Positions 1-64,000 of a stretch of DNA of 64,000 nt are shown in pieces. The stretch comes from Candidatus Poribacteria bacterium (GTDB lineage Bacteria; Poribacteria; WGA-4E; WGA-3G). Below the pieces are notes generated by a model that saw only the letters and a program-made list of their open reading frames with translations, was not told the origin of the DNA and did no database searches. A program made the position numbers and the translations under genes. The stretch covers positions 736,001 to 800,000 of the forward strand of contig OZ242029.1 of assembly GCA_965205015.1 (NCBI GenBank), read 5' to 3'. Numbering within the stretch: the stretch's first letter is position 1; each line of letters begins with the position of its first letter.

Positions 1-1048
1 TTAACCCGTTTGCGAGATGCGGCACGACTTTCCATGGGTGGCGGGCATCATACGCACGGACGGCGGCATCGACGCTTTCCTGAAGTTGTGCGAATTCCGC
101 GTCCAATGCGGATATGTTTGCAATTCTCGCCATGCCCATAAGGGTCGCGTCAATCCCGTCAAAGAGACTCTCTTCGGGGTTTTGTTGTTCGGGAAGGGTC
201 GTATCTACCAACCGCAACTCTGTAACGGCGGACCCTTTGGAGGCGCGGGTCTGCCCGACACCTTGGGAACGTTGGAAACTCAGCCCGTGGCGTGCGATTT
301 GGGCATAAGAGAGTCCCAACAGCGCGTTGTATTCGCCGGTATCAATTTTCAGTACAGGTGCGTCGCTGGTCTCGGTGTTACTGCGCCGCCATCTCGAACG
401 CGTGATGTAGAGTTTCTTCGGTTGCCACGGCTGGAGTCCTTCGGAGAGGTGCTCTGGGAATCGATTCACATCGCCTGCCGCACGGAATGCCTCTAATGTC
501 ACAACCCCGGATACCTGATGATGTCCGTGTCCATCTTGACGATTGCCCTGAAACCGGGAAATAACGACATCAGGACGATAGAGACGGATCAGACGGACCA
601 TATCCTCTAACAGCATCTGATAGTCCCATTTTTCCAAGGTTTCATCGAGTCGTTTGGAATAACCGAAATCGACGGCACTGCTGAAAAAGAGGTCGATACC
701 GTAGTAGCGAACAGCGGCGAGATGCTCCTCGGTCCGGACGATACCCAGCGCGTCAAACAATTCAGGTCCGATGAGATTTGCGCCGCCCTCACCCCGCGTC
801 GTGGAGTATAATCCCGTCCTGACACCGCGCGCCCGGCTAAGCCACGTTAGCAACGCGCCATTTTCGTCGTCAGGATGGGCGACGGTGTGTAGAACGGTGG
901 CGGTTGTCTGTAGGCGTTGCAAGGCGCGCCAAGTCTCCGAAGCGTTCGTTGCCCCCGCCATTTCTCCTGTGTCTGCCATTGTCATATTCCCTCCTACTAT
1001 TCCGAGCAACGCGAAAACCAGAATTGATGTTACGATTTTTTTCCACAT
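1..1048 (-). CDS. PIG-L/LmbE family deacetylase with signal peptide (3' end runs off the window)
   Basis: Not in the ORF track. Manual translation from ATG at 1048 gives MWKKIVTSILVFALLGIVGG...TVLHTVAHPDDENGALL...TTRGEGGANLIGPELFDALGIVRTEEHLAA...DFGYSK, containing the AHPDDE and TRGEGG PIG-L motifs. GGAG RBS upstream. Confidence 0.88.
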   Translation of the reverse strand, partial: MWKKIVTSILVFALLGIVGGNMTMADTGEMAGATNASETWRALQRLQTTATVLHTVAHPDDENGALLTWLSRARGVRTGLYSTTRGEGGANLIGPELFDALGIVRTEEHLAAVRYYGIDLFFSSAVDFGYSKRLDETLEKWDYQMLLEDMVRLIRLYRPDVVISRFQGNRQDGHGHHQVSGVVTLEAFRAAGDVNRFPEHLSEGLQPWQPKKLYITRSRWRRSNTETSDAPVLKIDTGEYNALLGLSYAQIARHGLSFQRSQGVGQTRASKGSAVTELRLVDTTLPEQQNPEESLFDGIDATLMGMARIANISALDAEFAQLQESVDAAVRAYDARHPWKVVPHLANGL

Positions 1049-1121
1049 AAGACAATTCTCCAAGAAAAAATGTGCCTAAATTGTCTGAATCAGGATTCTC
1101 AGGATTAAAGGATGACCAAGA

Positions 1122-1940
1122 TCATAGAGCACTTCGAAGCATTTCCACGCTCTGCGGAACGCCGACATGTGCATCGGCTTTCCCCTCGAATTCAATGGAT
1201 ACATATCCCTGAAATCCGGCATCCTTTAGAATGTTGCCTATTTTAGCATAATCTAAATCCAATGTATACCATTCACCACCCCCGTAATAGGTTTTGGCAT
1301 GGACGAGCACCGCCTCATCTGCAATCTGTTCCAGTTTTTGGTATGGATCTGAAAGAAAGTTCCCACAATCCATTGTAACTTTCAACCAGTCTGAGTCGAT
1401 AGCGGAAACAATACGATTGACGCCTTCAGGGGTGCAGGTGAGTCCCCAATGGTTTTCAAGTCCAAGGACAACCCCGTACTTCTCAGCGTCCGGGAGACAG
1501 TTTTCAATAGCTTCGATGACCCACGCAAACGCCTCGTCTTCTGTGTGTCCGGGGAGTGTCGGTTCTTGCCCTTCGGTTTTCATTAATTCATCGAAAGAGG
1601 GAACGGTGCCCCAGCGTCCTGAGTTGAGGCGAATTGCGGGGATACCGAGTTCGTGTGCCAATCGGATACAGTGGACGGTATGATTGATATTTTTTTGTCG
1701 TGTCGCCTCGTCTGCGGAAACGAAGCCTTGATGGATAGAGAGTGCGTAGAGATCGAGTCCATGTATGAAAGCGAGTCTTTTCAGTTTTTGGAGATACGGA
1801 TTGGCTTCCGATGCCATCTGTTGATGTAAGATTTCAACGCCGTCGAGTCCGAGACGTGCGGCTTCTTCAATGACGTGCTCAATTGGTACCCGTTCAGGTT
1901 TGAAATGCCAATAGGAATAAGTGGATACACCGAGTTTCAT
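1122..1940 (-). CDS. sugar phosphate isomerase/epimerase (xylose isomerase-like TIM barrel)
   Basis: GLENHWG, MDCGNF, VHAK and SIEFEG metal-binding motifs; GAGG RBS. Confidence 0.88.
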   Translation of the reverse strand: MKLGVSTYSYWHFKPERVPIEHVIEEAARLGLDGVEILHQQMASEANPYLQKLKRLAFIHGLDLYALSIHQGFVSADEATRQKNINHTVHCIRLAHELGIPAIRLNSGRWGTVPSFDELMKTEGQEPTLPGHTEDEAFAWVIEAIENCLPDAEKYGVVLGLENHWGLTCTPEGVNRIVSAIDSDWLKVTMDCGNFLSDPYQKLEQIADEAVLVHAKTYYGGGEWYTLDLDYAKIGNILKDAGFQGYVSIEFEGKADAHVGVPQSVEMLRSAL

Positions 1941-2036
1941 TTATCACCTCAATCAGAGTTTTTGTGCTCTTTATGATAGCATAACTCAGCATGCAATATC
2001 CACTTTTTTGATGGGTTATCAGCTGTCAGTTGCCAG

Positions 2037-2062
2037 AAGGCGAGGTTTCCTAACCTCGCCTT
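2037..2062. repeat. REP-like palindrome AAGGCGAGGTT-TCCT-AACCTCGCCTT (may also terminate the SelN-like gene)
   Basis: Perfect 11-bp inverted repeat. The same core sequence occurs inverted at 62824-62848. Confidence 0.75.
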
Positions 2063-2077
2063 TTCGGTAGAACACGG

Positions 2078-3748
2078 CTACTGGTTCCTGGATTCCCCCG
2101 CCACTGCTCCTGCCACGAGTTGTTCTAAATCTGCCTCCCTGCCTCTGCGGGAGATCAATTTGTGGTTGGCTTCATAGGCGATCAACTTACCCTCCCTATC
2201 AATAAGCCACCGTGTCGGAATAGAGCGAACGTTATACTGTTGCGCGAGCGGACTCTGTCGTTCCAGACCGCTGTAAATTTGCCGCCAAGAGATGTCATTC
2301 TCCCTAAGGTAATTTCGCAGTTTCGTTTCATCGGTGTCAAGGCTGACCCCGATGATGTCAAATCCTTTGTCTTTATAGGTATCGTAAATCTTCTTCACCC
2401 TCAGCATTTCCCCGACGCAGAAACCGTTCCAGACTGCCCAGAAATCGAGTAAGACGACTTTTCCGCGGTATTGCTGGAGCGAAATCGGATTGCCATCATG
2501 ATCTGTTGTAGAAAAATCAGATGCCGGTTTTCCAAACTCGTCATAGGCCTCGGCGAGCCTACGGGATAGACCGTGCTTTCCAAGTTGCCTCGGCTTTTGT
2601 GCCGCAACTTTCATACCCATAGATGACGTTAGCAATTCTAAATACCGAGGTATCCGCTCACTGCGAGGTAACCGATAATCCGGATGAAACAAATTCTTGC
2701 TGGGCAGATGTTCAATCACTTCCAATTCAGGGGTTAGTGTTAGGATGTCCACAGAATCGGAGTAATGCTGTCGGAGTTTTGTTGCCAAGTCACCCGCTGC
2801 TGCGCCTTTGGCACCCGTCTGCAACTCGGGCAACTCCCTGTGTAGAACCCAGACGTTCACAAAATGCGTGTTGAGCGATTCAATAATTTTCGGTGAGGAG
2901 AGCGGACCCGCTCTCAAAATTTTGCCCGTCCCTCAGCAAGACTCATCGTCGAGGACCCCGAATAGGAGGACCGCATGGATCGGACGATTCGATGCTTTCG
3001 CGAGTTGGACCGCATCTTCAATAGGAGTCCACGCAATTCCAGCGAACTTGTAAAGCGCGTTCTGAAACTTTCTATCGGCTTCTTCCTCCGTGATAGCGGT
3101 TCCCCAATCAATCGACTCCGGTTGCGTCTCCGATAAACTGTGGAGTTCCATACGCGGAACCAACCCTATATCGTGGGTTCCAAAAGCACCCATATCTACA
3201 TTACTGTTGCGACTGGGAAGCGATAGCGTCCACTGACAAATCGTTCCACTGTTGCGATTGATGCGCAAATGTCCAGCAAATTGTGCAGGCCTCAAGTAGG
3301 CACCGATGGAGGCGTTCAGTATGAAGCGCGCATGGATTCGGAAGACAATATCAGCATATTCAGGTGATAGTGCCCGTAAGCAGGCTTTCGCGCCGTTCCC
3401 ACCATATCCGACATCCATTGTTGCGTTGGGGTGAAACTGGCGCAGAAACGGGAGAATCCGATCCGGATCCAGGTCCCAGACATCCCCTACGTTGACCGTT
3501 GACGGTGGAAGAAAAACTTGGAAATCCGATGTATTATAGTCCTTCAACGGCTGCGCAGGTCCGGGCTTGAATAACTCCAACCACTCTTCCCACGTCATGT
3601 CCACCGGTTCTTGCCACTGTGACTTAGTTCGATTAAACTTTTCTTCTGTTGCCCAATGCAAGTTATTCGATGTATTTTCGATCGGATCCCAATGCGCCTG
3701 CACTGGGATATTCGCTGAAGTTCTTAGCACGTTACGAAGGTCTATCAC
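2078..3748 (-). CDS. Selenoprotein N (SELENON)-like protein with Sec (UGA 2933-2935, residue 272), fused to a C-terminal TlpA/AhpC-TSA domain; 556 aa
   Basis: ORFs 2933..3748 and 2078..2917 are in frame and separated only by TGA plus 5 sense codons. Readthrough gives HAVLLFGVLDDESC-U-GTGKILRAGPLSSPKIIESLNTHFVNVW, matching the SELENON motif [22 protein letters not shown] as recalled. Upstream blocks FRIHA, PAQFAGH, NVDM and DIGLVPRMEL also match. Hairpin follows the UGA. GTG start with AGGAG RBS. Confidence 0.85.
2894..2935 (-). promoter_or_regulatory. putative bacterial SECIS element of the SelN-like gene
   Basis: UGA-N17-GAGAGCG-GGUC-CGCUCUC: 7-8 bp perfect stem with a G-initiated apical loop. 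The following CUCA can pair with UGAG. Confidence 0.7.
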
Positions 3749-3793
3749 TATCTTTACTCCTATTGTTAGAACGATTTATGGTAGATTTTAGAA

Positions 3794-3870
3794 TTTGTGG
3801 GCAGGCACGAGACCTGCCCCTACAATGTGATTGGTGTATTTGTGGGCAGGCACAAGACCTGCCCCTACAA
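3794..3870 (-). repeat. two tandem GTAG-type REP elements (GTAG-GGGCAGG-TCTYGTG-CCTGCCC-ACA)
   Basis: 32-bp copies at 3794-3825 and 3839-3870 with one mismatch; a related copy is at 16407-16434. Confidence 0.8.
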
Positions 3871-3909
3871 GATATAGACCTATTTCCATAATTCGCCATA
3901 GTAAAGGTC

Positions 3910-5217
3910 CTATTGATTCTCGGGTCTGTTTTTGAGGGCTTCCACGACGAGATGTTCTAAATCTTCGCCCCTTGCTTTATGCGAAATTAATGTGCCATCC
4001 CTGTCAATAAGCCACGGTGCCGGAATACCACGGATATCGTATTGTCGGGTAAGGGAATCTTCACCCCTTGCGTTATCGAAAATTTGTCGCCATTGGATGT
4101 CATTCTCTTTAATATAGTCCCGCAGTTTCGGTTCCTCATTATCAAGACTGACCCCGATGACGTCAAATCCCTGATCCTTATAGGTGTCGTAGACTCTTTT
4201 GAGATTTGGCATTTCCGCGATGCACGGACCACACCACACCGCCCAAAAATCGAGTAAGACAACCTTTCCACGATAGTCTTGAAGCGAAATTGGATTCCCA
4301 TCAAGGTCTGTCGCAGAAAAATCAGGCACCAATTTTCCCCACAATTCATATTTAGGATCAGCCTTGCGTTCATAAACTTCGGCGAGTTCAATATTGCCTA
4401 ATTTCTCATAAATATAGGCAAGCCTCGCATGGATAGGTTGTGCATCCGGAAGCTGCTGCTCAGCCGCCTTAAAAATCTCAAGCATATCATCATATAATTC
4501 CGCTTCCGCAAGTACCTCAAATACTGTGCGATACCCATCAATGTTTAGGATCATGCCTGACTTGAGACGCTCAATCAGAGCATCGGCGGCTTGTTCATCC
4601 CCGACTCGGTGGATGTAGAGTCCAAGAAGTTCTGCGTAGAGCTCGAAGAAACGCCGATCGTCCGGGTATCGCGCAAGTGTGTCTTCAAAAGCAGTAATCG
4701 CGGCTTCGGGGCTACCGTATATCTCTTCGGGTGTGTACACACCGGAGGACCAAAATATTTTGAAAGCGAAACTCAAGTTCAGACACTCAAACGCTTGATT
4801 CCTATGATGCCGACAACGGACAAGGGGTATAACATCCCCATACACGAAACGTTCCTCACTTTTCATTGCTCGATACCGCGGATGAAATTGGTAGCCGTAA
4901 CTTACGGGCATCTTTGGATCTGCATTGCTGGAAAAGATTGGCTTGCCACCCAACTCATCTGCTGGACACAGCAAAAGGTTTGCATCGGGCAAATATTTCG
5001 GATGAAGTTCTGAGAGCCATTCCGGGAAATCGCCGTGTTCTTTTTTATAGGCTTGAATCGCCTCGCCAATCGCAACCAAATTTTGCGTGCAGATTTCAAT
5101 GTTTTTCTCATGCCGTTCCATAATTAGATCCTCGCTGGGCTTTTCTGTAGGTGTGTCTGCGTTTGCAGAAGTGATTAGTAAACCTATCACCATTGCCACA
5201 GTCAAGATTGCTTTCAT
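3910..5217 (-). CDS. exported TlpA-family thiol-disulfide oxidoreductase with N-terminal pseudopilin/DUF1559-like and TPR-like regions
   Basis: Signal peptide (MKAILTVAMVIGLLITSANA); C-terminal PDFSATDLDG...VLLDFWAVWCGPC...IPAPWLIDRDG. Confidence 0.82.
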   Translation of the reverse strand: MKAILTVAMVIGLLITSANADTPTEKPSEDLIMERHEKNIEICTQNLVAIGEAIQAYKKEHGDFPEWLSELHPKYLPDANLLLCPADELGGKPIFSSNADPKMPVSYGYQFHPRYRAMKSEERFVYGDVIPLVRCRHHRNQAFECLNLSFAFKIFWSSGVYTPEEIYGSPEAAITAFEDTLARYPDDRRFFELYAELLGLYIHRVGDEQAADALIERLKSGMILNIDGYRTVFEVLAEAELYDDMLEIFKAAEQQLPDAQPIHARLAYIYEKLGNIELAEVYERKADPKYELWGKLVPDFSATDLDGNPISLQDYRGKVVLLDFWAVWCGPCIAEMPNLKRVYDTYKDQGFDVIGVSLDNEEPKLRDYIKENDIQWRQIFDNARGEDSLTRQYDIRGIPAPWLIDRDGTLISHKARGEDLEHLVVEALKNRPENQ

Positions 5218-5262
5218 TTCAATATTCTCCTTTTCAGATTTCTCACTGAATTGCCAGATTGG

Positions 5263-7596
5263 CTATTGATTCTCGGTTTTGTCCTTGAGGGCTTCCACCA
5301 CGAGTTGTTCTAACTTCACCCCTCTGGCTTTACGTGAGATTAATGTGCCGTCCCTGGCAATGAGCCACGGTGCTGGGATGGAACGAATATGATGCCGTTG
5401 CGCAAGTGGACTTCTCCATTTTTGTCCGCTGAAGATTTGCCGCCACCGGATGTTATTCTTTTTTAGGTAGTTGCGCAGCCTCACCTCATCAGTGTCAAGA
5501 CTGACACCGATGATATCGAAACCCTGATCCTTATAGGTATTGTAAACCCTTTTCACATTCGGCATTTCGGTTATACAGGGACCACACCAGACTGCCCAGA
5601 AATCGAGTAGCACCACTTTTCCGCGATATTGTTGAAGCGAGATCGGTCTGCCATCAAGGTCAGTTTCTGAAAAATCAGGCACAATTTTTCCGACAAGTTC
5701 CGACATCGGATCCGCCTTTTTCCGATATTTCGCGGCGAGCTCGGAATTACCGAGCACTTCATGAATTCGCGCAAGTTCTTCCAGAACGCGGGAGTCTTTC
5801 GGATACCGTTTCTCAAGATTCTCAAAGACTTTAAGCGCTTCTTCATATTGATTCGCCATTTCAAGCATCCTGCTGAGCATAAAATGTGCCTGAAGGTCGT
5901 CAGGTTTTATAACCGATCTGAAACGGTTAATAAGGTGCTCGGCAGCTTTTTCGCGTCCGACTTCAATGTAGAGACGGGCAAGTGTCATATAGAAATGAAA
6001 GAACTGTTCATTATCGGCTTGTCGCTGCAGTCCTTTTTCCAACGCTGCAATGGTTTCCTCAACGGTTTCATACATCTCTTCTGGTCTATATACACCGGAT
6101 GACCAATATATCTTAAAAGCGAAACTCAAGTTTAGACACTCAAACGCTTGATTCTTATGATGCCGGCAACGGACAAGCGGTAAAACGTCCCCATACATAA
6201 GGCGTTCCTCAGTTTTTGCTACTCGATACGCAGGGTGAAATTGGTAGCCGTAACTCACAGGCATCTTCGGGTCTCTATTAGAAGCAAAAACTGTCCTGCC
6301 GTTCAGTCCATCTGCAGGACAAAGCAAGAGATTCGCATTTGGTAAGTAGTGGGGATAAAGGTCTGAGAGCCATTGCGGAAAATCACCGTGTTCCTTCCGG
6401 TAGGCTTGGAGTGCCTTGCCAATGTCGCGCAGATGCTGTTTGCAGATTTCAACGTTCTCGTCCATCTGTTCCGCCTTCGTCGTTCGGTCAGAAGGCTCCT
6501 CGCTTGATGTTGATTGGGATTTGGAGGCTGCCTGAATTTGTTGGGACAGTGCGTCCTTTGGATCAACCGCCTGTGCCAAACGCATCGCGCCCATCGGAAC
6601 AGCAAAGCAGATGAGGACGAGCAGTCCTATTCCCATGGCAACTTTTGTCACCGGACGCCGATTCAGATTTTCGGCGAGAACGGTTCGGAGTCGTCTTTCA
6701 ATCCTTGAGGAACGCGCGATTGCCACAGCCGCAAGCGAAGTTGCCTTGGTAATTTTCACATTGCGTGTAATATCAAGCAGATGTTGCGCGTAGTCGGTGG
6801 ATCGACACCCAGCATTTAGGACATGGTCATCGCAGGCTTGCTCTGCTTCTATGCGCATCCAACGCGCCAGCAACCATACAAGTGGATTGAACCAATAGAT
6901 CGCACACGTTACCTGTGCAACCATCTGCATCGTCCAATCCCACCGTTTGATATGTGCCAATTCGTGTAGGAGCACAGTACGGAGCCGCTCGGTTTGCCAA
7001 TGATTTGCATCAACTGGTAGCAAAATCACAGGACGTAAGAAACCCCACACCATCGGGACTGTAATCCTATCGCTGAGCCGGATATTGACGCGTCGATTTG
7101 AATTGGATTGTAACTGTTCGACAGCACGGCTAAAATTGCGACTCCGAGCAGAGATATGCCAAATGGCACCGATGCCGACAATCAAACGGATAAACAGAAA
7201 CAGTCCAGCACCTGTCCAGACGATTGCTATCCAGTCTGTCCAATGTCGTGTCGTAAAGGGGGCACTCTGATCGGGCACAAGGTCGGGTTGCGGCGGTGTC
7301 GATGCGATTGGTATGGACGACACCGACTTTGTTGACAATTGGATCGGTGCACTTGAAACGGGTACTTCAGGTAGGATACCGAGTTCCCACTTCGGAAGCA
7401 CAAGAGAAAGCAGCGGGATAGTGAGGCATCCGACGATTGCCATACTCCAGGCGAAACCGCGCACCGCCGCCGACTTGCGACGGAGGCAGAACGCGAATAC
7501 ACCCGCAACGGCGAAAATCACGAAACTTTTCATCGTGGTGTCAACGAGAAATTTCAGCAATGGGTCTGCGTAGAGCGTCTCAATAAATCGCATCAT
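5263..7596 (-). CDS. BlaR1/MecR1-type M56 metallopeptidase fused to TPR and TlpA (WCGPC) domains
   Basis: N-terminal TM helices, PMVWGFLRPVILLP, HELAHIKRWD (HExxH), WFNPLVW and EQACDDHVL. The C-terminal half is paralogous to 3910..5217. Overlaps the blaI-like stop. Confidence 0.9.
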   Translation of the reverse strand: MMRFIETLYADPLLKFLVDTTMKSFVIFAVAGVFAFCLRRKSAAVRGFAWSMAIVGCLTIPLLSLVLPKWELGILPEVPVSSAPIQLSTKSVSSIPIASTPPQPDLVPDQSAPFTTRHWTDWIAIVWTGAGLFLFIRLIVGIGAIWHISARSRNFSRAVEQLQSNSNRRVNIRLSDRITVPMVWGFLRPVILLPVDANHWQTERLRTVLLHELAHIKRWDWTMQMVAQVTCAIYWFNPLVWLLARWMRIEAEQACDDHVLNAGCRSTDYAQHLLDITRNVKITKATSLAAVAIARSSRIERRLRTVLAENLNRRPVTKVAMGIGLLVLICFAVPMGAMRLAQAVDPKDALSQQIQAASKSQSTSSEEPSDRTTKAEQMDENVEICKQHLRDIGKALQAYRKEHGDFPQWLSDLYPHYLPNANLLLCPADGLNGRTVFASNRDPKMPVSYGYQFHPAYRVAKTEERLMYGDVLPLVRCRHHKNQAFECLNLSFAFKIYWSSGVYRPEEMYETVEETIAALEKGLQRQADNEQFFHFYMTLARLYIEVGREKAAEHLINRFRSVIKPDDLQAHFMLSRMLEMANQYEEALKVFENLEKRYPKDSRVLEELARIHEVLGNSELAAKYRKKADPMSELVGKIVPDFSETDLDGRPISLQQYRGKVVLLDFWAVWCGPCITEMPNVKRVYNTYKDQGFDIIGVSLDTDEVRLRNYLKKNNIRWRQIFSGQKWRSPLAQRHHIRSIPAPWLIARDGTLISRKARGVKLEQLVVEALKDKTENQ

Positions 7597-7982
7597 GATG
7601 AAGTGTCTCCCTTTTTCGCTTGCTCAATGAGTTGGCTTAAACGGTCAAGTTCCTCATCCGAGAGATCCACCTCGGAGACCAGTGCAATGACCGTTTTCTC
7701 AATAGACTTATCAAAAAACGTCTGAAAAATCTGTTTGAGTGCGGAACGTCCCGCCAGATGCCGTGGTTGCGTCGGGCGGTAGATGTAGCGTCTGCCATCT
7801 TTTTCATGGGTGAGATACCCCTTCTCCTCCAAGATTCCCAACAGTGCCCGAACTGTAGAGTAAGTTGGCGGATCCGGGAGGTCCTCAAGGACATCGACAA
7901 CAGAAGCGCAACCGCGCTGATAGACGATATCCATGATTTGTCGTTCCCTCCGACTCAGTTTGAGGGTACCGTAGTCTTCCAC
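7593..7982 (-). CDS. BlaI/MecI/CopY family transcriptional repressor
   Basis: LSRRERQIMDIVY...TYSTVRALLGILEEKGYL...DGRRYIY...LSDEELDRL; directly upstream of the M56 gene. Confidence 0.93.
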   Translation of the reverse strand: MEDYGTLKLSRRERQIMDIVYQRGCASVVDVLEDLPDPPTYSTVRALLGILEEKGYLTHEKDGRRYIYRPTQPRHLAGRSALKQIFQTFFDKSIEKTVIALVSEVDLSDEELDRLSQLIEQAKKGDTSS

Positions 7983-8012
7983 TTTTTCACCTCTTTTGGT
8001 AATATGAATTCA

Positions 8013-9401
8013 TCAGATTTCAATACGCACAAACGCGAGATACGCACCCGCCAACACAACGACAACAAACAATGTTAACAGCAGTAACTCTGTTGTAACG
8101 GTATTGAAATCCTTACCGATGTTGAGTGTGTCTTCAAATTTGGGAACCGCTTCTGGGCTGACAGGCTTTTTGGACATCCCCTCGCGAACGCCCATGATAT
8201 GGGGGCTCTCCGGATCGCCTCTCTCCATATCAACGACGAATTCTCGGTATTCACGGGCGTAACGCTGAACATTCTCAGTAAATTGCTGGTGCCGATCCAG
8301 ACCTGTTCCAGCGAACGCCTCAAGCAGATGCTGGAGGAGTGCCGCGGGTGAGACGCTGGTTATGGCACGCGCACGTTGAACTTGGGTAATCTTAAAGGTT
8401 AAGTACTCCCCAGCCAAGCGTTCGCCGCTTACTGCTATTTTGGTGTGCCACTCACCTCTTATCCTTAGCATTTTTTCGTCATCTGACTGATACCAAGCGT
8501 GTCGCCAAGTTTTCTTAAGTCTCCTGTAACTTTGGCCGTATCGGTCTGTATATTCATGAGATGCCATAGATGATGAAAAGCCGCTCGCAAGTGCGGCGAG
8601 TGTGCTCGGCATAAAAGCGACAAAAGTGACCCACGTCAACAGAAGTATCACAAGACTCACGGCACTCCGTTGCACACGCGCTGAGACTAACAGCCCTAAC
8701 GCCAGAAACAGACACGTGTACAAAAGTGCGATAAAGAGAATGATGCCTAAGCGTCCCCACGCTTCAGTATTCAGGTGAACCTCACTTGCGGAGGAAATCA
8801 TTAGGAGGTTCACTAACATAGCCAGCAGAAAAGGAATAGTCGTACTGATCAACGCCCCCAGAAACTTACCGATCAGCACAGTATGTCGTGGGATAGCATT
8901 TGCCAACATCAATCGGAGCGTGCCGTGCTCGCGTTCGCTGGAGATAGCATCAAACGTAAATAAGAGCGCAATGAGACTCAAGATATAACCGATGATAAAG
9001 GTCCAATCGATTTGGGAAACGTCGGGTCCAACATTTTTCATATTTATGTTGGCATCTGGATAGCTCAGTTTCCAGAAAATGTCGCTACCATAAGGGGTGT
9101 CAACCCTATCGGGTAAAAGGGTCTCTCCACCCGCTGCGCAGAAATGGAGCGGCGACGGTTTTTTGTAAAGCACTCCGGGTCCCTCGTGTGCCAATGTATA
9201 GAGACTGTCGTCGGCGCGAGACGTTAATTGGTTCATGGATTCAGTGACAGCGTCGTGATACTTCTGGACCCGTTTCGGATGCTCTCGGATATGTCTAACG
9301 GCGTTGGTTACCATCAGTGCCAGCAGCAACACGGTCGTCAACGCAAATCGGAGGCTATTCAAATTATTATAGAGTTCACGTTTCGTAATATGCCACATCA
9401 T
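8013..9401 (-). CDS. ABC-2-type transporter permease subunit (type B, copy 2)
   Basis: WHITKRELY start, FDAISSEREHGTLRLML motif, ~6 TM helices with two large extracytoplasmic loops. Confidence 0.8.
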   Translation of the reverse strand: MMWHITKRELYNNLNSLRFALTTVLLLALMVTNAVRHIREHPKRVQKYHDAVTESMNQLTSRADDSLYTLAHEGPGVLYKKPSPLHFCAAGGETLLPDRVDTPYGSDIFWKLSYPDANINMKNVGPDVSQIDWTFIIGYILSLIALLFTFDAISSEREHGTLRLMLANAIPRHTVLIGKFLGALISTTIPFLLAMLVNLLMISSASEVHLNTEAWGRLGIILFIALLYTCLFLALGLLVSARVQRSAVSLVILLLTWVTFVAFMPSTLAALASGFSSSMASHEYTDRYGQSYRRLKKTWRHAWYQSDDEKMLRIRGEWHTKIAVSGERLAGEYLTFKITQVQRARAITSVSPAALLQHLLEAFAGTGLDRHQQFTENVQRYAREYREFVVDMERGDPESPHIMGVREGMSKKPVSPEAVPKFEDTLNIGKDFNTVTTELLLLTLFVVVVLAGAYLAFVRIEI

Positions 9402-9403
9402 AT

Positions 9404-10915
9404 CTACACTTCACTTTTGATAAAAACCAGAAAGATCACTATAAAGAGAAGGACATTCATCATAAGCAGCAGGAACAAGTCTGGCACTGTTCGTTTTGCA
9501 TTGATGCTGATATCGCTTCTCTGAAATGAGAACTGCGGGAGCGTGTCCCAATCGACGGCACCTTGATCGGAAGAAAACCACTGTCGGGACGCAAATATCT
9601 TTTCATCATAAAAGTAATTGACGATCGCTTGTCGGTAGCGTTGCGCCGCTGTGAAAAAATCCTGGGTGCCATTGAGGTCGGTGCCTGCCCACGCTTCGGT
9701 TGCGGCATCATACAAACCCGCCGGTGAGAACTTCAACAACATTCGTCCTCTGTTTGCCGGTTGGACGTAGATCTTCTCGAATGCTGGCTTTCGGATAAAC
9801 GATGTTCGCTCTGCGGTGTTGACAGTCAACATTCCGAGGTAGTGGTGATAATTCTGGGCGTGTGGCACGTAAGGTTCCGATTTCTCGTCAATCGTTTCAA
9901 GGTCGCCCGCAGCATGGTGGATGTAGTAATATAATAATCTTGATGGCTGGTCTCTTATTATCCCATAAAAATCAAATCCCAAATCTTCTCCTGGGAGAGC
10001 ATCGTTGAGGAGAAACTGCTTCCGCTTTCTCTCAAGTTCCTCCCACATCTGTTTAACCTGATGGTAAGCGGCGGCTTCCGTATCCGTTTGTGGGGCAGTA
10101 TCAACTGCAGTGAGAATCATATTCGGGTAGACGAGTACTAAGAACCCCCAAACGAACATCGAGAGGATAAGCGCAGTACTGGTTCGGCGTGTGATTGCAG
10201 AAATGAGCATGCCAGTGAGGTAGAACAGCGATAGATAGACGACGGACGTAAGAACAATCCCACCGATACGCAGAAAATCATCGGTATTCAGGGAGATCAT
10301 AGCGGATGTCGTCAGCAAAATGAGCATCAGGAGCAGACTTATCAACAACGGCACGAGCAAACAGACCATCGCACCGATATATTTGGCGAACAGGATGGAC
10401 CCACGTCCCACGGGATGGGATAGCACTAAGCGGAGGGTGCCGTGTTCGTATTCTCCAGCGATAGCATCGTAGGCGAAAATAAGTGCCAGTAGGCTAAGAA
10501 CCCCTTGAAAAATAAGGACAATATCAATTGAAGTGAGGATGTTGAAAAATGGATTGTTCGCCTCGTACTTGTCGGCATCCCAAATTGTCGGCGTAAAAGT
10601 ATGGGAAATCGCAATTTTGTTCCCCAGTCGCTTATCTAAACCTGTGTTGAAAATGCTCAACGGGTTCGGCGGACGGTCAACGATCATCTTTCCCCACACG
10701 CCTAACATTCCATCTGAATAGGTTTTGTTGATCTCTCGAAGTTCCTGCCGGTGGGTTTTGACGGCGGTATTATAATCCGCCAACCGCAGTTCATAGTCTT
10801 TGATGAGCACAACGGTATTCGCGACCACGAGCAGCAGCATAATCGCAACAGCTGCCGCAAATCGGAACGTCATGAGATTGTCGAGGAGTTCCCGCCGAAT
10901 GAGTGTTAGAAACAT
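9404..10915 (-). CDS. ABC-2-type transporter permease subunit (type A, copy 2)
   Basis: LIRRELLDNL start, YDAIAGEYEHGTLRLVL motif, multiple TM helices. Confidence 0.8.
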   Translation of the reverse strand: MFLTLIRRELLDNLMTFRFAAAVAIMLLLVVANTVVLIKDYELRLADYNTAVKTHRQELREINKTYSDGMLGVWGKMIVDRPPNPLSIFNTGLDKRLGNKIAISHTFTPTIWDADKYEANNPFFNILTSIDIVLIFQGVLSLLALIFAYDAIAGEYEHGTLRLVLSHPVGRGSILFAKYIGAMVCLLVPLLISLLLMLILLTTSAMISLNTDDFLRIGGIVLTSVVYLSLFYLTGMLISAITRRTSTALILSMFVWGFLVLVYPNMILTAVDTAPQTDTEAAAYHQVKQMWEELERKRKQFLLNDALPGEDLGFDFYGIIRDQPSRLLYYYIHHAAGDLETIDEKSEPYVPHAQNYHHYLGMLTVNTAERTSFIRKPAFEKIYVQPANRGRMLLKFSPAGLYDAATEAWAGTDLNGTQDFFTAAQRYRQAIVNYFYDEKIFASRQWFSSDQGAVDWDTLPQFSFQRSDISINAKRTVPDLFLLLMMNVLLFIVIFLVFIKSEV

Positions 10916-11015
10916 CGCAGTATCACCAAATCCCGTTGTTTATCGTCTGATATGTGTCTGTCTCCCTTTAAGTGTTCACAGGAAACGTGTTGAACGGGCG
11001 TTAAATATAGATAAT

Positions 11016-11076
11016 ATGCTAATATTTTAGCATTTAGAAAAAATGATGTCAAGAAAAAATGCTAAAAATTTAGCAT
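11016..11076 (-). promoter_or_regulatory. sigma70 promoter (TTGACA-17-TAAAAT, extended TG) flanked by two ATGCTAA-N4-TTAGCAT operators
   Basis: -35 at 11047-11052 and -10 at 11024-11029 on the minus strand. Palindromes with perfect 7-bp arms at 11016-11033 (covering the -10) and 11059-11076. Confidence 0.85.
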
Positions 11077-11204
11077 AAATTGATGAAGCACACGATTGAC
11101 CCATCTATAAGTGCCACGGTGAAACTTTCTGCTGATGCATAGGGACCAATACATTCTCTGTCCGTCTCTTGAATTCTCACCTATTGAAACGGCAAAAAGA
11201 CTGT

Positions 11205-12635
11205 CTAAACATCAACACGAAGGAACGAAAGAAACGCACTTGCGAACAATACTGCAAAAAATAGGAGTAATAACAGGATGTCTGTAGTTGCGGCGTTATA
11301 GGCACCGCTGAAACTGATATGATCTTCAAATTTCGGGATTGATTCAAAGCGCACGGGCTTTTGTGAGGTACCCTCTTCGGGACCGATCGCGTGGGGACTC
11401 TCTGGATCCGCACGATCGGTTTCAACGAGAAACGACATGAATGCATCGGCGTATCGGCGCACTTGCTTCAAGAATTGAACGTGCCGTGTGAAACCGGTCC
11501 CGGCAACGGATTCTATCGCATACTGTACACTTGATGCTGGAGATATACGGGTGATGGATCTCGCGAGTCGAATCTGAGCAATTTGAGCGTCTAAGTGCTC
11601 CTCGTTCAATCTCCCGTTGTCTCTTGCATCCTCGGTGAGGTATTTCGACCACAACAGTGTTTCCTCCGTTGCTGGAATCTCTCGCGAGGGTACTTTGCTC
11701 CCAAGTTCGTCGTACTCCTGATAAAAATTATTGGCAAACTGTTGCCGACGGGCGGCGAGTTCGTTACGGGTCATTGTCGGCTGTAAGCCGCTGGTAAGCG
11801 CACCGGTTGTAGAGGGCAGCAGGACGACCCAAACAACCCAAATTAGTAAGAGAATCATGAGACTCGATGACGAATTACTTACGCGAGAGGATATGAGCAG
11901 CCCCAGTCCAAGGAAGATTGACACGTAAACAAAAGCGATGAAGACAATGACGCCCAATCGTCCGCACTCGCTTGGTCCGAGTGGAATACTTCCCGACGTG
12001 TAAAGTAGAAAAAGGTTAATGAATGCGGCAATTAAAAAAGGGATACTGATAGTTATCAATGCTGCAAGAAACTTGCTTACCAATACAGTGCCGCGTGAAA
12101 CGCTATTGGAGAGGGTCAAACGCAGGGTACCTCGTTCGCGGTCCGAAGATATCGCGTCGAAAGTGAATAGGATAGCAATCAAACTCAGCACGATAGAGAC
12201 GATAGCATTCCAATCAACATTTGTATAATCGGGCATAATATTCCATAGGTTTGGATTGGATTGCGGGTATTCCATTCGCCATATCGCACTGATTGAAAAA
12301 CGGCTTGAGCTCATGAGCAGACCTCTGCCAACGCCATCAGCGGATTCGGGTATAAATGTTTCACCACCGTTCGCACAAAAGGAGAGTGGAGACGGTTTTT
12401 TGTAGAGAGTACCGGGTCCTCCCATGAGCAGATAATACAGACTGTCTGCAGTGGATCTCATCTTATCTAAAGACGCTGAGACCTTTTTTTGATATTCTGT
12501 CGATTGCGCCGTGTATTCGCCAAGATACCCGATTGCATTGACGAGCATCAGAGCAATAAGCAATACCGTTGTAAAGGCAAATCGTAGGCTATTCAGATGG
12601 TCATAAAGTTCACGTTTTACAAGGTGCCAAATCAT
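11205..12635 (-). CDS. ABC-2-type transporter permease subunit (type B, copy 1)
   Basis: Start moved to MIWHLVKRELY by alignment with the paralog 8013..9401; FDAISSDRERGTLRLTL motif. Confidence 0.8.
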   Translation of the reverse strand: MIWHLVKRELYDHLNSLRFAFTTVLLIALMLVNAIGYLGEYTAQSTEYQKKVSASLDKMRSTADSLYYLLMGGPGTLYKKPSPLSFCANGGETFIPESADGVGRGLLMSSSRFSISAIWRMEYPQSNPNLWNIMPDYTNVDWNAIVSIVLSLIAILFTFDAISSDRERGTLRLTLSNSVSRGTVLVSKFLAALITISIPFLIAAFINLFLLYTSGSIPLGPSECGRLGVIVFIAFVYVSIFLGLGLLISSRVSNSSSSLMILLLIWVVWVVLLPSTTGALTSGLQPTMTRNELAARRQQFANNFYQEYDELGSKVPSREIPATEETLLWSKYLTEDARDNGRLNEEHLDAQIAQIRLARSITRISPASSVQYAIESVAGTGFTRHVQFLKQVRRYADAFMSFLVETDRADPESPHAIGPEEGTSQKPVRFESIPKFEDHISFSGAYNAATTDILLLLLFFAVLFASAFLSFLRVDV

Positions 12636-12640
12636 TTTAT

Positions 12641-12719
12641 TAGTTGTCGGTCGTCGACTATCGGTTGTCAGCAAGAATGGCTGTCGGTTTCTTTGCCGAC
12701 TGCTGATTGCTGACTGCTA
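12641..12719. repeat. heptamer-based intergenic repeat (GTTGTCG/CTGACTG-type runs in inverted arrangement)
   Basis: tagttgtcggtcgtcgactatcggttgtcagc ... gccgactgctgattgctgactgct. Similar elements at 43949-44054, 44307-44411 and 57881-57966. Confidence 0.6.
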
Positions 12720-12721
12720 AT

Positions 12722-14233
12722 TTACACTTCCTGCCGCACGAATATTAAAAATGCCATCATAAACAGTACAACGTTGATGAGCAGTAAGCAGGCAATATCG
12801 CCGCTGGCGTGCTGCATACCATTCCATATATCGCTCCGACGATAAGAAAACCGTGGTAAATCGCTCCAATCGACTTCTCCTTGATCAGCGGCAAACCATT
12901 TCCGAGAAGAAAAAGCCTTCTTATCATAGAAATAATCAATAATCGTTTGCCGATACCGCTGGACTGTCGTGATAAAATCCTCAATACCGTGGAAATCCGT
13001 TCCTGCCCACGCCTCGGTTGCGAAATCATACATCGCCGCCGGTGAGAAACGCATCAGGTTTTTTGCCACATTTGCTTTGCGAACGTAGATCTGATTTAAA
13101 GCTGCCTGTCGAACCTGCCATGTCCTTTCTGCTGCGCGAATGCGTCGCGGCTCTGCGAATTGAAAGTAAGCTTTGACATGAGGCATCAGGGGTTCTGCCT
13201 CTGGCTTGATACGAATACTGCGAATTTCTGCCTTAGAATACCTGAGCGTCATCGGATCTGAAATATGAGGCGCCCCCCAACTTCCTGAATAAAGTATATT
13301 GGTGTTCAAGTCTTCCCCTTCAATTTCATCGTTCCTTAAGAAATCCATCCGTTCTCTTTCAAAACTTTCCCAGATCTGCTCAATTTCACCATAAGAGGAC
13401 TCCAATTGAGAAGGGGTCTGCCAAAACCGATTGACTGTAAATACGGTGAGGCTTGGATAGATGAGGACCAGGGTGCTCCATATCACCATTGACACCATCA
13501 GGGCAGTCGCGGTTCGGCGTGTGATTGCCGAGATTAACAATCCTATGAGATAAAAAGCGGAGAGATAGATGATTGAGGTAAGTAAAATACCGCCAATCCG
13601 AAGCCAATCATCTCCCGTCAGCAAAATCGACCCAGATACAGAAAATAAGATGAGTGCGAGTAGCAAACTCATGACGACAGGAAGCGTCAGACACGCCAGC
13701 GCACTGATGTACTTTGCCAGGAGAACAACGGAGTGACTGACAGAGTTTGTCAGCGTTAAGCGGAGCGTGCCTGCTTCCCGTTCCCCAGCGATCGCATCGT
13801 GGGCGAAAAGCAGTGCCAGTAGACTGAGAATTACCTGAAAAACCAAAACCAAATCGACGCTCGAAAACAGGTTGAGGAAAGGATTATCCGCACTGTGTGA
13901 TCGGGTATCCCACAGGGTTGGGACAAAGGTATGCCCGATAGTGATAGAGTTGCCGAGCCGTCGATCTAAACCCGCATTGAAAATGCTCAGCGGGTTAGGG
14001 GGTCGGTCTACGCGGATTGCGCCTTCCACCTCCGAATAGGTACTTGTTCTTCTTAAAAACCTCTGATGGTGTTCCTTCACCGCGGTATCATAACTCGTCA
14101 GACGGCGTTCGTAATCGGCAATCAGGACAACGGTATTCGCAACAACCAACGACAGTGTGACGATCATCGCAACGAGGAACCGAAAGGTCATAAGGTTGGC
14201 GAGCAATTCTCGCCGAACGAGAATCAGAAACAT
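12722..14233 (-). CDS. ABC-2-type transporter permease subunit (type A, copy 1)
   Basis: LVRRELLANLMTFRF, HDAIAGEREAGTLRLTL; same length (503 aa) as the paralog 9404..10915. Confidence 0.8.
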   Translation of the reverse strand: MFLILVRRELLANLMTFRFLVAMIVTLSLVVANTVVLIADYERRLTSYDTAVKEHHQRFLRRTSTYSEVEGAIRVDRPPNPLSIFNAGLDRRLGNSITIGHTFVPTLWDTRSHSADNPFLNLFSSVDLVLVFQVILSLLALLFAHDAIAGEREAGTLRLTLTNSVSHSVVLLAKYISALACLTLPVVMSLLLALILFSVSGSILLTGDDWLRIGGILLTSIIYLSAFYLIGLLISAITRRTATALMVSMVIWSTLVLIYPSLTVFTVNRFWQTPSQLESSYGEIEQIWESFERERMDFLRNDEIEGEDLNTNILYSGSWGAPHISDPMTLRYSKAEIRSIRIKPEAEPLMPHVKAYFQFAEPRRIRAAERTWQVRQAALNQIYVRKANVAKNLMRFSPAAMYDFATEAWAGTDFHGIEDFITTVQRYRQTIIDYFYDKKAFSSRKWFAADQGEVDWSDLPRFSYRRSDIWNGMQHASGDIACLLLINVVLFMMAFLIFVRQEV

Positions 14234-16323
14234 GGTATCATCACCGAATCCGACAAGAGTGCTTCAATCATCCAAATTAAGGGTTGACCGCCTATGATAT
14301 CCAAACCTATAAAACTGTATTGCCAATTCCCTGCTTTATCAATCAAGATAAAAGCGGGGATTCTTTTAATCTGATACGCCTTCTTTACTTGCCGATGCGG
14401 GTCAAGTAGAACGGGCCAGGGGGGTTGATACTGTTCTAAAAACTCCCGAACTTTTTGAGGGGCTTCACCGTCACTGATACCCCAGATAACGACATCATCA
14501 ACGTTGCGGAATCGCTCATAGACGAATTCAACTTCCGGAATCACCATGTTGCCCCCATACAACGAAACCCCAACATCAAGCAACACAATCTTACCAGACA
14601 TCGCCGAGAGTGTGTAGGTCTCGCCTTCCAACGTTTCCAAACGAAAATCCGTCGCTTTTTTCTTCAGTCTGTTGGTGATAAGTTTCTCGCGGATTTTTTC
14701 GAGATCCGTCCCTTCTCGAATCCGGTATTCTGCTTCGGTGTCTTTAAGGAATGCCTCAAGCGTATCGGTAGGTTCCCGGCGTTTTATTTCATGATAGAGG
14801 CGTTCCAGGCCCCTCCGACTTTCCGCCCGAGGCATAGGCACAAAGTGTGGGTCGGCGAAGTCATAGTAATGTCTTACCTTCTCAACGCGAGGCATAGGCG
14901 CAAAATATGCATCGGCGTAGTAACGCCTCGCTTCCTCAGAGTCTCCCACTCCTTCCGCTGACCGGCCCAACATATAGAAGTAATTCATGGTATCCTCATT
15001 AAACCTTGCCCAGAGGGACTCCAAATAATCCGGTGCGTTCGCGACAAGTCCATCATGCGCTTCTCTCCATCGTTCCTGCCGGATATAGATTTCACAGCGT
15101 AAACGCGAGATGTTCTTGCGCTCTTCTTCTACAGACCCTTTGTTGTTTTCGACGAGCCATTTCTGTTCCTCTATCTCCCCTAACCTGATGTCAGCACGCG
15201 CTAAAACTTCCCACGCTTTGTCCAATCGGTTGTTAAACTTCAGCCGATATTTAACCGATTCGGTATAAGCCCAACCGAACCACTGCTGTGTCTCCCGGCA
15301 ACAAGAGAGATGTGCCTCCAAGCAGCCGTCAATCAGTTCATCAAGGTCGTCATCATTCGCCAGAGAGCGATCCGCTTCTGCTAATCGTAGTAGTTGTTGA
15401 TACGCTGACCAATGCCAGGACAATATGGGGGTATCTGAGACAGTAAACGCATTAATGACACGTTGGTAATAGTACCACTGTTGAGATGCGTCTTCGCTCC
15501 GTTCAGCTAATCCTAACAATGCTGTCAAATAATTTTCAGTTTTGGGGTATTGCAACATCTTGTCAAACAGACTGTTTGGAACATTCTTTGAGCGACCCGG
15601 AAGCTCCATATATCCCCAATAGACAGTGTTTAATAATTCCGGAGTTTCTGGATGTTCCCTCAGCAGCATTTCGATTTCAGGGAGAATTTTCTTCTTTGCG
15701 TCCTCCGCTGAAAAGGTTTCGACGATTCGTCTCCATTGAGAATGATACGTTTCCAAATCCACAATCAATGCCTCCTGATCCGCCTGTAACCGCTTTCGCG
15801 CCCGATGGAGGCGACTCACGATCGTGTTCACCGGTATATCTAAGAATTCGCCCATCTCCATTGTTGTCATTTCACCGAGATAGTAGAGCCGCATCACCTC
15901 GCGTTCACCTTTCGGCAGTTTTGCCAGAAGATTTTCGACGATTTCATAACGACGCTCCCTCGCTTCTGATTCTTGCTGGTCGGATACATAACGCTCATAC
16001 GTTAAGTTATCTATCTCTTTCACAGACGCGTCACTCAGCGATTGCATCGTAGATTTTTGCTTTCGTATCCAAGAAATGCAAAGCCGATTTGCAATGACAT
16101 AGACCCACCCAGCAAATTGACTGGGGTCCTTAAGCGTTGAGAGTTTGTTGTATGCTTGGAGAAAAGTGTCTTGTGTAATCTCTTCAGCATAGTGAAAATC
16201 TCCGATCTTTCGCCACACAAGGGCATGAACGCTGCTTTGATACTTCTGAACCAAAGTGTTGAATGCCTCGTCGTCGCCCGACAAAACTTTGCGAATCAAC
16301 TGAACATCGTCTTCTCTTTCCAC
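14224..16323 (-). CDS. ECF sigma-70 factor fused to TPR-like repeats and a C-terminal redoxin (TlpA-like) domain lacking CxxC
   Basis: GTG start at 16323 with AGGAG RBS. Region 2 (AEEITQDTFLQAY...FAGWVYVIANR) and region 4 (LPKGEREVMRLYY...IPVNTIVSRLHRARKRL). C-terminal TDFRLETLEG...IPAFILIDKAG. Confidence 0.85.
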   Translation of the reverse strand: MEREDDVQLIRKVLSGDDEAFNTLVQKYQSSVHALVWRKIGDFHYAEEITQDTFLQAYNKLSTLKDPSQFAGWVYVIANRLCISWIRKQKSTMQSLSDASVKEIDNLTYERYVSDQQESEARERRYEIVENLLAKLPKGEREVMRLYYLGEMTTMEMGEFLDIPVNTIVSRLHRARKRLQADQEALIVDLETYHSQWRRIVETFSAEDAKKKILPEIEMLLREHPETPELLNTVYWGYMELPGRSKNVPNSLFDKMLQYPKTENYLTALLGLAERSEDASQQWYYYQRVINAFTVSDTPILSWHWSAYQQLLRLAEADRSLANDDDLDELIDGCLEAHLSCCRETQQWFGWAYTESVKYRLKFNNRLDKAWEVLARADIRLGEIEEQKWLVENNKGSVEEERKNISRLRCEIYIRQERWREAHDGLVANAPDYLESLWARFNEDTMNYFYMLGRSAEGVGDSEEARRYYADAYFAPMPRVEKVRHYYDFADPHFVPMPRAESRRGLERLYHEIKRREPTDTLEAFLKDTEAEYRIREGTDLEKIREKLITNRLKKKATDFRLETLEGETYTLSAMSGKIVLLDVGVSLYGGNMVIPEVEFVYERFRNVDDVVIWGISDGEAPQKVREFLEQYQPPWPVLLDPHRQVKKAYQIKRIPAFILIDKAGNWQYSFIGLDIIGGQPLIWMIEALLSDSVMIPCF

Positions 16324-16406
16324 GCGGCTTTCTCCTAATAAACAGATTGGGGTGTGTTGACATTCGCCAAAAAGTATACGCAAATGCTAAACTTTGTGAA
16401 ATTATA

Positions 16407-16434
16407 GTAGGGGTAGGTCTTGTGCCTACCCACA
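16407..16434 (+). repeat. GTAG-type REP element
   Basis: GTAG-GGGTAGG-TCTTGTG-CCTACCC-ACA; compensatory C-G to T-A pair change relative to the copies at 3794-3870. Confidence 0.75.
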
Positions 16435-16642
16435 CATTACCGAAACCGTCAATACGTTTTCGGGCTTTACTCTAAGCAATGCGACACGGTTCATATCATC
16501 TTCATAAGGTTAGTTGTTAAAGACGCGATTTTGGGCAGGAAACATTGCATAATTTAAAAAAAGTCTGGATTTTTTAGGAATTGTGGGAAGATGAGGGGTT
16601 GTGATCAGATCGTTGGAAAGAGAGTTTGGTTGCAATATGTAA

Positions 16643-16681
16643 GGGCTGTTCAGTTACCCTTGGCGGATAACTCAACAGCCC
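16643..16681 (-). terminator. stem-loop downstream of the DUF4159 gene, possible terminator
   Basis: GGGCTGTT-C-AGTTA...TAACT-C-AACAGCCC imperfect inverted repeat; no clear U-tract. Confidence 0.4.
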
Positions 16682-16724
16682 AAACAAAGTGCGGGGTTAA
16701 AAACCACGCTCAGATATAAAATCT

Positions 16725-18203
16725 CTACTCGAAACCGCTGACTTTCGCAGCTTCAGGTGCGCTCGTCGGGAGTTCCTGCTTGGCTAACGTATCTTCAGGC
16801 ACATAACCGGAGTAGTCAGAAATCTGACCGTGCGTCAACGCATACACCACAACGTTCGTCATGAAACGATAGACACCGGGTGAATAGTGGACACTCCGTG
16901 TCGGGAGACTGACAGACTCCATTGCGCACATGTAATCACGGCGGACCATGATAACCGATAACTTTTCACCGACGGAGATACCTTCAAGGAAGTTCCGTTT
17001 CGGCGGACGTGTGCCCCACCAGAAGATGTCGTATCCGACAGGGGGACCACCCATTTCATAGAAGTTATCGTAAATCTCGTGCTCGTTCGCGATACGTTCA
17101 ATCTGATACTCAGGCATGACATAGCGCATCTGTGCGAGGAAGAGACGAATCATCGCCTGTGCAGGCGCGTTCACACCACAGTCGTCAAAGACGAGGAATC
17201 CACCTTTTTCGACGAGGAAGCGACGCATACCCGCGGCTTCCGTCTCAGTGAGACGGCTATCCATTTTACCGCCACCATACTGCCGTCCGAGCAAGTTACG
17301 AGAACGGGTCAGTGATGGATCATGTCCTGTCATAAAGACGAACGGTGTTTTGAAGAGGTTGGCATCGGTGAGTTTCAATGCGCCACCTTCAACGTTCATG
17401 TCGGTTTTGATTTTCGTACGTTCGTTGAGCCACTTCGTCAATGCGTTGAGGGAAGAAGCATCAGCCCACCAGTCAGAGAGACTGTGACGGATCCGTGTAA
17501 AACGGAAGACGCCTCGGATGTCTTTACCTTTACCGATGACGCGTCCACCGGGTTCGCCTCTGGGCAGGGGTGGCACTTCAACGTTACCGAGGGTGATGTT
17601 TTCAACGACATCGCCGAGAGCATCGCGTGCGGCACCGACGTTTTCAACCATTGCGAGTCCGGGTGGACGTTCAAAAGCGACTTTCACCTGCACGACGCTG
17701 CCTGCGACGCCACGACCGATGTTCGCCGGTCCAGCGGAGGGGGCAGTTGCGACAGGTGCGGAGAACGCCAAGGCACCGGGAGCATCCGAAACGGGTAGGT
17801 CGGCGTGTGTTACAACCGTCGGCGCGGGTGCGTTCGGCGTAACGACTCTCGGTATATTCGGGTTAATCGGGGCGTCCACTTTGACGGTTTGGTTTGAAAA
17901 TTCGAGTACCGTCTGCGGTTGGAAATTCGACTTAGCAACAAACGCAGTCGTTACACGAGGTTGGACTTGAACCTGTTCGACGACAACGGTATTCTGTGTT
18001 GGGACCGTCGGCTTAATTACAGGTTTCACAACAGGTTTCCGGACCTTCGGCTTCGGCGGCTCCTTGGGTTGGAGCACTTCAGCACCCACGAGATCTTTGA
18101 ACTGTTCAGTTTGCGTGACGAGATAAATGCCAGCAATGAACGCTATGACCGCGTGAAGTACCAATGAAGTCATCAAGGCACCTGAGGTTCTTTTTGCACT
18201 CAT
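16725..18203 (-). CDS. membrane-anchored protein with Pro/Val-rich linker and C-terminal DUF4159 domain
   Basis: N-terminal TM 'SLVLHAVIAFIAG', TonB-like P/K/V-rich stalk, then PFVFMTGH, GGFLVFDDC and HEIYDNFY typical of DUF4159. GGAGG RBS. Confidence 0.75.
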   Translation of the reverse strand: MSAKRTSGALMTSLVLHAVIAFIAGIYLVTQTEQFKDLVGAEVLQPKEPPKPKVRKPVVKPVIKPTVPTQNTVVVEQVQVQPRVTTAFVAKSNFQPQTVLEFSNQTVKVDAPINPNIPRVVTPNAPAPTVVTHADLPVSDAPGALAFSAPVATAPSAGPANIGRGVAGSVVQVKVAFERPPGLAMVENVGAARDALGDVVENITLGNVEVPPLPRGEPGGRVIGKGKDIRGVFRFTRIRHSLSDWWADASSLNALTKWLNERTKIKTDMNVEGGALKLTDANLFKTPFVFMTGHDPSLTRSRNLLGRQYGGGKMDSRLTETEAAGMRRFLVEKGGFLVFDDCGVNAPAQAMIRLFLAQMRYVMPEYQIERIANEHEIYDNFYEMGGPPVGYDIFWWGTRPPKRNFLEGISVGEKLSVIMVRRDYMCAMESVSLPTRSVHYSPGVYRFMTNVVVYALTHGQISDYSGYVPEDTLAKQELPTSAPEAAKVSGFE

Positions 18204-18271
18204 TCGTTATTACCTCCAAGGGATATTTGCGTATCCTAAGAAAAAACAAAAGTTGTTGATGCAGGGATATA

Positions 18272-18288
18272 TGCAATTTCCGTGCCAA
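18272..18288 (-). promoter_or_regulatory. sigma54 (-24/-12) promoter of the DUF4159 gene
   Basis: Minus strand TTGGCACGGAAATTGCA matches the TGGCACG-N4-TTGCA consensus, ~70 nt upstream of the ATG. Confidence 0.85.
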
Positions 18289-18336
18289 TGCGAAAAACAG
18301 TGAATTAGCGATGAATCCCTGCATCAAACGGATGCA

Positions 18337-18416
18337 GCTGCACGAAAAGGGGCAATCCTTTTTAAGGCTGCACAAAAAGGGGCAGTCTTTAGCAACCGTG
18401 TGCCCCAAAATTGGAC
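18337..18416. promoter_or_regulatory. putative enhancer-binding-protein sites (UAS) for the sigma54 promoter
   Basis: GCTGCACRAAAAGGGGCARTC at 18337 and 18367 (30-bp period), plus a weaker TGCCCCAAAATTGGAC at 18401; resembles TGCAC...GTGCA NtrC-type boxes. Confidence 0.6.
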
Positions 18417-19094
18417 TTATTGGGCTGGGACTTTGTCGGCATCTGTCGTAAAGAAGCGACCTGCCTCCCTAAGCCGGGGTTTACCTTTGTGAAAGCCAAA
18501 GATGCCGAGGTTGTTTTCCGTGCTGCTATCCAGCTCGTGGATCTTCCACCCATCCTTTGCCTCTTTCATCAGATAGAGGTGCGTTTCGCCAGGAAACGAG
18601 CCTTTGTAACAATTGTAACCTATGGCACTCGCTTCAATTTTGCTGCCTTTATAGCGAATCCAAAAATCCTTCAACTGATCGTTCTGTCCCCATTTGGCAC
18701 CCTTTGTGCCGATACCGATCCACAAACCTTCAATAGCGACTTTAACGTTCGTCCAACCGAAGGCGATTGGCACAGGTTCATTTCCGGCAAAGATTGTTCC
18801 GAAGGCAACCTTGCCATCATTCGTCCGGAAGGTCTCCCCAATGGCTTTGAGATCGTTGTCGTTAAAGGCTTTGTAGAAGGCACTATAAACCTCCTGGATT
18901 GCGGCTTTTTCTGCTGCGAAGTCGATTGGGGGTCTCGCAGCAACTGCTGGCTCATCACCAGAACTGCTTGAGGAGCTTTCTGTCGGCTTTTCAGCGGATT
19001 CTTCTTCGGTGTCGCCACCGCAGCCTACAATGCCGACGCTCATGATGCTCACTGCGAAGAGGACAAGCACGAGCCACGTTAATCTCAATTGCAT
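18417..19094 (-). CDS. lipoprotein with NTF2/SnoaL-like domain
   Basis: Start at 19094 with GGAGG RBS; lipobox IVG-C; Ser-rich linker; 'EKAAIQEVYSAFYKAFNDNDLKAI' is a typical NTF2-like first helix. Confidence 0.7.
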   Translation of the reverse strand: MQLRLTWLVLVLFAVSIMSVGIVGCGGDTEEESAEKPTESSSSSSGDEPAVAARPPIDFAAEKAAIQEVYSAFYKAFNDNDLKAIGETFRTNDGKVAFGTIFAGNEPVPIAFGWTNVKVAIEGLWIGIGTKGAKWGQNDQLKDFWIRYKGSKIEASAIGYNCYKGSFPGETHLYLMKEAKDGWKIHELDSSTENNLGIFGFHKGKPRLREAGRFFTTDADKVPAQ

Positions 19095-19285
19095 TTTTCC
19101 AAATTCCTCCTTTAGATTCATTACCATTACATTGCTTGCAAGCGAGGGTTGCAAGCCCGTCGCATCCAAAAACCGTGCTTTCCAGTTTCCCAAATGCGTA
19201 TAAGGCAAAAATCAGCCGCTTAATGGCTAAGACACATTTTCCATGGATGCTGTTTAAGACATTATAACCTTTTTACAAAAATATG

Positions 19286-20458
19286 TCAAGTTAATTTGTC
19301 ACCGCTGATGCGTGTCTGCCGTTCAGGGTCAAATTTTTCTATCTTCCTCAAATATGCAGCCGCTTCAAGGGTCTGTATTACATCGGTGACCTGAATTTCA
19401 GACATGCACCCCGCTTCTCCGAAGCGACAGGTCGTTCCCAAACAGGTGCAGTCTGACTTCCGTCGTATCGTTTGACACTTTTCACCCGCTGGACCGAAAC
19501 GGGTCGGATCCCCGGGTCCATACAGTCCGAGTGTTTGAGTGCCAACGGCTGCAGCGAGATGCATCGGACCGCTATCGTTACCGATAAACACAGTGCATGT
19601 ATGCAAAATTGATGCCAATTGTGTGAGTGTCGTTTTGCCAGCGATATTGATGGAGTCACCTCGCATGAGCGCTTGAATCTCGGTGACGATCGGTATTTCA
19701 TCTTTCACGCCGACAAACAGGATTTGTGCACGTTTTTGGGCAATCAGCCAATCCGCTAATTCCGCATACCGCTCAGGGACCCACCGTTTTAGTGGAATCG
19801 GAGACCCAGGATGGATAGCAATCAACGGGCATCGCCGCTCAATCCGATATGTGGCAAGAAGATCGGATGCCCATTTTTTATCTTCCGCTGTTACGGAGAA
19901 GATAGCGGTTTGGACGGGTGTCGGGATGCCTGTTTGCCTTAAGACATCAAGGTTACGGATTGTTTCGTGGGTTCCACTGAATTGTGCGAGACCCAACCGG
20001 TTCGCAATTTGCAGGGCTGCGCGACTGAGTCGCTTCGGTGTAAGCCGTAAGCACGCAAACCAGACAGTCCGCCAATCGCCGCGGAGATCCACCATCAGAT
20101 CGTATTTTTGGTGGCGTAACTGGCGGTAGAGCTTAAACGTTTCTCTGAGCGGGGTCGGCTGTCCTGTGCGGCAAAAAACGGGTGAATTGTATTCTATAAC
20201 CTTATTGACATCGGGATGCTTCTCTAAAACGACGCGACTCCATGTCCCGGTAAGGGCGTGCAGCTCAGCGTTCGGATATGCCCGACGGAGATTGGAAAAC
20301 ACCGGTGTCGCCAACAGGACATCTCCGAGATGATCGAGTTTGATAACGAGGATCCGTTCGGGCGCGAAGTCCTTCGGAAACCAACGTTTCCGATAAAAGA
20401 GCCACTGCACAGCAGTAGAAGCGATTAAAGTGAGAATCTCAGTCGCGTTTTGAAACAT
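19286..20458 (-). CDS. glycosyltransferase family 9 (LPS heptosyltransferase, WaaF/WaaQ-like)
   Basis: ILVIKLDHLGDVLLATP, IHPGS...KRW, IGNDSGPMHLAAA and LYGP motifs. Confidence 0.92.
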   Translation of the reverse strand: MFQNATEILTLIASTAVQWLFYRKRWFPKDFAPERILVIKLDHLGDVLLATPVFSNLRRAYPNAELHALTGTWSRVVLEKHPDVNKVIEYNSPVFCRTGQPTPLRETFKLYRQLRHQKYDLMVDLRGDWRTVWFACLRLTPKRLSRAALQIANRLGLAQFSGTHETIRNLDVLRQTGIPTPVQTAIFSVTAEDKKWASDLLATYRIERRCPLIAIHPGSPIPLKRWVPERYAELADWLIAQKRAQILFVGVKDEIPIVTEIQALMRGDSINIAGKTTLTQLASILHTCTVFIGNDSGPMHLAAAVGTQTLGLYGPGDPTRFGPAGEKCQTIRRKSDCTCLGTTCRFGEAGCMSEIQVTDVIQTLEAAAYLRKIEKFDPERQTRISGDKLT

Positions 20459-20466
20459 CTTTATGC

Positions 20467-20557
20467 AGTCTACTGAATTCGCGGGGATTTGTCAAAGGGA
20501 ATTCCACCCAGCGAATCCTAAACCCATTTGCATTCGGCAGATAGATTCTGATATACT
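20467..20557. promoter_or_regulatory. divergent sigma70 promoters
   Basis: Minus: TTGACA(20490-95)-17-TAGACT(20467-72), only 8 nt before the GT9 ATG (near-leaderless). Plus: TTGCAT(20528)-18-TATACT(20552) with TG extension. Confidence 0.6.
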
Positions 20558-20598
20558 ATTCTCACTTGCTTCTATCCCTCACAGACCGATTTAAGCGC

Positions 20599-23193
20599 AT
20601 GGAATTTATCAAACACTTCTCAGAAATTGATGATGCCGACTTGCCCCGTGTCGGCGGAAAAGGGTTGAATCTCGGAAAACTGACGAGCGCCGGGTTTCCA
20701 GTACCGAAAGGTTTTTGCGTCACCACAGATGCCTACCGATCGTCTGTTGAAGGTCTATCTGAACAGAATGAGAGAAGCGTTAAAGATATCAGGCTATCGC
20801 CAGAACTCGTCGCAGAAATCTATACGGCGCGAGAAAAACTGCAGACAACCACAGTTGCAGTGCGCTCCAGTGCCACGGCGGAGGATCTGGCAGAGGCGAG
20901 TTTTGCGGGACAACAGGATACGTTTTTAAATGTAACACCGGATGAACTTTTAGACGCTCTTAAAGCGTGCTGGGCATCGCTCTGGTCGAGACGGGCTATC
21001 ACCTACCGACAGACACAGGGCATTACCGATGACGGCTTAGCAATGGCAGTCGTCATTCAAGAAATGTGCGAGTCAGATGTCTCCGGCGTGCTTTTTACCG
21101 CTGCGCCTTTTAATGAAAATGCCGCTATCATTGAATCGAATTGGGGCTTGGGTGAGTCGGTTGTATCAGGTGCTATCACACCTGATAGTTTTCACGTGTC
21201 TCGGGATACAAGCGAGGTTTTGGAAAGAACCATCGCTACGAAGCGTGAAATGGTAACCGGTGCGGGTGTCAGTGTGGTTCCCGCTGCGCAGCAGGATGCC
21301 CCAAGTCTAACGGATGCACAACTGAAGGAACTCACACAACTCGGCATGCAGGTTGAAACCTATTACGGACAACCGATGGATATTGAATGGGCGCTCACAG
21401 ACGGACAGTTCGTGCTGTTGCAGTCCCGTTACATTACCACATCCGCCACATCCATCACACCTCGTAGGAGCGAGCTGGACTCGCGACCCTCTGAAGCCGA
21501 TGAAGCCGCCGTTGGGAAAGTCCGTCAGGAAGAGATTCAGATATTGGAGGCAGGTGCCGAAGAACAGGGTACCGTCTGGTGCCATCACAACCTTGCGGAG
21601 GTATTACCGGCACCACTCCCAATGACCTGGGAGGTTATGAAGGAATTTATGTCGGGTGCCGGCGGGTTAGGTAAAGCGTATCGAGGTTTGGGGTTTTATC
21701 CAAGTGAGCGGGTCAATAATGAAGGGATTCTTGACCTGATTTGTGGGCGGGTTTACGTCAATTTGAACCGTGAGGCGGAACTCCACTTCGACGGTTTTCC
21801 CTTCGCCCACGATTTTAACGCCTTGAAGCAAAATCCACAAGCAGCGATGTATGCCCAAGCACAAACTGATATTACGCGGAGTAACGCCTCATTTTGGTTG
21901 AAACTCCCGCTCCATATCATTCGTATGAGCAGAGCAGAGATGCGTCTACGCCAGTGTCGCTCCGACTTCGCTCGATTGCTAATAGAAGAGGTATTCCCAG
22001 CGTTTCAAGCGGAAGTGGCAGCAGAACGAGACGTTTCCTATTCGGACCTAACGGATGCAGAATTAGTGACGAAGTTCAAAGAATGGCGTGCCAAAACACT
22101 GGCAGACTTCGCACCGAAAGCCCTTACCGCCACACTCCTCGCAGGGTTTTCACTTCAACGATTGGAGGCGGCTCTTCAGAAGTGTTTGCATGAAACAGAA
22201 GTAAAAACCTTCGCGAACAGACTTATGGGTGGGATTTCCGGCAATCTCACCGTTGAAACTATTGCCCCGCAGGTTTCCCACCCGCGGCTTGCGTCGAAAT
22301 TGCGGGAAGTGGCAACAGGAGACATACCCCTTACCGATTTCCTAAAAGATTACGGGCATCGCGCCGTTGACGAGTTTGAATTAGCACAGCCGCGTTGGCG
22401 CGAAGATACGACTTATCTTGAACAGATGGTTGCCTCTTTTCAAGAAAAGAACGCTGGGACCTCTCCTCTCAAAGATGATAGTTTGAATCAACTGACGGAA
22501 CAACCGGCGTCTGTAGAAAAGGAACTCGCCACGCGTCTTGAAAATAAAACGGGTTTAAGAAAGCAGATTGAGCATGAACTGGCTTTTACGAGAACCTATA
22601 TGCCTTTCAGGGAGACAGCGAAATTTTACCTAATGCTCGGCTATGAACAGATTCGGCGGGCATTGCTTGAACTGGATCGCCGGTATCAACTTAATGGGGG
22701 CATCTTTTATCTCGTACCAGATGAATTACGACGACTCGTAAACGGTGAGGTTTTCAGTGACGTTATTACTGCACGCAAGACGAAGCGTGAATTGATGTTA
22801 CAAATTGAGGTTCCGGACGTTATCTTCAGTGACGCATTGGATCAGATCGGCACCTCAACACCGCTCGAAGCGGTTGACACACTCACCGGAGTAGGCGTCT
22901 CGGCGGGTGTTGCGACAGGACAGGCACGCGTGCTTCTGAACCCCTCAGATGTCCATCCATCCGACAGGAATTACATTCTGGTATGCCCGTCAACAGACCC
23001 AGCATGGACACCGCTTTTTCTGCATGCAGCGGGATTAGTGATGGAGCGTGGTGGGATCTTGTCCCACGGTGCCGTTGTTGCGAGAGAATATGGCGTGCCT
23101 GCGGTTGTGAACATTCCGAATGCAACGCGCCGTATCGCAGATGGACAGACGCTCCGGGTTGATGGGAATCAGGGAACGCTCTCAATTGTTTAG
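20599..23193 (+). CDS. PEP-synthase-like phosphotransferase (ATP-grasp / substrate domain / C-terminal phospho-His swivel; rifamycin phosphotransferase architecture)
   Basis: VGGKGLNL, VAVRSSATAEDLAEASFAGQQDT, DIEWA, LQSRYIT; C-terminal TDPAWTPLF...GGILSHGAVVAREYGVPAV. Confidence 0.88.
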   Translation: MEFIKHFSEIDDADLPRVGGKGLNLGKLTSAGFPVPKGFCVTTDAYRSSVEGLSEQNERSVKDIRLSPELVAEIYTAREKLQTTTVAVRSSATAEDLAEASFAGQQDTFLNVTPDELLDALKACWASLWSRRAITYRQTQGITDDGLAMAVVIQEMCESDVSGVLFTAAPFNENAAIIESNWGLGESVVSGAITPDSFHVSRDTSEVLERTIATKREMVTGAGVSVVPAAQQDAPSLTDAQLKELTQLGMQVETYYGQPMDIEWALTDGQFVLLQSRYITTSATSITPRRSELDSRPSEADEAAVGKVRQEEIQILEAGAEEQGTVWCHHNLAEVLPAPLPMTWEVMKEFMSGAGGLGKAYRGLGFYPSERVNNEGILDLICGRVYVNLNREAELHFDGFPFAHDFNALKQNPQAAMYAQAQTDITRSNASFWLKLPLHIIRMSRAEMRLRQCRSDFARLLIEEVFPAFQAEVAAERDVSYSDLTDAELVTKFKEWRAKTLADFAPKALTATLLAGFSLQRLEAALQKCLHETEVKTFANRLMGGISGNLTVETIAPQVSHPRLASKLREVATGDIPLTDFLKDYGHRAVDEFELAQPRWREDTTYLEQMVASFQEKNAGTSPLKDDSLNQLTEQPASVEKELATRLENKTGLRKQIEHELAFTRTYMPFRETAKFYLMLGYEQIRRALLELDRRYQLNGGIFYLVPDELRRLVNGEVFSDVITARKTKRELMLQIEVPDVIFSDALDQIGTSTPLEAVDTLTGVGVSAGVATGQARVLLNPSDVHPSDRNYILVCPSTDPAWTPLFLHAAGLVMERGGILSHGAVVAREYGVPAVVNIPNATRRIADGQTLRVDGNQGTLSIV

Positions 23194-23199
23194 ACAACC

Positions 23200-23226
23200 G
23201 TAGGGGCTGGGTTACCCAGCCCGTAC
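23200..23226 (+). repeat. GTAG-type REP element
   Basis: GTAG-GGGCTGGG-TTA-CCCAGCCC-GTAC. Confidence 0.78.
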
Positions 23227-23238
23227 AGGAAACGGAAT

Positions 23239-24321
23239 ATGCTGCGACTCGATACCTATTCAGACAAACTCCAGCAGAAGCGTAGAAAAACTCGGCGTGC
23301 TTTCTTTGTTTCATTGGTTATACATGCCATAGCGACAGGAATTATAGGTCTCGGTTATATCCAGTGGTATCGACCGATGCAACCTTCGGAACCCCTGACT
23401 TCGGAAGCCATCTCAGTGACATCGCTCCAACGTTTCCATGTGAGCAGTACTCGTAAACGTTCTATGCCAACTCGGAGATCAACGTCCGTGCGTACGAAAA
23501 CCTCGTCCGCTGTTAACCAAAACATTGCGAAACTGATGCATTCAGCCCCCCCGACTGCGTCCAGGGCATCAGTCCCTATGTTAAGGACAGACGCTCGGTT
23601 ACCGGTGGCTGAGACCTCTCTGCGGGAACAAACCACAAAAACGCCTGCATGGAAAACAATTGCGACCGCACAAGCACAGGCACCTACAATCGCGCCCAAG
23701 CCGAAAACCGTACACGGAGAGGGTTCAACAAACAAATCAACAGATAATAACAGCCCTGCACCACCCATCAACAGAGATGCGCGGATGGGAGAGGCATTAG
23801 AAGGTATCGCGGAGAGTGTCGCCGATAGCAGAACCGAAACCGCTGTTGATCTCGTTTTTCTGCTTGACATTAGTGGTAGCATGATAGATAATATCCGTGC
23901 AGTCGGCAGACAGCTTAACCGGATGGTAGCCGTGTTTGAAGAAAAAGGGGTTGACTTCACGCTCGGCATCGTTATTTTCAGGTATCTCGAAGGGGATACG
24001 ATTATCCATCCACAAACGCGAGACAGTGAGAAATACAAACGGCTCTTGACTTCACATGTTGTCGCTGCTGCAGGTGATGAGCGGGCACACAATGCCATCA
24101 TAAAAACGATCCGCCGTGTCAATTTTCGAGAAGGCGTGAACCGTCGGTTTGTTCTTGTCACCGACGAACCCAGCAAAGGATCCTATAAATTACCAGAAGT
24201 ATTAGCACAGTGTTTTCAGCACAACATCATCGTGGATGTCATCGGCATTAATCATACCACGCATAGAGCACTAACGACAAAAACCGGGGGACTCTGGTTC
24301 CCCATTCCAATACAGGAATAA
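23239..24321 (+). CDS. membrane-anchored von Willebrand factor A domain protein
   Basis: TM 'FFVSLVIHAIATGIIG', S/T/P-rich linker, MIDAS DLVFLLDISGSM, FVLVTDEP. Confidence 0.85.
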   Translation: MLRLDTYSDKLQQKRRKTRRAFFVSLVIHAIATGIIGLGYIQWYRPMQPSEPLTSEAISVTSLQRFHVSSTRKRSMPTRRSTSVRTKTSSAVNQNIAKLMHSAPPTASRASVPMLRTDARLPVAETSLREQTTKTPAWKTIATAQAQAPTIAPKPKTVHGEGSTNKSTDNNSPAPPINRDARMGEALEGIAESVADSRTETAVDLVFLLDISGSMIDNIRAVGRQLNRMVAVFEEKGVDFTLGIVIFRYLEGDTIIHPQTRDSEKYKRLLTSHVVAAAGDERAHNAIIKTIRRVNFREGVNRRFVLVTDEPSKGSYKLPEVLAQCFQHNIIVDVIGINHTTHRALTTKTGGLWFPIPIQE

Positions 24322-24483
24322 ACGAACCGCAGGGAACATTAGAAAAGCGTTAAGAGATATGTTCTAAAGTGAACGTAGCCCGTAACGAAGTGGGGGGTTT
24401 TTGCTTGGGTGTTTTTTCAGATCTACGCAAAGGCACTTTAAAGATCCAACCCGCCTCAACGAACCGCAAGGAAAATTAAAAAA
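24320..24483. repeat. intergenic element bounded by imperfect direct repeats AACGAACCGCAxGGAAxATTAxAAAA
   Basis: Copies at ~24321 and ~24458, enclosing a segment that starts GTAGCCCGTAACGAAG. Confidence 0.5.
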
Positions 24484-25248
24484 ATGAGATGGTCATTGAA
24501 TACCTATCAAACCTGCCAAGAGTGGGAACTCGGACGCATCCTTGACACCGCTGCTGCCACCGGTTACCACGGTGTCGAATTGTTGATGGACTACAAGCAG
24601 AAACACGGATTCGAGTGGGACACGCCAAGAGAGGCTTGGGACGGACTCAAGGCACAAGTCGATGCAAGCGATGTCGTTATCTCTTCACTCACAAGTTGCC
24701 AAAATTTTCATTCCGAAAACGCCGCTGACCGTGAAGAAACCGTTCGACGCGTTACACGCGTGATTGACATGGCGGAATTTATGGGCTGTGACCATGTCCG
24801 AGTGCTCGGCGACCGGTATACCGAGGAGAACCGCGATGCCGTTGTCGGTTACGTCACGGATGGACTAAAAGCACTCGGTGCTTATGCCGCTGAAAAAGAT
24901 ATTACCGTCTCTATTGAGATGCACGGCTCATTCACAGACCCAGACTCGGCAATGGAAGTCATTGAAGGAGTGAATCTTCCGAACGTGGGTTTCGTCTTCA
25001 ATTCGCAATTTATCGGTTGTGATGCCGGGAGTATTGACCCCCTCTTTTCGCGTGTAGGTCCACACATTACTGCGGTACATACCCACCGAGTGGAAGAGCC
25101 AGAGACGTTTGATCTCTACCGACAGATGTTCCAATGGTTCGATCGCACCGGTTTCTCAGGTTACATCTCCAATGAATGTGCTTATACGGGACCTGACCCG
25201 GAAAAGGTCCTTGCACTCTACGTTGGAATTTTCAAGGCATTTACCTAA
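24484..25248 (+). CDS. sugar phosphate isomerase/epimerase (TIM barrel)
   Basis: GYHGVEL, SIEMHG, VHTH and GYISNEC motifs. Confidence 0.8.
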   Translation: MRWSLNTYQTCQEWELGRILDTAAATGYHGVELLMDYKQKHGFEWDTPREAWDGLKAQVDASDVVISSLTSCQNFHSENAADREETVRRVTRVIDMAEFMGCDHVRVLGDRYTEENRDAVVGYVTDGLKALGAYAAEKDITVSIEMHGSFTDPDSAMEVIEGVNLPNVGFVFNSQFIGCDAGSIDPLFSRVGPHITAVHTHRVEEPETFDLYRQMFQWFDRTGFSGYISNECAYTGPDPEKVLALYVGIFKAFT

Positions 25249-25249
25249 A

Positions 25250-26632
25250 ATGGACACTCCACTTTGTAGGGGCGAGGTCACCTCGTCCGCACACCTCTAT
25301 AAACGGGTCGCAATCCCAGACGCATTCCTGAATGAAACATCGGGAAACGCGTGGGGTGGCGATATCCGAATCGGCGATCTGACGGGCGACGGGACAGTCG
25401 ACTTACTTGTGTACAAATCGCTCGGTGGCATTCATCCGTGTTTCCTCGGCGCGTTCACACTGGAGGGCGAACCGCTCTGGTCTTTCGGGGATAAGCATCT
25501 CGAAATCAGAGACTCGGACGCGAAGGATACTCCGCTAACGACCCTCTCACCCGACCGCCCGGGTCCTGTTGCTATTCACGACATAGATGCCGATGGACAA
25601 GCAGAGGTTATCTGTTTCTGCGTAGACGCGGATGCTTCAGAAGTGAGTAAATGGGATCTGTCGGCGATTCGCCTTATGATTTTAGACGGTACCACAGGTG
25701 CTGTCAAACATACCGCCGCACCGGATGCGTTGCGTCAGTGTAACGCGTTCGCTGAAGGGGACATTCACATCTCCAACTACGTCCATCAACGATTGATGAT
25801 CGCCAACCTCTGTGGCACTGCACAACCACAAGATTTTGTTGTGAAGATCGGTGTGAACCTACTCGCTTTCAACCACAAATTGGAACTGCTCTGGCAGTAT
25901 ACTGACGAGTGGTTTCGGTATCCGAAGCACTCCGCATATATCCCGGCAGTCGGTGACTTTAATGGAGACGGGCTCGACGAGATTAACGGTGGTAATTTCG
26001 GACTCGCTGCGGATGGCACGGTCCTCTGGAATCACTTTTTTGGCGACAATATGGACTCGGTTTTAGTTTCCGAATGGAACGGTAGGAACCGAGCCATCCT
26101 CTCCGGGGGTGGACAGGTGGTCGACGCCGAGGGCACTCCGATTCTCTCACTCGGTTTTGATGCTGTGCCCCACGGACAAGAGATCCGATGTGGTAAATTA
26201 CTACCAGACACGTCTGAAAACGCCTTGGTTATCCGATATAACGGACATCACACCGACCTGATGGTAGTCGACAACAATGGGCAGATTCAAAACAGGTTTA
26301 ACGTCGATGAAACGCCGAACAATACAGGCTTGGAAGTTATTCGCTGGCAGGGGTCCGAAACCTGTGAATTGATTTATAGCCCAGCTGCGCTTTACGATAG
26401 TGCAGGCGATAAGGTGGTAACGTTCCCTGAACTGCCGCCACCCAGTGGTGGAAAAATGGGATGGTACCACTGTTTCCCTGCCGATGTCTGTGGTGATGCA
26501 CGCGAAGAGGTTATCCTCTACGATCCGTATAGCGATGCCGTCTATATCTACACACCAACGCCTTTTCAACCCGATCTGTTCGGTGGATACCAGCATACCG
26601 AGCGACAATATAACACCCGTTTAATGGACTAA
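25250..26632 (+). CDS. FG-GAP/rhamnogalacturonan-lyase-like beta-propeller protein
   Basis: Repeated Ca-binding motifs GDLTGDGTVD, HDIDADGQAE, GDFNGDGLDE and ADVCGDAREE; ATG immediately after the upstream stop. Confidence 0.7.
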   Translation: MDTPLCRGEVTSSAHLYKRVAIPDAFLNETSGNAWGGDIRIGDLTGDGTVDLLVYKSLGGIHPCFLGAFTLEGEPLWSFGDKHLEIRDSDAKDTPLTTLSPDRPGPVAIHDIDADGQAEVICFCVDADASEVSKWDLSAIRLMILDGTTGAVKHTAAPDALRQCNAFAEGDIHISNYVHQRLMIANLCGTAQPQDFVVKIGVNLLAFNHKLELLWQYTDEWFRYPKHSAYIPAVGDFNGDGLDEINGGNFGLAADGTVLWNHFFGDNMDSVLVSEWNGRNRAILSGGGQVVDAEGTPILSLGFDAVPHGQEIRCGKLLPDTSENALVIRYNGHHTDLMVVDNNGQIQNRFNVDETPNNTGLEVIRWQGSETCELIYSPAALYDSAGDKVVTFPELPPPSGGKMGWYHCFPADVCGDAREEVILYDPYSDAVYIYTPTPFQPDLFGGYQHTERQYNTRLMD

Positions 26633-26637
26633 AGGAC

Positions 26638-27903
26638 ATGAAAACTGACGCTGTCAATAAATTTCTACTCATCTCAATCGACTGCTGGCGGTTCGATGCG
26701 CTCAGTCGGACGAATCCCCTTTTCAATACGCCGAAGTTCGATCTGCTGACGCAGGATTTCTCGCTCGCCGAAAAATTTTTTGTGCCAGCACCGGCGACGC
26801 GTCCGTCGCATACCTCCTATTTTACGGGGCTTTATCCGTTTGAACACGGGGTCTACGGACAAACCTACCTTAAAATGTTTGAGGGCATCCCGAATCTGTT
26901 CCAAATATTTGATGACGCAGGCTATCATATCACGGGACGCTCCGAACGTCCGGAGGTGTTCCGTTTTCTTGATTTTGAGCCGTTCATTACGTCGGTCGAT
27001 CCGAATGCGAAAGCACAACATCTCGGTTCGCTTGAAGACCTTGTCGAGCAGATCCAGCAGCCTTCGGACGTACCACAGTTCTGTTTCCTGCACTTCTGGT
27101 ATACACACGGCGGTTACGGTATGAGCGGGATTCCAGGTGCACCGAGCCTCAAGTCACTTGTGGATCGCGGCAGAACAGATGAGGCATTGCGGTTTTACTA
27201 CGCCGCTGCGACGCATATCCTCGAATTCAAGTTAGTCGAAATTCTGAAGCAACTTCAACTCTCGGATTGGGCGGTTTTCATCTTCGGGGATCACGGCGAA
27301 GGCATCTGTGAAGAGATTACCGATCACGGTGGCACACTCAATCAGAATGTGCTACACGTGCCGCTGTTGGCGCATATCCCGGGTGTGTCAAACATCGAAT
27401 TCCCGAACCCACCGATTTCAGCCATCGATCTGTTCCCAACGATCACAAACCTTGCGGGCATCGATGTGGATTATCACGGATACGGACACGACCTACTATC
27501 GCCATCGGAAATTGATGCAAACCGATTGGTATTATCGGAGTTGGATAGTCTCTTCGGGATCGGGTTCCTCAGTCGGGACAACTTAGAAATGCCGCACCAT
27601 CGCGTGACATCTCGGACGTCGGTCGATAATGAGGAAATTAGTAGGTACTCGGAAGGCGTGCGACTCTGGTCGTTGACGGATGGTGAACACCTCTATCGGG
27701 AAGATGAGCAGACGGGTGAGTTCGTGTATCGGCACGTGCTGAGCGGTGAAGATCTCGCCTGTGAGGATCCAGACCGTTTCCGGGACGCTTACGACGAAAT
27801 TCTGATGAATTCCAACTATCAGCACCTATTGGCACAAGAATCCACGACTGAAGAGACGGAGATTCTGGAAGGCAGGTTGCGCGATTTGGGATACGTCGAG
27901 TAA
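26638..27903 (+). CDS. sulfatase-like / alkaline phosphatase superfamily hydrolase
   Basis: LLISIDCWRFD, PATRPSHTSYFTG (Thr at the nucleophile site), FGDHGE, HVPLL and C-terminal RLRDLGY. Confidence 0.85.
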   Translation: MKTDAVNKFLLISIDCWRFDALSRTNPLFNTPKFDLLTQDFSLAEKFFVPAPATRPSHTSYFTGLYPFEHGVYGQTYLKMFEGIPNLFQIFDDAGYHITGRSERPEVFRFLDFEPFITSVDPNAKAQHLGSLEDLVEQIQQPSDVPQFCFLHFWYTHGGYGMSGIPGAPSLKSLVDRGRTDEALRFYYAAATHILEFKLVEILKQLQLSDWAVFIFGDHGEGICEEITDHGGTLNQNVLHVPLLAHIPGVSNIEFPNPPISAIDLFPTITNLAGIDVDYHGYGHDLLSPSEIDANRLVLSELDSLFGIGFLSRDNLEMPHHRVTSRTSVDNEEISRYSEGVRLWSLTDGEHLYREDEQTGEFVYRHVLSGEDLACEDPDRFRDAYDEILMNSNYQHLLAQESTTEETEILEGRLRDLGYVE

Positions 27904-27939
27904 AGGTGCCGCATGACAGTGGAAGGCTAACTGCTATGA

Positions 27940-27982
27940 AGCACAAGACTTGCCCTTTAGGGCGTGGGTGCCTTGACCACTC
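27940..27982 (+). mobile_element. possible IS200/IS605-family end remnant
   Basis: aagacttgccctttagggcgtgggtgccttgac resembles the GCCC-TTTA-GGGC subterminal hairpin of IS605 ends; no transposase nearby. Confidence 0.4.
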
Positions 27983-27986
27983 GTCT

Positions 27987-28469
27987 CTACAGTTCGTGGA
28001 TTGTTGCCTCAAGCGTTTCGAGATCGACGACGGCAACCGTTGCCTTCCCCGTCGTCCAGCCGCCGGTCTCACCCGGATTGAGTAGGAGCGATTCTCCCTT
28101 TTGAATGTCTATCTCGTGGGTGTGTCCGTAGACGACGACATCGTAATCGCCACTTTTGGCAATCGGGATAGCGAGTTCAGGGTAGTGCATCACGGCGATG
28201 TTCCTGCCGCCAAGCGATACACTCGCCAGGTTAGGATGCACCTCACCAATGGCTTCAAATCGTTGTGCGAGGACAACGCGTTCACCGTCGTTGTTTCCAA
28301 AAACGCCGACAACGCGACAGTTTAAATCCGCTAACGGCGCAATAGCAAACGGTGCGATGAAATCGCCTGCATGGACGACGAGGTCTACGCCGATTTCATT
28401 GAAAAGCGCGACAGCGCGTTCGACATTCGGGATATTGTCGTGGCTGTCGGACATGACACCAAGTTTCAT
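27987..28469 (-). CDS. YfcE/MJ0936-family metallophosphoesterase
   Basis: SDSH, HAGD, GNND, GHTH and NPGE motifs. Confidence 0.92.
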   Translation of the reverse strand: MKLGVMSDSHDNIPNVERAVALFNEIGVDLVVHAGDFIAPFAIAPLADLNCRVVGVFGNNDGERVVLAQRFEAIGEVHPNLASVSLGGRNIAVMHYPELAIPIAKSGDYDVVVYGHTHEIDIQKGESLLLNPGETGGWTTGKATVAVVDLETLEATIHEL

Positions 28470-28488
28470 ATTTTTAATTTTCCTTTTT

Positions 28489-29769
28489 TTAGGCGACTAT
28501 CGAGACAGGCACCCTGTGAATTACATTTCCAAGATAACCTTTGGGATTCCACGGTTGTGTGAAAGGCTGCGAGGCACCGGTATCGTCATACGCGCGTGCC
28601 CATATTTCATAGTAACCTCTGTTTGCAAAGGTGAGTTCGGTTTTCCAATGATACCACGCGTATCTGTTTGATGGCGGAATCAACCGGGTTTCTTGCCACT
28701 GAAGTCCGAAATCTGTAGAGACCATAACTTTATCAATCCGGTTTTCGCCTGCCCACGCGTGACCTCTCGCCTTTACAGGAACACCTATCCCAAATTCCAG
28801 ATGCGGCTCGGGACGGGTGATGAGCGACTTCACCCGCCATGCCGTCGCAATACGCATATCCTCGACCGGGGGTTTATCTCCAGGTGCTATCGGGTAAGCG
28901 GGGATGCGATAGGAATATCCGCTCATCTTCTCGGAGTCGTGAACCCTATCCCGTACCCAGATACGGTTGAGCCACTTTTGCATGGCACTGCCGATCCACC
29001 CTGGCACAATCAATCTCGCGGGGAACCCGTGGGCTGCCGGCAATACTTCTCCATTCATCTTAAGCGCGATGAGTGTGTGTTCATCCATCGCCTTCTCAAT
29101 CGGGATTCCTCGTGAGAAGGGTTCGCTGCCGTCATTGGGAACATCTTCGCCGTAGTTCCCAGTATAGACAGCACTCGTTTTCAGACCTGCGGCTTGCAGA
29201 ACATCGCGCAAGCGGACACCCGTCCATTCGCTACAAGCGACCGCGCCGCGTTGCCATGGGGTTCCACTCACCTCTGGGACAAAGAGGTTTCTCCCGTTTC
29301 CTGCACATTCCAATACGATTTCCAGGGTGACCTGCGGAAAACGCGAAAGGTCATCCATTGACAGTGCCAACGCTTTATGGACTTCGCCATCTATGACCAA
29401 TTTCCATCTCTGGAGATCTTTATTTACCGCTCGCTCTGGAACGCCACTGTTGTTACGGACGAAATGCCGCGCGGTTGGGGTAACGTCGTCGTTGAGGAGG
29501 TGCGGTGCGAACTCACCATTAAAAGGATTCTGCGAATGGACGAGCATATCCGACTTCGGGAGTCCTGCTTCTTGTGCTTCCATCAAGACAATCGGTGCGA
29601 GTCCCCTACCGAACAAACCTCGGTCAACGGCTTCACATCCTGCCCCAAACATTCCGAGACTCGCGAGGAGTGCCCCTCTGCCCAATTTGGCAAGAAAGTC
29701 CCGCCTCGTTGCATTAGGAACAGTTTCAAGCCGATCTGTAAAATTGGATTTATGCTCTGTTTTCTCCAT
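28489..29769 (-). CDS. Tat-exported sulfite oxidase family molybdoenzyme (SorA/SoxC-like)
   Basis: TRRDFL Tat motif, HFVRN, LECAGNGR, WTGVRLRDVL, HGFPARLIVPGWIG and C-terminal WNPKGY. Confidence 0.9.
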   Translation of the reverse strand: MEKTEHKSNFTDRLETVPNATRRDFLAKLGRGALLASLGMFGAGCEAVDRGLFGRGLAPIVLMEAQEAGLPKSDMLVHSQNPFNGEFAPHLLNDDVTPTARHFVRNNSGVPERAVNKDLQRWKLVIDGEVHKALALSMDDLSRFPQVTLEIVLECAGNGRNLFVPEVSGTPWQRGAVACSEWTGVRLRDVLQAAGLKTSAVYTGNYGEDVPNDGSEPFSRGIPIEKAMDEHTLIALKMNGEVLPAAHGFPARLIVPGWIGSAMQKWLNRIWVRDRVHDSEKMSGYSYRIPAYPIAPGDKPPVEDMRIATAWRVKSLITRPEPHLEFGIGVPVKARGHAWAGENRIDKVMVSTDFGLQWQETRLIPPSNRYAWYHWKTELTFANRGYYEIWARAYDDTGASQPFTQPWNPKGYLGNVIHRVPVSIVA

Positions 29770-29950
29770 AATTGGAATTCTATTTTACCAATACCTTCGC
29801 CAAAAAAGTTGACGAAATAGGACAATATCCTAAAGTTGTAGATGGACAAACTCAACTTAGAAAAGATATTTGCCCATGTTAGAGATTCTATCATTGTTCA
29901 GTGTTTTCAGTCCACATTTATCAACAGCGACCCCAGGGTCATTCAATTGT

Positions 29951-30002
29951 TAAATTGTCTGAATCGCGGATGACACGGATTATGCGGATTACGCGGACTT
30001 TT
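29951..30002 (+). repeat. AATTGTCTGAATC-(GGAT, 9-nt period) repeat family
   Basis: aattgtctgaatcgcggatgacacggattatgcggattacgcggactt; inverted copy at 36189-36237 and a variant at 1078-1114. Confidence 0.7.
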
Positions 30003-30057
30003 AAGTCGCTACTCTCCAGACCCCTTATGAAATTTGGGGAATTTCACGGAGAATTGA

Positions 30058-30330
30058 ATGGCTCTGACAGCGCCCTTCGTCAGTAATGCCGCAAATCTCT
30101 CAATGTTTATGGTCAATGTCGCGGCGAAACTCAAAACCGTCTTTGGAGCAGAACAGACCGGGTTTAGGATTTTAGACCTCAAAGCACGCTACCGAGGGAG
30201 GAAGTATTTACACGAGACCTTAAAAATACTTCCGCAAAAACCTGAAACTATTGTTATTAACGAAATCGCTGAACATCTCGGTGCCACCGGTGCTATTCAT
30301 TACACGCCACCTCAACTTAACCCTGGATAA
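30058..30330 (+). pseudogene. C-terminal fragment of a DDE transposase
   Basis: VSNAANLSMFMVNV...ILDLKARYRGRKYLHETLKILPQKP...LGATGAIH resembles the C-terminus of IS4-like transposases as recalled; no catalytic N-terminal part. Confidence 0.6.
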
Positions 30331-31963
30331 TTGGCAAAGCATTGAGCGACAATATGTTTTTTATTTTTTCTATTAATTCACCAAAACAACTTTCTAAATC
30401 CTCATCCGATATATTGCTAAGTATTTCTGTCTCAAACTTAGGTTTACTTCTTACCTTCTTGTTTGAATGCATTATTGCACATGAATCATTACTTTGCATA
30501 ATTTTATCTACCAATACACACGGGAAAATAGATTCAATACCCGTTTCAATGCTATTATTTTTATTCAACTTGAATAAAAATACATTTCTTTTCAGATCTG
30601 GTATGTCGTCATTCTCATTTATTTCTATTTCTGGATCTAATACGCCTAATATACTTGGAACCACTTTTGGATTATCCTGATCTATAGATTTAATCCTTTC
30701 TAATCTAAGACATTGCTTTACATTTGGACTCCCGCCAACAGAGATAATACTAATATATTTTAGTAATTCTTTATCTAATTTTGTTATAGCATATTCTATA
30801 TATCTCTTGTCTGTTTTACCCTCTACATAAACTATAAGCGATTTTTGATCATTTATAGCTTGTCTAATCAACTTAATCATAGGCATATTAGAAGGAGGTA
30901 TTTGAGAAAACTCTTTTACGAACATTCTTTGTTCTTCTTCGTTTAATTGACTTTCGGTTTTCACCATCAGAGACTCAACAGATTGATTTACACAATATAA
31001 CATATTTTCTTGATATAAGTACGGCGAATGCGTGGTATAAATAATTTGTGAATTGCGGCTTATATCCTTTAGTACCTTCACAATATCAGTATGTAAAGTA
31101 GGATTAATATTAGCAAACGGCTCATCCAAAATAAAGAAAAATCGTTCGTCATTTAGAATATAACTAATAAGAGTTAAAAGTGTTCTTAGACCGTCAGATT
31201 CATTATATAACATCGTATCCGTAGAGAATTTACTATCATTTAATAATCGGTATCTAACATTGAAATGCACATAAACTGAAGTTTCAAAATCACGAAACAT
31301 GACGGGAAGATTAGTATGAGTTACAGAAAACTTTATTAAAAATTCATAATGCCTCCCTAAAGATTCGGAAAAATAACTATTAAATATTTCTGTTAAATTT
31401 TCTGATATTTTTTTAGTATAATTATTATGTAGTTCTGAAGAATCAATACTTAGTATATCTTTCATACTTAAATCTACAGAAGACAAAATATTTAACCAAG
31501 CATTATAAGTTTGAATTTCACCTTTCTCCTCTATAGTATCCGAACCTTTCTTCTCTATAATATCCGATATACATTGTGAAGGCGTTAAATCACGTTTTTT
31601 ATAATGTATTACGGTATTTCCTATTTGATGACAGAAACCCAAAGCACGAGAATAAATGGGTAAAATATTGTCTACGAGATTTGGACTTATTTCATTTTCA
31701 CACCTTATATTACCCATTCTTTTTATAGTTCTACCATCTTCAAGATTTAATATACAGTTTATTCTTCCGCCTTGCGAAGAACCAATTTTAGTATTGTCTC
31801 CTGCATCAAATGGATCCTGAAGTAGAGTCGATTTGATTGCTTCAACTATTGTACTTTTACCACTAGAGTTTAATCCAATAATGCCAGTCATGTTTTCTAA
31901 ATTAATATCACCAGTATTTCTAAATCCTTTATAGCTCTCAAGTCTAAAACTTTTTATTTTCAT
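30317..31963 (-). CDS. OLD-family ABC-ATPase + TOPRIM nuclease (putative anti-phage protein), AT-rich
   Basis: Walker A GLNSSGKST, signature-like ESDGLR, Walker B FFILDEP, H-loop TTHSPY, TOPRIM IVYVEGKTD and SVGG; visibly much more AT-rich than the flanks. Confidence 0.8.
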   Translation of the reverse strand: MKIKSFRLESYKGFRNTGDINLENMTGIIGLNSSGKSTIVEAIKSTLLQDPFDAGDNTKIGSSQGGRINCILNLEDGRTIKRMGNIRCENEISPNLVDNILPIYSRALGFCHQIGNTVIHYKKRDLTPSQCISDIIEKKGSDTIEEKGEIQTYNAWLNILSSVDLSMKDILSIDSSELHNNYTKKISENLTEIFNSYFSESLGRHYEFLIKFSVTHTNLPVMFRDFETSVYVHFNVRYRLLNDSKFSTDTMLYNESDGLRTLLTLISYILNDERFFFILDEPFANINPTLHTDIVKVLKDISRNSQIIYTTHSPYLYQENMLYCVNQSVESLMVKTESQLNEEEQRMFVKEFSQIPPSNMPMIKLIRQAINDQKSLIVYVEGKTDKRYIEYAITKLDKELLKYISIISVGGSPNVKQCLRLERIKSIDQDNPKVVPSILGVLDPEIEINENDDIPDLKRNVFLFKLNKNNSIETGIESIFPCVLVDKIMQSNDSCAIMHSNKKVRSKPKFETEILSNISDEDLESCFGELIEKIKNILSLNALPIIQG

Positions 31964-31992
31964 TTTATTTATCTCTGTACTGTAGTGCATTT

Positions 31993-32056
31993 GCCCCGCT
32001 GGGGCTTACCTTGGGGTTGACAGCATTTCTATACACATTTCGCCTCGCTGGGGCTA
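31993..32056 (+). repeat. GCCYCGCTGGGGCT short palindromic repeats
   Basis: Copies at 31993 and 32042; related sequence near 45857. Confidence 0.55.
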
Positions 32057-32101
32057 AAACATAGGGTTTCTGACCTATAAATATATCACCTTGTATCCGT
32101 T

Positions 32102-35100
32102 TTATCCGTCTTTCTTAAGTTTTTCCCATTCCTTTTCAAGATTGCACCGGGATTTCTTGCCGCCATGGATACTCGGTTCGGCACACAACAATTCTCGGAG
32201 GCGATGCATGGCGTTGTGTGCATCTTCAGTTGTGATGCCCAACACCTCGCTTAGCAAAAGATGATCAAGTTCGTGACGCACTGGATCGTGATTTATCTCA
32301 TTGAAGGGCAACATTCGTTGATGCTTCAAATCGTGAAAGATGCGTTCAGCGTTCGCCAATGCTCCATCTGACAGACAGCGTACATCCAGTGTGGGCATTT
32401 GCAGTAAGGCAGTTCTCGAACTTACACCTCTTCCGGGATACTGTTTGCAGCTATACGCCCATTGGATCAAAAAACCTAATGTTGAATTGCCCCAGAGCGT
32501 CCAGATATAATCGTAAATCCGCTTTTTTAACACAACATTGGGCAACGAATTTATCCCAAGAGCCGGCTTTTCCGTGAAGAGGACGCCAAGAGAGTTGGCA
32601 TTGAAGCCTATCATAACGTTAAAGTGAATACGTCCGTTACGAGTGAGGATAGCTTGTGCTTTATCATGCCGGTTGGGACGTTTGATGAGATGACAATCTG
32701 GTTCAACTATCATTGCCCTTTGTGTCGGGGCATTTACATGCCACAATCCCGGATGTAAGTCGGTATTAGTGTAACTTTTTTCCACATCAAACGCGCCTCG
32801 TTCTCCTGCCTCATGGATATCCCGATGATGTGCGCTCACCTTTGCAATATCCCCTACGCTGCACATTCGAATTTCTAACGGGTTTACTTGTGTTGGCAGC
32901 CACATCTCACCTTTTGCTAAACGATATGCGGATTGAATTAACGCCATTTCCTTTATACGAACCGCATCCCATGCCCTATCTATCTGTAATGGACAGTTGA
33001 GAACATGTCCAACGGAACTGTCTCCAACTTTAAGTAAATCACCTCCACTTGGCTCATCTTCTAATCGTCGCAAGTTGTCAAGTCTATGTGTGGTATTAGC
33101 TATTTCAAATGACTCTATTACGCTCTGAGGTCGGTGATTCAGGGATATAAATATTCCTCGTCCAGTGTTATTAACCTTCTGCCCCTTAGTTGCTACCACC
33201 ATACACTCTGCTATAGTTGTATCTGCTGAGAACGCGCAGTTTTCACCTTTGGCATCCGCTATAGTAATCACGACTACGTCGTGGTATTCAGTTGCCCACA
33301 TGTTCCGTACCTTTTTCCAATGTGGAGAAACAAGACAGGCAATAGGTAAGATAAAACCCATTTTACTATGCCCATTGTTCTTCAGCATCTTGTCTGCGAG
33401 GTCAACAAAGTCAGAAGCAAGTCCAGCGTTCCCATCCCCAATCCGCCAGTCTTTTTGCACTCGTGCCTTCCGCATTTTCTGTTCTTCTTCTTTCTCCCTG
33501 CCGCTTCCTTTGAATACGGCTTTAGGTGTACCACTGCTTGCATCGGAATCTGGTCTCGTAAACGGTGGATTTAGGACAACAATATCAAATTCATTATGGC
33601 GGAATTCATGTTGTGTAATTACCTCTGCATCCCCTTCTCCGCCGACTTGTTGGATTTCGATACCCATCATTGGAAGAGGAGGCGTTTCTTCAGGGGCATC
33701 AACAAGATCCAGTGCGCCGAGGGCGTAACTCCCATCTCTCTGTTTGCCATAGGGCATCGTGTGGATTCGGGTGTTACCGATTTTCAAGTCAGGGTAAATG
33801 CTCGTCAGAAGGGAGGCGGTGAGGTGACTGGCGTTCGGCATAACATCGCAGCCAACGAGATTCTTCTCCACCATCTGGGTGTGAATGCGGCTACCTTTGC
33901 CACCAGCTTGCTCGTGCAGTTCGAGGATACGCTGGTAAACACCGTTGAGAAGCGAACCCGTCCCGCATGCAAAATCCGCCACCTTCAATTCGCTCACATT
34001 CTCTTGCGTTTTGGGAAGGACTAAGGCAGACAACAACGCAACAGATTCAAGGCGTGTGTAGTTCGCTTTAACATACTTTCTATCAACGATAAGGCGTTGG
34101 AAAACGGTTCCGGCGAGTTCATGAACCTGTGTGAGTCGCTGGTCAACCAACTCCTTCGCGGTATCACAGAGGGTTGCCAGTACCCTATCAACGAGCTCAT
34201 CATCAGTTGCAATTGCCGCTATGAGCCGTTTGGCAACATGGAAAATTGGACGGTAATTTACCTTAAGAATGATGTCCCACCCCGCGATGACCTGTTCGTA
34301 GCGCAGCCGTTTCGCATTGTCAGATAGCATCCGTTTGAGGGACATAACCTTTTTCATTTCAGGTTTACCCGCGAGAACACTTTGGAATACAAATGCGTTG
34401 GTGATGATAAGCATCGCCATTCGTGAGGTTTGTTCACCAGTTTTCTGAAAAAGGATCGTCTCAATTTCTGTTCCGATGCCGGGACGTTCTTTAATCGCGG
34501 TTTCAAGCTGCTGCGCGGCGATTTCTATCCGTTTTTCCAACAAATCGGCGGCGGCATCTATTTTAGAAATGGGAGTTGCTCTGACGCGGATAGCCGTTGC
34601 AATGTCGGCGACACTACCTTTCAACCAACCGCTTTGCGGGAAAGATTCGGGTTCTACTTCGTTATCAGGTTCTGGTTCGGCGATGAATAGAACCTGATCG
34701 GCTTCCGGTTCGCGCTCTGGTTCCGATTTATTGAGAAGTATGTAGGCGATGTCCTCTGCCCTCTGCATCTCCGACTCAATTTTATCTTGGGGCATCGTTC
34801 TAAATCGGGCAGGCATGCGGACGCGCAGAACGTTCTCAATGGTATTGTAGGTGAGTTCCGCAAAGATACTCGGATCGAGAAGCATTCCGAAATGTGCTTC
34901 TGCCTGTATTTCACCTGAAAGATTTGGCGTGTCTCCATCAATTTTCACCTCAATGACGATAGGATTTCGCCCCGATTCGGTGACAATTGCGTCAGGCTTT
35001 TTTGCAGCATTGAGAAATGGTCTTGTAATTTGCTCGTTGATACTCCACGCATCCCGCATGTGACGGAGTATATTTACAAACACCGTTGTAATGGTATTTT

Positions 35101-35113
35101 CACTGTTTGCCAT
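32102..35113 (-). CDS. type IIG/IIL-like fused restriction endonuclease-N6-adenine methyltransferase
   Basis: N-terminal PD-(D/E)xK (KPDAIV...IEVK), motif I VADFACGTG, motif IV VLNPPF, C-terminal TRD-like region; 1003 aa. Confidence 0.85.
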   Translation of the reverse strand: MANSENTITTVFVNILRHMRDAWSINEQITRPFLNAAKKPDAIVTESGRNPIVIEVKIDGDTPNLSGEIQAEAHFGMLLDPSIFAELTYNTIENVLRVRMPARFRTMPQDKIESEMQRAEDIAYILLNKSEPEREPEADQVLFIAEPEPDNEVEPESFPQSGWLKGSVADIATAIRVRATPISKIDAAADLLEKRIEIAAQQLETAIKERPGIGTEIETILFQKTGEQTSRMAMLIITNAFVFQSVLAGKPEMKKVMSLKRMLSDNAKRLRYEQVIAGWDIILKVNYRPIFHVAKRLIAAIATDDELVDRVLATLCDTAKELVDQRLTQVHELAGTVFQRLIVDRKYVKANYTRLESVALLSALVLPKTQENVSELKVADFACGTGSLLNGVYQRILELHEQAGGKGSRIHTQMVEKNLVGCDVMPNASHLTASLLTSIYPDLKIGNTRIHTMPYGKQRDGSYALGALDLVDAPEETPPLPMMGIEIQQVGGEGDAEVITQHEFRHNEFDIVVLNPPFTRPDSDASSGTPKAVFKGSGREKEEEQKMRKARVQKDWRIGDGNAGLASDFVDLADKMLKNNGHSKMGFILPIACLVSPHWKKVRNMWATEYHDVVVITIADAKGENCAFSADTTIAECMVVATKGQKVNNTGRGIFISLNHRPQSVIESFEIANTTHRLDNLRRLEDEPSGGDLLKVGDSSVGHVLNCPLQIDRAWDAVRIKEMALIQSAYRLAKGEMWLPTQVNPLEIRMCSVGDIAKVSAHHRDIHEAGERGAFDVEKSYTNTDLHPGLWHVNAPTQRAMIVEPDCHLIKRPNRHDKAQAILTRNGRIHFNVMIGFNANSLGVLFTEKPALGINSLPNVVLKKRIYDYIWTLWGNSTLGFLIQWAYSCKQYPGRGVSSRTALLQMPTLDVRCLSDGALANAERIFHDLKHQRMLPFNEINHDPVRHELDHLLLSEVLGITTEDAHNAMHRLRELLCAEPSIHGGKKSRCNLEKEWEKLKKDG

Positions 35114-35513
35114 AAGTTAGAGTTGTCAGTCACTGAACTGGTTTTCAGAAAAATCCATGCTTCTTACGCAGAACTGAAGCCTGATAAGTCCTTGTAGGAG
35201 GGTTTGATAAACCAGACCTTTCTATTCGCGATTAATAACCCTTCGCACAAAAGGGACACACTTCAAACAATAACGATAATACACAAGCACAACCTAATAA
35301 CGTGAGATCGGCTAAACTTTAATCTATAACCCAATCGGTGCTGTAAACACTTCTACCCGCCTTTATCCCCCGCAAGCGCGGATAGGAAATGCGCACGCAT
35401 ATATGCACAATGTAAAAGATCATACTACAAAGGTGGCAACTTAAGGTTATAAATAGAACTACTAGGAACCTATCCTAAAATTCAAACAAGTCGAAGTACG
35501 AGTGCTTGTCCTT

Positions 35514-35945
35514 TTAAAGTTGCATTGTTTTGTACACTGCTTCAAGAACAGCATTCCACTTTGAATACTCGAAAACAGGTTGTATGGCAAAATTCTTGTA
35601 ATCCTCAGTTGTCGGTTTTCTTTTCAATTTCTCAGTCAGCATTTCCAATAGATACGCGCCGGGATTTCCGGTCGACTTAATTACGACAGCTGTCAGACGT
35701 GGTATCCTTTCTCCCCAATCTTTTTCTATCTGATAAATCGTCTTTGATATACTACCGCATACTGCTCCCATCTTGCGTGGACTACCATATTTTATTGCGT
35801 CAGCCAAATCACCAAAATTTATAGTTCGCTTCTCAATTGCTGCCTTCACAACGATTGGCAAAGCCTTACGGGCATACGGTTGATACCAGTGTGCTTCACC
35901 ATACATATTCTCATATTTCGCTTCTTTGTTATTTAACATGCTCAT
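35514..35945 (-). CDS. hypothetical protein (possible winged-helix DNA-binding protein)
   Basis: 143-aa AT-rich ORF with AGGA RBS; 'TINFGDLADAI...MGAVCGSI...PRLTAVVIKSTGNPG' pattern. Confidence 0.6.
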   Translation of the reverse strand: MSMLNNKEAKYENMYGEAHWYQPYARKALPIVVKAAIEKRTINFGDLADAIKYGSPRKMGAVCGSISKTIYQIEKDWGERIPRLTAVVIKSTGNPGAYLLEMLTEKLKRKPTTEDYKNFAIQPVFEYSKWNAVLEAVYKTMQL

Positions 35946-35984
35946 GTATTATCCTACTTTCTAAATTGGTTCGATTAATAATAC

Positions 35985-36111
35985 AATCCTTAGGTTGCTT
36001 TGTATAGCATTAAGGAAGGGTTGTGTTTTGTTCGTTGACACCTCACGACTCTCGCATGTGACGGAGTATACTTACAAACACCGTTGTAATGGTATTTTCA
36101 CTGTTTGCCAT
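35985..36111 (-). pseudogene. degenerate duplicate of the 5' end of the type IIG R-M gene
   Basis: 36053-36113 matches 35055-35115 with one mismatch. Reads MANSENTITTVFVSILRHMRES-stop (TGG to TGA), then GVNEQNT and a frameshift. AGGAG RBS present. Confidence 0.8.
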
Positions 36112-36280
36112 AATCTCCTACGTTCGCTTTATTATTGAATTTCCAAGATTAGGCGCGGTAAATGAACGCTTCGTAACCCAAACCGACTAAAATCCGCGTC
36201 ATCCGATAAATCCGTGAAAATCCGCGATTCAGACAATAAACGCACACGCACAACCTAACAGGTTATGCTACAACAAGAAT

Positions 36281-37123
36281 CTACTCAAATAATCCGGCGT
36301 CGGGTTCGCCGCGATAGAGGACAACGCGATACCGCAGATTCAAGGTTTCATCGGATGCAAGATGGAGCGGCTCATAGTAAACGAGTGAGGGGTGGATTAA
36401 ACAGTAATTTTCTCGGTTGCGCACCCACCACGTCGTCGGATACCGAGGATTATCGGGGTGATCGACAATGGCAACCCCGTAGGTTTTGTCGTCAGTGGGA
36501 TGTTGCGAAGTGAAACTGCACCACCGGCTCTGCTTGCCAAAGATGTCCATCGGTTCAGTGCGTCCATCGGCATCCAACAGGTGCCCCGGTGTGATGATAT
36601 TGTCAAATCGGATCGCCATGCCGCTGTAGAATCTGCCGTCTGCCCCGGGTTCACCGCGCCGCAGATCCAAGACGACATCGCGCTTGTTCGGCTGCAACGT
36701 CAATGACACGGAAATCTGCATCGCATCCGCTGTCGGTCGATGAACGACTATCTCCCGTTGCTCGGTTAGATGCGTCGTGCCTTGCCAATCTATCCATGCG
36801 TTCTCTGTCGTTAAATTTGCGCTGTCGGCATCCGCACTTTGCGCGACAACCCGCTGATGGACGATTTTGCCGAAACCTGTTGGGTCGCTACCGGGTGCCG
36901 GTTGTTCCCAGAAATTGACGTCGTTGACCTTCTTCCATGCGACCCATAGACCTTGATGGTGGACGTGGTCCCCAGGTTCGTTCATCGTGAGTGGCGGGGC
37001 ACCGGGCAAATTTAACGGGTGGCAAAAGGGACGGTTGCCGTCTTCTGGAAAATGGTAACCTAAGACCTGTTGTCCGCCCCAAGTGATCGTTAAATTGTCT
37101 TGTGTTTGTGAGAGTGAAAACAT
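36281..37123 (-). CDS. PmoA-like/DUF6807 family protein
   Basis: RPFCHPL, DHVHHQGLW, VNFWE and DHPDNPRYPTTWWVR motifs; start moved to the ATG just after the upstream stop. Confidence 0.75.
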   Translation of the reverse strand: MFSLSQTQDNLTITWGGQQVLGYHFPEDGNRPFCHPLNLPGAPPLTMNEPGDHVHHQGLWVAWKKVNDVNFWEQPAPGSDPTGFGKIVHQRVVAQSADADSANLTTENAWIDWQGTTHLTEQREIVVHRPTADAMQISVSLTLQPNKRDVVLDLRRGEPGADGRFYSGMAIRFDNIITPGHLLDADGRTEPMDIFGKQSRWCSFTSQHPTDDKTYGVAIVDHPDNPRYPTTWWVRNRENYCLIHPSLVYYEPLHLASDETLNLRYRVVLYRGEPDAGLFE

Positions 37124-37127
37124 ATTT

Positions 37128-37913
37128 TTATCCGTAATCTTGCTCTGCCTGATAACCCTGTTGTGCGAGCGCAGTAGATACAGATGTCCAGACAGTGCGT
37201 GCTTGTTCAACAGCCTTGGAGGCCTCTGCTTTGGTGGCTTCTCGCATCTTCTCTGGGTAGCGGGCTTCAACTGCCCATGTGTTTAGGTCATCCAAGTTTG
37301 GCAGTGCGGTTTTGAGTTGCCAGCTATCAGGCAACAGATCTCGTAGAATATTTAAGTCATGTGTTCTCCGAAAATCGATCTGTAAGAAAATTAATGCTGC
37401 TTTTAAAGCCTTTTCAGCAGCTTGTTGCGCGTGCCAACAGATTTGGCGAGGTGGAACATTTGGATGCCCTAAAAAGGTTTCAGCTGTTGTTAAGTCTTCC
37501 TCTGCATAGCGGAGCCAGCGGGCGGTATCTTCGAGCCTATCAGCTGTTTGCATAGCGGACTGTACCCCCTTGTCGGGCATACGGAAACGTGCGGTTGCGT
37601 CCCAATTCTTCCAAAGGACTTTACCCTCTTGTTGGGCATACCGCAGCACTGATCCGATTCGTGTGCGACTGCGTTCCAGCTCTTCCGGTGTTGATACAAT
37701 GATGTCCTTTGCCACAGGCACATCAGATAGTGCGCGCCCAATGTCAATCGCAGTTCTCCGTTTATCCGTGAGTTCCTCGAAAACCACAAGCAGATCTATA
37801 TCGCTATGCCGATCTGCCTCTCCACGCGCCTGTGAACCGAAGAGGATAATCTGTAGCGGGTCAAACTCACGCACAATGCGGTCTGTCATGATTGAGATGA
37901 ATTCGTTATTCAT
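37128..37913 (-). CDS. fused minimal nucleotidyltransferase (MNT) + HEPN domain protein
   Basis: IILFGSQARG...SDIDLLVV, then WLRYAEEDL...CWHAQQAAEKALKA...RTHDL...ARYP, in one continuous frame. Confidence 0.88.
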   Translation of the reverse strand: MNNEFISIMTDRIVREFDPLQIILFGSQARGEADRHSDIDLLVVFEELTDKRRTAIDIGRALSDVPVAKDIIVSTPEELERSRTRIGSVLRYAQQEGKVLWKNWDATARFRMPDKGVQSAMQTADRLEDTARWLRYAEEDLTTAETFLGHPNVPPRQICWHAQQAAEKALKAALIFLQIDFRRTHDLNILRDLLPDSWQLKTALPNLDDLNTWAVEARYPEKMREATKAEASKAVEQARTVWTSVSTALAQQGYQAEQDYG

Positions 37914-38019
37914 TTTATCTGTACTCTCCAATTTCCTACCTCGGTGCTTTTCCACGAACAAGTGATTCGCTGAGGTTATAGGAGTGTAACACCATCAAGC
38001 ACACACAAAAACGCCGCCT

Positions 38020-38844
38020 CTAATTGAGATAAGGGTTCACGACTTCGCGTTCAATCGCCAAGCCTTCCCATTCGTCATCCCCGGGTCCGTCGTAGATGAG
38101 GGTATGGGGTCCAGCGAAACCGGCTTTTTGGGCAAGATCAAGGCATTGCACGTAATCTTCCTTGTCCATTTCACGCGGTGCCGCGAAATGTGCTTTGGTA
38201 TGACACGATTCTGCCCACGAGGCAATCGCGGCGAGATCTTCATATTTTGTATCGCCACGCCAGTTCCCGAAGTCGAGACAGAGTCCCACCTTACCGTCTA
38301 AGCCACTTAAAATGGTGTTGACGTTTTCAGGTGTAGAGAAGATAGAAAACCAGTTCTCACTCATCAAACGGATACCTGCGGTGTCAGCCCGTTCGGTGAG
38401 TTGCGAGAGGACATCGCGACTCTGCGCTACGGTTTCCGCGGACGGATCGGCTTTACCGCCAATGACGCGCGCACACGTCGCGCCGAGTTCACCAGCGATG
38501 TCGATCCACTTTTCAATCCATGCGATGTCGCGTGCTGCATCAGAGGGATGGGTAATGTCGCCATCGTCAATCAGTAAAGAGAAAAGTTCAACGTCTGCAG
38601 CTGCGAGTGCAGCACGAAGTTCAGCGAGATACGTTTTCTCGACAGAGGGCAGATGGAAATGACAAATTTCTAAGGTGTTAATGCCGAATTCGGCGACGCG
38701 TGCGGGTAATTCCACAAGCGGAATAGGTCCCTTGTTATGGGTTTCGACTGGAATTTGCATGTCATGTGCGGGTCCGGTGAATCCCGGTTTCCCGAGTTGT
38801 CGATGCAGACTCCATGTTGAGACTGAAAGACGCGGTGCTGCCAT
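38020..38844 (-). CDS. sugar phosphate isomerase/epimerase (TIM barrel)
   Basis: SENW, LDFGNW and CHTKA motifs; GGAGG RBS. Confidence 0.8.
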   Translation of the reverse strand: MAAPRLSVSTWSLHRQLGKPGFTGPAHDMQIPVETHNKGPIPLVELPARVAEFGINTLEICHFHLPSVEKTYLAELRAALAAADVELFSLLIDDGDITHPSDAARDIAWIEKWIDIAGELGATCARVIGGKADPSAETVAQSRDVLSQLTERADTAGIRLMSENWFSIFSTPENVNTILSGLDGKVGLCLDFGNWRGDTKYEDLAAIASWAESCHTKAHFAAPREMDKEDYVQCLDLAQKAGFAGPHTLIYDGPGDDEWEGLAIEREVVNPYLN

Positions 38845-38886
38845 AATTTTTGTTCCTCCAAAGTTTGCGGTAAAGTCTTGAAATTT

Positions 38887-40032
38887 TCAACTTCTTTTCA
38901 AAATAACAATTCGATTGCTGTTTGTGCCTCTCTTGTTATTGGAGACCCCCCAGCAATTCGCCGTTTTCGTGAACTGCTGGGCGTTAATCATGAGCATTTC
39001 AGGCACAAGTCCGACATCAAGTGCTGCCTTGACGACGGCATTTTCTAAAAAGACTGTTCCATTCCGAACCTCTCCAACTTCAAACGCTATCCGCCCTCCA
39101 TGTTTTAAAACCCTATGGAGTTCTGCCAAAACATCTGTCATCCGAGCGGCCCAATCCTCCAGCGATTTCAGTTGCCAAATTTTGCCCTGTTCGATCTCTA
39201 TACCGCAAAACCACATCCGTAACCAGTTGTCTTGCATATAGTCAATCGTATCAAGGAAGGGCGGTGAAGTGACAACCAAGTCAACCGATTCGTCTGCAAT
39301 TTGGGGGGTACTATCAGCGGACTCGGTCAGCAGTATAGCGTCATCCCTCTGAAAACAGTCTGGCAGGCTATGCCGTAATAATTGCTTAGATTTTCGAAGT
39401 ATGAGTTCCTTGGTGTTCCGATATTCGGGGATCTGATTCCGTTTCTCATTGATTTTCTGTTGTGCCACAATTGAGGTCGCTAAATTCGGCGGAAGGGTGA
39501 AAACCGAAAAAAAACCGGTAGAATGCCCCGTCAAACGGCTACACGCCACCATTTGCAACCACGCATCCACAGGGTCAGAGCGTTCCTGTTGGAAGTATGT
39601 CCGCCAGCCGTAAATCTCTCGGAGCGTATCCTCATGAAAAAATACGAGTAGTGCTGTGTCGACCTCCGCATCAGTAGAGAGATGAATTTTCTGTAATCGC
39701 GTTTCGATCTGCTCTAATGTGGGTGGGTTCAAACGCGGTGCGGTGAGAATTTTCGCCAACGGATTGATATCATTGCCGATGACCCGATGTCCGTGCAGCT
39801 GCGCTTCTATCAGCGTTGTCCCGCGTCCCATAAACGGATCGTAGACGACAGCCTCTGTTTTGCAGAACTTCTTGATGAAATACTCGGGTAACTGCGGTTT
39901 GTAACACGCCCGATACGATACTTCGTGCAGGGAATGTCCAGTGCGCTGTTTCGATGTCCAAAATTCGTCTACACGGGTAGGGAGGTAAACCGTATAATCG
40001 TTGGGTCTATTGAAATCAACAGCCAATTGCAT
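38887..40032 (-). CDS. orphan DNA methyltransferase (N4-cytosine/N6-adenine, SPPF motif)
   Basis: VYDPFMGRGTT (motif I) precedes LVVTSPPF (motif IV). Confidence 0.88.
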   Translation of the reverse strand: MQLAVDFNRPNDYTVYLPTRVDEFWTSKQRTGHSLHEVSYRACYKPQLPEYFIKKFCKTEAVVYDPFMGRGTTLIEAQLHGHRVIGNDINPLAKILTAPRLNPPTLEQIETRLQKIHLSTDAEVDTALLVFFHEDTLREIYGWRTYFQQERSDPVDAWLQMVACSRLTGHSTGFFSVFTLPPNLATSIVAQQKINEKRNQIPEYRNTKELILRKSKQLLRHSLPDCFQRDDAILLTESADSTPQIADESVDLVVTSPPFLDTIDYMQDNWLRMWFCGIEIEQGKIWQLKSLEDWAARMTDVLAELHRVLKHGGRIAFEVGEVRNGTVFLENAVVKAALDVGLVPEMLMINAQQFTKTANCWGVSNNKRGTNSNRIVILKRS

Positions 40033-40113
40033 TGCCCTGAAGATACTCCCTACTTGGTATTTCTCAACGCCAGTCCTTACTCCTTATCGCGGTGGGAGGA
40101 TCAAAAAAGTCAA

Positions 40114-40830
40114 TTACAGATTTTGATTAATCCATGCGACGACTTTTTCGACCATCACAGGCGTGCCATCCCCAGAAAAGACGTGATCCACGCCCGGCAG
40201 TTCGAGAAGCTCTGTATCTTCGTTCGCGTACTGTAGGATATCATGGCTATCTTCAGGTGGAACGATATCGTCCTCAGTGCCGTGAACCAAAAGCCACGGA
40301 ACCGCAAATTGACTCGCGCGTCTTGCGACACTGTCTATTGTCGTCACGTCATCTACATAAGCCTGTGAGAGCGGGCAATCGGGTTCACCCCACATAAAGC
40401 CCGCATCGGGTGTAGCATCTCCGAATTCACGTTCTGCAAACGCTTTCGTGTGCACCATCCCCGCGAGCGAGACGAGTGCTTGGATACGTTCATCGACAGC
40501 AGCACGCAGGACACCCACCGCACCCCCCATACTATGCCCGACATAGCAGACGTTATATCCATCCAGCGCGTCAATGACACTGCCGAGGTCTGCCACCTCT
40601 TTTGTGATAGTCGAATCTGTAAACGCCCCCTCTGATTCACCGTTGCCGGAGAAGGAGAAGCGCAACGCAGAGATACCAGCCCCAGCGAGTCCTTCTGCCA
40701 AAGCGACGAGGGCAGGTCTGTCCTTGTTGCCTGTAACGCCGTGTCCGATCACCACAATTCTGTCGCCTTCGCCTTCATGAAAAGAGTAATCGAGGCGTTC
40801 ACCGTGTCCGTTTCTAATTTCACCAAACAT
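40114..40830 (-). CDS. alpha/beta hydrolase
   Basis: GHG, GHSMGG nucleophile elbow, HGTEDDIV and DHVF. Confidence 0.9.
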   Translation of the reverse strand: MFGEIRNGHGERLDYSFHEGEGDRIVVIGHGVTGNKDRPALVALAEGLAGAGISALRFSFSGNGESEGAFTDSTITKEVADLGSVIDALDGYNVCYVGHSMGGAVGVLRAAVDERIQALVSLAGMVHTKAFAEREFGDATPDAGFMWGEPDCPLSQAYVDDVTTIDSVARRASQFAVPWLLVHGTEDDIVPPEDSHDILQYANEDTELLELPGVDHVFSGDGTPVMVEKVVAWINQNL

Positions 40831-40953
40831 ATTTTAATTTCCGGCTCCTGGGCTGCCTTCCTTGCGCAGATCTTCTATAGAGGAAACCTGCGGGACAATG
40901 CTTCAGGCAGGTTTTTGGTTAAGTAGGGACAGGTTGCCAGTGAGGTATTTGTA

Positions 40954-41283
40954 CTAATCTGCTGAAACAACCTTCTCTAAGACCTCTTGAAGGTAGACAT
41001 CTATTTCTAATTGACGACGCGCTGCATTCACTGCAATCCGACTGTACAACTCAGGGGTTGTTTCGATTGTGAGTGTACCTGAGAAAGGTTTATCCGGTAT
41101 TTTTCCTTGTTCTTCGCAGACTTCAAAGTACACCTCAAGTGACTTCTGCATCTCTGCCCGAAGTTCGGTTACGGATGCCCCGTAGAATGTAATTACATCT
41201 TGCGTATTGATCACAGTTCCATGAAAGAGGTCTATTTCCGGATCAAAATCAACAACTCCGATATAACCTTTGTACTCCATCAT
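40954..41283 (-). CDS. hicB: HicB family antitoxin
   Basis: MEYKGYIG...FHGTVI...DVITFYG...PDKPFSG. Confidence 0.9.
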   Translation of the reverse strand: MMEYKGYIGVVDFDPEIDLFHGTVINTQDVITFYGASVTELRAEMQKSLEVYFEVCEEQGKIPDKPFSGTLTIETTPELYSRIAVNAARRQLEIDVYLQEVLEKVVSAD

Positions 41284-41537
41284 AGCGTAATCCCCGCCCT
41301 TTGGAGAAACTTTCGTAGATCTCTGATTGCCCCTTTATCCATGTTTGGACTTGGGTGTGGCCGATGAAATACGATAACGTGATTATTAAGCGATACGGAG
41401 ACCCTTGAACCCGCACGTTCTGTCAGGACAGCACCTAAGGTTTTTAACAACGACTCTACATCTCTCCATTTGATGTTGCCTGAGATTGGTTGTGCAAAAA
41501 TCGCTTCTAATGTTCTTCTGCGTCGCTTGTTCATCAA
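41280..41537 (-). CDS. hicA: HicA family toxin
   Basis: IKWRDVESLL...GSRV...FHRPHP; overlaps the hicB start. Confidence 0.9.
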   Translation of the reverse strand: MMNKRRRRTLEAIFAQPISGNIKWRDVESLLKTLGAVLTERAGSRVSVSLNNHVIVFHRPHPSPNMDKGAIRDLRKFLQRAGITL

Positions 41538-41632
41538 TGTTATGTATCATGGCATTATTTCAAATACATTAGCAGCAGCGCGAGAAGCTACGCTACTGCT
41601 AATGTTCGTCACCTTACAAAACGGATATCGGA

Positions 41633-43930
41633 TTAGTGTCCATTGCTTCTCAACGCTTGGACAACCTTCTCCGGTTTGATCGGCAATTCGGTAACCCGCA
41701 CACCGATAGCATCTTTGACAGCGTTCGCCATCGTTGCCAATGTTGGCGTGATAGGCGGTTCACCCACACCTTTGGCACCGTAAGGACCGTTGGGGGCAGG
41801 CACTTCAACAATGACAGACTCGACCGTTGGGAGATCCGCCGAGGTTGGAACGCGGTAATCGACAAAGCCCGGATTGACGTTCCCGTTTTCGCCGTACTGC
41901 ATCTCCTCCATCATTGCCCAGGCATAACCTTGCACTGTACCACCTTCGATCTGCCCTTCAACTGCCATCGGGTTGATAGCATAGCCGACATCTTGCGAAG
42001 CGATCAGTTTGAGGACTCTCGTTCTACCTGTGCCTGGATCCACTTCGACTTTCGCAATCTGCGCTGCGAGTGCCGGTGTGCTGGGTTGTCGGGCAAAGGA
42101 CCCTTTTCCAACGATAGGACCACCGGTTGTAGACAGGCTGTAAGCTGCAAGTTCACCCAACGAAATGGATTTCGGCGGATCTGCGGAAATAACATGGACC
42201 CCTCCATCTTTGAGTTCGAGGTTGTCCACATTCATATTGAGACGCTCCGAGGCGAGCTCAAGAATCCGGCGGTGTGCATCTTCAGCCGCCAATTTTGCGG
42301 TGTTGCCCATCGTGAAGGTAACAACACTGCCACCTGAACCGGTAGAGTACGGGGCAGAATCCGTATCGCCACGTCGAATTGTGACGCTTTCATACGGCAC
42401 TGTCAGGATTTCGGCAATAATCTGCGAAATCGCGGTATCCGTTCCAGTGATGTCCATAGATCCATGGAAGATACGGGCACTCCCGTCTTCATGGACAGAA
42501 ACATAAACACCCCCCGGTCCACAACCGTTTGTCCAATCACCAACAGCGACACCCCATCCTTGGTTCTCACCCGCTTCCCGATCCCACCATCCGGCGGCAT
42601 CCGCAACGGCTTCCAAAGTCTCTTTGTAACCGACTTTGGGTTCCGCAGCACCTGCGGGGACGGGGTCCCCTTCTTCGCGCATGTTCATCAGGCGGAATTT
42701 AACCGGATCCATGCCGATACGTTCAGCAATTTCGTCGAGTTGGGATTCACCGGCGAAAATCGCTTGCGGGGCACCGGGTGCCCTATAAGCGGCAGTCCCA
42801 GATTTATTGGTGTGAACACCATAAGCGTCTACCTTGAGATTCGGAATTTTGTAGACACCGCGGACCCGAATCGTGCTGCCGATCGATGCGCCAGAGACGG
42901 AACCGGAATCCCAAAAAGCGAGCGCTTCCCGCGCAAGGATGTGCCCCTCGTTCGTAGCACCCGTCTTGATTTTAATAACACATCCGGGTGCCGGTCTACC
43001 ATCAATAAATTCCTCTTCACGCGTCATTTGAACCCGGACGGGACGTCCCGTTTTCTGCGAAAGCAGCACGGCAGGCACGTGCGTAATAATAACACCAAAA
43101 CGTCCACCAAAACCACCGCCCATTGTTGTGCCGATGACATTAATTTGCGTCAACGGAATCCCGAGCGTCCCAGCGATACCCGAACGGATAGCGAACGGAC
43201 CTTGCGTGGATGCCCAAACCGTGATTTTGCCGGAGGAGTCTGCGCTGGCGACAGAAACGTGCGGTTCCATGTAAGTCTGGTGGACCCGTGGAATCACATA
43301 GGTATCTTCAACAACGACATCAGATTCAGCAAATCCTTTTTCAACGTCTCCCGCATCGGAGTGGCTTTCGGCAGAGATGTTATAGTAAACTTCATCAGGG
43401 TATTCCTCTAAGGCTGCCTCAAGTTTGCTGATTTCGTCGCTGTGATCGTTCTCCTTATCACGAGAGAGTCTCCGGATCCGTGTGCTGATCTCCCGCCGAT
43501 TGGGACCATCCTTTGTTGCATCACCGTGCAAGCGTGGTGCTGACGGTTTAATCGCTTCCATAACATCTTGCACAACCGGCAGCACTTCGTATTCAATCTT
43601 AACGAGTTCAGCGGCTTCCTCGGCAATATCGGGATCGGTTGCCGCAACAGCAGCAAGCGGTTCGCCTAAGTAAAGCACTTTGTCCGTCGCAAAAACCCTT
43701 CTGCCGCTCGGCACATCGTCCTGCGTAATAATCGCCCTGACACCGGGAAGTTTTTCGGCTTCGCTGGTGTCAATGCTGAGTATATTGGCGTGGGCTTGTT
43801 TACTGCGGACGATTTTGCCATAAAGCATACCGGGTGGATGAACATCTGCCCCGTATTGCGCGGCACCGGTTACTTTTTCAACAGCATCAACGCGTGCAAC
43901 CTTTTGTCCGACGACAGTATATTCTGACAT
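41633..43930 (-). CDS. xanthine dehydrogenase family molybdopterin-binding subunit
   Basis: KVTGAAQYGAD, HQTYMEP, MGGGFGG, AYRAPG, EGQIEGG and GAKGVGEPP motifs. Confidence 0.93.
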   Translation of the reverse strand: MSEYTVVGQKVARVDAVEKVTGAAQYGADVHPPGMLYGKIVRSKQAHANILSIDTSEAEKLPGVRAIITQDDVPSGRRVFATDKVLYLGEPLAAVAATDPDIAEEAAELVKIEYEVLPVVQDVMEAIKPSAPRLHGDATKDGPNRREISTRIRRLSRDKENDHSDEISKLEAALEEYPDEVYYNISAESHSDAGDVEKGFAESDVVVEDTYVIPRVHQTYMEPHVSVASADSSGKITVWASTQGPFAIRSGIAGTLGIPLTQINVIGTTMGGGFGGRFGVIITHVPAVLLSQKTGRPVRVQMTREEEFIDGRPAPGCVIKIKTGATNEGHILAREALAFWDSGSVSGASIGSTIRVRGVYKIPNLKVDAYGVHTNKSGTAAYRAPGAPQAIFAGESQLDEIAERIGMDPVKFRLMNMREEGDPVPAGAAEPKVGYKETLEAVADAAGWWDREAGENQGWGVAVGDWTNGCGPGGVYVSVHEDGSARIFHGSMDITGTDTAISQIIAEILTVPYESVTIRRGDTDSAPYSTGSGGSVVTFTMGNTAKLAAEDAHRRILELASERLNMNVDNLELKDGGVHVISADPPKSISLGELAAYSLSTTGGPIVGKGSFARQPSTPALAAQIAKVEVDPGTGRTRVLKLIASQDVGYAINPMAVEGQIEGGTVQGYAWAMMEEMQYGENGNVNPGFVDYRVPTSADLPTVESVIVEVPAPNGPYGAKGVGEPPITPTLATMANAVKDAIGVRVTELPIKPEKVVQALRSNGH

Positions 43931-44053
43931 TTAATTCTCCTTTTTTTATGGCTGTCGGCTGTCAGCATTTGAAGGGAAGATTAGAAGGGTGGAAGAGTGG
44001 GTCCCCATCCTTCCCTTCTTCCAACCGTCCAGTCCCTTGCTGACCGCTGATAA

Positions 44054-44287
44054 CTATGATACGTTTGCAATGAGTTGCTGGAGTTTACCGCGTCCGATAG
44101 CAGTATTGCATCTTTTACAGACTTTCACGGTATCCTCTCCGACCTCTCGATCATAAAGGACTTTCACGCCGGTCCGTCCACAAGTCGGACAGGTTCCACG
44201 ACCATTATTATATTCGCCGTTGTGTACGTTCCCGTTTGGATCCACGTAAAGGTGCCTTATGCCTGTTCCACGATGAGTCTTTGCCAT
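44054..44287 (-). CDS. small basic zinc-ribbon protein
   Basis: 77 aa with AGGAG RBS; CPTC...CKRC; basic N-terminus MAKTHRGTGIR. Confidence 0.75.
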   Translation of the reverse strand: MAKTHRGTGIRHLYVDPNGNVHNGEYNNGRGTCPTCGRTGVKVLYDREVGEDTVKVCKRCNTAIGRGKLQQLIANVS

Positions 44288-44412
44288 GTTTGCTCCTATT
44301 AATTGGGTTCCCAGTTTTCGGTTCTCGGTCTTCGGTTAGAGAGAGGCTTTTTGGCAGACAAGGCGTTTGTAACTGCTACACGTCTTAACCGACAACTGAC
44401 AACTGATAACTT

Positions 44413-44892
44413 TTATGCCGATGTTTGGACCTCTTCCGCTGCTTTCAGGACTGCTTCAAGAATCTTTGTGTATCCGGTGCAACGGCAGATATTCCCGCCG
44501 AGTGCATGCCTGAATTCTTCTTCGGTCCTCTCCGGATTTTCGTCTAAAAGTGCCTTCGCTGCCATGATGAAACCTGGGGTACAGAAACCACACTGATAGC
44601 CGCCTGTGTTAATAAACGCCTGTTGGACAGGATGAAGTTCACCGTCGCTGGCTAAACCTTCAATGGTGGTAATCTCTTTTTCAGAAGCGGTGACACCAAG
44701 CACCATGCAGGATGTAACGGCTTTGCCATCAACAATAACAGTGCAAGCACCGCAGTCGCCTGTACTACATCCCTCTTTGGTTCCCGTCAAACCGATCGTA
44801 TCGCGAAGTACTGCTAACAGGGTTTTGCGCGGTTCAATGAGTAAATCGTAGTCGTCCCCGTTTACCTTTAGACTGACAGGGTGTTTTTCCAT
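44413..44892 (-). CDS. xanthine dehydrogenase family (2Fe-2S) subunit (CoxS/CutS-like)
   Basis: GCSTGDCGACTV, QCGFCTPG and NICRCTGY. Confidence 0.95.
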   Translation of the reverse strand: MEKHPVSLKVNGDDYDLLIEPRKTLLAVLRDTIGLTGTKEGCSTGDCGACTVIVDGKAVTSCMVLGVTASEKEITTIEGLASDGELHPVQQAFINTGGYQCGFCTPGFIMAAKALLDENPERTEEEFRHALGGNICRCTGYTKILEAVLKAAEEVQTSA

Positions 44893-44934
44893 ATTTTTGC
44901 TCCTTTTTTAATTTTACCTTGCGGTTAATAGGAT

Positions 44935-45780
44935 TTATGCCCGCGCGACTGCCTCTTGTAAGGTTCGTCTCGTAAGAACATCGACCATTTCTTTGCGATG
45001 TTCCGCGGAGCATCGTAAATCCGATATCGGACTGGCGGCGGCTGCCGCGGCTTCACCGGCTTGTTGCAGAAGTTCCGCTGTCAGCTCGTTTCCTCTTAAA
45101 AGATTCTCTGCCTCCGTTGCACGAATCGGCGTAGGGGCAACGGCTGCGAGTCCGATTCGAGCATCCGTGATGGTTCCATTGTCGAGATTGACGGCAGTAG
45201 CGACACCAATGAACGCCAGATCCATCACTTCACGGATTTTATGCTTAACATAGTGGGAACCAGACGCTGGGCTCGGTAAACGAAAGCGTGTGATAATCTC
45301 ACCCGGTGCTAAGACGGTCTGTCCAGGTCCCGTGAAAAGCTCGTCAATTGGTACAGTTCGCTCGCCATCCGCACTTGCGATGTCCACCTGCGCATCAGCA
45401 ACAAGTAAACCGGCGACCGTATCCGCAGCCGGGGAAGCGTGTGCTATATTTCCACCGATGGTTGCGAGGTTACGAATTTGGATGGAACCGATTTCCGAAG
45501 CACCTTCTGCCAAGGCAGTGTGGTGATTCAGAATATCCGATGATAATTCGACTTGGCGCACCTTCGTCATCGCACCGATGCTAATGCCGTCGCCCTCTGT
45601 CGTAATGCCCTCCAATCCCGGAATTTTCTGCAAACTAATTACGGACTGCGGCGTTTCGATGAGTGCCTTCATACCGATAACGAGGTCTGTTCCGCCTGCC
45701 AGGAGCTGCGCGTGCTCCTGAGCGAAGAGTCGAGATGCCTCCGCGAGGGTGGTCGGTTCAAAAAACTCAAAACCTTTCAA
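44935..45780 (-). CDS. xanthine dehydrogenase family FAD-binding subunit (CoxM/CutM-like)
   Basis: LLAGGTDL, QIRNLATIGGN and ASPAAD; TTG start with GGAGG RBS. Confidence 0.93.
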   Translation of the reverse strand: MKGFEFFEPTTLAEASRLFAQEHAQLLAGGTDLVIGMKALIETPQSVISLQKIPGLEGITTEGDGISIGAMTKVRQVELSSDILNHHTALAEGASEIGSIQIRNLATIGGNIAHASPAADTVAGLLVADAQVDIASADGERTVPIDELFTGPGQTVLAPGEIITRFRLPSPASGSHYVKHKIREVMDLAFIGVATAVNLDNGTITDARIGLAAVAPTPIRATEAENLLRGNELTAELLQQAGEAAAAAASPISDLRCSAEHRKEMVDVLTRRTLQEAVARA

Positions 45781-46020
45781 ATTTAATCCTCCGTGTTATG
45801 TTCCTTCAAGCAAATTTTTAATTTATTGATCCTGGGCTGCGTTCCGCTACAAAAATGCCGCCCTGCTGGGACTGAATCGGTGCTGGACACCTTTTGTTAT
45901 GCGTTTCACGCAGATTTCTGGTAATCCCATACAGCATACTGCAACAGCACACCCGATACCCCTTTAAAGAATACCCGATTGCGGGGTAATTTGTCAACTT
46001 TAAATTCGCTGAACAGTCCG

Positions 46021-47265
46021 TTATGGAAGGTGCCAACCCGGTATCGGTTCCGCGCGGAGTCCTTCCAACTCATAAAGTTCCTCTACGCTGACTTCACGAC
46101 CGAGTTTCGCTGACAAGAGGGCACCGCTCATAATCTCTGTAACCTTAAGACCGACATCTCCATTACTGACAGGTTGGGCATCACTGTTACAGGCATCAAG
46201 GAAATCACGGAACTTATCGGGGAAAGACCTATCTGGCAGTTCCAACGGTGTTTCGACAAGATCGCCTTGATAGCGTCTGCGATTGCCCTGATCATCGGTA
46301 TCCCACTCACCGTTTTCAAGGAAGAGTTTGTCGTTGCTAAACGAACCTTTGGATCCAAAAATGAAGATGCCCTGCGGTTGCCCTGCCATATTGCTCGACC
46401 AACCGTTTTCATACGTGAACGACATCCCGTTGGTAAACCGGACAAACACCGATGCGTGCTCCTCAACATCATTGATTTCTTCGCCTGTGTATTCGGGAAG
46501 CATCCCACGATAAGCAATGCCACTAATTGTAGCGGGTTGTGGTGAACCGAGAAGATAGAGAGAACGATTGATAAGGTAGACGCCTGTGTCATATATCGTG
46601 CCGCCACCGCTGTAAACGGAATGGAGGAACCATCTACCGTAACCGAACATATCCACATTCGGTCTGCCACGTACACGGTAACTGGTGAGTCTGCCGTAAT
46701 AGACATCACCGAGTTTCCCAGAGGTGATATAGTCTCGAATGGCGTAACTTGTCGGATCCAGGCATGTGCCGCCGCTTTGGTATGCGAGCTTAACGCCAGC
46801 GGCTTCACAGGCATCCCGCATATTTCTCGCCTCTGTTGCTGTGCGCGCCATCGGTTTTTCGCAGAAGACGTGCTTTCCAGCCTGCGCCGCTGCGACTGTA
46901 GCGGGTTCATGGACAAATGGCGGTAGGGCAAGGCTGACGGCGTCTACATCACACTCCGTCAACATTTCGTCGTAGTCGCTAAAGATTTTGACGCCATTGT
47001 CGCTATATTCTGACCAGCGCGCGGCGTCCGCCTTCGATTGCTCGCGTGCTTCCGCCGTATCTGCGTTTTCTGCTGCTTCAGTTGCAGCTTCCGCGCGCGA
47101 GGCTGCCCCGGAAAGGACTTCCGCATGTCGCCGCTTTACATTCGCTTCTACCGTATCGCAAACAGCAACGATTTCGGCGTGCTGTGGATGGTCAAGATAC
47201 CCGTTGACATGCGAACCGGATACCATGCCGCATCCAATAATCCCGATTTTAATCCGTTTTGACAT
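46021..47265 (-). CDS. Gfo/Idh/MocA family oxidoreductase
   Basis: IGIIGCG, GKHVFCEKP, GGGTIYDTGVY; start moved to MSKRIK (AGGAG RBS). Confidence 0.9.
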   Translation of the reverse strand: MSKRIKIGIIGCGMVSGSHVNGYLDHPQHAEIVAVCDTVEANVKRRHAEVLSGAASRAEAATEAAENADTAEAREQSKADAARWSEYSDNGVKIFSDYDEMLTECDVDAVSLALPPFVHEPATVAAAQAGKHVFCEKPMARTATEARNMRDACEAAGVKLAYQSGGTCLDPTSYAIRDYITSGKLGDVYYGRLTSYRVRGRPNVDMFGYGRWFLHSVYSGGGTIYDTGVYLINRSLYLLGSPQPATISGIAYRGMLPEYTGEEINDVEEHASVFVRFTNGMSFTYENGWSSNMAGQPQGIFIFGSKGSFSNDKLFLENGEWDTDDQGNRRRYQGDLVETPLELPDRSFPDKFRDFLDACNSDAQPVSNGDVGLKVTEIMSGALLSAKLGREVSVEELYELEGLRAEPIPGWHLP

Positions 47266-47351
47266 TATGGCACTCCTTCTCAGGGTAAAATTGCCCAAAG
47301 TTTATGCAATCGGGGTTGAAAACCCCTCCCATGGAGAATTAGACTCCACTT

Positions 47352-48041
47352 CTACAACCGCCCTGACGGCGTATGCCCCGCGCCGACTTTGACGTGGGTA
47401 TCCGCCAACTGCGTTTGCACATGCGCAATGCACTCTTGAAGATTCTGAAACGGGGAACTCGGATAGGATTCGATGCTAAAATTCAGGTCGTTCTCACCAA
47501 AAGTTACCATATCCACACCGGGTTTGGCGAATTTGCTGACGTTAATCACGGCATCCACGGATTCGATCTGTAAGATGAGGATGCCGGTGTTGTTCCACCA
47601 CTCGGCGTACTCAAGACGGTCCATACCGCCCTTGATACCGTAACCACTGCTGGGACCCCAACTCCGTTTTCCCATCTGAGGATAGTAGAAGAAATCAATT
47701 GCTTCGTCCACCGTTTCAACGCTCTCGACCTGTGGTACAACAATAGCACGGGGACCGAGATCCAACAGATTGCCGATGAGATACGCGTTGCGCGTATGTT
47801 TGATACGAAGTTGGACACCAACATCGAATTCGCTCGCCATCGCACAATATTCAACGAGTTTGTCTTCATTTGCGGCGCCATGCTGATGGTCAACACTGAC
47901 TAAATCGTAGTTGCCTTGACCGAGAACCGCTTCCATCTCGTCGCGGGTGCAACCGAACGGGACACCGGATGCGATGTTAATCGCTTCTTTGTTATGGATG
48001 CGTTGTTTTAAAGACACTGGGATGATCTCCTTGGAACTCAA
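47352..48041 (-). CDS. HpcH/HpaI aldolase family protein
   Basis: VDHQHG, LDLGP..IVVPQV, GKRSWG, LQIES and FGENDL; upstream TTGACA-16-TATAAT at 48085-48058. Confidence 0.85.
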   Translation of the reverse strand: MSSKEIIPVSLKQRIHNKEAINIASGVPFGCTRDEMEAVLGQGNYDLVSVDHQHGAANEDKLVEYCAMASEFDVGVQLRIKHTRNAYLIGNLLDLGPRAIVVPQVESVETVDEAIDFFYYPQMGKRSWGPSSGYGIKGGMDRLEYAEWWNNTGILILQIESVDAVINVSKFAKPGVDMVTFGENDLNFSIESYPSSPFQNLQECIAHVQTQLADTHVKVGAGHTPSGRL

Positions 48042-48235
48042 CTAAATTGTGATGTCTATTATAGAGGCTTTGAGATTTTTGTCAAGTCTTTTGAAATCAC
48101 AAATCACTCTAACTTTCCTCAAAGCGATACCAAATTCATAGAAGACCACAAATTCAATGGTTCTGCAAAATGCGAAACCTTGAAAATTTTGCCGAATTCT
48201 GCTAATCTATATTTTTAGAAATAGGAGGAACCTAT

Positions 48236-49333
48236 ATGAGATGCTTACCAACTTATGTGGTATTAGGCACAGTGTTATTGCTAAGTGGATGTTTGCTGTT
48301 CGTAAATGGTTGGGCACACGCCGCGGGAAGCGAATGGCTCTCCTTCACTTCCAACCGAGACGGAATCTTTGATATCTATGTCATGGATATCGATGGCAAG
48401 AACCTCCGCAACGTGACGAACCACCCAGATGACCATTTTGGTCCTTGGGCCACCATATCAGAACCTGCTTACACGTGGTCGCCGGATGGGCGTTTCCTGG
48501 CTTATGTGTCCAAACGAGATCGAGATTGGAGAATCTATGTTATGGACACCAAGACACAGGCGCACTGGAGACTCACAGATCACCGCGAGAGCGAATGGTC
48601 GCCAGCGTGGTCGCCGGATGGAAAATGGATCGCCTTTGTCTCTCATGATAACGAACGTAATTACCAAATCTACAAAACGGATATCAACGGAGCACATCTG
48701 GTCCAGTTGACAGACTTCGGCGGAAATGGTCCCCCCGCTTGGTCTCCCGATGGAAGTCAGATCGCGTTCGTCTCTGACTCCCACAAGAAAGGGGTTAAGA
48801 AGGACGGACTCTATGTAATGAATACCGATGGCAGAAGGTTGAGACAGGTTCTTGATAGGAACAGAGGTAGATTTGGTCCTGAATGTGCGTGGTCTCCTGA
48901 CGGAAAACAGATCGCCTTTAGTCTCGACATCCCTCACCTCCAACGCGAGCACCTCTGCGTGATTGACGTGGATGGCAAAAATTTTCGCCAACTCACCCAA
49001 GGGGGTCCCATAAAACCAATGAAAGTAGAAAAACAGAAACCTGCAAAGGGACAACACCCTCCGCCTCCACCTTTCCTTCGCCTTCCGCATGTTGGTTCCC
49101 CGGCGTGGTCGCCGGATGGCAAGCGAATTGCTTACGTCTTTTCAGATACAATATTGTGGCAAACGGCTGATATCTATATTATAGACGTGGAGGGCAACGG
49201 ACACGGCACATCGCTTGTAACGGGTACGAGGCAAGATCTATCTCCTGCGTGGGTACCAGAGGGATTTCTCTCTGTTTCCCCAAGTGCAGAGAAACAGACA
49301 ACACTCTGGGGCAGGCTTAAGCAAGCCAAGTAG
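48236..49333 (+). CDS. secreted TolB-like beta-propeller (PD40 repeats), paralog 1
   Basis: Signal peptide, ~6 PAWSPDG repeats, C-terminal SVSPSAEKQTTLWGRLK. Confidence 0.88.
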   Translation: MRCLPTYVVLGTVLLLSGCLLFVNGWAHAAGSEWLSFTSNRDGIFDIYVMDIDGKNLRNVTNHPDDHFGPWATISEPAYTWSPDGRFLAYVSKRDRDWRIYVMDTKTQAHWRLTDHRESEWSPAWSPDGKWIAFVSHDNERNYQIYKTDINGAHLVQLTDFGGNGPPAWSPDGSQIAFVSDSHKKGVKKDGLYVMNTDGRRLRQVLDRNRGRFGPECAWSPDGKQIAFSLDIPHLQREHLCVIDVDGKNFRQLTQGGPIKPMKVEKQKPAKGQHPPPPPFLRLPHVGSPAWSPDGKRIAYVFSDTILWQTADIYIIDVEGNGHGTSLVTGTRQDLSPAWVPEGFLSVSPSAEKQTTLWGRLKQAK

Positions 49334-49362
49334 CTGCCACATTAGAGGACGGATTTGTCCAT

Positions 49363-50475
49363 ATGAAATGCATACGAAATTACGTGGTATTAGGAATGAC
49401 GTTTTTGCTAAGTGGATGTCTGCTGTTCATAGACAACTGGGCAGACGCTGCTAACAGCAAGTGGATCTCCTTCGCTTCCGATCGAACAGGGAACTTTGAT
49501 ATCTATATTACGGACATTGACGGCAAAAACCTCCGCAACTTGACAAACCACCCAGCACGTGAAGTGGAGCCGGCGTGGTCCCCTGATGGACGTTTCTTGG
49601 CTTACGTCTCCAACCGAGATGGAGATTTTAAGATCTATGTCATGGACACAAGGACAGGAGAACACCGACGACTCACAGACCACCATGAGCAAGAATGGGC
49701 ACCGGCGTGGTCGCCGGATGGAAAATGGATCGCCTTTGTTTCCCGTAGCGATGAAATTATTCCACCGGCCAAATTCAAAATAACGAGCCACATCTACAGA
49801 ATAGATGCCAACGGTGCAAATCTGGTGCAGTTGACAGACCAAGGGAAAAACCTCCGACCCGCATGGTCACCCGATAGCAAACAGATTGCGTTCGTGTCTT
49901 ATCATCGGGGTAAAGACAGGAAAGGGCTCTACATAATGGATGCCGATGGGAGAAAGCTGAGACGCGTTAATGACCAACAGGTACAAGCACTTAATGGGAT
50001 ATTTCAAAACGCGTGTGCTTGGTCCCCCGATGGTAAACAGATCGCTTTCAGTATTGTAGTTCCCAAGGATGATCGCATGCACTTGTGTGTGATTGACGCA
50101 GATGGCAAAAATTTTCACCAACTCACCCAAGGGGGTCCCATAGAAAAACCAGCAATAGAAATACAATTAAACCCAGTAATAGCAGGAAAACAACTGCTAC
50201 TGCCCTTTCCACTTCCCCAGATTGGTTCCCCAGCGTGGTCACCCGATGGCAAATGGATTGCCTACACTTTTTCAGATACAATAGCCTGGCAAACCGCTGA
50301 CATCTATATTATAGACGCCGAGGGCAACGGACGCGGAACGCCGCTTGTAAAGGATGCGGGACGAAATTTATTTCCTGCGTGGGTGCCGGAGGGATTTCTC
50401 TCTATATCACCAAGTGTGGAGAAGCAAACAACGCTTTGGGGGAAACTCAAGCAAATGGAAGGCACTTCCAAGTAG
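49363..50475 (+). CDS. secreted TolB-like beta-propeller (PD40 repeats), paralog 2
   Basis: Same architecture; C-terminal SISPSVEKQTTLWGKLK. Confidence 0.88.
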   Translation: MKCIRNYVVLGMTFLLSGCLLFIDNWADAANSKWISFASDRTGNFDIYITDIDGKNLRNLTNHPAREVEPAWSPDGRFLAYVSNRDGDFKIYVMDTRTGEHRRLTDHHEQEWAPAWSPDGKWIAFVSRSDEIIPPAKFKITSHIYRIDANGANLVQLTDQGKNLRPAWSPDSKQIAFVSYHRGKDRKGLYIMDADGRKLRRVNDQQVQALNGIFQNACAWSPDGKQIAFSIVVPKDDRMHLCVIDADGKNFHQLTQGGPIEKPAIEIQLNPVIAGKQLLLPFPLPQIGSPAWSPDGKWIAYTFSDTIAWQTADIYIIDAEGNGRGTPLVKDAGRNLFPAWVPEGFLSISPSVEKQTTLWGKLKQMEGTSK

Positions 50476-50504
50476 ATGCCATATTATAGAAAGGATATGT
50501 TGAC

Positions 50505-51515
50505 ATGAAACGCATACGAACTTACGTGGTGTTAGGAATGACATTGTTGCTGTCTGTCAGTAACGGATGGACGATTGAGAGGGAGATCCTTTCTTTTCTC
50601 CCCAGAAAAGGCGGAGACCGTTCTATCTATCTCGTAAACACCGGTGGACAGCTCCTTGAAACGCCACGATTGATAGTAGGTCCGGGACGTATAGGTACTT
50701 TCAGCTGGTCTCCCAATGGACGCTCAGTTACCTACGGCTCTAATCAGGATGGAGACCCTGATATTTATGTGGCGGATGTAAGAACAAATACACAACGTCA
50801 ATTGACCTTTGACGGTAACAGAGATATTTGGCCCGCGTGGTCCCCGAATGGGAAATGGATTGCGTTCATCTCAGACCGTGTCGGGGAGATGGCTATTTAT
50901 AGAATGGACGCCGATGGCGAAAATTTGATGCGACTGACGAATCAAGGGCACTGCAGCAGACCGGTTTGGTCGCCAGATAGTCAACGGATCGCCTTCACTT
51001 CAAACAAAGTAGATAATAATTCCCTTTATGTGATGACCGCTGCGGGTAGAGGGGTAAGGCACCTCGCGAAGGCATCTTCTGGTGGATGCACATGGTCACC
51101 CGACGGTAAAGAGATTGCTTTTATTGCTCCGGGAGATGTCCGTGGAAGTGTCGCTCTTTTCAGTATTAACGTTGACAGAAAAAAACAGCGCCAACTTACC
51201 CAATTGTATAAAGATTTCACACGCATCTCCCAACCTGCGTGGTCCCCGAGCGGGAAATGGATTGCCTATACTTTGACAGAATTGCCGATAGATTTGCTCA
51301 GACAGGGGCCGGTTCCAGTGGATGTGGTTTTTGCGAAGTCGGTCATCCATCTCGCAAATACAGCAAATAATAGGGACGGGAGACCTCTCGAAGAGACAAG
51401 CGGATTGGTGAGTGCGGCTGCTCTTGAGTGGGTGCCGGAGGGGTTTCTCTCTGTATCTCCAAGTGCGGAGAAACTGATGACCCTCTGGGGGGAACTCAAG
51501 CAGAGCGAGAAGTGA
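50505..51515 (+). CDS. secreted TolB-like beta-propeller (PD40 repeats), paralog 3
   Basis: Same architecture; C-terminal SVSPSAEKLMTLWGELK. Confidence 0.88.
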   Translation: MKRIRTYVVLGMTLLLSVSNGWTIEREILSFLPRKGGDRSIYLVNTGGQLLETPRLIVGPGRIGTFSWSPNGRSVTYGSNQDGDPDIYVADVRTNTQRQLTFDGNRDIWPAWSPNGKWIAFISDRVGEMAIYRMDADGENLMRLTNQGHCSRPVWSPDSQRIAFTSNKVDNNSLYVMTAAGRGVRHLAKASSGGCTWSPDGKEIAFIAPGDVRGSVALFSINVDRKKQRQLTQLYKDFTRISQPAWSPSGKWIAYTLTELPIDLLRQGPVPVDVVFAKSVIHLANTANNRDGRPLEETSGLVSAAALEWVPEGFLSVSPSAEKLMTLWGELKQSEK

Positions 51516-51533
51516 AAACTGCGGAGAAAATTA

Positions 51534-52376
51534 ATGCATACCATCCATTCCACTTTGACGGCAGCGGAGAAGTGGTATTTCGATTTACACGGCTTTCTCG
51601 TCTTACGGAATGTTATCCCAAAAGACGCAATTGCAGAGATGTTAGATGTGCTTCGGTATTGGTTGACAATTGATGATGCCGACATCCCACCACCGCTGGA
51701 CCGCGGACGACAGGAGCCTTGTAAGACACACATCGGACATATCCAGTATGGGCATCGTCTTTTTGAAGACCTTGCAATGAATCCTGACATTATGCGAGTT
51801 GTGGCGGGATTGACAATGAATGCCCCACGCCTGTTTCATTGCAACTTCACGATGATGACGAAACACGATGCCCCGCAACACTTCCATCGTGACGACAGCG
51901 GTTTCAAATTCCCACCCGGGTTTCGCAACCCACACAACGATTATCAAGCCGCCGCTGGACACATCTATTGCAGCCACATTGCGACGTGGGTCGCGCTTGT
52001 AGATGTGCCACCCGGAACCGGTTTTTGTCTTGTCCCCGGCAGCCACAAATCCCTGTTTCAGACCCCAGAGAATCTGCCCGTGAAGCACGATCCTCCGACT
52101 TCAATCACACTTCCGATGGCAGCAGGCGACGTGGCGATCTTCTCCACAAATCTGCTCCACGATGCGAGTCCATGGACAGAGGATTACCCACGGATGAATA
52201 TCTTCCAACGCTACCAACTGAGTGCCTATTTCAATGAGACCGGAAAGGGTGGATACCCACTCGATGAACATCGTGATAAAATTTCAGATGCACAATATGA
52301 ATTAGAATCGTTATCAAAAGAGGTGAAAGCGGCAGTGAAACCCGTTTTACCCAATGGAGGAAAAGAATGCGTTTAG
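51534..52376 (+). CDS. phytanoyl-CoA dioxygenase (PhyH) family protein
   Basis: FDLHGFLVL, HRD (HxD), LVPGSHK, AGDVAIF...LLH. Confidence 0.88.
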   Translation: MHTIHSTLTAAEKWYFDLHGFLVLRNVIPKDAIAEMLDVLRYWLTIDDADIPPPLDRGRQEPCKTHIGHIQYGHRLFEDLAMNPDIMRVVAGLTMNAPRLFHCNFTMMTKHDAPQHFHRDDSGFKFPPGFRNPHNDYQAAAGHIYCSHIATWVALVDVPPGTGFCLVPGSHKSLFQTPENLPVKHDPPTSITLPMAAGDVAIFSTNLLHDASPWTEDYPRMNIFQRYQLSAYFNETGKGGYPLDEHRDKISDAQYELESLSKEVKAAVKPVLPNGGKECV

Positions 52377-53128
52377 AAGGAAATGTCTGTATTATTACGG
52401 GGGGTGGCAGCGGTATAGGGCGCGGAGCCGCCCTTTCAATGGCACAAGAAGGCGCCACGGTCGTCCTTATCGGTAGAACAGCATCGAAGTTAGAATCCGT
52501 TAAAGCTGAAGTGGCAGCAGTGGGTGGGACAGCGGTGCGTTACGCACTGGATGTCGCTGACTACGATGGTGTCGAACAGATGGCTGCGGATGTGCTTGAG
52601 AAGTTCGGGCGGATCGATGTGCTTGTAAACAACGCCGGACACAGTTCGCATCACCGGCGACTCCTCAATACGCCCCCTGAGGAGATGCGTTCGGTGATCG
52701 ATTCCAATCTGATCGGCACATTTTTCTGCACGAAAGCGGTCGTACCAGCGATGCTCGAAGCGAAATCGGGAACGATTATCAATATCTCGTCGCTCGCGGC
52801 GGTCACCCCGGGTCCGTTTAGCGGTTTTGCTTACGGCGCAGCGAAGGCAGCGGTTATCAATTTCACGGAATTCCTCAACGCCGATCTACGGAACACAGGT
52901 ATCCGAGCAAGCGTCGTTGTCCCGGGTGAGGTGGCAACACCGATTCTGGACAAACGTCCGGTTCCGCCGGACGCTGCCGCCCGCGCCACGATGGTGGATG
53001 TCGATGAGACGTCAGCGGCGATCCTGCTGATTGCGACGCTACCACAGCGGAGTAACATCCCGGAATTAGTCATCCGTCCGACGATGCACCGCAATATGAC
53101 AGGTGAAATCGTCGAACTGGACGATTGA
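52367..53128 (+). CDS. short-chain dehydrogenase/reductase
   Basis: TGGGSGIG, NNAG and YGAAK motifs. Confidence 0.93.
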   Translation: MRLEGNVCIITGGGSGIGRGAALSMAQEGATVVLIGRTASKLESVKAEVAAVGGTAVRYALDVADYDGVEQMAADVLEKFGRIDVLVNNAGHSSHHRRLLNTPPEEMRSVIDSNLIGTFFCTKAVVPAMLEAKSGTIINISSLAAVTPGPFSGFAYGAAKAAVINFTEFLNADLRNTGIRASVVVPGEVATPILDKRPVPPDAAARATMVDVDETSAAILLIATLPQRSNIPELVIRPTMHRNMTGEIVELDD

Positions 53129-53152
53129 TATTTCTGTACTTGCTGAGTTCGG

Positions 53153-54181
53153 TTAGCGGTAGATTGAGGTCTCAGGATAGTAGCGCGCCCACGCGAACCA
53201 ATAGATATTGACAGCAGGTAGTCGTTCTAAACGGGTTCCCTCATCTTTACCCGATATCGCTGCACCTGTAACGAGATTCCAACGCGCCCCTGTGTTGTCC
53301 TCTACAAAGTATCGATCTTGTGGCGTAAAGGTTCGTGCGTCCGCTGCGACATTTCGTTTGAAGACTGCCGTTGCGAACGACGTTTTATCGTGAAAGATGA
53401 GCAGCGGGACCCCGCCAAGTGTATCGTTGATAACGGCAGTTTCCGTAAAGTGTGTCAACGGATACGCCCGAAACTGCGTGTTCCCATCCTTTTTCTGTAC
53501 CTGAACGCCGATGACGAGGGATTTATTCGGTAACCTGTCATCGGTGTAGTCCATTCCGCTGACACCTGCGCGCTGGCTGGCGTGATAATCGGCGTAGACA
53601 TCCTGACTGCGATTCTCGCGCATCCCGCCTCTGGTCGGCACGGACAACACGCGCGTGTTCGGATAATTCAGCTGCCATGCTTTCCAAGCGATCTGTGGCA
53701 TAGAGGCGAGTGGTTTCAATCGCTTACCCGTGAGGGGTCCCTTTATCGCCTCCCCGGTGATATGTGACCAAAGGGAACGGGTCTGATGGTCATACATCAA
53801 CAGTGCATCCCGCCACAATTTACCGCTAACACCAAACGTATAGGTCTTCCCGTCAAGTTCCCGACTATACACGATAGCCGTTTTACAGAGCGGTCACCAC
53901 GTCGTGGCGATGTTCATTCCACCGACAACGTCGTTAACGATCTCGTGTCCGTTCAGCAGATAGAGCGAATAGGCATGGCTTTCGTCGTTGAAGGTTACGC
54001 CAATGACGGGGGCATCCGCGTCTAATTTTGCGTCGTTAGCCGATACGAATTGCGGATCGGTGATAGCCGGAATGGCATCGAAAGGCAATAGCGTTCGGAT
54101 TGCGTCGTCCGTATAATCTGCAGCGGTCGCACAGAGCGTAACGAAAAGTAGTAGTATGAAAATGGGGGTATAGTGTTTCAT
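53153..54181 (-). CDS. DUF3179 family selenoprotein (Sec UGA 53894-53896, residue 96; UxxC), exported; 342 aa
   Basis: ORFs 53894..54181 and 53153..53872 are in frame. Readthrough gives HEIVNDVVGG...ATTW-U-PLCKTAIVYSR...FGVSGKL...LMYDHQTRSLWS, with UGA at the first Cys of the family's CPLC motif. Signal peptide present. Confidence 0.88.
53862..53896 (-). promoter_or_regulatory. putative bacterial SECIS element of the DUF3179 gene
   Basis: UGA-N13-CGGCUAU-CGUGU-AUAGUCG: 7-bp stem (one G-U pair), G at loop position 2. Confidence 0.65.
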
Positions 54182-54237
54182 GACCTTGCTTTAGTGTAGC
54201 CTCGGTGGGTATGTTAGGGAATTAAATTGAACATCGG

Positions 54238-54942
54238 TCATTTGTCAAGGGTGCTTTCATGTGCATCATCAAGGGCCAGATTAAGTTCACGTAGTTTCAC
54301 AGCTACGGAGGTTATCAAGCCATCAGGATCAGATTTATTCCACTTTAGATAGACTAAGAGGGTTTCAAGGCATATTTGCGTCAATTGATATCCCAAGTTC
54401 GGATTGGGTTTATCAAGCCTCAAGTCAGGTACGTAAGAGTCGCCCCTTTGGATGAGATAAGATGAATGAATATCCTCCCAGTTTCTATAAACACAATCCG
54501 ACACATGCTTTTTCGCTTTGTCTTGCAATTCGCGAAACGTCTTTAGCTCAGACAGATGTAAAGTTGAAACGGAGTTGTGGTGGGCCTGCTTGCTTGCCAT
54601 GATAAGGGCCTCTATGTTTCTCGTAACTTCAAGGATAGGAGGGAAAAAGAGGCGAGTGAGTTCTGGTTGAGCCCCACAAATCTGGATGAGTGCGCCTTCG
54701 TATAATTTTGTGAGTTGAACCATGTACCCCACAATTATTGCCTTAGACTTGGCATACCCTCTGTTAGCTGTTTCTGCGTCCGGTGCCGAGGCGATGCCTA
54801 CCCTGAGCAGGTACAAACACCGATTCATAACCTCAGCAGCGAATCTCATGCGCTCAGCATTCGTCTTGAATTCAGCGGGCGGCGGCAAATTGAAGTCAAT
54901 CCACGCTTTCATATTTGTAAGTTTCTGAATGATCTTATCCAT
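54238..54942 (-). CDS. hypothetical helical protein
   Basis: 234-aa ORF with GAGGA RBS; no recognisable catalytic motif. Confidence 0.6.
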   Translation of the reverse strand: MDKIIQKLTNMKAWIDFNLPPPAEFKTNAERMRFAAEVMNRCLYLLRVGIASAPDAETANRGYAKSKAIIVGYMVQLTKLYEGALIQICGAQPELTRLFFPPILEVTRNIEALIMASKQAHHNSVSTLHLSELKTFRELQDKAKKHVSDCVYRNWEDIHSSYLIQRGDSYVPDLRLDKPNPNLGYQLTQICLETLLVYLKWNKSDPDGLITSVAVKLRELNLALDDAHESTLDK

Positions 54943-54999
54943 ACAATCCTCTACAGTGGATGGTTTCCATCCGGGTGAGGCGTTGACTATGTCAAGCAG

Positions 55000-55323
55000 T
55001 CAATCCACAGTAAGTTGTCCAGAGATAGAGTCAACCTCCGTCTGCATTGGTTCGTGGTGAAGCACCATGAGTTGAGAGGCACGTAAACTCAGAAATTGGT
55101 ATGCCTGTCCATTGCGGTCGCTGAATTCGACCTCAAACGCGTCATCATTTGAAAAGACATGAACCACCGTACCCACTTCTCCACGCCTTAAATTGTGTTC
55201 AGGGAAGTCTTGCGTGATAGCGACGATGTCAAGAAGTTCAATCTTTCCAACTGCTTCAGACCGTGGATTGTGTTCAGGCAAATCATCTATTTGTGTAACA
55301 AGATCAAAGAATTTTATTTTCAC
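55000..55323 (-). CDS. DUF4926 domain protein
   Basis: IELLDIVAITQD.PEHNLRRGEVGTVV...AFEVEFSDRNG; N-terminal KIKFFDLV...DLPEHN looks like a partial internal duplication. Confidence 0.82.
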   Translation of the reverse strand: MKIKFFDLVTQIDDLPEHNPRSEAVGKIELLDIVAITQDFPEHNLRRGEVGTVVHVFSNDDAFEVEFSDRNGQAYQFLSLRASQLMVLHHEPMQTEVDSISGQLTVD

Positions 55324-55343
55324 AGTTTATACTCCGCTGAATT

Positions 55344-55676
55344 TTATAGTGGATAGGCAGTTACCAATCTCGGAATTTCAGATCCCCGATCAATGATCCA
55401 ACCACTCCGAATTGTCGCTTGTCTGCCATGCCACTTGAGCGTAAAATCAACAGTATAGCGTTGTCCATAAACATCATTTTTTCCCAATTGTGCGTTGTCT
55501 GTCTGGACTGCTTGCAGCAATGCCTCACGTAATTCTTCCGCGTTATCAACCCTCATACCGATTTTAACGTAAAATTGGTGTGCTTTGTGTTTTCCCTCCT
55601 CATTTTGAGGATTGAGACAATACTCCCGCAGTTTGCGAATATCCACGATAGCCCGTTCTGCATTCGGTATTTTCAT
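55344..55676 (-). CDS. DUF6883 domain protein (putative toxin-like nuclease)
   Basis: MKIPNAERAIVD..KL..YCLNP..GKHKA...YGQRY...SGWII...PRLVTAY. Confidence 0.8.
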   Translation of the reverse strand: MKIPNAERAIVDIRKLREYCLNPQNEEGKHKAHQFYVKIGMRVDNAEELREALLQAVQTDNAQLGKNDVYGQRYTVDFTLKWHGRQATIRSGWIIDRGSEIPRLVTAYPL

Positions 55677-55850
55677 GAAATTTGTTATACAATGCCTACC
55701 AATCTCACATGGATATCAAAGTTTCCTATATTTACTTCCTTTGTGTAAAGCATTAACAGGGCGATTAGAAATCTGTTGGATCTGTCCAATTTGGTATATT
55801 ATACCAGATTTACCGAGTATTATCCAGTTATTTTTTGATTCCTTTAAAAG

Positions 55851-55879
55851 TTGGCGTAAAATCGGAGACGTGCTATAAT
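55851..55879 (+). promoter_or_regulatory. sigma70 promoter of the M42 peptidase gene
   Basis: TTGGCG-17-TATAAT with TG extension. Confidence 0.6.
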
Positions 55880-55918
55880 ACTTCTAAATAATAGAACAAT
55901 CACCAAAGGAACGCATAG

Positions 55919-56989
55919 ATGAACGAAACATCAATTGAACTCCTCAAATCATTGACACAAGCAGATGGAATCCCCGGTTACGAAACGGAAGTCCGTGAGA
56001 TTTTTCGTGAGACTGTCTCCGGTGTGGGTCCAATCGGAACGGACAGATTAGGGAGTATCTTCTGCACACGCGCTGGAAACGCTGAACAGCCCCGTATCTT
56101 GCTGGATTCACATTTAGACGAGATCGGTTTTGTTGTGCAGAGTGTGACAGACAATGGATTCGTCAAGTTTCTGCCGCTCGGTGGATGGTGGGCACATACG
56201 CTTTTAGCACAACGCGTTACCATCACAACGAAGTTGGGGAAAGTGCCGGGCGTGGTCGGTTCTACACCGCCGCATCTGCTCTCAGGATCCCGTGATAAAG
56301 TCTTAGATATGAAAGACCTCTTTATTGACATCGGTGCGGAGAGCGAAGAACAGGCGGCTGAGGAATTTGGTGTATTACCGGGATGCCCAATTGCCCCTTA
56401 TGGTCCCTTTATGCCCTTGAAAAATAGCAAATTGTTTTCTGCCAAAGCGTTCGATAATCGTGTCGGTGTTGCGGTTGTAATTGAGGCACTCCTGAAGCTT
56501 GATGAACATCCAAATACCGTTATTGGGGCAGGGAGTGTGCAAGAAGAGGTAGGGTTGCGAGGCGCGAGGACGGTCGCGGCAAGTGTGGAACCCGATCTCG
56601 CAATTGTGCTTGAGGGACCACCCGCCGATGATACGCCAGGATTAAGCGTCGGCGCGACACAAGGGAAACTTGGCGGCGGTGTACAAATTCGGATAATCGA
56701 TTCCTCAATGATTGTCAATCCGAAGTTAGCTGACTTTGCTATTGAGACAGCAAAGAAACATGAAATACCGTACCAACTCGGTGTGCGCCAATCCGGTGGA
56801 ACGGATGGCGGCGCAATTCATCAATCCGGCAGAGGGGTGCCGTCCGTTGTGCTTGGGGTGCCGTCCCGTTATATCCACAGCCATGTCTCGATCATTAACA
56901 GTGATGACTACACCGCAGCGTTGGATTTGACGATGCACCTTGTGCGTGAGATTGATACATCTGTTCTGCAAGGATTTCTATTCGATTAG
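55919..56989 (+). CDS. M42 family aminopeptidase
   Basis: SHLDEIG, KAFDNR, VQEEVGLRGA, GGTDG and RYIHS. Confidence 0.93.
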   Translation: MNETSIELLKSLTQADGIPGYETEVREIFRETVSGVGPIGTDRLGSIFCTRAGNAEQPRILLDSHLDEIGFVVQSVTDNGFVKFLPLGGWWAHTLLAQRVTITTKLGKVPGVVGSTPPHLLSGSRDKVLDMKDLFIDIGAESEEQAAEEFGVLPGCPIAPYGPFMPLKNSKLFSAKAFDNRVGVAVVIEALLKLDEHPNTVIGAGSVQEEVGLRGARTVAASVEPDLAIVLEGPPADDTPGLSVGATQGKLGGGVQIRIIDSSMIVNPKLADFAIETAKKHEIPYQLGVRQSGGTDGGAIHQSGRGVPSVVLGVPSRYIHSHVSIINSDDYTAALDLTMHLVREIDTSVLQGFLFD

Positions 56990-57029
56990 GCACATTTTAG
57001 CAGCGTATCTCTTGCTTGGAGGGAAAACA

Positions 57030-57869
57030 GTGGAAACCACCTTACCGAAAGTCTCTTTTTGCAATCATCAAATCAGTAAGTTGATAATCGGCGATAACCC
57101 GATTTATGGCTACTCTCACTTCAACCAACTCCTTTCGCAGCACCAAAAGGAATATCACACCCCAGAGCGTGTTGTGGCAACACTCAAACGGGCAGAAAAG
57201 GCTGGACTCAATGCGTGGCAGAATAGTTTAACGGAACGCTCGCTTTCTGACCTGCAGCGGTACCGAAATGAAGGCGGCACATTGAATTGGTTCTGCCTCA
57301 GTCCAGGTGGACTCTGGTATGAGGAACCGGACGCCGTCTTTGAAGCGGCAAAGCACGATCCATTCGGTATGGCACCGCACGGCGGCGGTGTTGGTCACAG
57401 ATGTCTACGCGAAAACAGACTCGATCACCTACAGGACATCCTCAAACGGGTGCGGGATACCGGTGCGCTCGTTGGGTTGTCTGTGCATGATCCGAGACTC
57501 CTACACATCGCTGAAGACGAAGATTGGGATATAGATTACTATATGACAGGACTTTATAACCTTCACGGCGGTGCTGACAAGTTCAGGAAGAAATTCGGTT
57601 ACGCGGCTCTGGGCGAAATCTACGCGCGGGAGGATCGCGATGAAATGTGCCAAGCGATACAACGGACTGAGAAGCCGTGCCTTATCTTCAAAGTGCTTGC
57701 CGCAGGTAGAACCATCGGAAGTCCAGATCAGATTCGGGAAGAGGTGAAATTCGCGATAGAAAATACCAAGTCGATTGATCCGCTTTTGCTCGGTATGTAT
57801 CAACAATTCGGTGATCAGATCGGTCAGAACGCACAGTTGATTACGGAACTCTGTGCGGCAGTGGAATAG
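57030..57869 (+). CDS. aldo/keto-reductase-like TIM barrel protein
   Basis: GTG start with GGAGG RBS; ISKLIIGDNP, GLSVH and FKVLAAGR. Confidence 0.65.
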   Translation: METTLPKVSFCNHQISKLIIGDNPIYGYSHFNQLLSQHQKEYHTPERVVATLKRAEKAGLNAWQNSLTERSLSDLQRYRNEGGTLNWFCLSPGGLWYEEPDAVFEAAKHDPFGMAPHGGGVGHRCLRENRLDHLQDILKRVRDTGALVGLSVHDPRLLHIAEDEDWDIDYYMTGLYNLHGGADKFRKKFGYAALGEIYAREDRDEMCQAIQRTEKPCLIFKVLAAGRTIGSPDQIREEVKFAIENTKSIDPLLLGMYQQFGDQIGQNAQLITELCAAVE

Positions 57870-57964
57870 ATCGTAATATTAGCCATCAGCGGAATAGCAG
57901 TCAGCAGTCAACACAAGAGGGTTTTGCTAAACGAAAACCTCTTAACTGAAAGCCGAAAGCCGAC

Positions 57965-58087
57965 AATTATAGTAAAGTCGAAAAATATGTAGACAGTTGC
58001 TTAGCGAAACAATCCTCTCCGCCGCTGGCGAGGATTGTATCCTCGCCTCTTTAAAGTGTCTAATTAATTCTAAACTTTACTATAATT
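57965..58087. mobile_element. MITE with ~31-bp imperfect terminal inverted repeats (TATAGT ends, IS630/Correia-like)
   Basis: Left AATTATAGTAAAGTcgaaaaatatgTAGACA versus right reverse complement AATTATAGTAAAGTttagaattaatTAGACA; internal palindrome GGCGAGGAT-TGT-ATCCTCGCC. Confidence 0.75.
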
Positions 58088-58111
58088 GCCATACATCACG
58101 GAGGCTGAAAA

Positions 58112-59095
58112 ATGGAGATGCGGACGTGTGGAAAATCTGGAATTGAAATCTCATCGATGGGTATCGGATGCTGGTCTTATGGGGGTGGTGATTACTGGGG
58201 ACCCCAAGCACAATCAGACGTTACGGCTGTTGCCAATGCAGCATTGGACGCCGGCATCAATTTTTTTGATACAGCAGAGGGGTATAACAACGGACGCAGC
58301 GAGGAGGCACTCGCCGTCGCACTGAAGGACAGACGGCATGAGGCGGTTATCGGCACGAAGGTCAGCAGACCAGACCCCGCTACGATCCGTGAACACTGCG
58401 AGGCGAGTCTTCAACGATTGCAAACAGATTACGTTGACATCTATATGATCCACTGGCCCGACGATGAGATTGCCATTGATGAGAGTATGGCGGAATTAAC
58501 GCGCCTACAGGAAGATGGACTCATCCGTGCTATCGGCGTCAGTAACTTCGGTGTAGAGCAACTCACAGCGGCTCTTAACACAGGCGCGTCTATCGCCGTG
58601 AATCAACTCTGCTATAACCTCTTGTCCCGGGCAATCGAACCGGAATTACTTCCATTGTGTCGAGAGCATAATGTCGGTATTTTGGGATATATGCCACTGC
58701 TGCAAGGCATCTTGACGGGGCAGTACAAAAGTGCGGAGGAGATCCCACCGGTGCATTCTCGATTCCGCCATTTTCGAGATGACCGAGAACAGGCCTCACA
58801 CGGTGAAGAAGGTGCCGAGGAAGAAATGTTTCAGACCTTAGAGGCTATCCGGCACATCGCGGAGGCGGAACAGATTCCGATGAGTCGGCTTGCTATTGCT
58901 TGGGCAATGGCACGCCCCGGCATCACGTGTATGCTCGTTGGTACCCGAAATATAAATGAACTGACGCAAAACCTGCACGTTGTTGAATACACGCCGTCTG
59001 CGGATGTCATTGAGAGCCTTGACACAGTGACCGCACCTCTCTTAGAAAAAATGGGAGCAAACCCTGACTATTTCACGGGGGCACGTATTCATTAG
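58112..59095 (+). CDS. aldo/keto reductase
   Basis: GIGCW, FFDTAEGY, TKV, DYVDIYMIHWP and IGVSNF. Confidence 0.93.
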   Translation: MEMRTCGKSGIEISSMGIGCWSYGGGDYWGPQAQSDVTAVANAALDAGINFFDTAEGYNNGRSEEALAVALKDRRHEAVIGTKVSRPDPATIREHCEASLQRLQTDYVDIYMIHWPDDEIAIDESMAELTRLQEDGLIRAIGVSNFGVEQLTAALNTGASIAVNQLCYNLLSRAIEPELLPLCREHNVGILGYMPLLQGILTGQYKSAEEIPPVHSRFRHFRDDREQASHGEEGAEEEMFQTLEAIRHIAEAEQIPMSRLAIAWAMARPGITCMLVGTRNINELTQNLHVVEYTPSADVIESLDTVTAPLLEKMGANPDYFTGARIH

Positions 59096-59154
59096 TCTGG
59101 CATCCGCACACGGTATTCTGTCCCCGCAGGCAGTTAGAAACGGAGGAATTTATA

Positions 59155-60039
59155 GTGGAACAGTTAGGTAAATTTAACAAAGACTTAGGCAGTCCGTTGG
59201 AAACAGCCCCTGCCGATCTTACGCAAACAAATGCTGATGGTAAACCCGTCGTTCCTCTAACGCAGGAACAGAAATATCTGTTTGATAAGAACGGATGGCT
59301 CTTGGTTCCAGGGGTTCTGACGGAATCAGAGACCGAGGAGATGCGCGATTTCTGCTACCGCTTAAAGCATGACCCCGAAACAATTCCGCAACACCATCGT
59401 TCAACTTACGGGGGTCCTTTAGAGAAATTGACAGATCACCCGGTCATCGTGGCGTTCGGAAACGAATTTCTCGCCTCGTCCTATCTCGCATCGGACACCT
59501 GTTACGGGTTCCGTATGGAGATGAGTTTTTTGGCATTGCGTTCCACAATGGACGAAACGCCTTTCAAATTCCATGCCCACAACGGCAACGGTATGTTGCG
59601 GATGCCCGGAGATTGCCATCAGTATTCCTGTCTTCCGGGTCAGGCGTATAGCGGTCTAACGCGCGTCGTCTGGGAACTCAATCCCGTGGAGAAAGGTGAT
59701 GGCGGCACGATGTTCATCACAGGAAGCCACAAAGCCGCTTATACCGCACCAGAGGGTGCCCACACACAAGATTGGGAGTTCTGGGATACCTATTCCTGTC
59801 CGGCGGGATCTGTTATTATCTTCACAGAAGCGATTACGCATAGCGGGCAGCCGTGGCAAAACCCTAATACTGATCGGGTCGCTGTTTTCAACGCTTATAA
59901 CTCGGTAGACAAACGGTGGAGTCTTTCAAAACCACCACAGGCACAGCTTGATGAAATGCCACCCAAACGCCAGACGCTCTTCCGTGAGGCTTACGTAAAG
60001 GGCAACGTCACCGGCACGAAGTTCGACATGGCACTGTAA
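59155..60039 (+). CDS. phytanoyl-CoA dioxygenase (PhyH) family protein
   Basis: QKYLFDKNGWL, HNG, FITGSHK and AGSVIIFTEAITH; GGAGG RBS. Confidence 0.82.
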   Translation: MEQLGKFNKDLGSPLETAPADLTQTNADGKPVVPLTQEQKYLFDKNGWLLVPGVLTESETEEMRDFCYRLKHDPETIPQHHRSTYGGPLEKLTDHPVIVAFGNEFLASSYLASDTCYGFRMEMSFLALRSTMDETPFKFHAHNGNGMLRMPGDCHQYSCLPGQAYSGLTRVVWELNPVEKGDGGTMFITGSHKAAYTAPEGAHTQDWEFWDTYSCPAGSVIIFTEAITHSGQPWQNPNTDRVAVFNAYNSVDKRWSLSKPPQAQLDEMPPKRQTLFREAYVKGNVTGTKFDMAL

Positions 60040-60195
60040 CCCTACTGAAGGTGAAGGATAGTTATCAGTTTCCAATGAAGTCCCGCTACCAGCGAGCTGC
60101 GCCTCTATCCTTTGAAAAAGATGTGTTTGATAGGGTAATATAAATTGTATAGAATACAGATGTGTCACTTCAACGTAACGTTGTTAATAATCTTT

Positions 60196-60250
60196 TAGGA
60201 CTTACGTAATTCGCCCGTTTTTCCACACTGGATTTTTGGGTAAGTCATGA
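60196..60250. repeat. short element with GACTTAC...GTAAGTC inverted ends
   Basis: taggacttacg...gggtaagtcatga; degenerate relative at ~35160-35193. Confidence 0.45.
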
Positions 60251-60282
60251 GGTTGTGAGAGTGAAAGGAGGATTTTTTGGCC

Positions 60283-60600
60283 ATGGTAGAAACAGTTGAA
60301 ACCCTCGCCCAGCGGTTAACTCAGTTAGAAGAAGCAGTAGAGAACATAACATTACAACTGTCTTGGATTGTTAATGAATTGGGGAACGATACTGACTGGA
60401 GAAAAGATGTACAACTAAAATCAGATTCCATAGGAAACAACAAGCAAGAGGCAGAAGTTGCTCGGAAAATCCTTGAGCAGATGGGAATTTCCGGGGAACC
60501 GATTCCGGCTGAAGAACTCCAAGAACGGATGGTTCGTAACGGCATTCAACCCGAAGGGAGCGAGTTCAGTAGCGCAATTATAGAAGAACGCGAGAAATAA
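60283..60600 (+). CDS. putative antitoxin (VapB-like)
   Basis: AGGAGG RBS; C-terminal 'FSSAIIEERE'; directly upstream of a PIN gene. Confidence 0.7.
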   Translation: MVETVETLAQRLTQLEEAVENITLQLSWIVNELGNDTDWRKDVQLKSDSIGNNKQEAEVARKILEQMGISGEPIPAEELQERMVRNGIQPEGSEFSSAIIEEREK

Positions 60601-60602
60601 CG

Positions 60603-61106
60603 GTGTACTATTTTTATTGTGATGCCAGTGCCCGTGTAAAACGATATACACAAGAACTTGGTAGTGATAAAATCAATTTTCTTTTCGCTAACGTACCTCA
60701 TAACCGCTTGATGTGCCTCATCCTCGGTGCACTTGAGGTTATCTGGGTACTTGTGCGAAAAAGAAATGACAACCGCCTCACGAATGCTGATTTTCGTCAG
60801 GCTGGTATTAACCTTGATTATGAAGTAATTGATCATCAATCGGATTTCAGAACAATTCCTGTTCCGAATTCTCTTGTTTGGCACTCAATGGATTTGATTG
60901 AAACCTACTCTCTCAATAGCGTTGATGCAATTGTATTGCGTTCTGCCTTGGATATTGCAGCAACACGCCGTGACATGGGGGATGAACTCGTTCTTATTGC
61001 CTCCGACCAACGGTTACTGAGAGCCGCAAGTAGTGAAAACCTCCTTGTTTTCAAACCCGAAACACATCCAAAACAGACTTTAACTGACTGGCTCTCTACA
61101 CCATAA
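60603..61106 (+). CDS. PIN domain (VapC-like) toxin
   Basis: YCDASARVKRY..E, LNSVDAIVL..AL and LIASDQRL. Confidence 0.88.
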   Translation: MYYFYCDASARVKRYTQELGSDKINFLFANVPHNRLMCLILGALEVIWVLVRKRNDNRLTNADFRQAGINLDYEVIDHQSDFRTIPVPNSLVWHSMDLIETYSLNSVDAIVLRSALDIAATRRDMGDELVLIASDQRLLRAASSENLLVFKPETHPKQTLTDWLSTP

Positions 61107-61154
61107 CTGACCGGGGGACAGTTTTTCAAAACTGGCAAAGAAAGGAAATCAACT

Positions 61155-61979
61155 ATGACACCGAAACAACGCTATCTGTTTGATGTAACCGGATACCTTC
61201 ACTTGGAAAATGTTATCACCGGTGATGCGTTAGCAGAGGCTGCTGAGGCAGTCGATAGATATATCACAACACCCCCCGATGAATTACCTTCAGGATTTGA
61301 GATACAGGGGCTCCATCAGCACGGGTTCGCCTTCGATAAATCGCTCGAACGTTTAACGGTGCATAAAGCGATATGGCCGATTATCAAAGAACTAACAGAC
61401 AATCAGCCCCGATTCGGTAGGGGTTCACTGAAGCATGACAAGCACGATGTGTGGGAGGCTGGTGAACGCGCAAAAGTGAATCCGGGCGGACTGCATTGCG
61501 CGCGTGACGATTACGGGTGGTATAGCACGCGTTACGAGGTCGATAACGGACATATCTACTGCGATAACTTTGTCTGTTTTCCGTATTTTACGGATGTCTA
61601 TCCCGGCGATGGCGGACTCATTGTGATTCCGGGTTCGCATAAGAGTGAGTTCGAGCGACCGAAAGAACTCCTGACGCTCGATGAAACAGATGGCATCGAT
61701 CCAGTTGAGGATCCCGTTTTTGTCAATATTACGCCAAAGGCAGGCGATATTGTAATTATTTCGGAGTTGCTAACGCACGGTGTACTCCGCTGGAAGCCGA
61801 AGGATCGAGATCGTCGCTTCCTCGTCCTGCGATATTTCCCACAATACACGGGTAGGCATAGCTTCCCGCAACCTATCTTGGATCGGTTGTCTCCAGAGAC
61901 ATTAGAATTGGTGGAATCCGCCGGATATGGGCACATCAAGGAGATTGTGAAACAGGATGAGATAAGGCTAACAGTATGA
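61155..61979 (+). CDS. phytanoyl-CoA dioxygenase (PhyH) family protein
   Basis: QRYLFDVTGYL, GLHC, VIPGSHK and KAGDIVIISELLTHG. Confidence 0.85.
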   Translation: MTPKQRYLFDVTGYLHLENVITGDALAEAAEAVDRYITTPPDELPSGFEIQGLHQHGFAFDKSLERLTVHKAIWPIIKELTDNQPRFGRGSLKHDKHDVWEAGERAKVNPGGLHCARDDYGWYSTRYEVDNGHIYCDNFVCFPYFTDVYPGDGGLIVIPGSHKSEFERPKELLTLDETDGIDPVEDPVFVNITPKAGDIVIISELLTHGVLRWKPKDRDRRFLVLRYFPQYTGRHSFPQPILDRLSPETLELVESAGYGHIKEIVKQDEIRLTV

Positions 61980-61982
61980 GTT

Positions 61983-62201
61983 ATGAAGAAAGAACAAATT
62001 GTCTCCCAAGATCCACGCGTGATGCACGGCACCTTAGTTTTTGCTGGTACCCGTGTGCCAGTTGAAAGCCTGATTCAACATCTTGTCGCAGGCGACTCGC
62101 TTGATATATTCCTTGACGATTTCCCGACAGTCTCACGTGAGCAGGCAGTGGCATATTTGCAGATGACTCTGGAGTTTGCTAATGCGCGTGTTGCTTGTTG
62201 A
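61983..62201 (+). CDS. DUF433 domain antitoxin
   Basis: DPRVMHGTLVFAGTRVPV...GDSLDIFLDDFPTVSREQ. Confidence 0.92.
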   Translation: MKKEQIVSQDPRVMHGTLVFAGTRVPVESLIQHLVAGDSLDIFLDDFPTVSREQAVAYLQMTLEFANARVAC

Positions 62202-62244
62202 AAAAATACTTCAAAATTTAGCACATATTGAAGAACTACCATGA
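62182..62244 (+). pseudogene. remnant 5' end of a DUF5615 (PIN-like) toxin
   Basis: Overlapping ATG gives MRVLLVEKIL..., versus the usual MRVLLDENL.. start of the DUF433 partner; stops after 20 codons. Confidence 0.55.
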
Positions 62245-62307
62245 AACTTGAACAATCCGTGTCTTTGGAAACTGTTACTTACTAATAACCTTAATTCTAA
62301 TTCAGAC

Positions 62308-62340
62308 AAAGAAAAAGGCGCGCTTCCGAAGCGCGCCTAT
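62308..62340 (-). terminator. Rho-independent terminator of the atp operon
   Basis: Minus strand AGGCGCGCTT-CGG-AAGCGCGCCT followed by TTTTCTTT, just after the atpC stop. Confidence 0.88.
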
Positions 62341-62362
62341 CAGAAAATTAAAAGAGGTGCGA

Positions 62363-62773
62363 TTACAAATTACTTGCGACTTTGATCCGGTTTTGTGCGC
62401 GGGCGAGTGCCGCTTCCGCACGCGGGCGGTTCAGGTCAGAGGCATTTGTCGTGAGTTGCGTTTGGGCGCGTTCGAGCGCGCTTTCAGCACGCGCTACATC
62501 GATCTCCGATGCCCATTCCGCTGTCTCAACTAAGACGGTGACACCAGTGCGGAGCACCTCGAAGACACCGCCGCTCGTCGCCATTAATTGCGGTGTGTCC
62601 GATGATTCACGAATACGTATCTCACCAACCTCTAACGCCGTAAGGAATGGAATGTGTCCGGCGAGAATCTGAAAATTGCCCTCAACGCCTGGGGCACTCA
62701 CGCTCGTTACATCCCCTTCATAAACCGACTGTTCCGGTGTCCGAATTTCAAGATGAAAACTTCTATTTAACAT
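62363..62773 (-). CDS. atpC: F1Fo ATP synthase epsilon subunit
   Basis: LEIRTPE, PGVEGNFQILAGH, GGVFEV and EIDVARAE. Confidence 0.95.
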   Translation of the reverse strand: MLNRSFHLEIRTPEQSVYEGDVTSVSAPGVEGNFQILAGHIPFLTALEVGEIRIRESSDTPQLMATSGGVFEVLRTGVTVLVETAEWASEIDVARAESALERAQTQLTTNASDLNRPRAEAALARAQNRIKVASNL

Positions 62774-62823
62774 GTCTACTCTGTTTTATCGTAGATTTTA
62801 GAATTACTTAGGCACTCCGCATC

Positions 62824-62848
62824 GGCGAGGTTAGGAAACCTCGCCTAC
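62824..62848 (-). repeat. GTAG-type REP element between atpD and atpC
   Basis: GTAGGCGAGGTT-TCCT-AACCTCGCC; same core as 2037-2062. Confidence 0.78.
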
Positions 62849-62878
62849 CGAGAGCGGGAAACCCTTAACCAATAACTA

Positions 62879-64000
<1,122 letters not shown>

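Follow-up and report, generated by a model that had tools for sequence, protein, structure and literature searches.

The window, by which we mean the whole 64-kb stretch of poribacterial DNA that was analysed, carries on its minus strand a frame of 556 codons whose only internal stop is the TGA of residue 272 (Table 1). The protein context of this stop, LFGVLDDESC-TGA-GTGKILRAGPLSSPKIIESLNTHFVNVW, is exactly the one quoted in an earlier note on this DNA, which had described two ORFs in the same frame parted by a single TGA; that note placed the gene correctly at a real frame but gave no strand, and a plus-strand reading of 2078-3748 is ruled out, as this strand is full of stops. The start cannot lie further 5' of the assigned GTG, because in-frame stops stand just upstream of it. 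Under translation table 11 the gene falls apart into an ORF of 271 aa (2933..3748) and one of 279 aa (2078..2917). Public gene calls also split SelN-like genes, into halves of approximately 271 aa and 350 aa under names such as ‘TlpA family protein disulfide reductase’, so that the expectation that gene callers would split the gene was borne out. A word-index search with the family profile listed matches to poribacterial upstream halves only. Full-length relatives that are 84–86% identical were found in metagenome-assembled genomes (MAGs) of Poribacteria, and contigs of sequencing runs from two studies cover and bridge the TGA, with agreement at the TGA itself partly shown (from 40 of the 358 differences). 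Within the 64-kb window we found no further copies of the SelN-like gene, promoter and terminator scans remained at chance level, and tRNA and Rfam scans of the window returned no match.

Table 1. The SelN-like gene, its parts and the genes upstream of it (positions in the window)
Feature	Position	Strand	Evidence or remarks
BlaI/Penicillinase_R-type repressor, head of the same-strand gene row	7593..7982	-	family match
BlaR1-type M56 membrane sensor/protease with TPR and redoxin domain	5263..7596	-	WCGPC
Exported TPR and redoxin protein, upstream neighbour	3910..5217	-	signal-like N-terminus, WCGPC
GGAG ribosome-binding motif	3757..3760	-	8 nt 5' of the GTG start, read from the sequence
Whole gene, SelN-like domains and TlpA-like domain	2078..3748	-	GTG start 3748..3746, TAG stop 2080..2078
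N-terminal beta-rich domain (residues ~1-215)	3104..3748	-	pLDDT 94.3, pTM 0.90; no PDB neighbour
Thioredoxin-fold domain (residues ~221-378) with S270-C271-U272-G273	2615..3088	-	predicted structure, fold search
UGA codon, predicted to be read as selenocysteine (residue 272)	2933..2935	-	conserved TGA; Cys at this column in P0003
SECIS-like hairpin, 7-bp stem, GGUC loop	2898..2915	-	covariation, frozen synonymous codons, fdhF-like loop
TlpA/ResA/redoxin-like domain (residues 404-527)	2168..2539	-	Pfam and PDB matches; low model confidence
Degenerate active-site motif N441-G-F-C444	2417..2428	-	CxxC place in TlpA proteins

The kinship of the gene product with animal selenoprotein N (SELENON) emerged from both profile and pairwise searches. 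When a profile of the bacterial N-domain (A2) was searched against 1.84 billion representatives, it matched the UniRef entry ‘Selenoprotein N’ of Cercocebus atys with an E-value of 7.5e-42 (profile positions 56-359 to residues 157-505), as well as proteins of wombat, Nematostella and Sanderia. In BLASTP, the window protein aligned with this primate Selenoprotein N at 1e-32 over 344 residues running across the selenocysteine (Sec) column (residues 65-348) and with a Nematostella protein at 1e-34. Similarity to SELENON is significant on both sides of the Sec position, as had been proposed from the sequence alone, and the SELENON blocks listed at that time appear in the same order in the BLASTP alignments. 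These matches place the window gene in the selenoprotein N family as a bacterial member. SELENON itself is described as acting in ER calcium sensing and in a redox manner on SERCA2 (PMC7474598).

Clustered at 50% identity, the bacterial family falls into 657 groups, and a poribacterial genome carries it at several distinct places. It occurs as stand-alone proteins, TlpA fusions and ECF-sigma fusions. Its members come also from soil and other metagenomes, from a run labelled as a sponge metagenome and from a Gemmataceae record. The description of this homologue as hidden is a little too strong, as one truncated metagenome relative does carry the automatic JGI/IMG label ‘selenoprotein N’. No report of a bacterial SelN was found in the literature searched; the apparent matches to ‘selenoprotein N’ in BSepDB and in a 2026 AEM review were false, stemming from ‘selenoprotein name’ and ‘selenoprotein neighborhoods’.

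Whether the UGA column is conserved or replaced by Cys in relatives had been put forward as a check, and both were seen. Of the 47 poribacterial genome loci, 45 have TGA at the residue-272 column, the two exceptions being one locus that starts after the column (L043) and one without the motif (L044). The same codon was found in 68/68 metagenome loci bearing the motif (80 were examined, and the 12 that gave no motif were left out of this count) and, in a search of the phylum, in 150/150 places among the matches listed, which cover 130 of its 175 genomes, with 642 further matches lying beyond those 150. Homologues without Sec carry Cys (P0003) or Gly (P0002) at this position. Recoding is further favoured by the profile search, in which ~114 of the 150 representatives listed stop precisely at the Cys that precedes this column. 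In our alignment A4, whose 41 rows are bacterial and eukaryotic (nine eukaryote-like mRNAs included), S270, C271 and column 272 do not vary. The centre of the window gene, S270-C271-U272-G273 with UGA as the Sec codon, is that of SELENON, and SCUG is given as the SelN motif in PMC12839072.

Residues 1-378 could be modelled with confidence. The N-domain, which carries the family's most conserved blocks, has a fold for which no PDB neighbour was found (best Foldseek E 0.07), while the Sec-bearing domain finds its best PDB fold match in 7tkv_B, a Thioredox_DsbH domain. In the model, the U272 centre sits between a strand (257-262) and a helix (273-280), and the ~100 residues that follow the TGA share the thioredoxin-fold domain with the residues that precede it. 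PDB sequence searches and fold searches found no solved structure of SELENON. A poribacterial SelN crystal structure was looked for in a 2020 PNAS paper on SEPN1 and this candidate was rejected, as the text is devoid of ‘bacteri’, ‘ortholog’ and ‘homolog’ and the PDB searches came back empty.

These observations bear on one alternative, namely that the TGA is a true stop and that the locus holds either two genes or one decayed gene, with a 271-residue protein followed by a separately started TlpA-family protein. Table 11 does yield two ORFs, and the halves are listed apart in public annotation. Yet the two halves share one frame, one TGA and one column throughout the genome, metagenome and listed phylum loci counted above, the homology with SELENON and with P0003, which has Cys, continues across that column, the predicted thioredoxin-fold domain extends past the TGA, and the codon is followed by a hairpin under selection, all of which makes a true stop very improbable.

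This hairpin, GAGAGCG (2915..2909), loop GGTC (2908..2905) and CGCTCTC (2904..2898), lies 17 nt past the TGA, exactly as claimed beforehand. Its stem cells are paired in 99.2% of cases over 86 distinct sequences, compared with 35–71% for slid-partner controls, none of 500 shuffles reached the observed hairpin values, and RNAalifold recovered the same seven pairs unaided. In four of the seven stem pairs both partners have changed (23 sequences show A:U for G:C), and the variants, namely G:C to A:U, A:U to C:G and G-U, retain pairing even where they change the amino acid (P to L, S to A); in one locus (L068), six of the seven pairs are kept despite a different sequence. The loop reads GGTC in 82 of 85 distinct sequences, and in the fdhF record of E. 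coli the stretch GCA-GGTC-TGC is found 18 nt past the TGA. The hairpin overlaps the conserved peptide LRAGPLS, and part of the conservation signal is a protein constraint.

It could be argued that the hairpin merely results from the conserved peptide LRAGPLS and is no SECIS, with any read-through achieved by another route. Indeed, every base of the stem belongs to a conserved codon, the fold of the sequence taken singly is no better than that of shuffles (z -0.28) and competes with a longer stem, and the Rfam scan of the window was empty. However, synonymous positions are frozen in stem and loop, with Gly+9 as GGT in 82/83 sequences, Pro+10 as CCG in 61/61 and Leu+11 as CTC in 83/84, whereas in the hairpin flanks these amino acids are encoded by 2 to 3.6 effective codons and the wobble position immediately beyond the stem (column 39) is free to vary. 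A peptide by-product would also leave unexplained the compensatory variants that keep pairing through amino-acid changes, the re-coded stem of L068 and a loop equal to that of the fdhF SECIS, and we regard it as no more probable than the true stop. The hairpin is best described as SECIS-like, a putative bacterial SECIS.

The organism is a poribacterium, but gene exchange between a sponge symbiont and animals, a question raised earlier, received no support from the tree. Poribacteria live in sponges (PMC3909097), SelN has been reported in the sponge Amphimedon (PMC3473315) and the sponge-labelled metagenome run contains the gene, which would fit either a recent acquisition from the sponge host or an animal gene derived from Poribacteria. 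In a tree of 45 rows, however, one long branch with support 100 separates the 13 eukaryotic rows from all others, and Poribacteria fall far from them, inside a bacterial group that includes non-poribacterial sequences. Forcing Poribacteria and eukaryotes together in a quick tree was 36.4 log-likelihood units worse (AU p 0.011), and the family extends to soil and other metagenomes and to the Gemmataceae record. Such a recent exchange, in either direction, is in our view even less probable than the two readings discussed above.

The Sec machinery, a further check suggested in advance, was looked for in relatives: selA, selB, selD and tRNA-Sec scored over their cut-offs in 5/5 complete poribacterial genomes bearing the gene, where tRNA-Sec adjoins selB and selD itself contains one TGA. 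A changed genetic code, with TGA standing for a standard amino acid, would also leave the frame open, but with a single TGA that always falls at the redox column beside Cys, neighbouring genes that are well-formed under table 11 and a dedicated tRNA-Sec in the complete relatives, this is the least probable reading of all.

Behind the SelN module, the predicted TlpA fusion proved to be a real domain, with Pfam matches to Redoxin (69.6 bits against a cut-off of 26.6) and AhpC-TSA (69.9 against 26) and a PDB match to ResA (4nmu, E 2.4e-17), even though its scores with the NCBIfam models of ResA and TlpA stay under the curated cut-offs. Model confidence is low here because few alignment rows cover the domain. 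What had not been anticipated is that the first Cys of its CxxC is lost (WNGFC). Fusion loci show W-[N/H/S]-x-F-C at this place, with CGFC in one locus only (L015), while the neighbouring genes keep WCGPC. Since only the second Cys of the CxxC remains, the domain alone would not be capable of a dithiol cycle.

A hydropathy scan found a hydrophobic N-terminus in 0/46 poribacterial ORFs and none in the window protein, whereas an N-terminal anchor is present in 24 of 39 non-poribacterial relatives and in 10/10 eukaryotic ones. Because it has neither signal peptide nor membrane anchor, the window protein probably acts in the cytoplasm. Such a location, suggested by this hydropathy scan, would be unusual within the family. 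An anchor or signal is present in both neighbouring redoxin proteins.

With regard to these neighbours, a match to the exported TPR and redoxin protein was found in 35/35 fusion loci, although a few of these matches correspond to the TlpA domain of the fusion itself or lie downstream. In 21 of the 35 loci a BlaI-type repressor precedes the fusion gene in the same orientation, several others being cut by the flank. As the conserved row combines this repressor with a BlaR1-type sensor, whose redoxin domain would face outward, and an exported redoxin, it suggests a thiol-stress regulon.

Taken together, family membership, the conserved UGA, the RNA hairpin and the Sec machinery of relatives lead us to conclude, with a probability of roughly 0.88, that this is a real selenoprotein gene of the SelN family in a poribacterial sponge symbiont, whose 556-residue read-through product would work by Cys-Sec redox chemistry. 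On this reading, the ribosome would meet the UGA at codon 272 while the hairpin 17 nt further on tethers SelB with Sec-tRNA(Sec); Sec would be inserted and translation would continue to the TAG, yielding one protein. The beta-rich N-domain is predicted to pack on the thioredoxin-fold domain, with Cys271-Sec272 at the place of a thioredoxin CxxC. The pair may cycle between selenenylsulfide and selenol/thiol and thereby reduce or exchange oxidised client cysteines, as reported for animal SELENON, and the TlpA-like domain could serve as a docking module or as a single-thiol relay or resolving partner of the Cys-Sec centre.

The position of the hairpin also invites comparison with the SRE of SEPN1, a site of human disease mutations. 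Both are conserved coding-region stem-loops right after the UGA of homologous genes: in 11 eukaryote-like mRNAs the SRE pairs columns 10-21 with 37-48, centred on approximately column 29, and the bacterial stem pairs columns 21-27 with 32-38, also centred there. The two differ in that the outer stem of the SRE is 12 bp long and begins 6 nt past the UGA, with the bacterial arms falling in the SRE loop, and in that the SRE works with a 3'-UTR SECIS, for which SECIS_1 was found in L132. We tentatively propose, as a possibility that we hold to be somewhat less probable than its negation, that SelN is a bacterial family at its root, large and spread over several phyla, mostly extracytoplasmic and nearly always with Sec, that it was acquired once by eukaryotes, and that the SRE is the positional descendant of the bacterial SECIS. 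If so, the hairpin would have survived the transfer, grown wider and continued to aid recoding once the 3'-UTR SECIS took over. The comparison gives a first concrete evolutionary foothold for the SRE; that it resembles a bacterial SECIS had previously been no more than a remark.

More generally, a selenoprotein so far seen as a eukaryotic one, of animals and a few algae, can now be placed in bacteria. SELENON is a human disease gene (SEPN1-related myopathies) whose chemistry is still largely inferred, and the bacterial family could supply soluble, anchor-free proteins for structural work and enzymology, including an N-domain with a confidently predicted fold that has no relative in the PDB. 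The stand-alone, TlpA-fused and ECF-sigma-fused forms represent natural experiments on the Cys-Sec centre. As gene callers systematically halve such genes, hundreds of database entries are likely to be halves.

Compared with known systems, the closest structural matches of the Sec-bearing domain, the Thioredox_DsbH/DUF255-type thioredoxin domains (PDB 7tkv and 3ira), are weak ones (TM 0.17–0.19 on the whole model, 14–17% identity) and have neither Sec nor the SelN N-domain. The TlpA, ResA and CcmG oxidoreductases resemble residues 404-527 in sequence and fold but have a CxxC where the window domain has NGFC, and the latter sits behind a SelN module with no membrane anchor or signal. The fdhF SECIS shares a stem-loop just 3' of the UGA and the GGUC apical loop; its bases GCA-GGUC-UGC are identical in the family's ‘PSGTD’ class, and the window differs in the closing pair only. 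In fdhF, however, 18 nt separate the UGA from the loop, compared with 24 nt here, and the window hairpin is short, its stem being a plain 7-bp helix for which RNAalifold showed no conserved lower stem and no bulged U, a feature important in the fdhF SECIS. As for SELENON, the likeness lies in ~300–345 homologous residues flanking Sec, with the same S-C-U-G centre in the same column, in the almost constant use of Sec rather than Cys, and in a hairpin that immediately follows the UGA and has the same codon at its centre. In contrast, identity to the animal proteins is only 27%, and the window protein lacks both the N-terminal membrane anchor and the EF-hand of SELENON (no Pfam match to an EF-hand), has gained a TlpA-like domain and is probably cytoplasmic rather than in the ER lumen. 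Where the animal gene relies on a 3'-UTR SECIS plus the SRE, the window, which has no Rfam match to a eukaryotic 3'-UTR SECIS, carries a putative bacterial SECIS within the reading frame instead.

On the minus strand, positions 2078-3748 of the window form a single frame of 556 residues whose sole internal stop is a TGA at residue 272, and the plus strand has stops throughout. The earlier note had described both the protein context of this TGA, which the minus-strand translation matches exactly, and a hairpin 17 nt after it, which is present as GAGAGCG-GGTC-CGCTCTC. Translation table 11 breaks the frame into two ORFs of 271 and 279 residues, and public gene calls show such halves, as had been predicted. 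About 12 nt past the TAG stop lies a GC-rich 9-bp hairpin without a T-run, which may be a terminator or stabiliser.

Residues 404-527 constitute a TlpA/ResA/redoxin domain (PDB ResA 4nmu, E 2.4e-17; well above the Pfam cut-offs for Redoxin and AhpC-TSA), confirming the proposed TlpA fusion, and residues 1-395 had no match in Pfam, NCBIfam or PDB sequences. A profile (A2) combining the window protein with two paralogues from Poribacteria and distantly related sequences, scored against a set of 1.84 billion representative proteins, gave 657 clusters at E <= 1e-3, including 218 at <= 1e-30. Few of the matches listed extend beyond the selenocysteine (Sec) column; four animal proteins are included. 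One is annotated in UniRef as 'Selenoprotein N', from Cercocebus atys (E 7.5e-42), with profile positions 56-359 aligned to residues 157-505; the others come from a wombat (E 1.6e-54), Nematostella (E 1.0e-51) and a jellyfish. BLASTP with the window protein alone matched the Cercocebus atys entry (1e-32; query 65-348, with 27% of 344 aligned columns identical) and the Nematostella protein (1e-34), and these alignments recovered the conserved blocks in the SELENON order given in the note. These profile and BLASTP matches demonstrate homology to selenoprotein N (SelN, SELENON) both before and after the TGA.

Conservation of the UGA column in related genomes, a check proposed in the note, was pronounced. 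Of 47 loci taken from named genomes of Poribacteria, 45 have TGA at this position, the exceptions being one locus that starts past the column (L043) and one without a detectable motif (L044). Among 80 metagenome loci, down to ~25% identity, the motif located the column in 68, all with TGA. A phylum search found the family in 130 of 175 genomes; each of the 150 places listed contains exactly one TGA, with 642 further matches beyond that listing. Cys (database protein P0003) and Gly (P0002) occur as variants. By manual count, ~114 of 150 representatives among the matches listed for A2 end exactly at the Cys preceding the column. The bacterial SelN family is large and routinely mis-annotated; one truncated metagenome relative already bears the automatic JGI/IMG label 'selenoprotein N'. 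The family is greatly expanded in Poribacteria: a single genome can have as many as 15 matches, part of them arranged in tandem, and such genomes may encode many SelN-like selenoproteins.

As a proxy for the window's own genome, all five complete gene-carrying poribacterial genomes contain selA, selB, selD and tRNA-Sec above family cut-off. In each of the five, tRNA-Sec and selB are no more than ~200 nt apart, and selD in genomes G001-G005 has one in-frame TGA (e.g. loci L052, L053; L054, L055), which would make the SelD Sec-containing.

The hairpin was analyzed in 85 distinct bacterial 60-mers after the TGA, together with the window, aligned without internal gaps. Stem columns 21-27 pair with 32-38 in 99.2% of 602 cells, compared to 35-71% with slid partners, and 0 of 500 shuffles reached the observed values. 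Compensatory substitutions affect four of the seven pairs, with 23 sequences replacing G:C by A:U and two replacing A:U by C:G; G-U variants are frequent, and unaided RNAalifold recovered the same seven pairs; a single-sequence fold of the window hairpin was not significant. Conservation of the encoded residues could also fix these nucleotides. Within the hairpin, however, Gly+9 is GGT in 82/83, Pro+10 CCG in 61/61 and Leu+11 CTC in 83/84, whereas in the flanks the effective number of codons for Gly, Pro and Leu is 2 to 3.6, and the first wobble base beyond the stem varies freely. As synonymous codons are fixed inside and varied in the flanks, the signal exceeds protein constraint. The interpretation in the note stands: the gene at 2078-3748 encodes a TlpA-fused bacterial variant within the selenoprotein N family, very probably SECIS-dependent.

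Full-text literature searches gave no statement on bacterial SelN, and an earlier report is possible. Term look-ups in BSepDB 2026, a prokaryotic selenoproteome review (2026), an ER-calcium evolution paper (2020), an Asgard selenoproteome paper, a SelN review (2026), the surveys GOS 2008 and ISME J 2016, and deep-Sep 2025 gave none either.

The poribacterial fusion form comprises 545-751 residues, in some cases with a TPR-like linker, and the stand-alone paralogue 376-398. In most bacterial members outside the Poribacteria the protein stops 95-117 residues past Sec, which makes the fused TlpA domain an addition of the poribacterial lineage. The motif of this domain is W-N-G-F-C, compared to W-C-G-P-C in both redoxin neighbours, and CGFC is retained in only one fusion locus (L015). 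Four loci (L059, L060, L069, L106) extend 245-255 residues past Sec versus about 100-117 in most. P0003-P0005, P0267, L062 and L110 (576-690 residues) carry, ahead of the SelN module, an ECF sigma-70 domain plus a membrane segment. This suggests that the module works as the outward-facing sensor in a protein of sigma/anti-sigma-like type; P0003 has Cys in place of Sec. A hydrophobic N-terminus was found in 0/46 poribacterial ORFs versus 24/39 N-complete other bacterial ones, the remaining 15 including some poribacteria-like or start-truncated ORFs, and in 10/10 eukaryote-like ones.

AlphaFold2 (41 rows) confidently modelled residues 1-378, with a beta-rich domain at 13-204 followed by a thioredoxin-fold domain at 221-377; U272 comes after strand 257-262 and before helix 273-280, the CxxC place of the fold. 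The best PDB fold match of the latter domain was the Thioredox_DsbH domain of 7tkv, the remaining matches being to the TlpA part. The N-domain (residues 1-215), modelled alone (pLDDT 94.3, pTM 0.90), had no PDB neighbour in Foldseek (best E 0.07, TM 0.18), and the model may represent a conserved fold not solved so far.

Coordinates of features in the window and, in the last row, of examples from other poribacterial genomes
Feature	Position	Strand	Details
GC-rich 9-bp hairpin	2035-2066	-	
Hairpin after TGA	2915..2898	-	
In-frame TGA	2935..2933	-	residue 272
N-domain	3104-3748	-	
GTG start codon	3748	-	GGAG 8 nt upstream; in-frame stops immediately before
27-nt element copies	3797-3823 (-), 3842-3868 (-), 16407-16433 (+)		
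Exported TPR-redoxin protein	5217..3910	-	upstream of SelN-like gene
BlaR1/M56 sensor	7596..5263	-	four hydrophobic segments, TPR, WCGPC redoxin domain
BlaI-type repressor	7982..7593	-	same strand, upstream of SelN-like gene
BlaR1/M56 sensor with BlaI	5263-7982	-	
Two ABC-2-type permease genes	8013-10915	-	
Expanded-family examples	G164:C1 485498-488255; G175:C1 912029-921006; G119:C10 11053-13389		one TGA per listed place

The upstream row of BlaI-type repressor, BlaR1/M56 sensor and exported TPR-redoxin protein is conserved in most fusion loci (BlaI in 21/35, several others being cut by the flank), and the stand-alone paralogue is located elsewhere, outside the BlaI/BlaR1 row. From this conserved row and the ECF sigma factor and membrane-segment fusions, we infer a thiol-stress regulon in which the SelN-like protein would act as a sensor or redox effector. 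The BlaI/BlaR1 pair adjoins the SelN fusion in many Poribacteria; the outward part of its sensor consists of TPR plus a WCGPC redoxin domain in place of a penicillin-binding domain, and the pair may form a BlaR1/BlaI switch that senses thiol redox state. Immediately upstream, next to the BlaI-like gene, come two permease genes of ABC-2-type transporters with DUF3526; the one checked has the same place in several Poribacteria loci. A 27-nt palindromic element resembling REP-type intergenic repeats is present in three copies (<=2 mismatches; chance expectation 0), of which two form a tandem in the gap separating the SelN-like gene from the redoxin gene upstream of it.

A quick, unrooted IQ-TREE phylogeny (45 rows, 392 columns) included 13 eukaryotic rows: nine mRNAs from metagenomes, one with a 3'-UTR SECIS_1, plus four animals known by name. 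A branch with support 100 separates all 13 from the other rows, and Poribacteria fall inside a bacterial group distant from the eukaryotes. This tree does not support the exchange between sponge-symbiont bacteria and animals raised in the note: forcing Poribacteria and eukaryotes together was rejected (log-likelihood difference 36.4, AU p 0.011). Being unrooted, the tree gives no direction for an old bacteria-eukaryote transfer. A bacterial origin is favoured, without proof, because the family is broad in bacteria, including a Gemmataceae record, whereas its published distribution in eukaryotes is narrow, comprising animals and a few algae.

The bacterial loop is GGTC in 82 of 85 distinct sequences. 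In E. coli K-12 fdhF (genome record), the TGA is followed by 18 nt and then GCA-GGTC-TGC, ten bases identical to those of the family's 'PSGTD' class, from which the window differs solely at the closing pair. In animals, the SelN SRE is a coding-region stem-loop near the UGA required for full recoding, according to PMC6844570, and it 'resembles the bacterial SECIS' (PMC12936836). A 12-bp stem, beginning 6 nt after the UGA and pairing columns 10-21 with 37-48, is common to eleven eukaryote-like mRNAs and has compensatory changes at four pairs. The shared position could reflect convergence. Descent of the SRE from the bacterial SECIS is plausible, since the genes are homologous and their hairpins co-centred: the eukaryote-like stem is centred at ~column 29, as is the bacterial stem, whose arms lie within the eukaryote-like loop.

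Follow-up and report, generated by a model that had tools for sequence, protein, structure and literature searches.

A nine-gene locus of Candidatus Poribacteria, a sponge symbiont, is read here, with modest confidence, as a self-contained proteolytic derepression circuit of the BlaI/BlaR1 type, in which the penicillin sensor would be replaced by a periplasmic module made up of an X domain, tetratricopeptide repeats (TPR) and a TlpA fold. The locus lies in a 64-kb stretch of DNA that was analysed as a whole (the window). All nine open reading frames at 2078-16323 are on the minus strand, co-oriented as the initial annotation had described, and a redoxin-fold domain forms the C-terminal end of four of the nine genes (Pfam). 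In the proposed circuit, BlaI dimers would occupy two ATGCTAA-N4-TTAGCAT palindromes that bracket a sigma-70 promoter, and an event in the periplasm, involving the X-TPR-TlpA head, would activate BlaR1's cytoplasmic M56 zinc protease. The activated protease would remove BlaI, and the freed promoter would serve an operon of permease A2, permease B2, blaI, blaR1, the soluble X-TPR-TlpA protein and SelN-TlpA, the effectors being paralogues of the sensor head. The biochemical role suggested for each of these products is putative.

Features of the locus
16520..16550, minus strand: ATGCAATGTTTCC...AAATCGCGTCTT, a conserved motif resembling an ECF-type promoter, 5' of the ECF gene (alignment)
14224..16323, minus strand: ECF sigma factor (sigma2/sigma4) with a helical region of ~350 aa and a C-terminal thioredoxin-like domain (Pfam, NCBIfam, hydropathy, alignments)
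12722..14233, minus strand: ABC-2 permease A1 (Pfam ABC2_membrane_2 1.5e-24), 6 predicted TM segments, DUF3526 loop
11205..12674, minus strand: ABC-2 permease B1 (Pfam ABC2_membrane_2 1.4e-31; hydropathy)
11016..11076, minus strand: candidate BlaI operator-promoter module (motif search, conservation, genome-wide distribution)
9404..10915, minus strand: ABC-2 permease A2 (Pfam ABC2_membrane_2 1.1e-30; hydropathy)
8013..9401, minus strand: ABC-2 permease B2 (Pfam ABC2_membrane_2 1.7e-30; sequence)
7593..7982, minus strand: BlaI/MecI-family winged-helix repressor, 129 aa (Pfam Penicillinase_R 3.2e-30; MecI structures)
5263..7596, minus strand: BlaR1-like M56 zinc protease with a predicted extracytoplasmic head (Pfam, BlaR1 cryo-EM chains, hydropathy, alignment)
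3910..5217, minus strand: soluble paralogue of the sensor head, predicted to be secreted, with signal peptide, X, TPR and TlpA (WCGPC) (Pfam, alignment, AF2)
3793..3870, minus strand: REP-like hairpin TTGTAGGGGCAGGTCTTGTGCCTGCCCACAAAT, present twice as an insertion between the genes (sequence)
2078..3748, minus strand: SelN homologue, with a beta-rich and a Trx-like domain (SCUG), fused to TlpA (WNGFC) (HMMER, Pfam, alignments)
2933..2935, minus strand: in-frame TGA, predicted selenocysteine codon (motif SCUG)
2898..2915, minus strand: SECIS-like hairpin GAGAGCG-GGUC-CGCUCUC (folding, covariation)
2039..2060, minus strand: terminator-like hairpin GGCGAGGTT-AGGA-AACCTCGCC, directly 3' of the stop codon (sequence)

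Repressor, protease and candidate operator

The repressor matches PF03965 at 3.2e-30 over 113 of the 115 profile positions, and MecI structure chains align with it at E 1e-6 across residues 4-120. Leu-Val stands at the position of the MecI cleavage site, Asn101-Phe102, which counts, without being decisive, against cleavage of the repressor here. The blaI gene overlaps blaR1 by 4 nt. The BlaR1 protein combines Peptidase_M56 (PF05569, 6.5e-35) and its HELAH motif with TPR and an AhpC-TSA domain (2.2e-19, Pfam), and the BlaR1 cryo-EM chains (8EXS) match it at E 1e-9 across the HExxH region. Four TM segments were found by hydropathy, with the TlpA domain after TM4, and the head (a Cys-rich X domain, TPR and TlpA with WCGPC) is thus predicted, from hydropathy only, to lie outside the cell. 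Pfam gave no transpeptidase or beta-lactamase match in this protein, the C-terminus of which consists of TPR and AhpC-TSA/Redoxin. The HExxH motif is retained in all 22 BlaR1 orthologues (HELAH in 20, HETAH in 2). Of 150 genomes sampled from the phylum, at least 35 encode a near full-length fusion of BlaR1 to the module. The initial proposal of a BlaI/BlaR1-type unit, in which a TPR and thioredoxin-fold head takes the place of the penicillin-binding domain, is supported by the Pfam and structure matches.

The arrangement resembles BlaR1/BlaI and MecR1/MecI of Staphylococcus and Bacillus in the overlap of a winged-helix repressor gene with the gene for a four-TM M56 HExxH protease, in a C-terminal head, here predicted to be extracytoplasmic, that is homologous to co-encoded proteins, and in paired dyads, here candidate operators, that overlap the promoter. 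In contrast to those systems, the Poribacteria head carries X, TPR and a TlpA fold and no penicillin-binding domain, one third of the heads are without the presumed catalytic cysteine, the operator sequence is different, and the genes form a single unit with one orientation, where those of the classical systems diverge. The cargo also differs, comprising reductases, permeases and a selenoprotein here, and beta-lactamase or PBP2a in the BlaR1/MecR1 systems.

The candidate operator consists of two perfect 18-bp palindromes, ATGCTAA-N4-TTAGCAT, at 11059-11076 and 11016-11033, which lie 43 bp apart and bracket TTGACA-17-TAAAAT (11052-11024), the second palindrome overlapping the -10 hexamer. The promoter noted there earlier is real as a motif: it scores 11/12 and heads the 23 sigma-70-like sites in 1000-17000. 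By chance, 0.19 sites of the palindrome would be expected in the window. The palindrome is unlike the TACA/TGTA motif of known BlaI/MecI/CopY operators, a point against the proposed circuit. Of the 26 orthologous loci with BlaI, 22 have the dyad pair, versus none of the eight BlaI-less ones; in the remaining four BlaI-bearing loci the sequence ends before the promoter region. Of the 22 dyad sites in five related genomes, searched whole, 19 are inside this locus, the backwards motif yielding 0, 0, 1, 1 and 0 sites, and one genome has four cassettes in a row with a dyad pair on each. A BlaI/BlaR1 regulon at the locus is well supported as a prediction, because the dyads track BlaI and are nearly confined to the locus, and because M56 above cut-off is mostly single-copy (one copy in four of the five related genomes, two in the fifth).

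The spacers between the genes are short and a hairpin stands 3' of the last gene, which would mark the limits of an operon; the T tract of this hairpin (2039-2060) is weak and a consensus scan did not pick it up. The REP-like insertion at 3793-3870 occupies a position at which the spacer of the orthologues is ~42 nt. The initial suggestion that a soluble head copy and the selenoprotein are encoded further along one predicted transcription unit is supported.

A selenoprotein N homologue

The last gene is, as judged by its sequence, a true selenoprotein N homologue. A profile built from the bacterial proteins retrieves animal SelenoN at 3.2e-53, 4.7e-45 and 1.1e-37 (hmmsearch), the matches being named Selenoprotein N or its wombat orthologue, and in the ESM Atlas the closest cluster bears the name 'Selenoprotein N' (0.94). 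The homology to eukaryotic SELENON/SEPN1 extends over the beta-rich and Trx-like domains, with the predicted Sec in SCUG, where a helix of the Trx-like domain begins. Of 78 informative loci, 77 have TGA at the corresponding codon, and SelA is present in all five related genomes.

The SECIS-like hairpin begins 18 nt past the UGA (the 21st base counted from the U). Among 66 distinct sequences, 93.5% of its cells are paired, and two pairs show two-sided changes, GC to AU in 18 sequences and GC to CG in 4; this covariation exceeds all 500 shuffles and all slid controls. Unlike SELENON/SEPN1, the bacterial gene thus has a bacterial SECIS-type hairpin within its coding region. It further differs in a C-terminal TlpA fusion with one cysteine, in having at least 8-13 paralogues per related genome, and in that the window copy is without an EF-hand (no Pfam match), TM anchor or signal peptide (hydropathy). 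The protein is probably cytoplasmic, since neither of the latter two elements was detected.

The ECF sigma gene and the permeases

The ECF protein matches Sigma70_r2 (7.7e-13), r4_2 (3e-12) and AhpC-TSA (1.5e-13) in Pfam and sigma70-ECF in NCBIfam (2.9e-27). Its reading frame is open to a TTG at 16383, and homologues begin at MEREDD, which corresponds to the GTG at 16323. The protein is predicted to be cytoplasmic, as it has no TM segment. Its thioredoxin-like domain has SLYGGN at the place of CxxC and zero cysteines. Similar to ECF41 and ECF42, a sigma2-sigma4 core is followed by a long extension and no anti-sigma gene adjoins, the next genes being permeases (Pfam). The ECF42 extension bears tetratricopeptide repeats, according to the published account used for comparison. 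The terms 'redoxin' and 'TPR' have 0 occurrences in the main text of the ECF-extension paper compared. The Poribacteria extension is unlike those of ECF41 and ECF42 in terminating in a cysteine-free thioredoxin fold, and its gene shows translational coupling to the ABC-2 permeases that follow as a pair, the stop overlapping the start of permease A1 by 10 nt.

The permeases match ABC2_membrane_2 at 1e-24 to 1e-31, with DUF3526 (Pfam). The true start of permease B1 is likely the ATG at 12635, by comparison with B2. The two permease pairs are separated by a 290-bp gap, and only 30 bp lie between permease B2 and blaI. No ABC ATPase gene was found alongside the permeases, either in the 64-kb window or in the inspected loci.

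The promoter-like motif upstream of the ECF gene is conserved in four of four aligned upstream regions and recurs 5' of paralogous ECF-fusion genes in the five related genomes (backwards control, 0). In the window the dyad pair lies 5' of the second permease pair only; in other genomes the ECF-permease cassette has it as well. Derepression of the permeases, as initially envisaged, would apply to the second pair, behind the dyads, but not necessarily to the first pair of the window, which is behind the ECF-type motif. As the dyads precede only the second pair and the ECF cassette has a promoter motif of its own, this cassette need not be in the BlaI regulon in the window. On the evidence of these motifs, the ECF sigma-Trx gene and its permease pair form a separate, repeatable cassette, the predicted promoter of which is its own ECF-type, the BlaI-type or both, depending on the genome.

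Conservation and turnover of the locus

The cluster was found again, with the same two flanking genes around it, in 34 species-level relatives. Of these 34 orthologous loci, 26 have BlaI and 22 a full-length BlaR1, and the synteny comparison called for at the outset has thus been passed. The loci stem from close relatives, with flanking genes 90-99% identical, and synteny alone could therefore reflect inheritance rather than selection. SelN-TlpA is the conserved core of the locus: it is kept where no part of the regulator remains (L003), where only regulator remnants are found (L019, L021 and L028) and where BlaR1 is in pieces (L009, L010 and L015). The selenoprotein is therefore not dependent on BlaI/BlaR1.

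Such losses would also suit a reading, considered unlikely here, in which there is no integrated system and the locus is a hot spot for tandem duplication of Poribacteria paralogue families (X-TPR-TlpA modules, ECF fusions, permease pairs and SelN-like genes); BlaI/BlaR1 would then autoregulate only, or the M56 domain would hold a reductase at the membrane or act as quality-control protease for the reductase so tethered. Copy numbers per locus indeed vary, with 0-3 soluble modules, 1-3 permease pairs and 0-2 ECF genes, and the cassette genes evolve faster than the flanks (identity medians of 66-89% vs 93-95%). Each related genome, moreover, holds 11-17 module matches and dozens of ECF fusions in addition to its SelN-like genes. 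The initial concern over genome-wide paralogue expansion is thus justified for module, SelN and ECF fusions, but not for M56, given its copy number. All 22 full-length BlaR1 orthologues at this locus also have M56 joined to the module, the dyad-promoter module moves with the cassettes, and gene order is preserved, as are the short or overlapping junctions, all of which speak against a mere hot spot.

Thioredoxin-fold modules and the nature of the signal

A thioredoxin fold of the redoxin type was detected on all four proteins (Pfam, NCBIfam). The four domains had been taken as related TlpA domains, which is accurate for three: those of BlaR1, the soluble copy and the SelN fusion are close paralogues (57-63% identical; 63% between soluble copy and BlaR1 head), whereas the ECF-fused domain is distant (30% identical, E 3e-9) and without an active-site cysteine. 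Within the window, WCGPC occurs only in BlaR1 and the soluble copy. The signal peptide of the latter was assigned by hydropathy only. In its AF2 model the TPR and Trx parts are confident and the X domain has pLDDT <50; no relatives of the X domain outside the clade appeared among the 120 best matches.

The module shares with TlpA/ResA/CcmG (DsbE) its redoxin fold (Foldseek TM ~0.8 to ResA and DsbE structures; sequence E 1e-17 or better to the best matches among ResA/TlpA-type chains) and a free copy with WCxxC and a predicted signal peptide. The TPR beside a reductase recalls CcmI-type partners in cytochrome c maturation (weak TPR_CcmH_CycH match). Unlike in TlpA/ResA/CcmG, the fold is fused in a single chain to a Cys-rich X domain and TPR, and the module is multiplied per genome and joined to a protease, sigma factors and SelenoN. 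No cytochrome maturation or CcdA/DsbD gene was found nearby in the window.

The active sites differ between fusion partners. WCxxC is kept in 43 of 43 free modules across the loci. SelN-fused domains lack the first cysteine in 31 of 32 cases and have the second in all 32. Further ECF sigma factors, some with a TM segment and some without, carry the same module, which has there one cysteine or none; being degenerate at the active site and still fused to these factors, it is therefore likely a repeatedly used signalling head.

This pattern bears on the switch envisaged in the initial annotation, namely that the protease is activated when the CxxC cysteines in the BlaR1 head become oxidised, alkylated or metal-bound. 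The system would then directly report disulfide, oxidant or electrophile stress in the periplasm. The head has the fold of the TlpA/ResA reductases, the motif is intact in the sensor of the window and 14 others (15 of 23), and modification of a sensor nucleophile would parallel classical BlaR1, the sensor serine of which is acylated. However, eight of the 23 natural BlaR1 sensors are short of one cysteine (WYGPC in 4, WHGPC in 2, WWGPC in 1, WCGPS in 1) and still have HExxH, BlaI and the operator. Together with the cysteine-poor ECF fusions and the confinement of purifying selection on CxxC to the free copies, this makes sensing via the motif itself improbable.

A copper or other metal homeostasis unit, with BlaI akin to CopY, TlpA to the TlpA/Sco-type copper-centre reductases and the permeases to NosY-type proteins, is very improbable: a top NCBIfam match of the repressor to CopY/TcrY (1.2e-17), a weak SCO1-SenC match of the soluble copy (0.0098, Pfam) and the link of TlpA to copper-centre assembly in rhizobia point towards it, but no copper ATPase, chaperone or multicopper oxidase is present in the 64-kb window and the M56 partner argues for proteolytic over metal-dependent control. 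The repressor was not assigned to CopY/TcrY, its 64.4 bits being below the cut-off of 121.95 and its only cysteine being residue 25, with the C-terminal cysteine cluster of those repressors absent.

For the proteolytic derepression circuit, the loss of a CxxC cysteine in one third of the sensors and its retention in all free copies suggest that binding of a client protein or ligand at the TPR/Trx head is more likely the signal than oxidation of the sensor's own dithiol. One candidate for such clients is oxidised or damaged envelope proteins, which the sensor may share with the free reductases as their substrates. By analogy, the circuit would parallel classical BlaR1, in which the sensor is related to the enzymes that are induced.

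Gene organization of the locus

The locus comprises nine open reading frames, co-oriented on the minus strand from 16323 to 2078. ORF calling, together with Pfam and NCBIfam, confirms the description in the initial annotation of nine co-oriented genes, four of which end in a TlpA/redoxin domain.

Features of the locus (A and B denote the members of a permease pair, 1 and 2 the copies)
14224-16323, minus strand: ECF sigma factor; a long helical extension follows and terminates in an AhpC-TSA/redoxin-like domain (Pfam, NCBIfam)
12722-14233 and 11205-12674, minus strand: ABC-2 type permeases, first pair, A1 and B1 (Pfam, NCBIfam)
290 bp: intergenic gap between the permease pairs
9404-10915 and 8013-9401, minus strand: ABC-2 permeases, second pair, A2 and B2 (Pfam, NCBIfam)
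7593-7982, minus strand: BlaI repressor (Pfam, NCBIfam)
5263-7596, minus strand: BlaR1-type M56 protease with HELAH, four hydrophobic segments and C-terminal TPR and TlpA (Pfam, NCBIfam)
3910-5217, minus strand: secreted TPR and TlpA protein (Pfam, NCBIfam)
2078-3748, minus strand: SelN-TlpA, with a TlpA-like C-terminus and 400 N-terminal residues that match no Pfam or NCBIfam model
2933-2935, minus strand: single TGA interrupting the SelN-TlpA frame, within ...DDESC-U-GTG...

The TlpA domains of BlaR1, the secreted copy and SelN-TlpA are close paralogues (57-63% identical), and that of the ECF protein is more distant (30% identity, E 3e-9). The WCGPC motif is present only in BlaR1 and the secreted copy, the SelN-fused copy carrying WNGFC and the ECF copy having no cysteine at this position. 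Solved structures of BlaR1 and MecI match the protease and the repressor, respectively; the ESM Atlas returned no usable match for BlaR1. Neither the window nor the inspected loci yielded an ABC ATPase gene for the permeases, and a tRNA scan of the window detected no tRNA.

Hairpin repeats of a REP-like kind (GGGCAGG-tcttgtg-CCTGCCC and a related form, GGGTAGG-cacaaga-CCTACCC) occur at 3793-3870 and about 16405-16435; two copies are inserted in the spacer that separates the soluble TlpA gene from SelN-TlpA and that measures about 42 nt in the orthologues. Elsewhere in the window, an AAA_21/AAA_15 ATPase with an AbiEii-like Pfam name adjoins a 1003-aa protein without Pfam match (30317-35113), and a DNA methylase is encoded at 38887-40032. 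These genes may form a defence island unrelated to the BlaR1 locus.

Distribution of the candidate BlaI operator

Comparative evidence supports the proposal of a BlaI/BlaR1-type regulon with a thioredoxin-fold head, in that palindromic dyads co-occur with BlaI and are almost confined to the locus, and the M56 protease is mostly single-copy. The locus would represent known BlaI/BlaR1 signalling with a different, reductase-like head, supplemented by a notable selenoprotein component. CopY-type metal sensing was rejected as the main reading.

A promoter motif of the form TTGACA-17-TAAAAT with a TG extension lies upstream of permease A2, matching 11/12 positions and ranking first among 23 sigma-70-like sites in 1000-17000. 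It is flanked by two perfect palindromes, ATGCTAA-N4-TTAGCAT, which are 43 bp apart, the second overlapping the -10 hexamer, and which are the only matches in 64 kb at up to 2 mismatches (0.19 expected). Among orthologous loci the pair accompanies BlaI in 22 of 26 cases, usually directly upstream of blaI, and is found in 0/8 BlaI-less loci; for the four other BlaI-bearing loci, the relevant upstream DNA lies beyond the fetched stretch or contig. Several loci carry the pair additionally upstream of a permease pair or an ECF gene, and in G004 four successive cassettes each begin with it (ECF-permA-permB, ECF-permA-permB, permA-permB and blaI-blaR1...). G004 is one of five close-relative chromosomes (G001-G005) that stand in for the whole genome to which the window belongs, and across these five, the locus accounts for 19 of the 22 sites with at most one mismatch. 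A control with the motif read backwards gave 0, 0, 1, 1 and 0 sites per genome. This distribution is the strongest argument that BlaI would have a private regulon of exactly these genes. Since the predicted operator is clean and confined to one locus, the circuit lends itself to direct testing in a heterologous host. The first cassette of the window (ECF-A1-B1) lacks dyads; in their place, 16520-16550 carries a conserved ECF-type motif, which recurs ahead of paralogous ECF-fusion genes at other sites of the five genomes.

BlaR1/BlaI, a textbook case of signalling by regulated proteolysis, is known almost only as an antibiotic sensor. The classical BlaR1 has a head related to the effectors that are induced. 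In the poribacterial locus the sensor head would likewise be a paralogue of the effectors it induces; BlaI binding, BlaI cleavage, the signal and the permease roles are steps of this scheme that we infer.

Conservation of the locus and expansion of its modules

An alignment scan of species-representative genomes with the SelN domain confirmed 310 loci, of which the best 80 were used, all from Poribacteria, and the named homologues likewise all belong to Candidatus Poribacteria. Loci were taken as orthologous where the last gene had an orthologue at no less than 65% identity (tblastn of the window proteins; n=34). The initial annotation had treated the genes as one system, to be judged by gene neighbourhood, and this stood in part: BlaI is present in 26/34 loci and full-length BlaR1 in 22/34, with a xylose-isomerase-like gene downstream in 28/34 and a DUF4159 gene upstream in every locus whose sequence extends far enough. 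On the other side, the regulator is lost or broken in several loci, and the relatives are close, so that synteny alone is weak evidence of function. Only BlaR1 remnants occur in L019, L021 and L028, and BlaR1 is fragmented in L009, L010 and L015; BlaI is missing from L025, L030 and L031, while L023 and L027 are too short for judging. The content varies further: per locus, soluble modules number 0-3 upstream and 0-2 downstream, permease pairs 1-3 and ECF genes 0-2, and in L003 nothing lies between DUF4159 and SelN-TlpA, the sole gene present in all 34 loci. The varied loss and fragmentation of BlaI/BlaR1 speaks against a strict dependence of SelN-TlpA on the regulator. Notable too is the faster divergence of the cassette genes, with median identities of 66-89% as against 93-95% for the flanking genes.

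The genes might alternatively be independent members of genome-wide paralogue expansions, and here the two parts of the fusion give different answers. The M56 domain is not expanded (above the Pfam cut-off, one copy in four of G001-G005 and two in the fifth), whereas the X-TPR-TlpA module, composed of a Cys-rich X domain, TPR and the TlpA thioredoxin fold, is expanded, with 11-17 matches per genome. A near full-length BlaR1-module fusion was recovered from at least 35 of 150 sampled genomes of the phylum, a lower bound, as 7 candidates were scored per genome and 150 of 887 matches were listed. The relatives of the X domain among the best 120 of 480 matches are only Poribacteria-type X-TPR-redoxin proteins; in the AF2 model of the soluble module, this domain (residues 22-160) has pLDDT below 50.

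Module matches also lie within open frames of 1217-1259 residues in the sampled genomes G123, G070 and G145, and contig C114 of G123 also has an M56 match close by, in a 1242-residue frame that is likely identical with that of the module. The arrangement points to BlaR1 variants whose head is longer or doubled. One soluble TlpA copy (L002:8539-9837) has an in-frame TGA at residue 262; a Sec reading was rejected, as this TPR position is not conserved, and a nonsense change or an error in the sequence probably accounts for the codon.

Active-site motifs and the nature of the signal

The initial annotation had placed sensing in the CxxC motif, and this is weakened by the motifs tabulated for every module in the window and the orthologous loci. 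Modules outside intact BlaR1, SelN or ECF frames have WCxxC in 43/43 cases. The BlaR1 heads retain CxxC in 15/23, and one cysteine is missing in the other eight (WYGPC in 4, WHGPC in 2, WWGPC in 1 and WCGPS in 1); the protease motif HExxH is conserved in 22/22 BlaR1 orthologues. The SelN-fused domains have replaced the first cysteine by N, S or H in 31/32 and kept the second in 32/32, the most divergent SelN-TlpA orthologue (L030) having CGFC, and no ECF protein of the locus has a cysteine here (0/5). Judged from these patterns, selection retains the dithiol in the free copies only. Since the sensor has lost its nucleophile in a third of species, oxidation of that dithiol is unlikely as the signal, and the dispensability of the dithiol in sensors favours a signal in which the X/TPR/Trx head binds a client or ligand. 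It may be speculated that a one-cysteine variant traps its partner via a mixed disulfide; the S/N/H-x-x-C motif presumably resembles the T-x-x-C of peroxiredoxins. The natural sensors with and without the catalytic cysteine provide a ready-made contrast between redox chemistry and binding as signal.

A bacterial relative of selenoprotein N

A profile of seven Poribacteria sequences was compared with 1.84 billion representatives and delineated a bacterial SelenoN-like family of 850 matching clusters (50% identity) at E <=0.001, 528 at 1e-10 and 204 at 1e-30. Included in the 850 are UniRef entries bearing the name Selenoprotein N from hagfish (4.7e-45) and a monkey (1.1e-37), as well as the EF-hand protein of the wombat (3.2e-53) and one protein from a jellyfish (1.1e-48). 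In the ESM Atlas, queried with a natural homologue having SCG in place of SCU and no stop codon there, the nearest cluster is 'Selenoprotein N' (0.94; 210 of 256 features). Some Atlas rows name Planctomycetota, a mere lead on the range outside Poribacteria. No Pfam or NCBIfam model matched the SelN domain.

The homologous codon is TGA in 77 of 78 informative loci, L043 and L044 being truncated. The exception, the SelenoN-like paralogue L051, has TGG (Trp) at the Sec position and retains the downstream hairpin sequence. This SECIS-like hairpin, GAGAGCG-GGUC-CGCUCUC, begins at the 21st base counted from the U of the UGA, and its GGUC loop is similar to the one in the fdhF element of E. coli. Across 66 distinct sequences, pairing holds in 93.5% of cells and two pairs vary in both strands of the helix; the covariation score is higher than in any of 500 shuffles or any slid control, in sequences whose relatedness and coding nature inflate such measures. 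RNAalifold alone recovers only the 4 outer pairs, the 7-pair helix having been counted explicitly, and Rfam at gathering thresholds gave no match in the window, hence no SECIS family match. SelA is encoded in 5/5 related genomes (~1e-157). On the strength of these sequence comparisons, the product of the last gene qualifies as a genuine bacterial SelenoN.

The confident AF2 model of SelN-TlpA (pLDDT 84, pTM 0.75) shows, in order, a beta-rich domain, a Trx-like domain with SCUG at a helix start, a disordered linker and the TlpA domain; a Foldseek search with it returned only TlpA/ResA-type chains and was silent on the SelenoN part. The start codon position is conserved in 34/34 orthologues, with neither a signal peptide nor a TM segment ahead of the domain, so the protein is probably cytoplasmic. 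Elsewhere the family seems mostly exported, as 133 of 149 other representatives listed start with M and 86 of these 133 have a hydrophobic N-terminus. Of the 149 (P0122-P0270), 113 end at the Cys before the UGA, i.e. are truncated by gene callers.

SelenoN paralogues and ECF fusions

Each of G001-G005 contains at least 8-13 SelenoN-like genes, each with a single in-frame TGA, and tandem arrays exist, such as five in a row at G003:C2:5656135-5667821. The protein representatives P0006-P0022 and P0003, and the locus L083 (G001:C1:5219500-5222200), combine an ECF sigma factor, one TM segment and a SelenoN domain in one frame, with an ECF-type promoter motif directly upstream of the gene. Most copies stop at ...DDESC, i.e. 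are cut at the Sec codon, and one cysteine form (690 aa) has SCCG. In such a protein, a selenoprotein head would be joined to a sigma factor tethered to the membrane. A further ORF, P0004, joins the post-UGA half of a SelenoN-like gene, a beta-rich C-terminal region and a second SelenoN-like domain ending in ...DDESC, and may represent a single frame with two Sec domains or, alternatively, tandem genes that lie tightly together.

The X-TPR-TlpA module, too, is fused to ECF sigma factors, via one TM segment (L081 with WSPPA, L084 with DPPC) or directly (L082 with RDFG). In G001-G005, ECF sigma domains are numerous in open frames of about 650-1040 residues; there are dozens per genome, each at the start of such a long frame. 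Long ECF fusions in a single piece seem to be generally favoured by these genomes. Sigma factors of the ECF type that carry C-terminal extensions form a recognised class (PMC7826278).

Implications

In the full-text literature, in which subscription journals are thinly covered, no paper was found describing a bacterial SelenoN, nor anything on Poribacteria selenoproteins of this kind or on BlaR1-thioredoxin or ECF-thioredoxin fusions; SelenoN is unmentioned in the accessible parts of PMC13326102 and PMC13188914.

A wider and distinctly tentative reading, to which we give rather less than even credence, is that Poribacteria possess an extracytoplasmic signalling network of thioredoxin-fold and SelenoN-type heads. 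The beta-lactam-sensor protease BlaR1 would have acquired a head that derives from a reductase and is often catalytically dead; in response to client or thiol stress in the envelope, this head would induce free reductases, permeases and a bacterial SelenoN. In the same genomes, Sec-containing SelenoN domains and the module would serve as outer heads of membrane-tethered ECF sigma factors.

The last gene indicates that selenoprotein N has clear bacterial, Sec-containing relatives, which bears on the annotation of selenoproteins and on the origin of SELENON. To our knowledge, the biochemical function of human selenoprotein N is still poorly understood. Should the network reading be true, bacterial SelenoN would constitute a large, almost unannotated selenoprotein family, and would provide a simple microbial system for studying what the human myopathy gene SELENON does.
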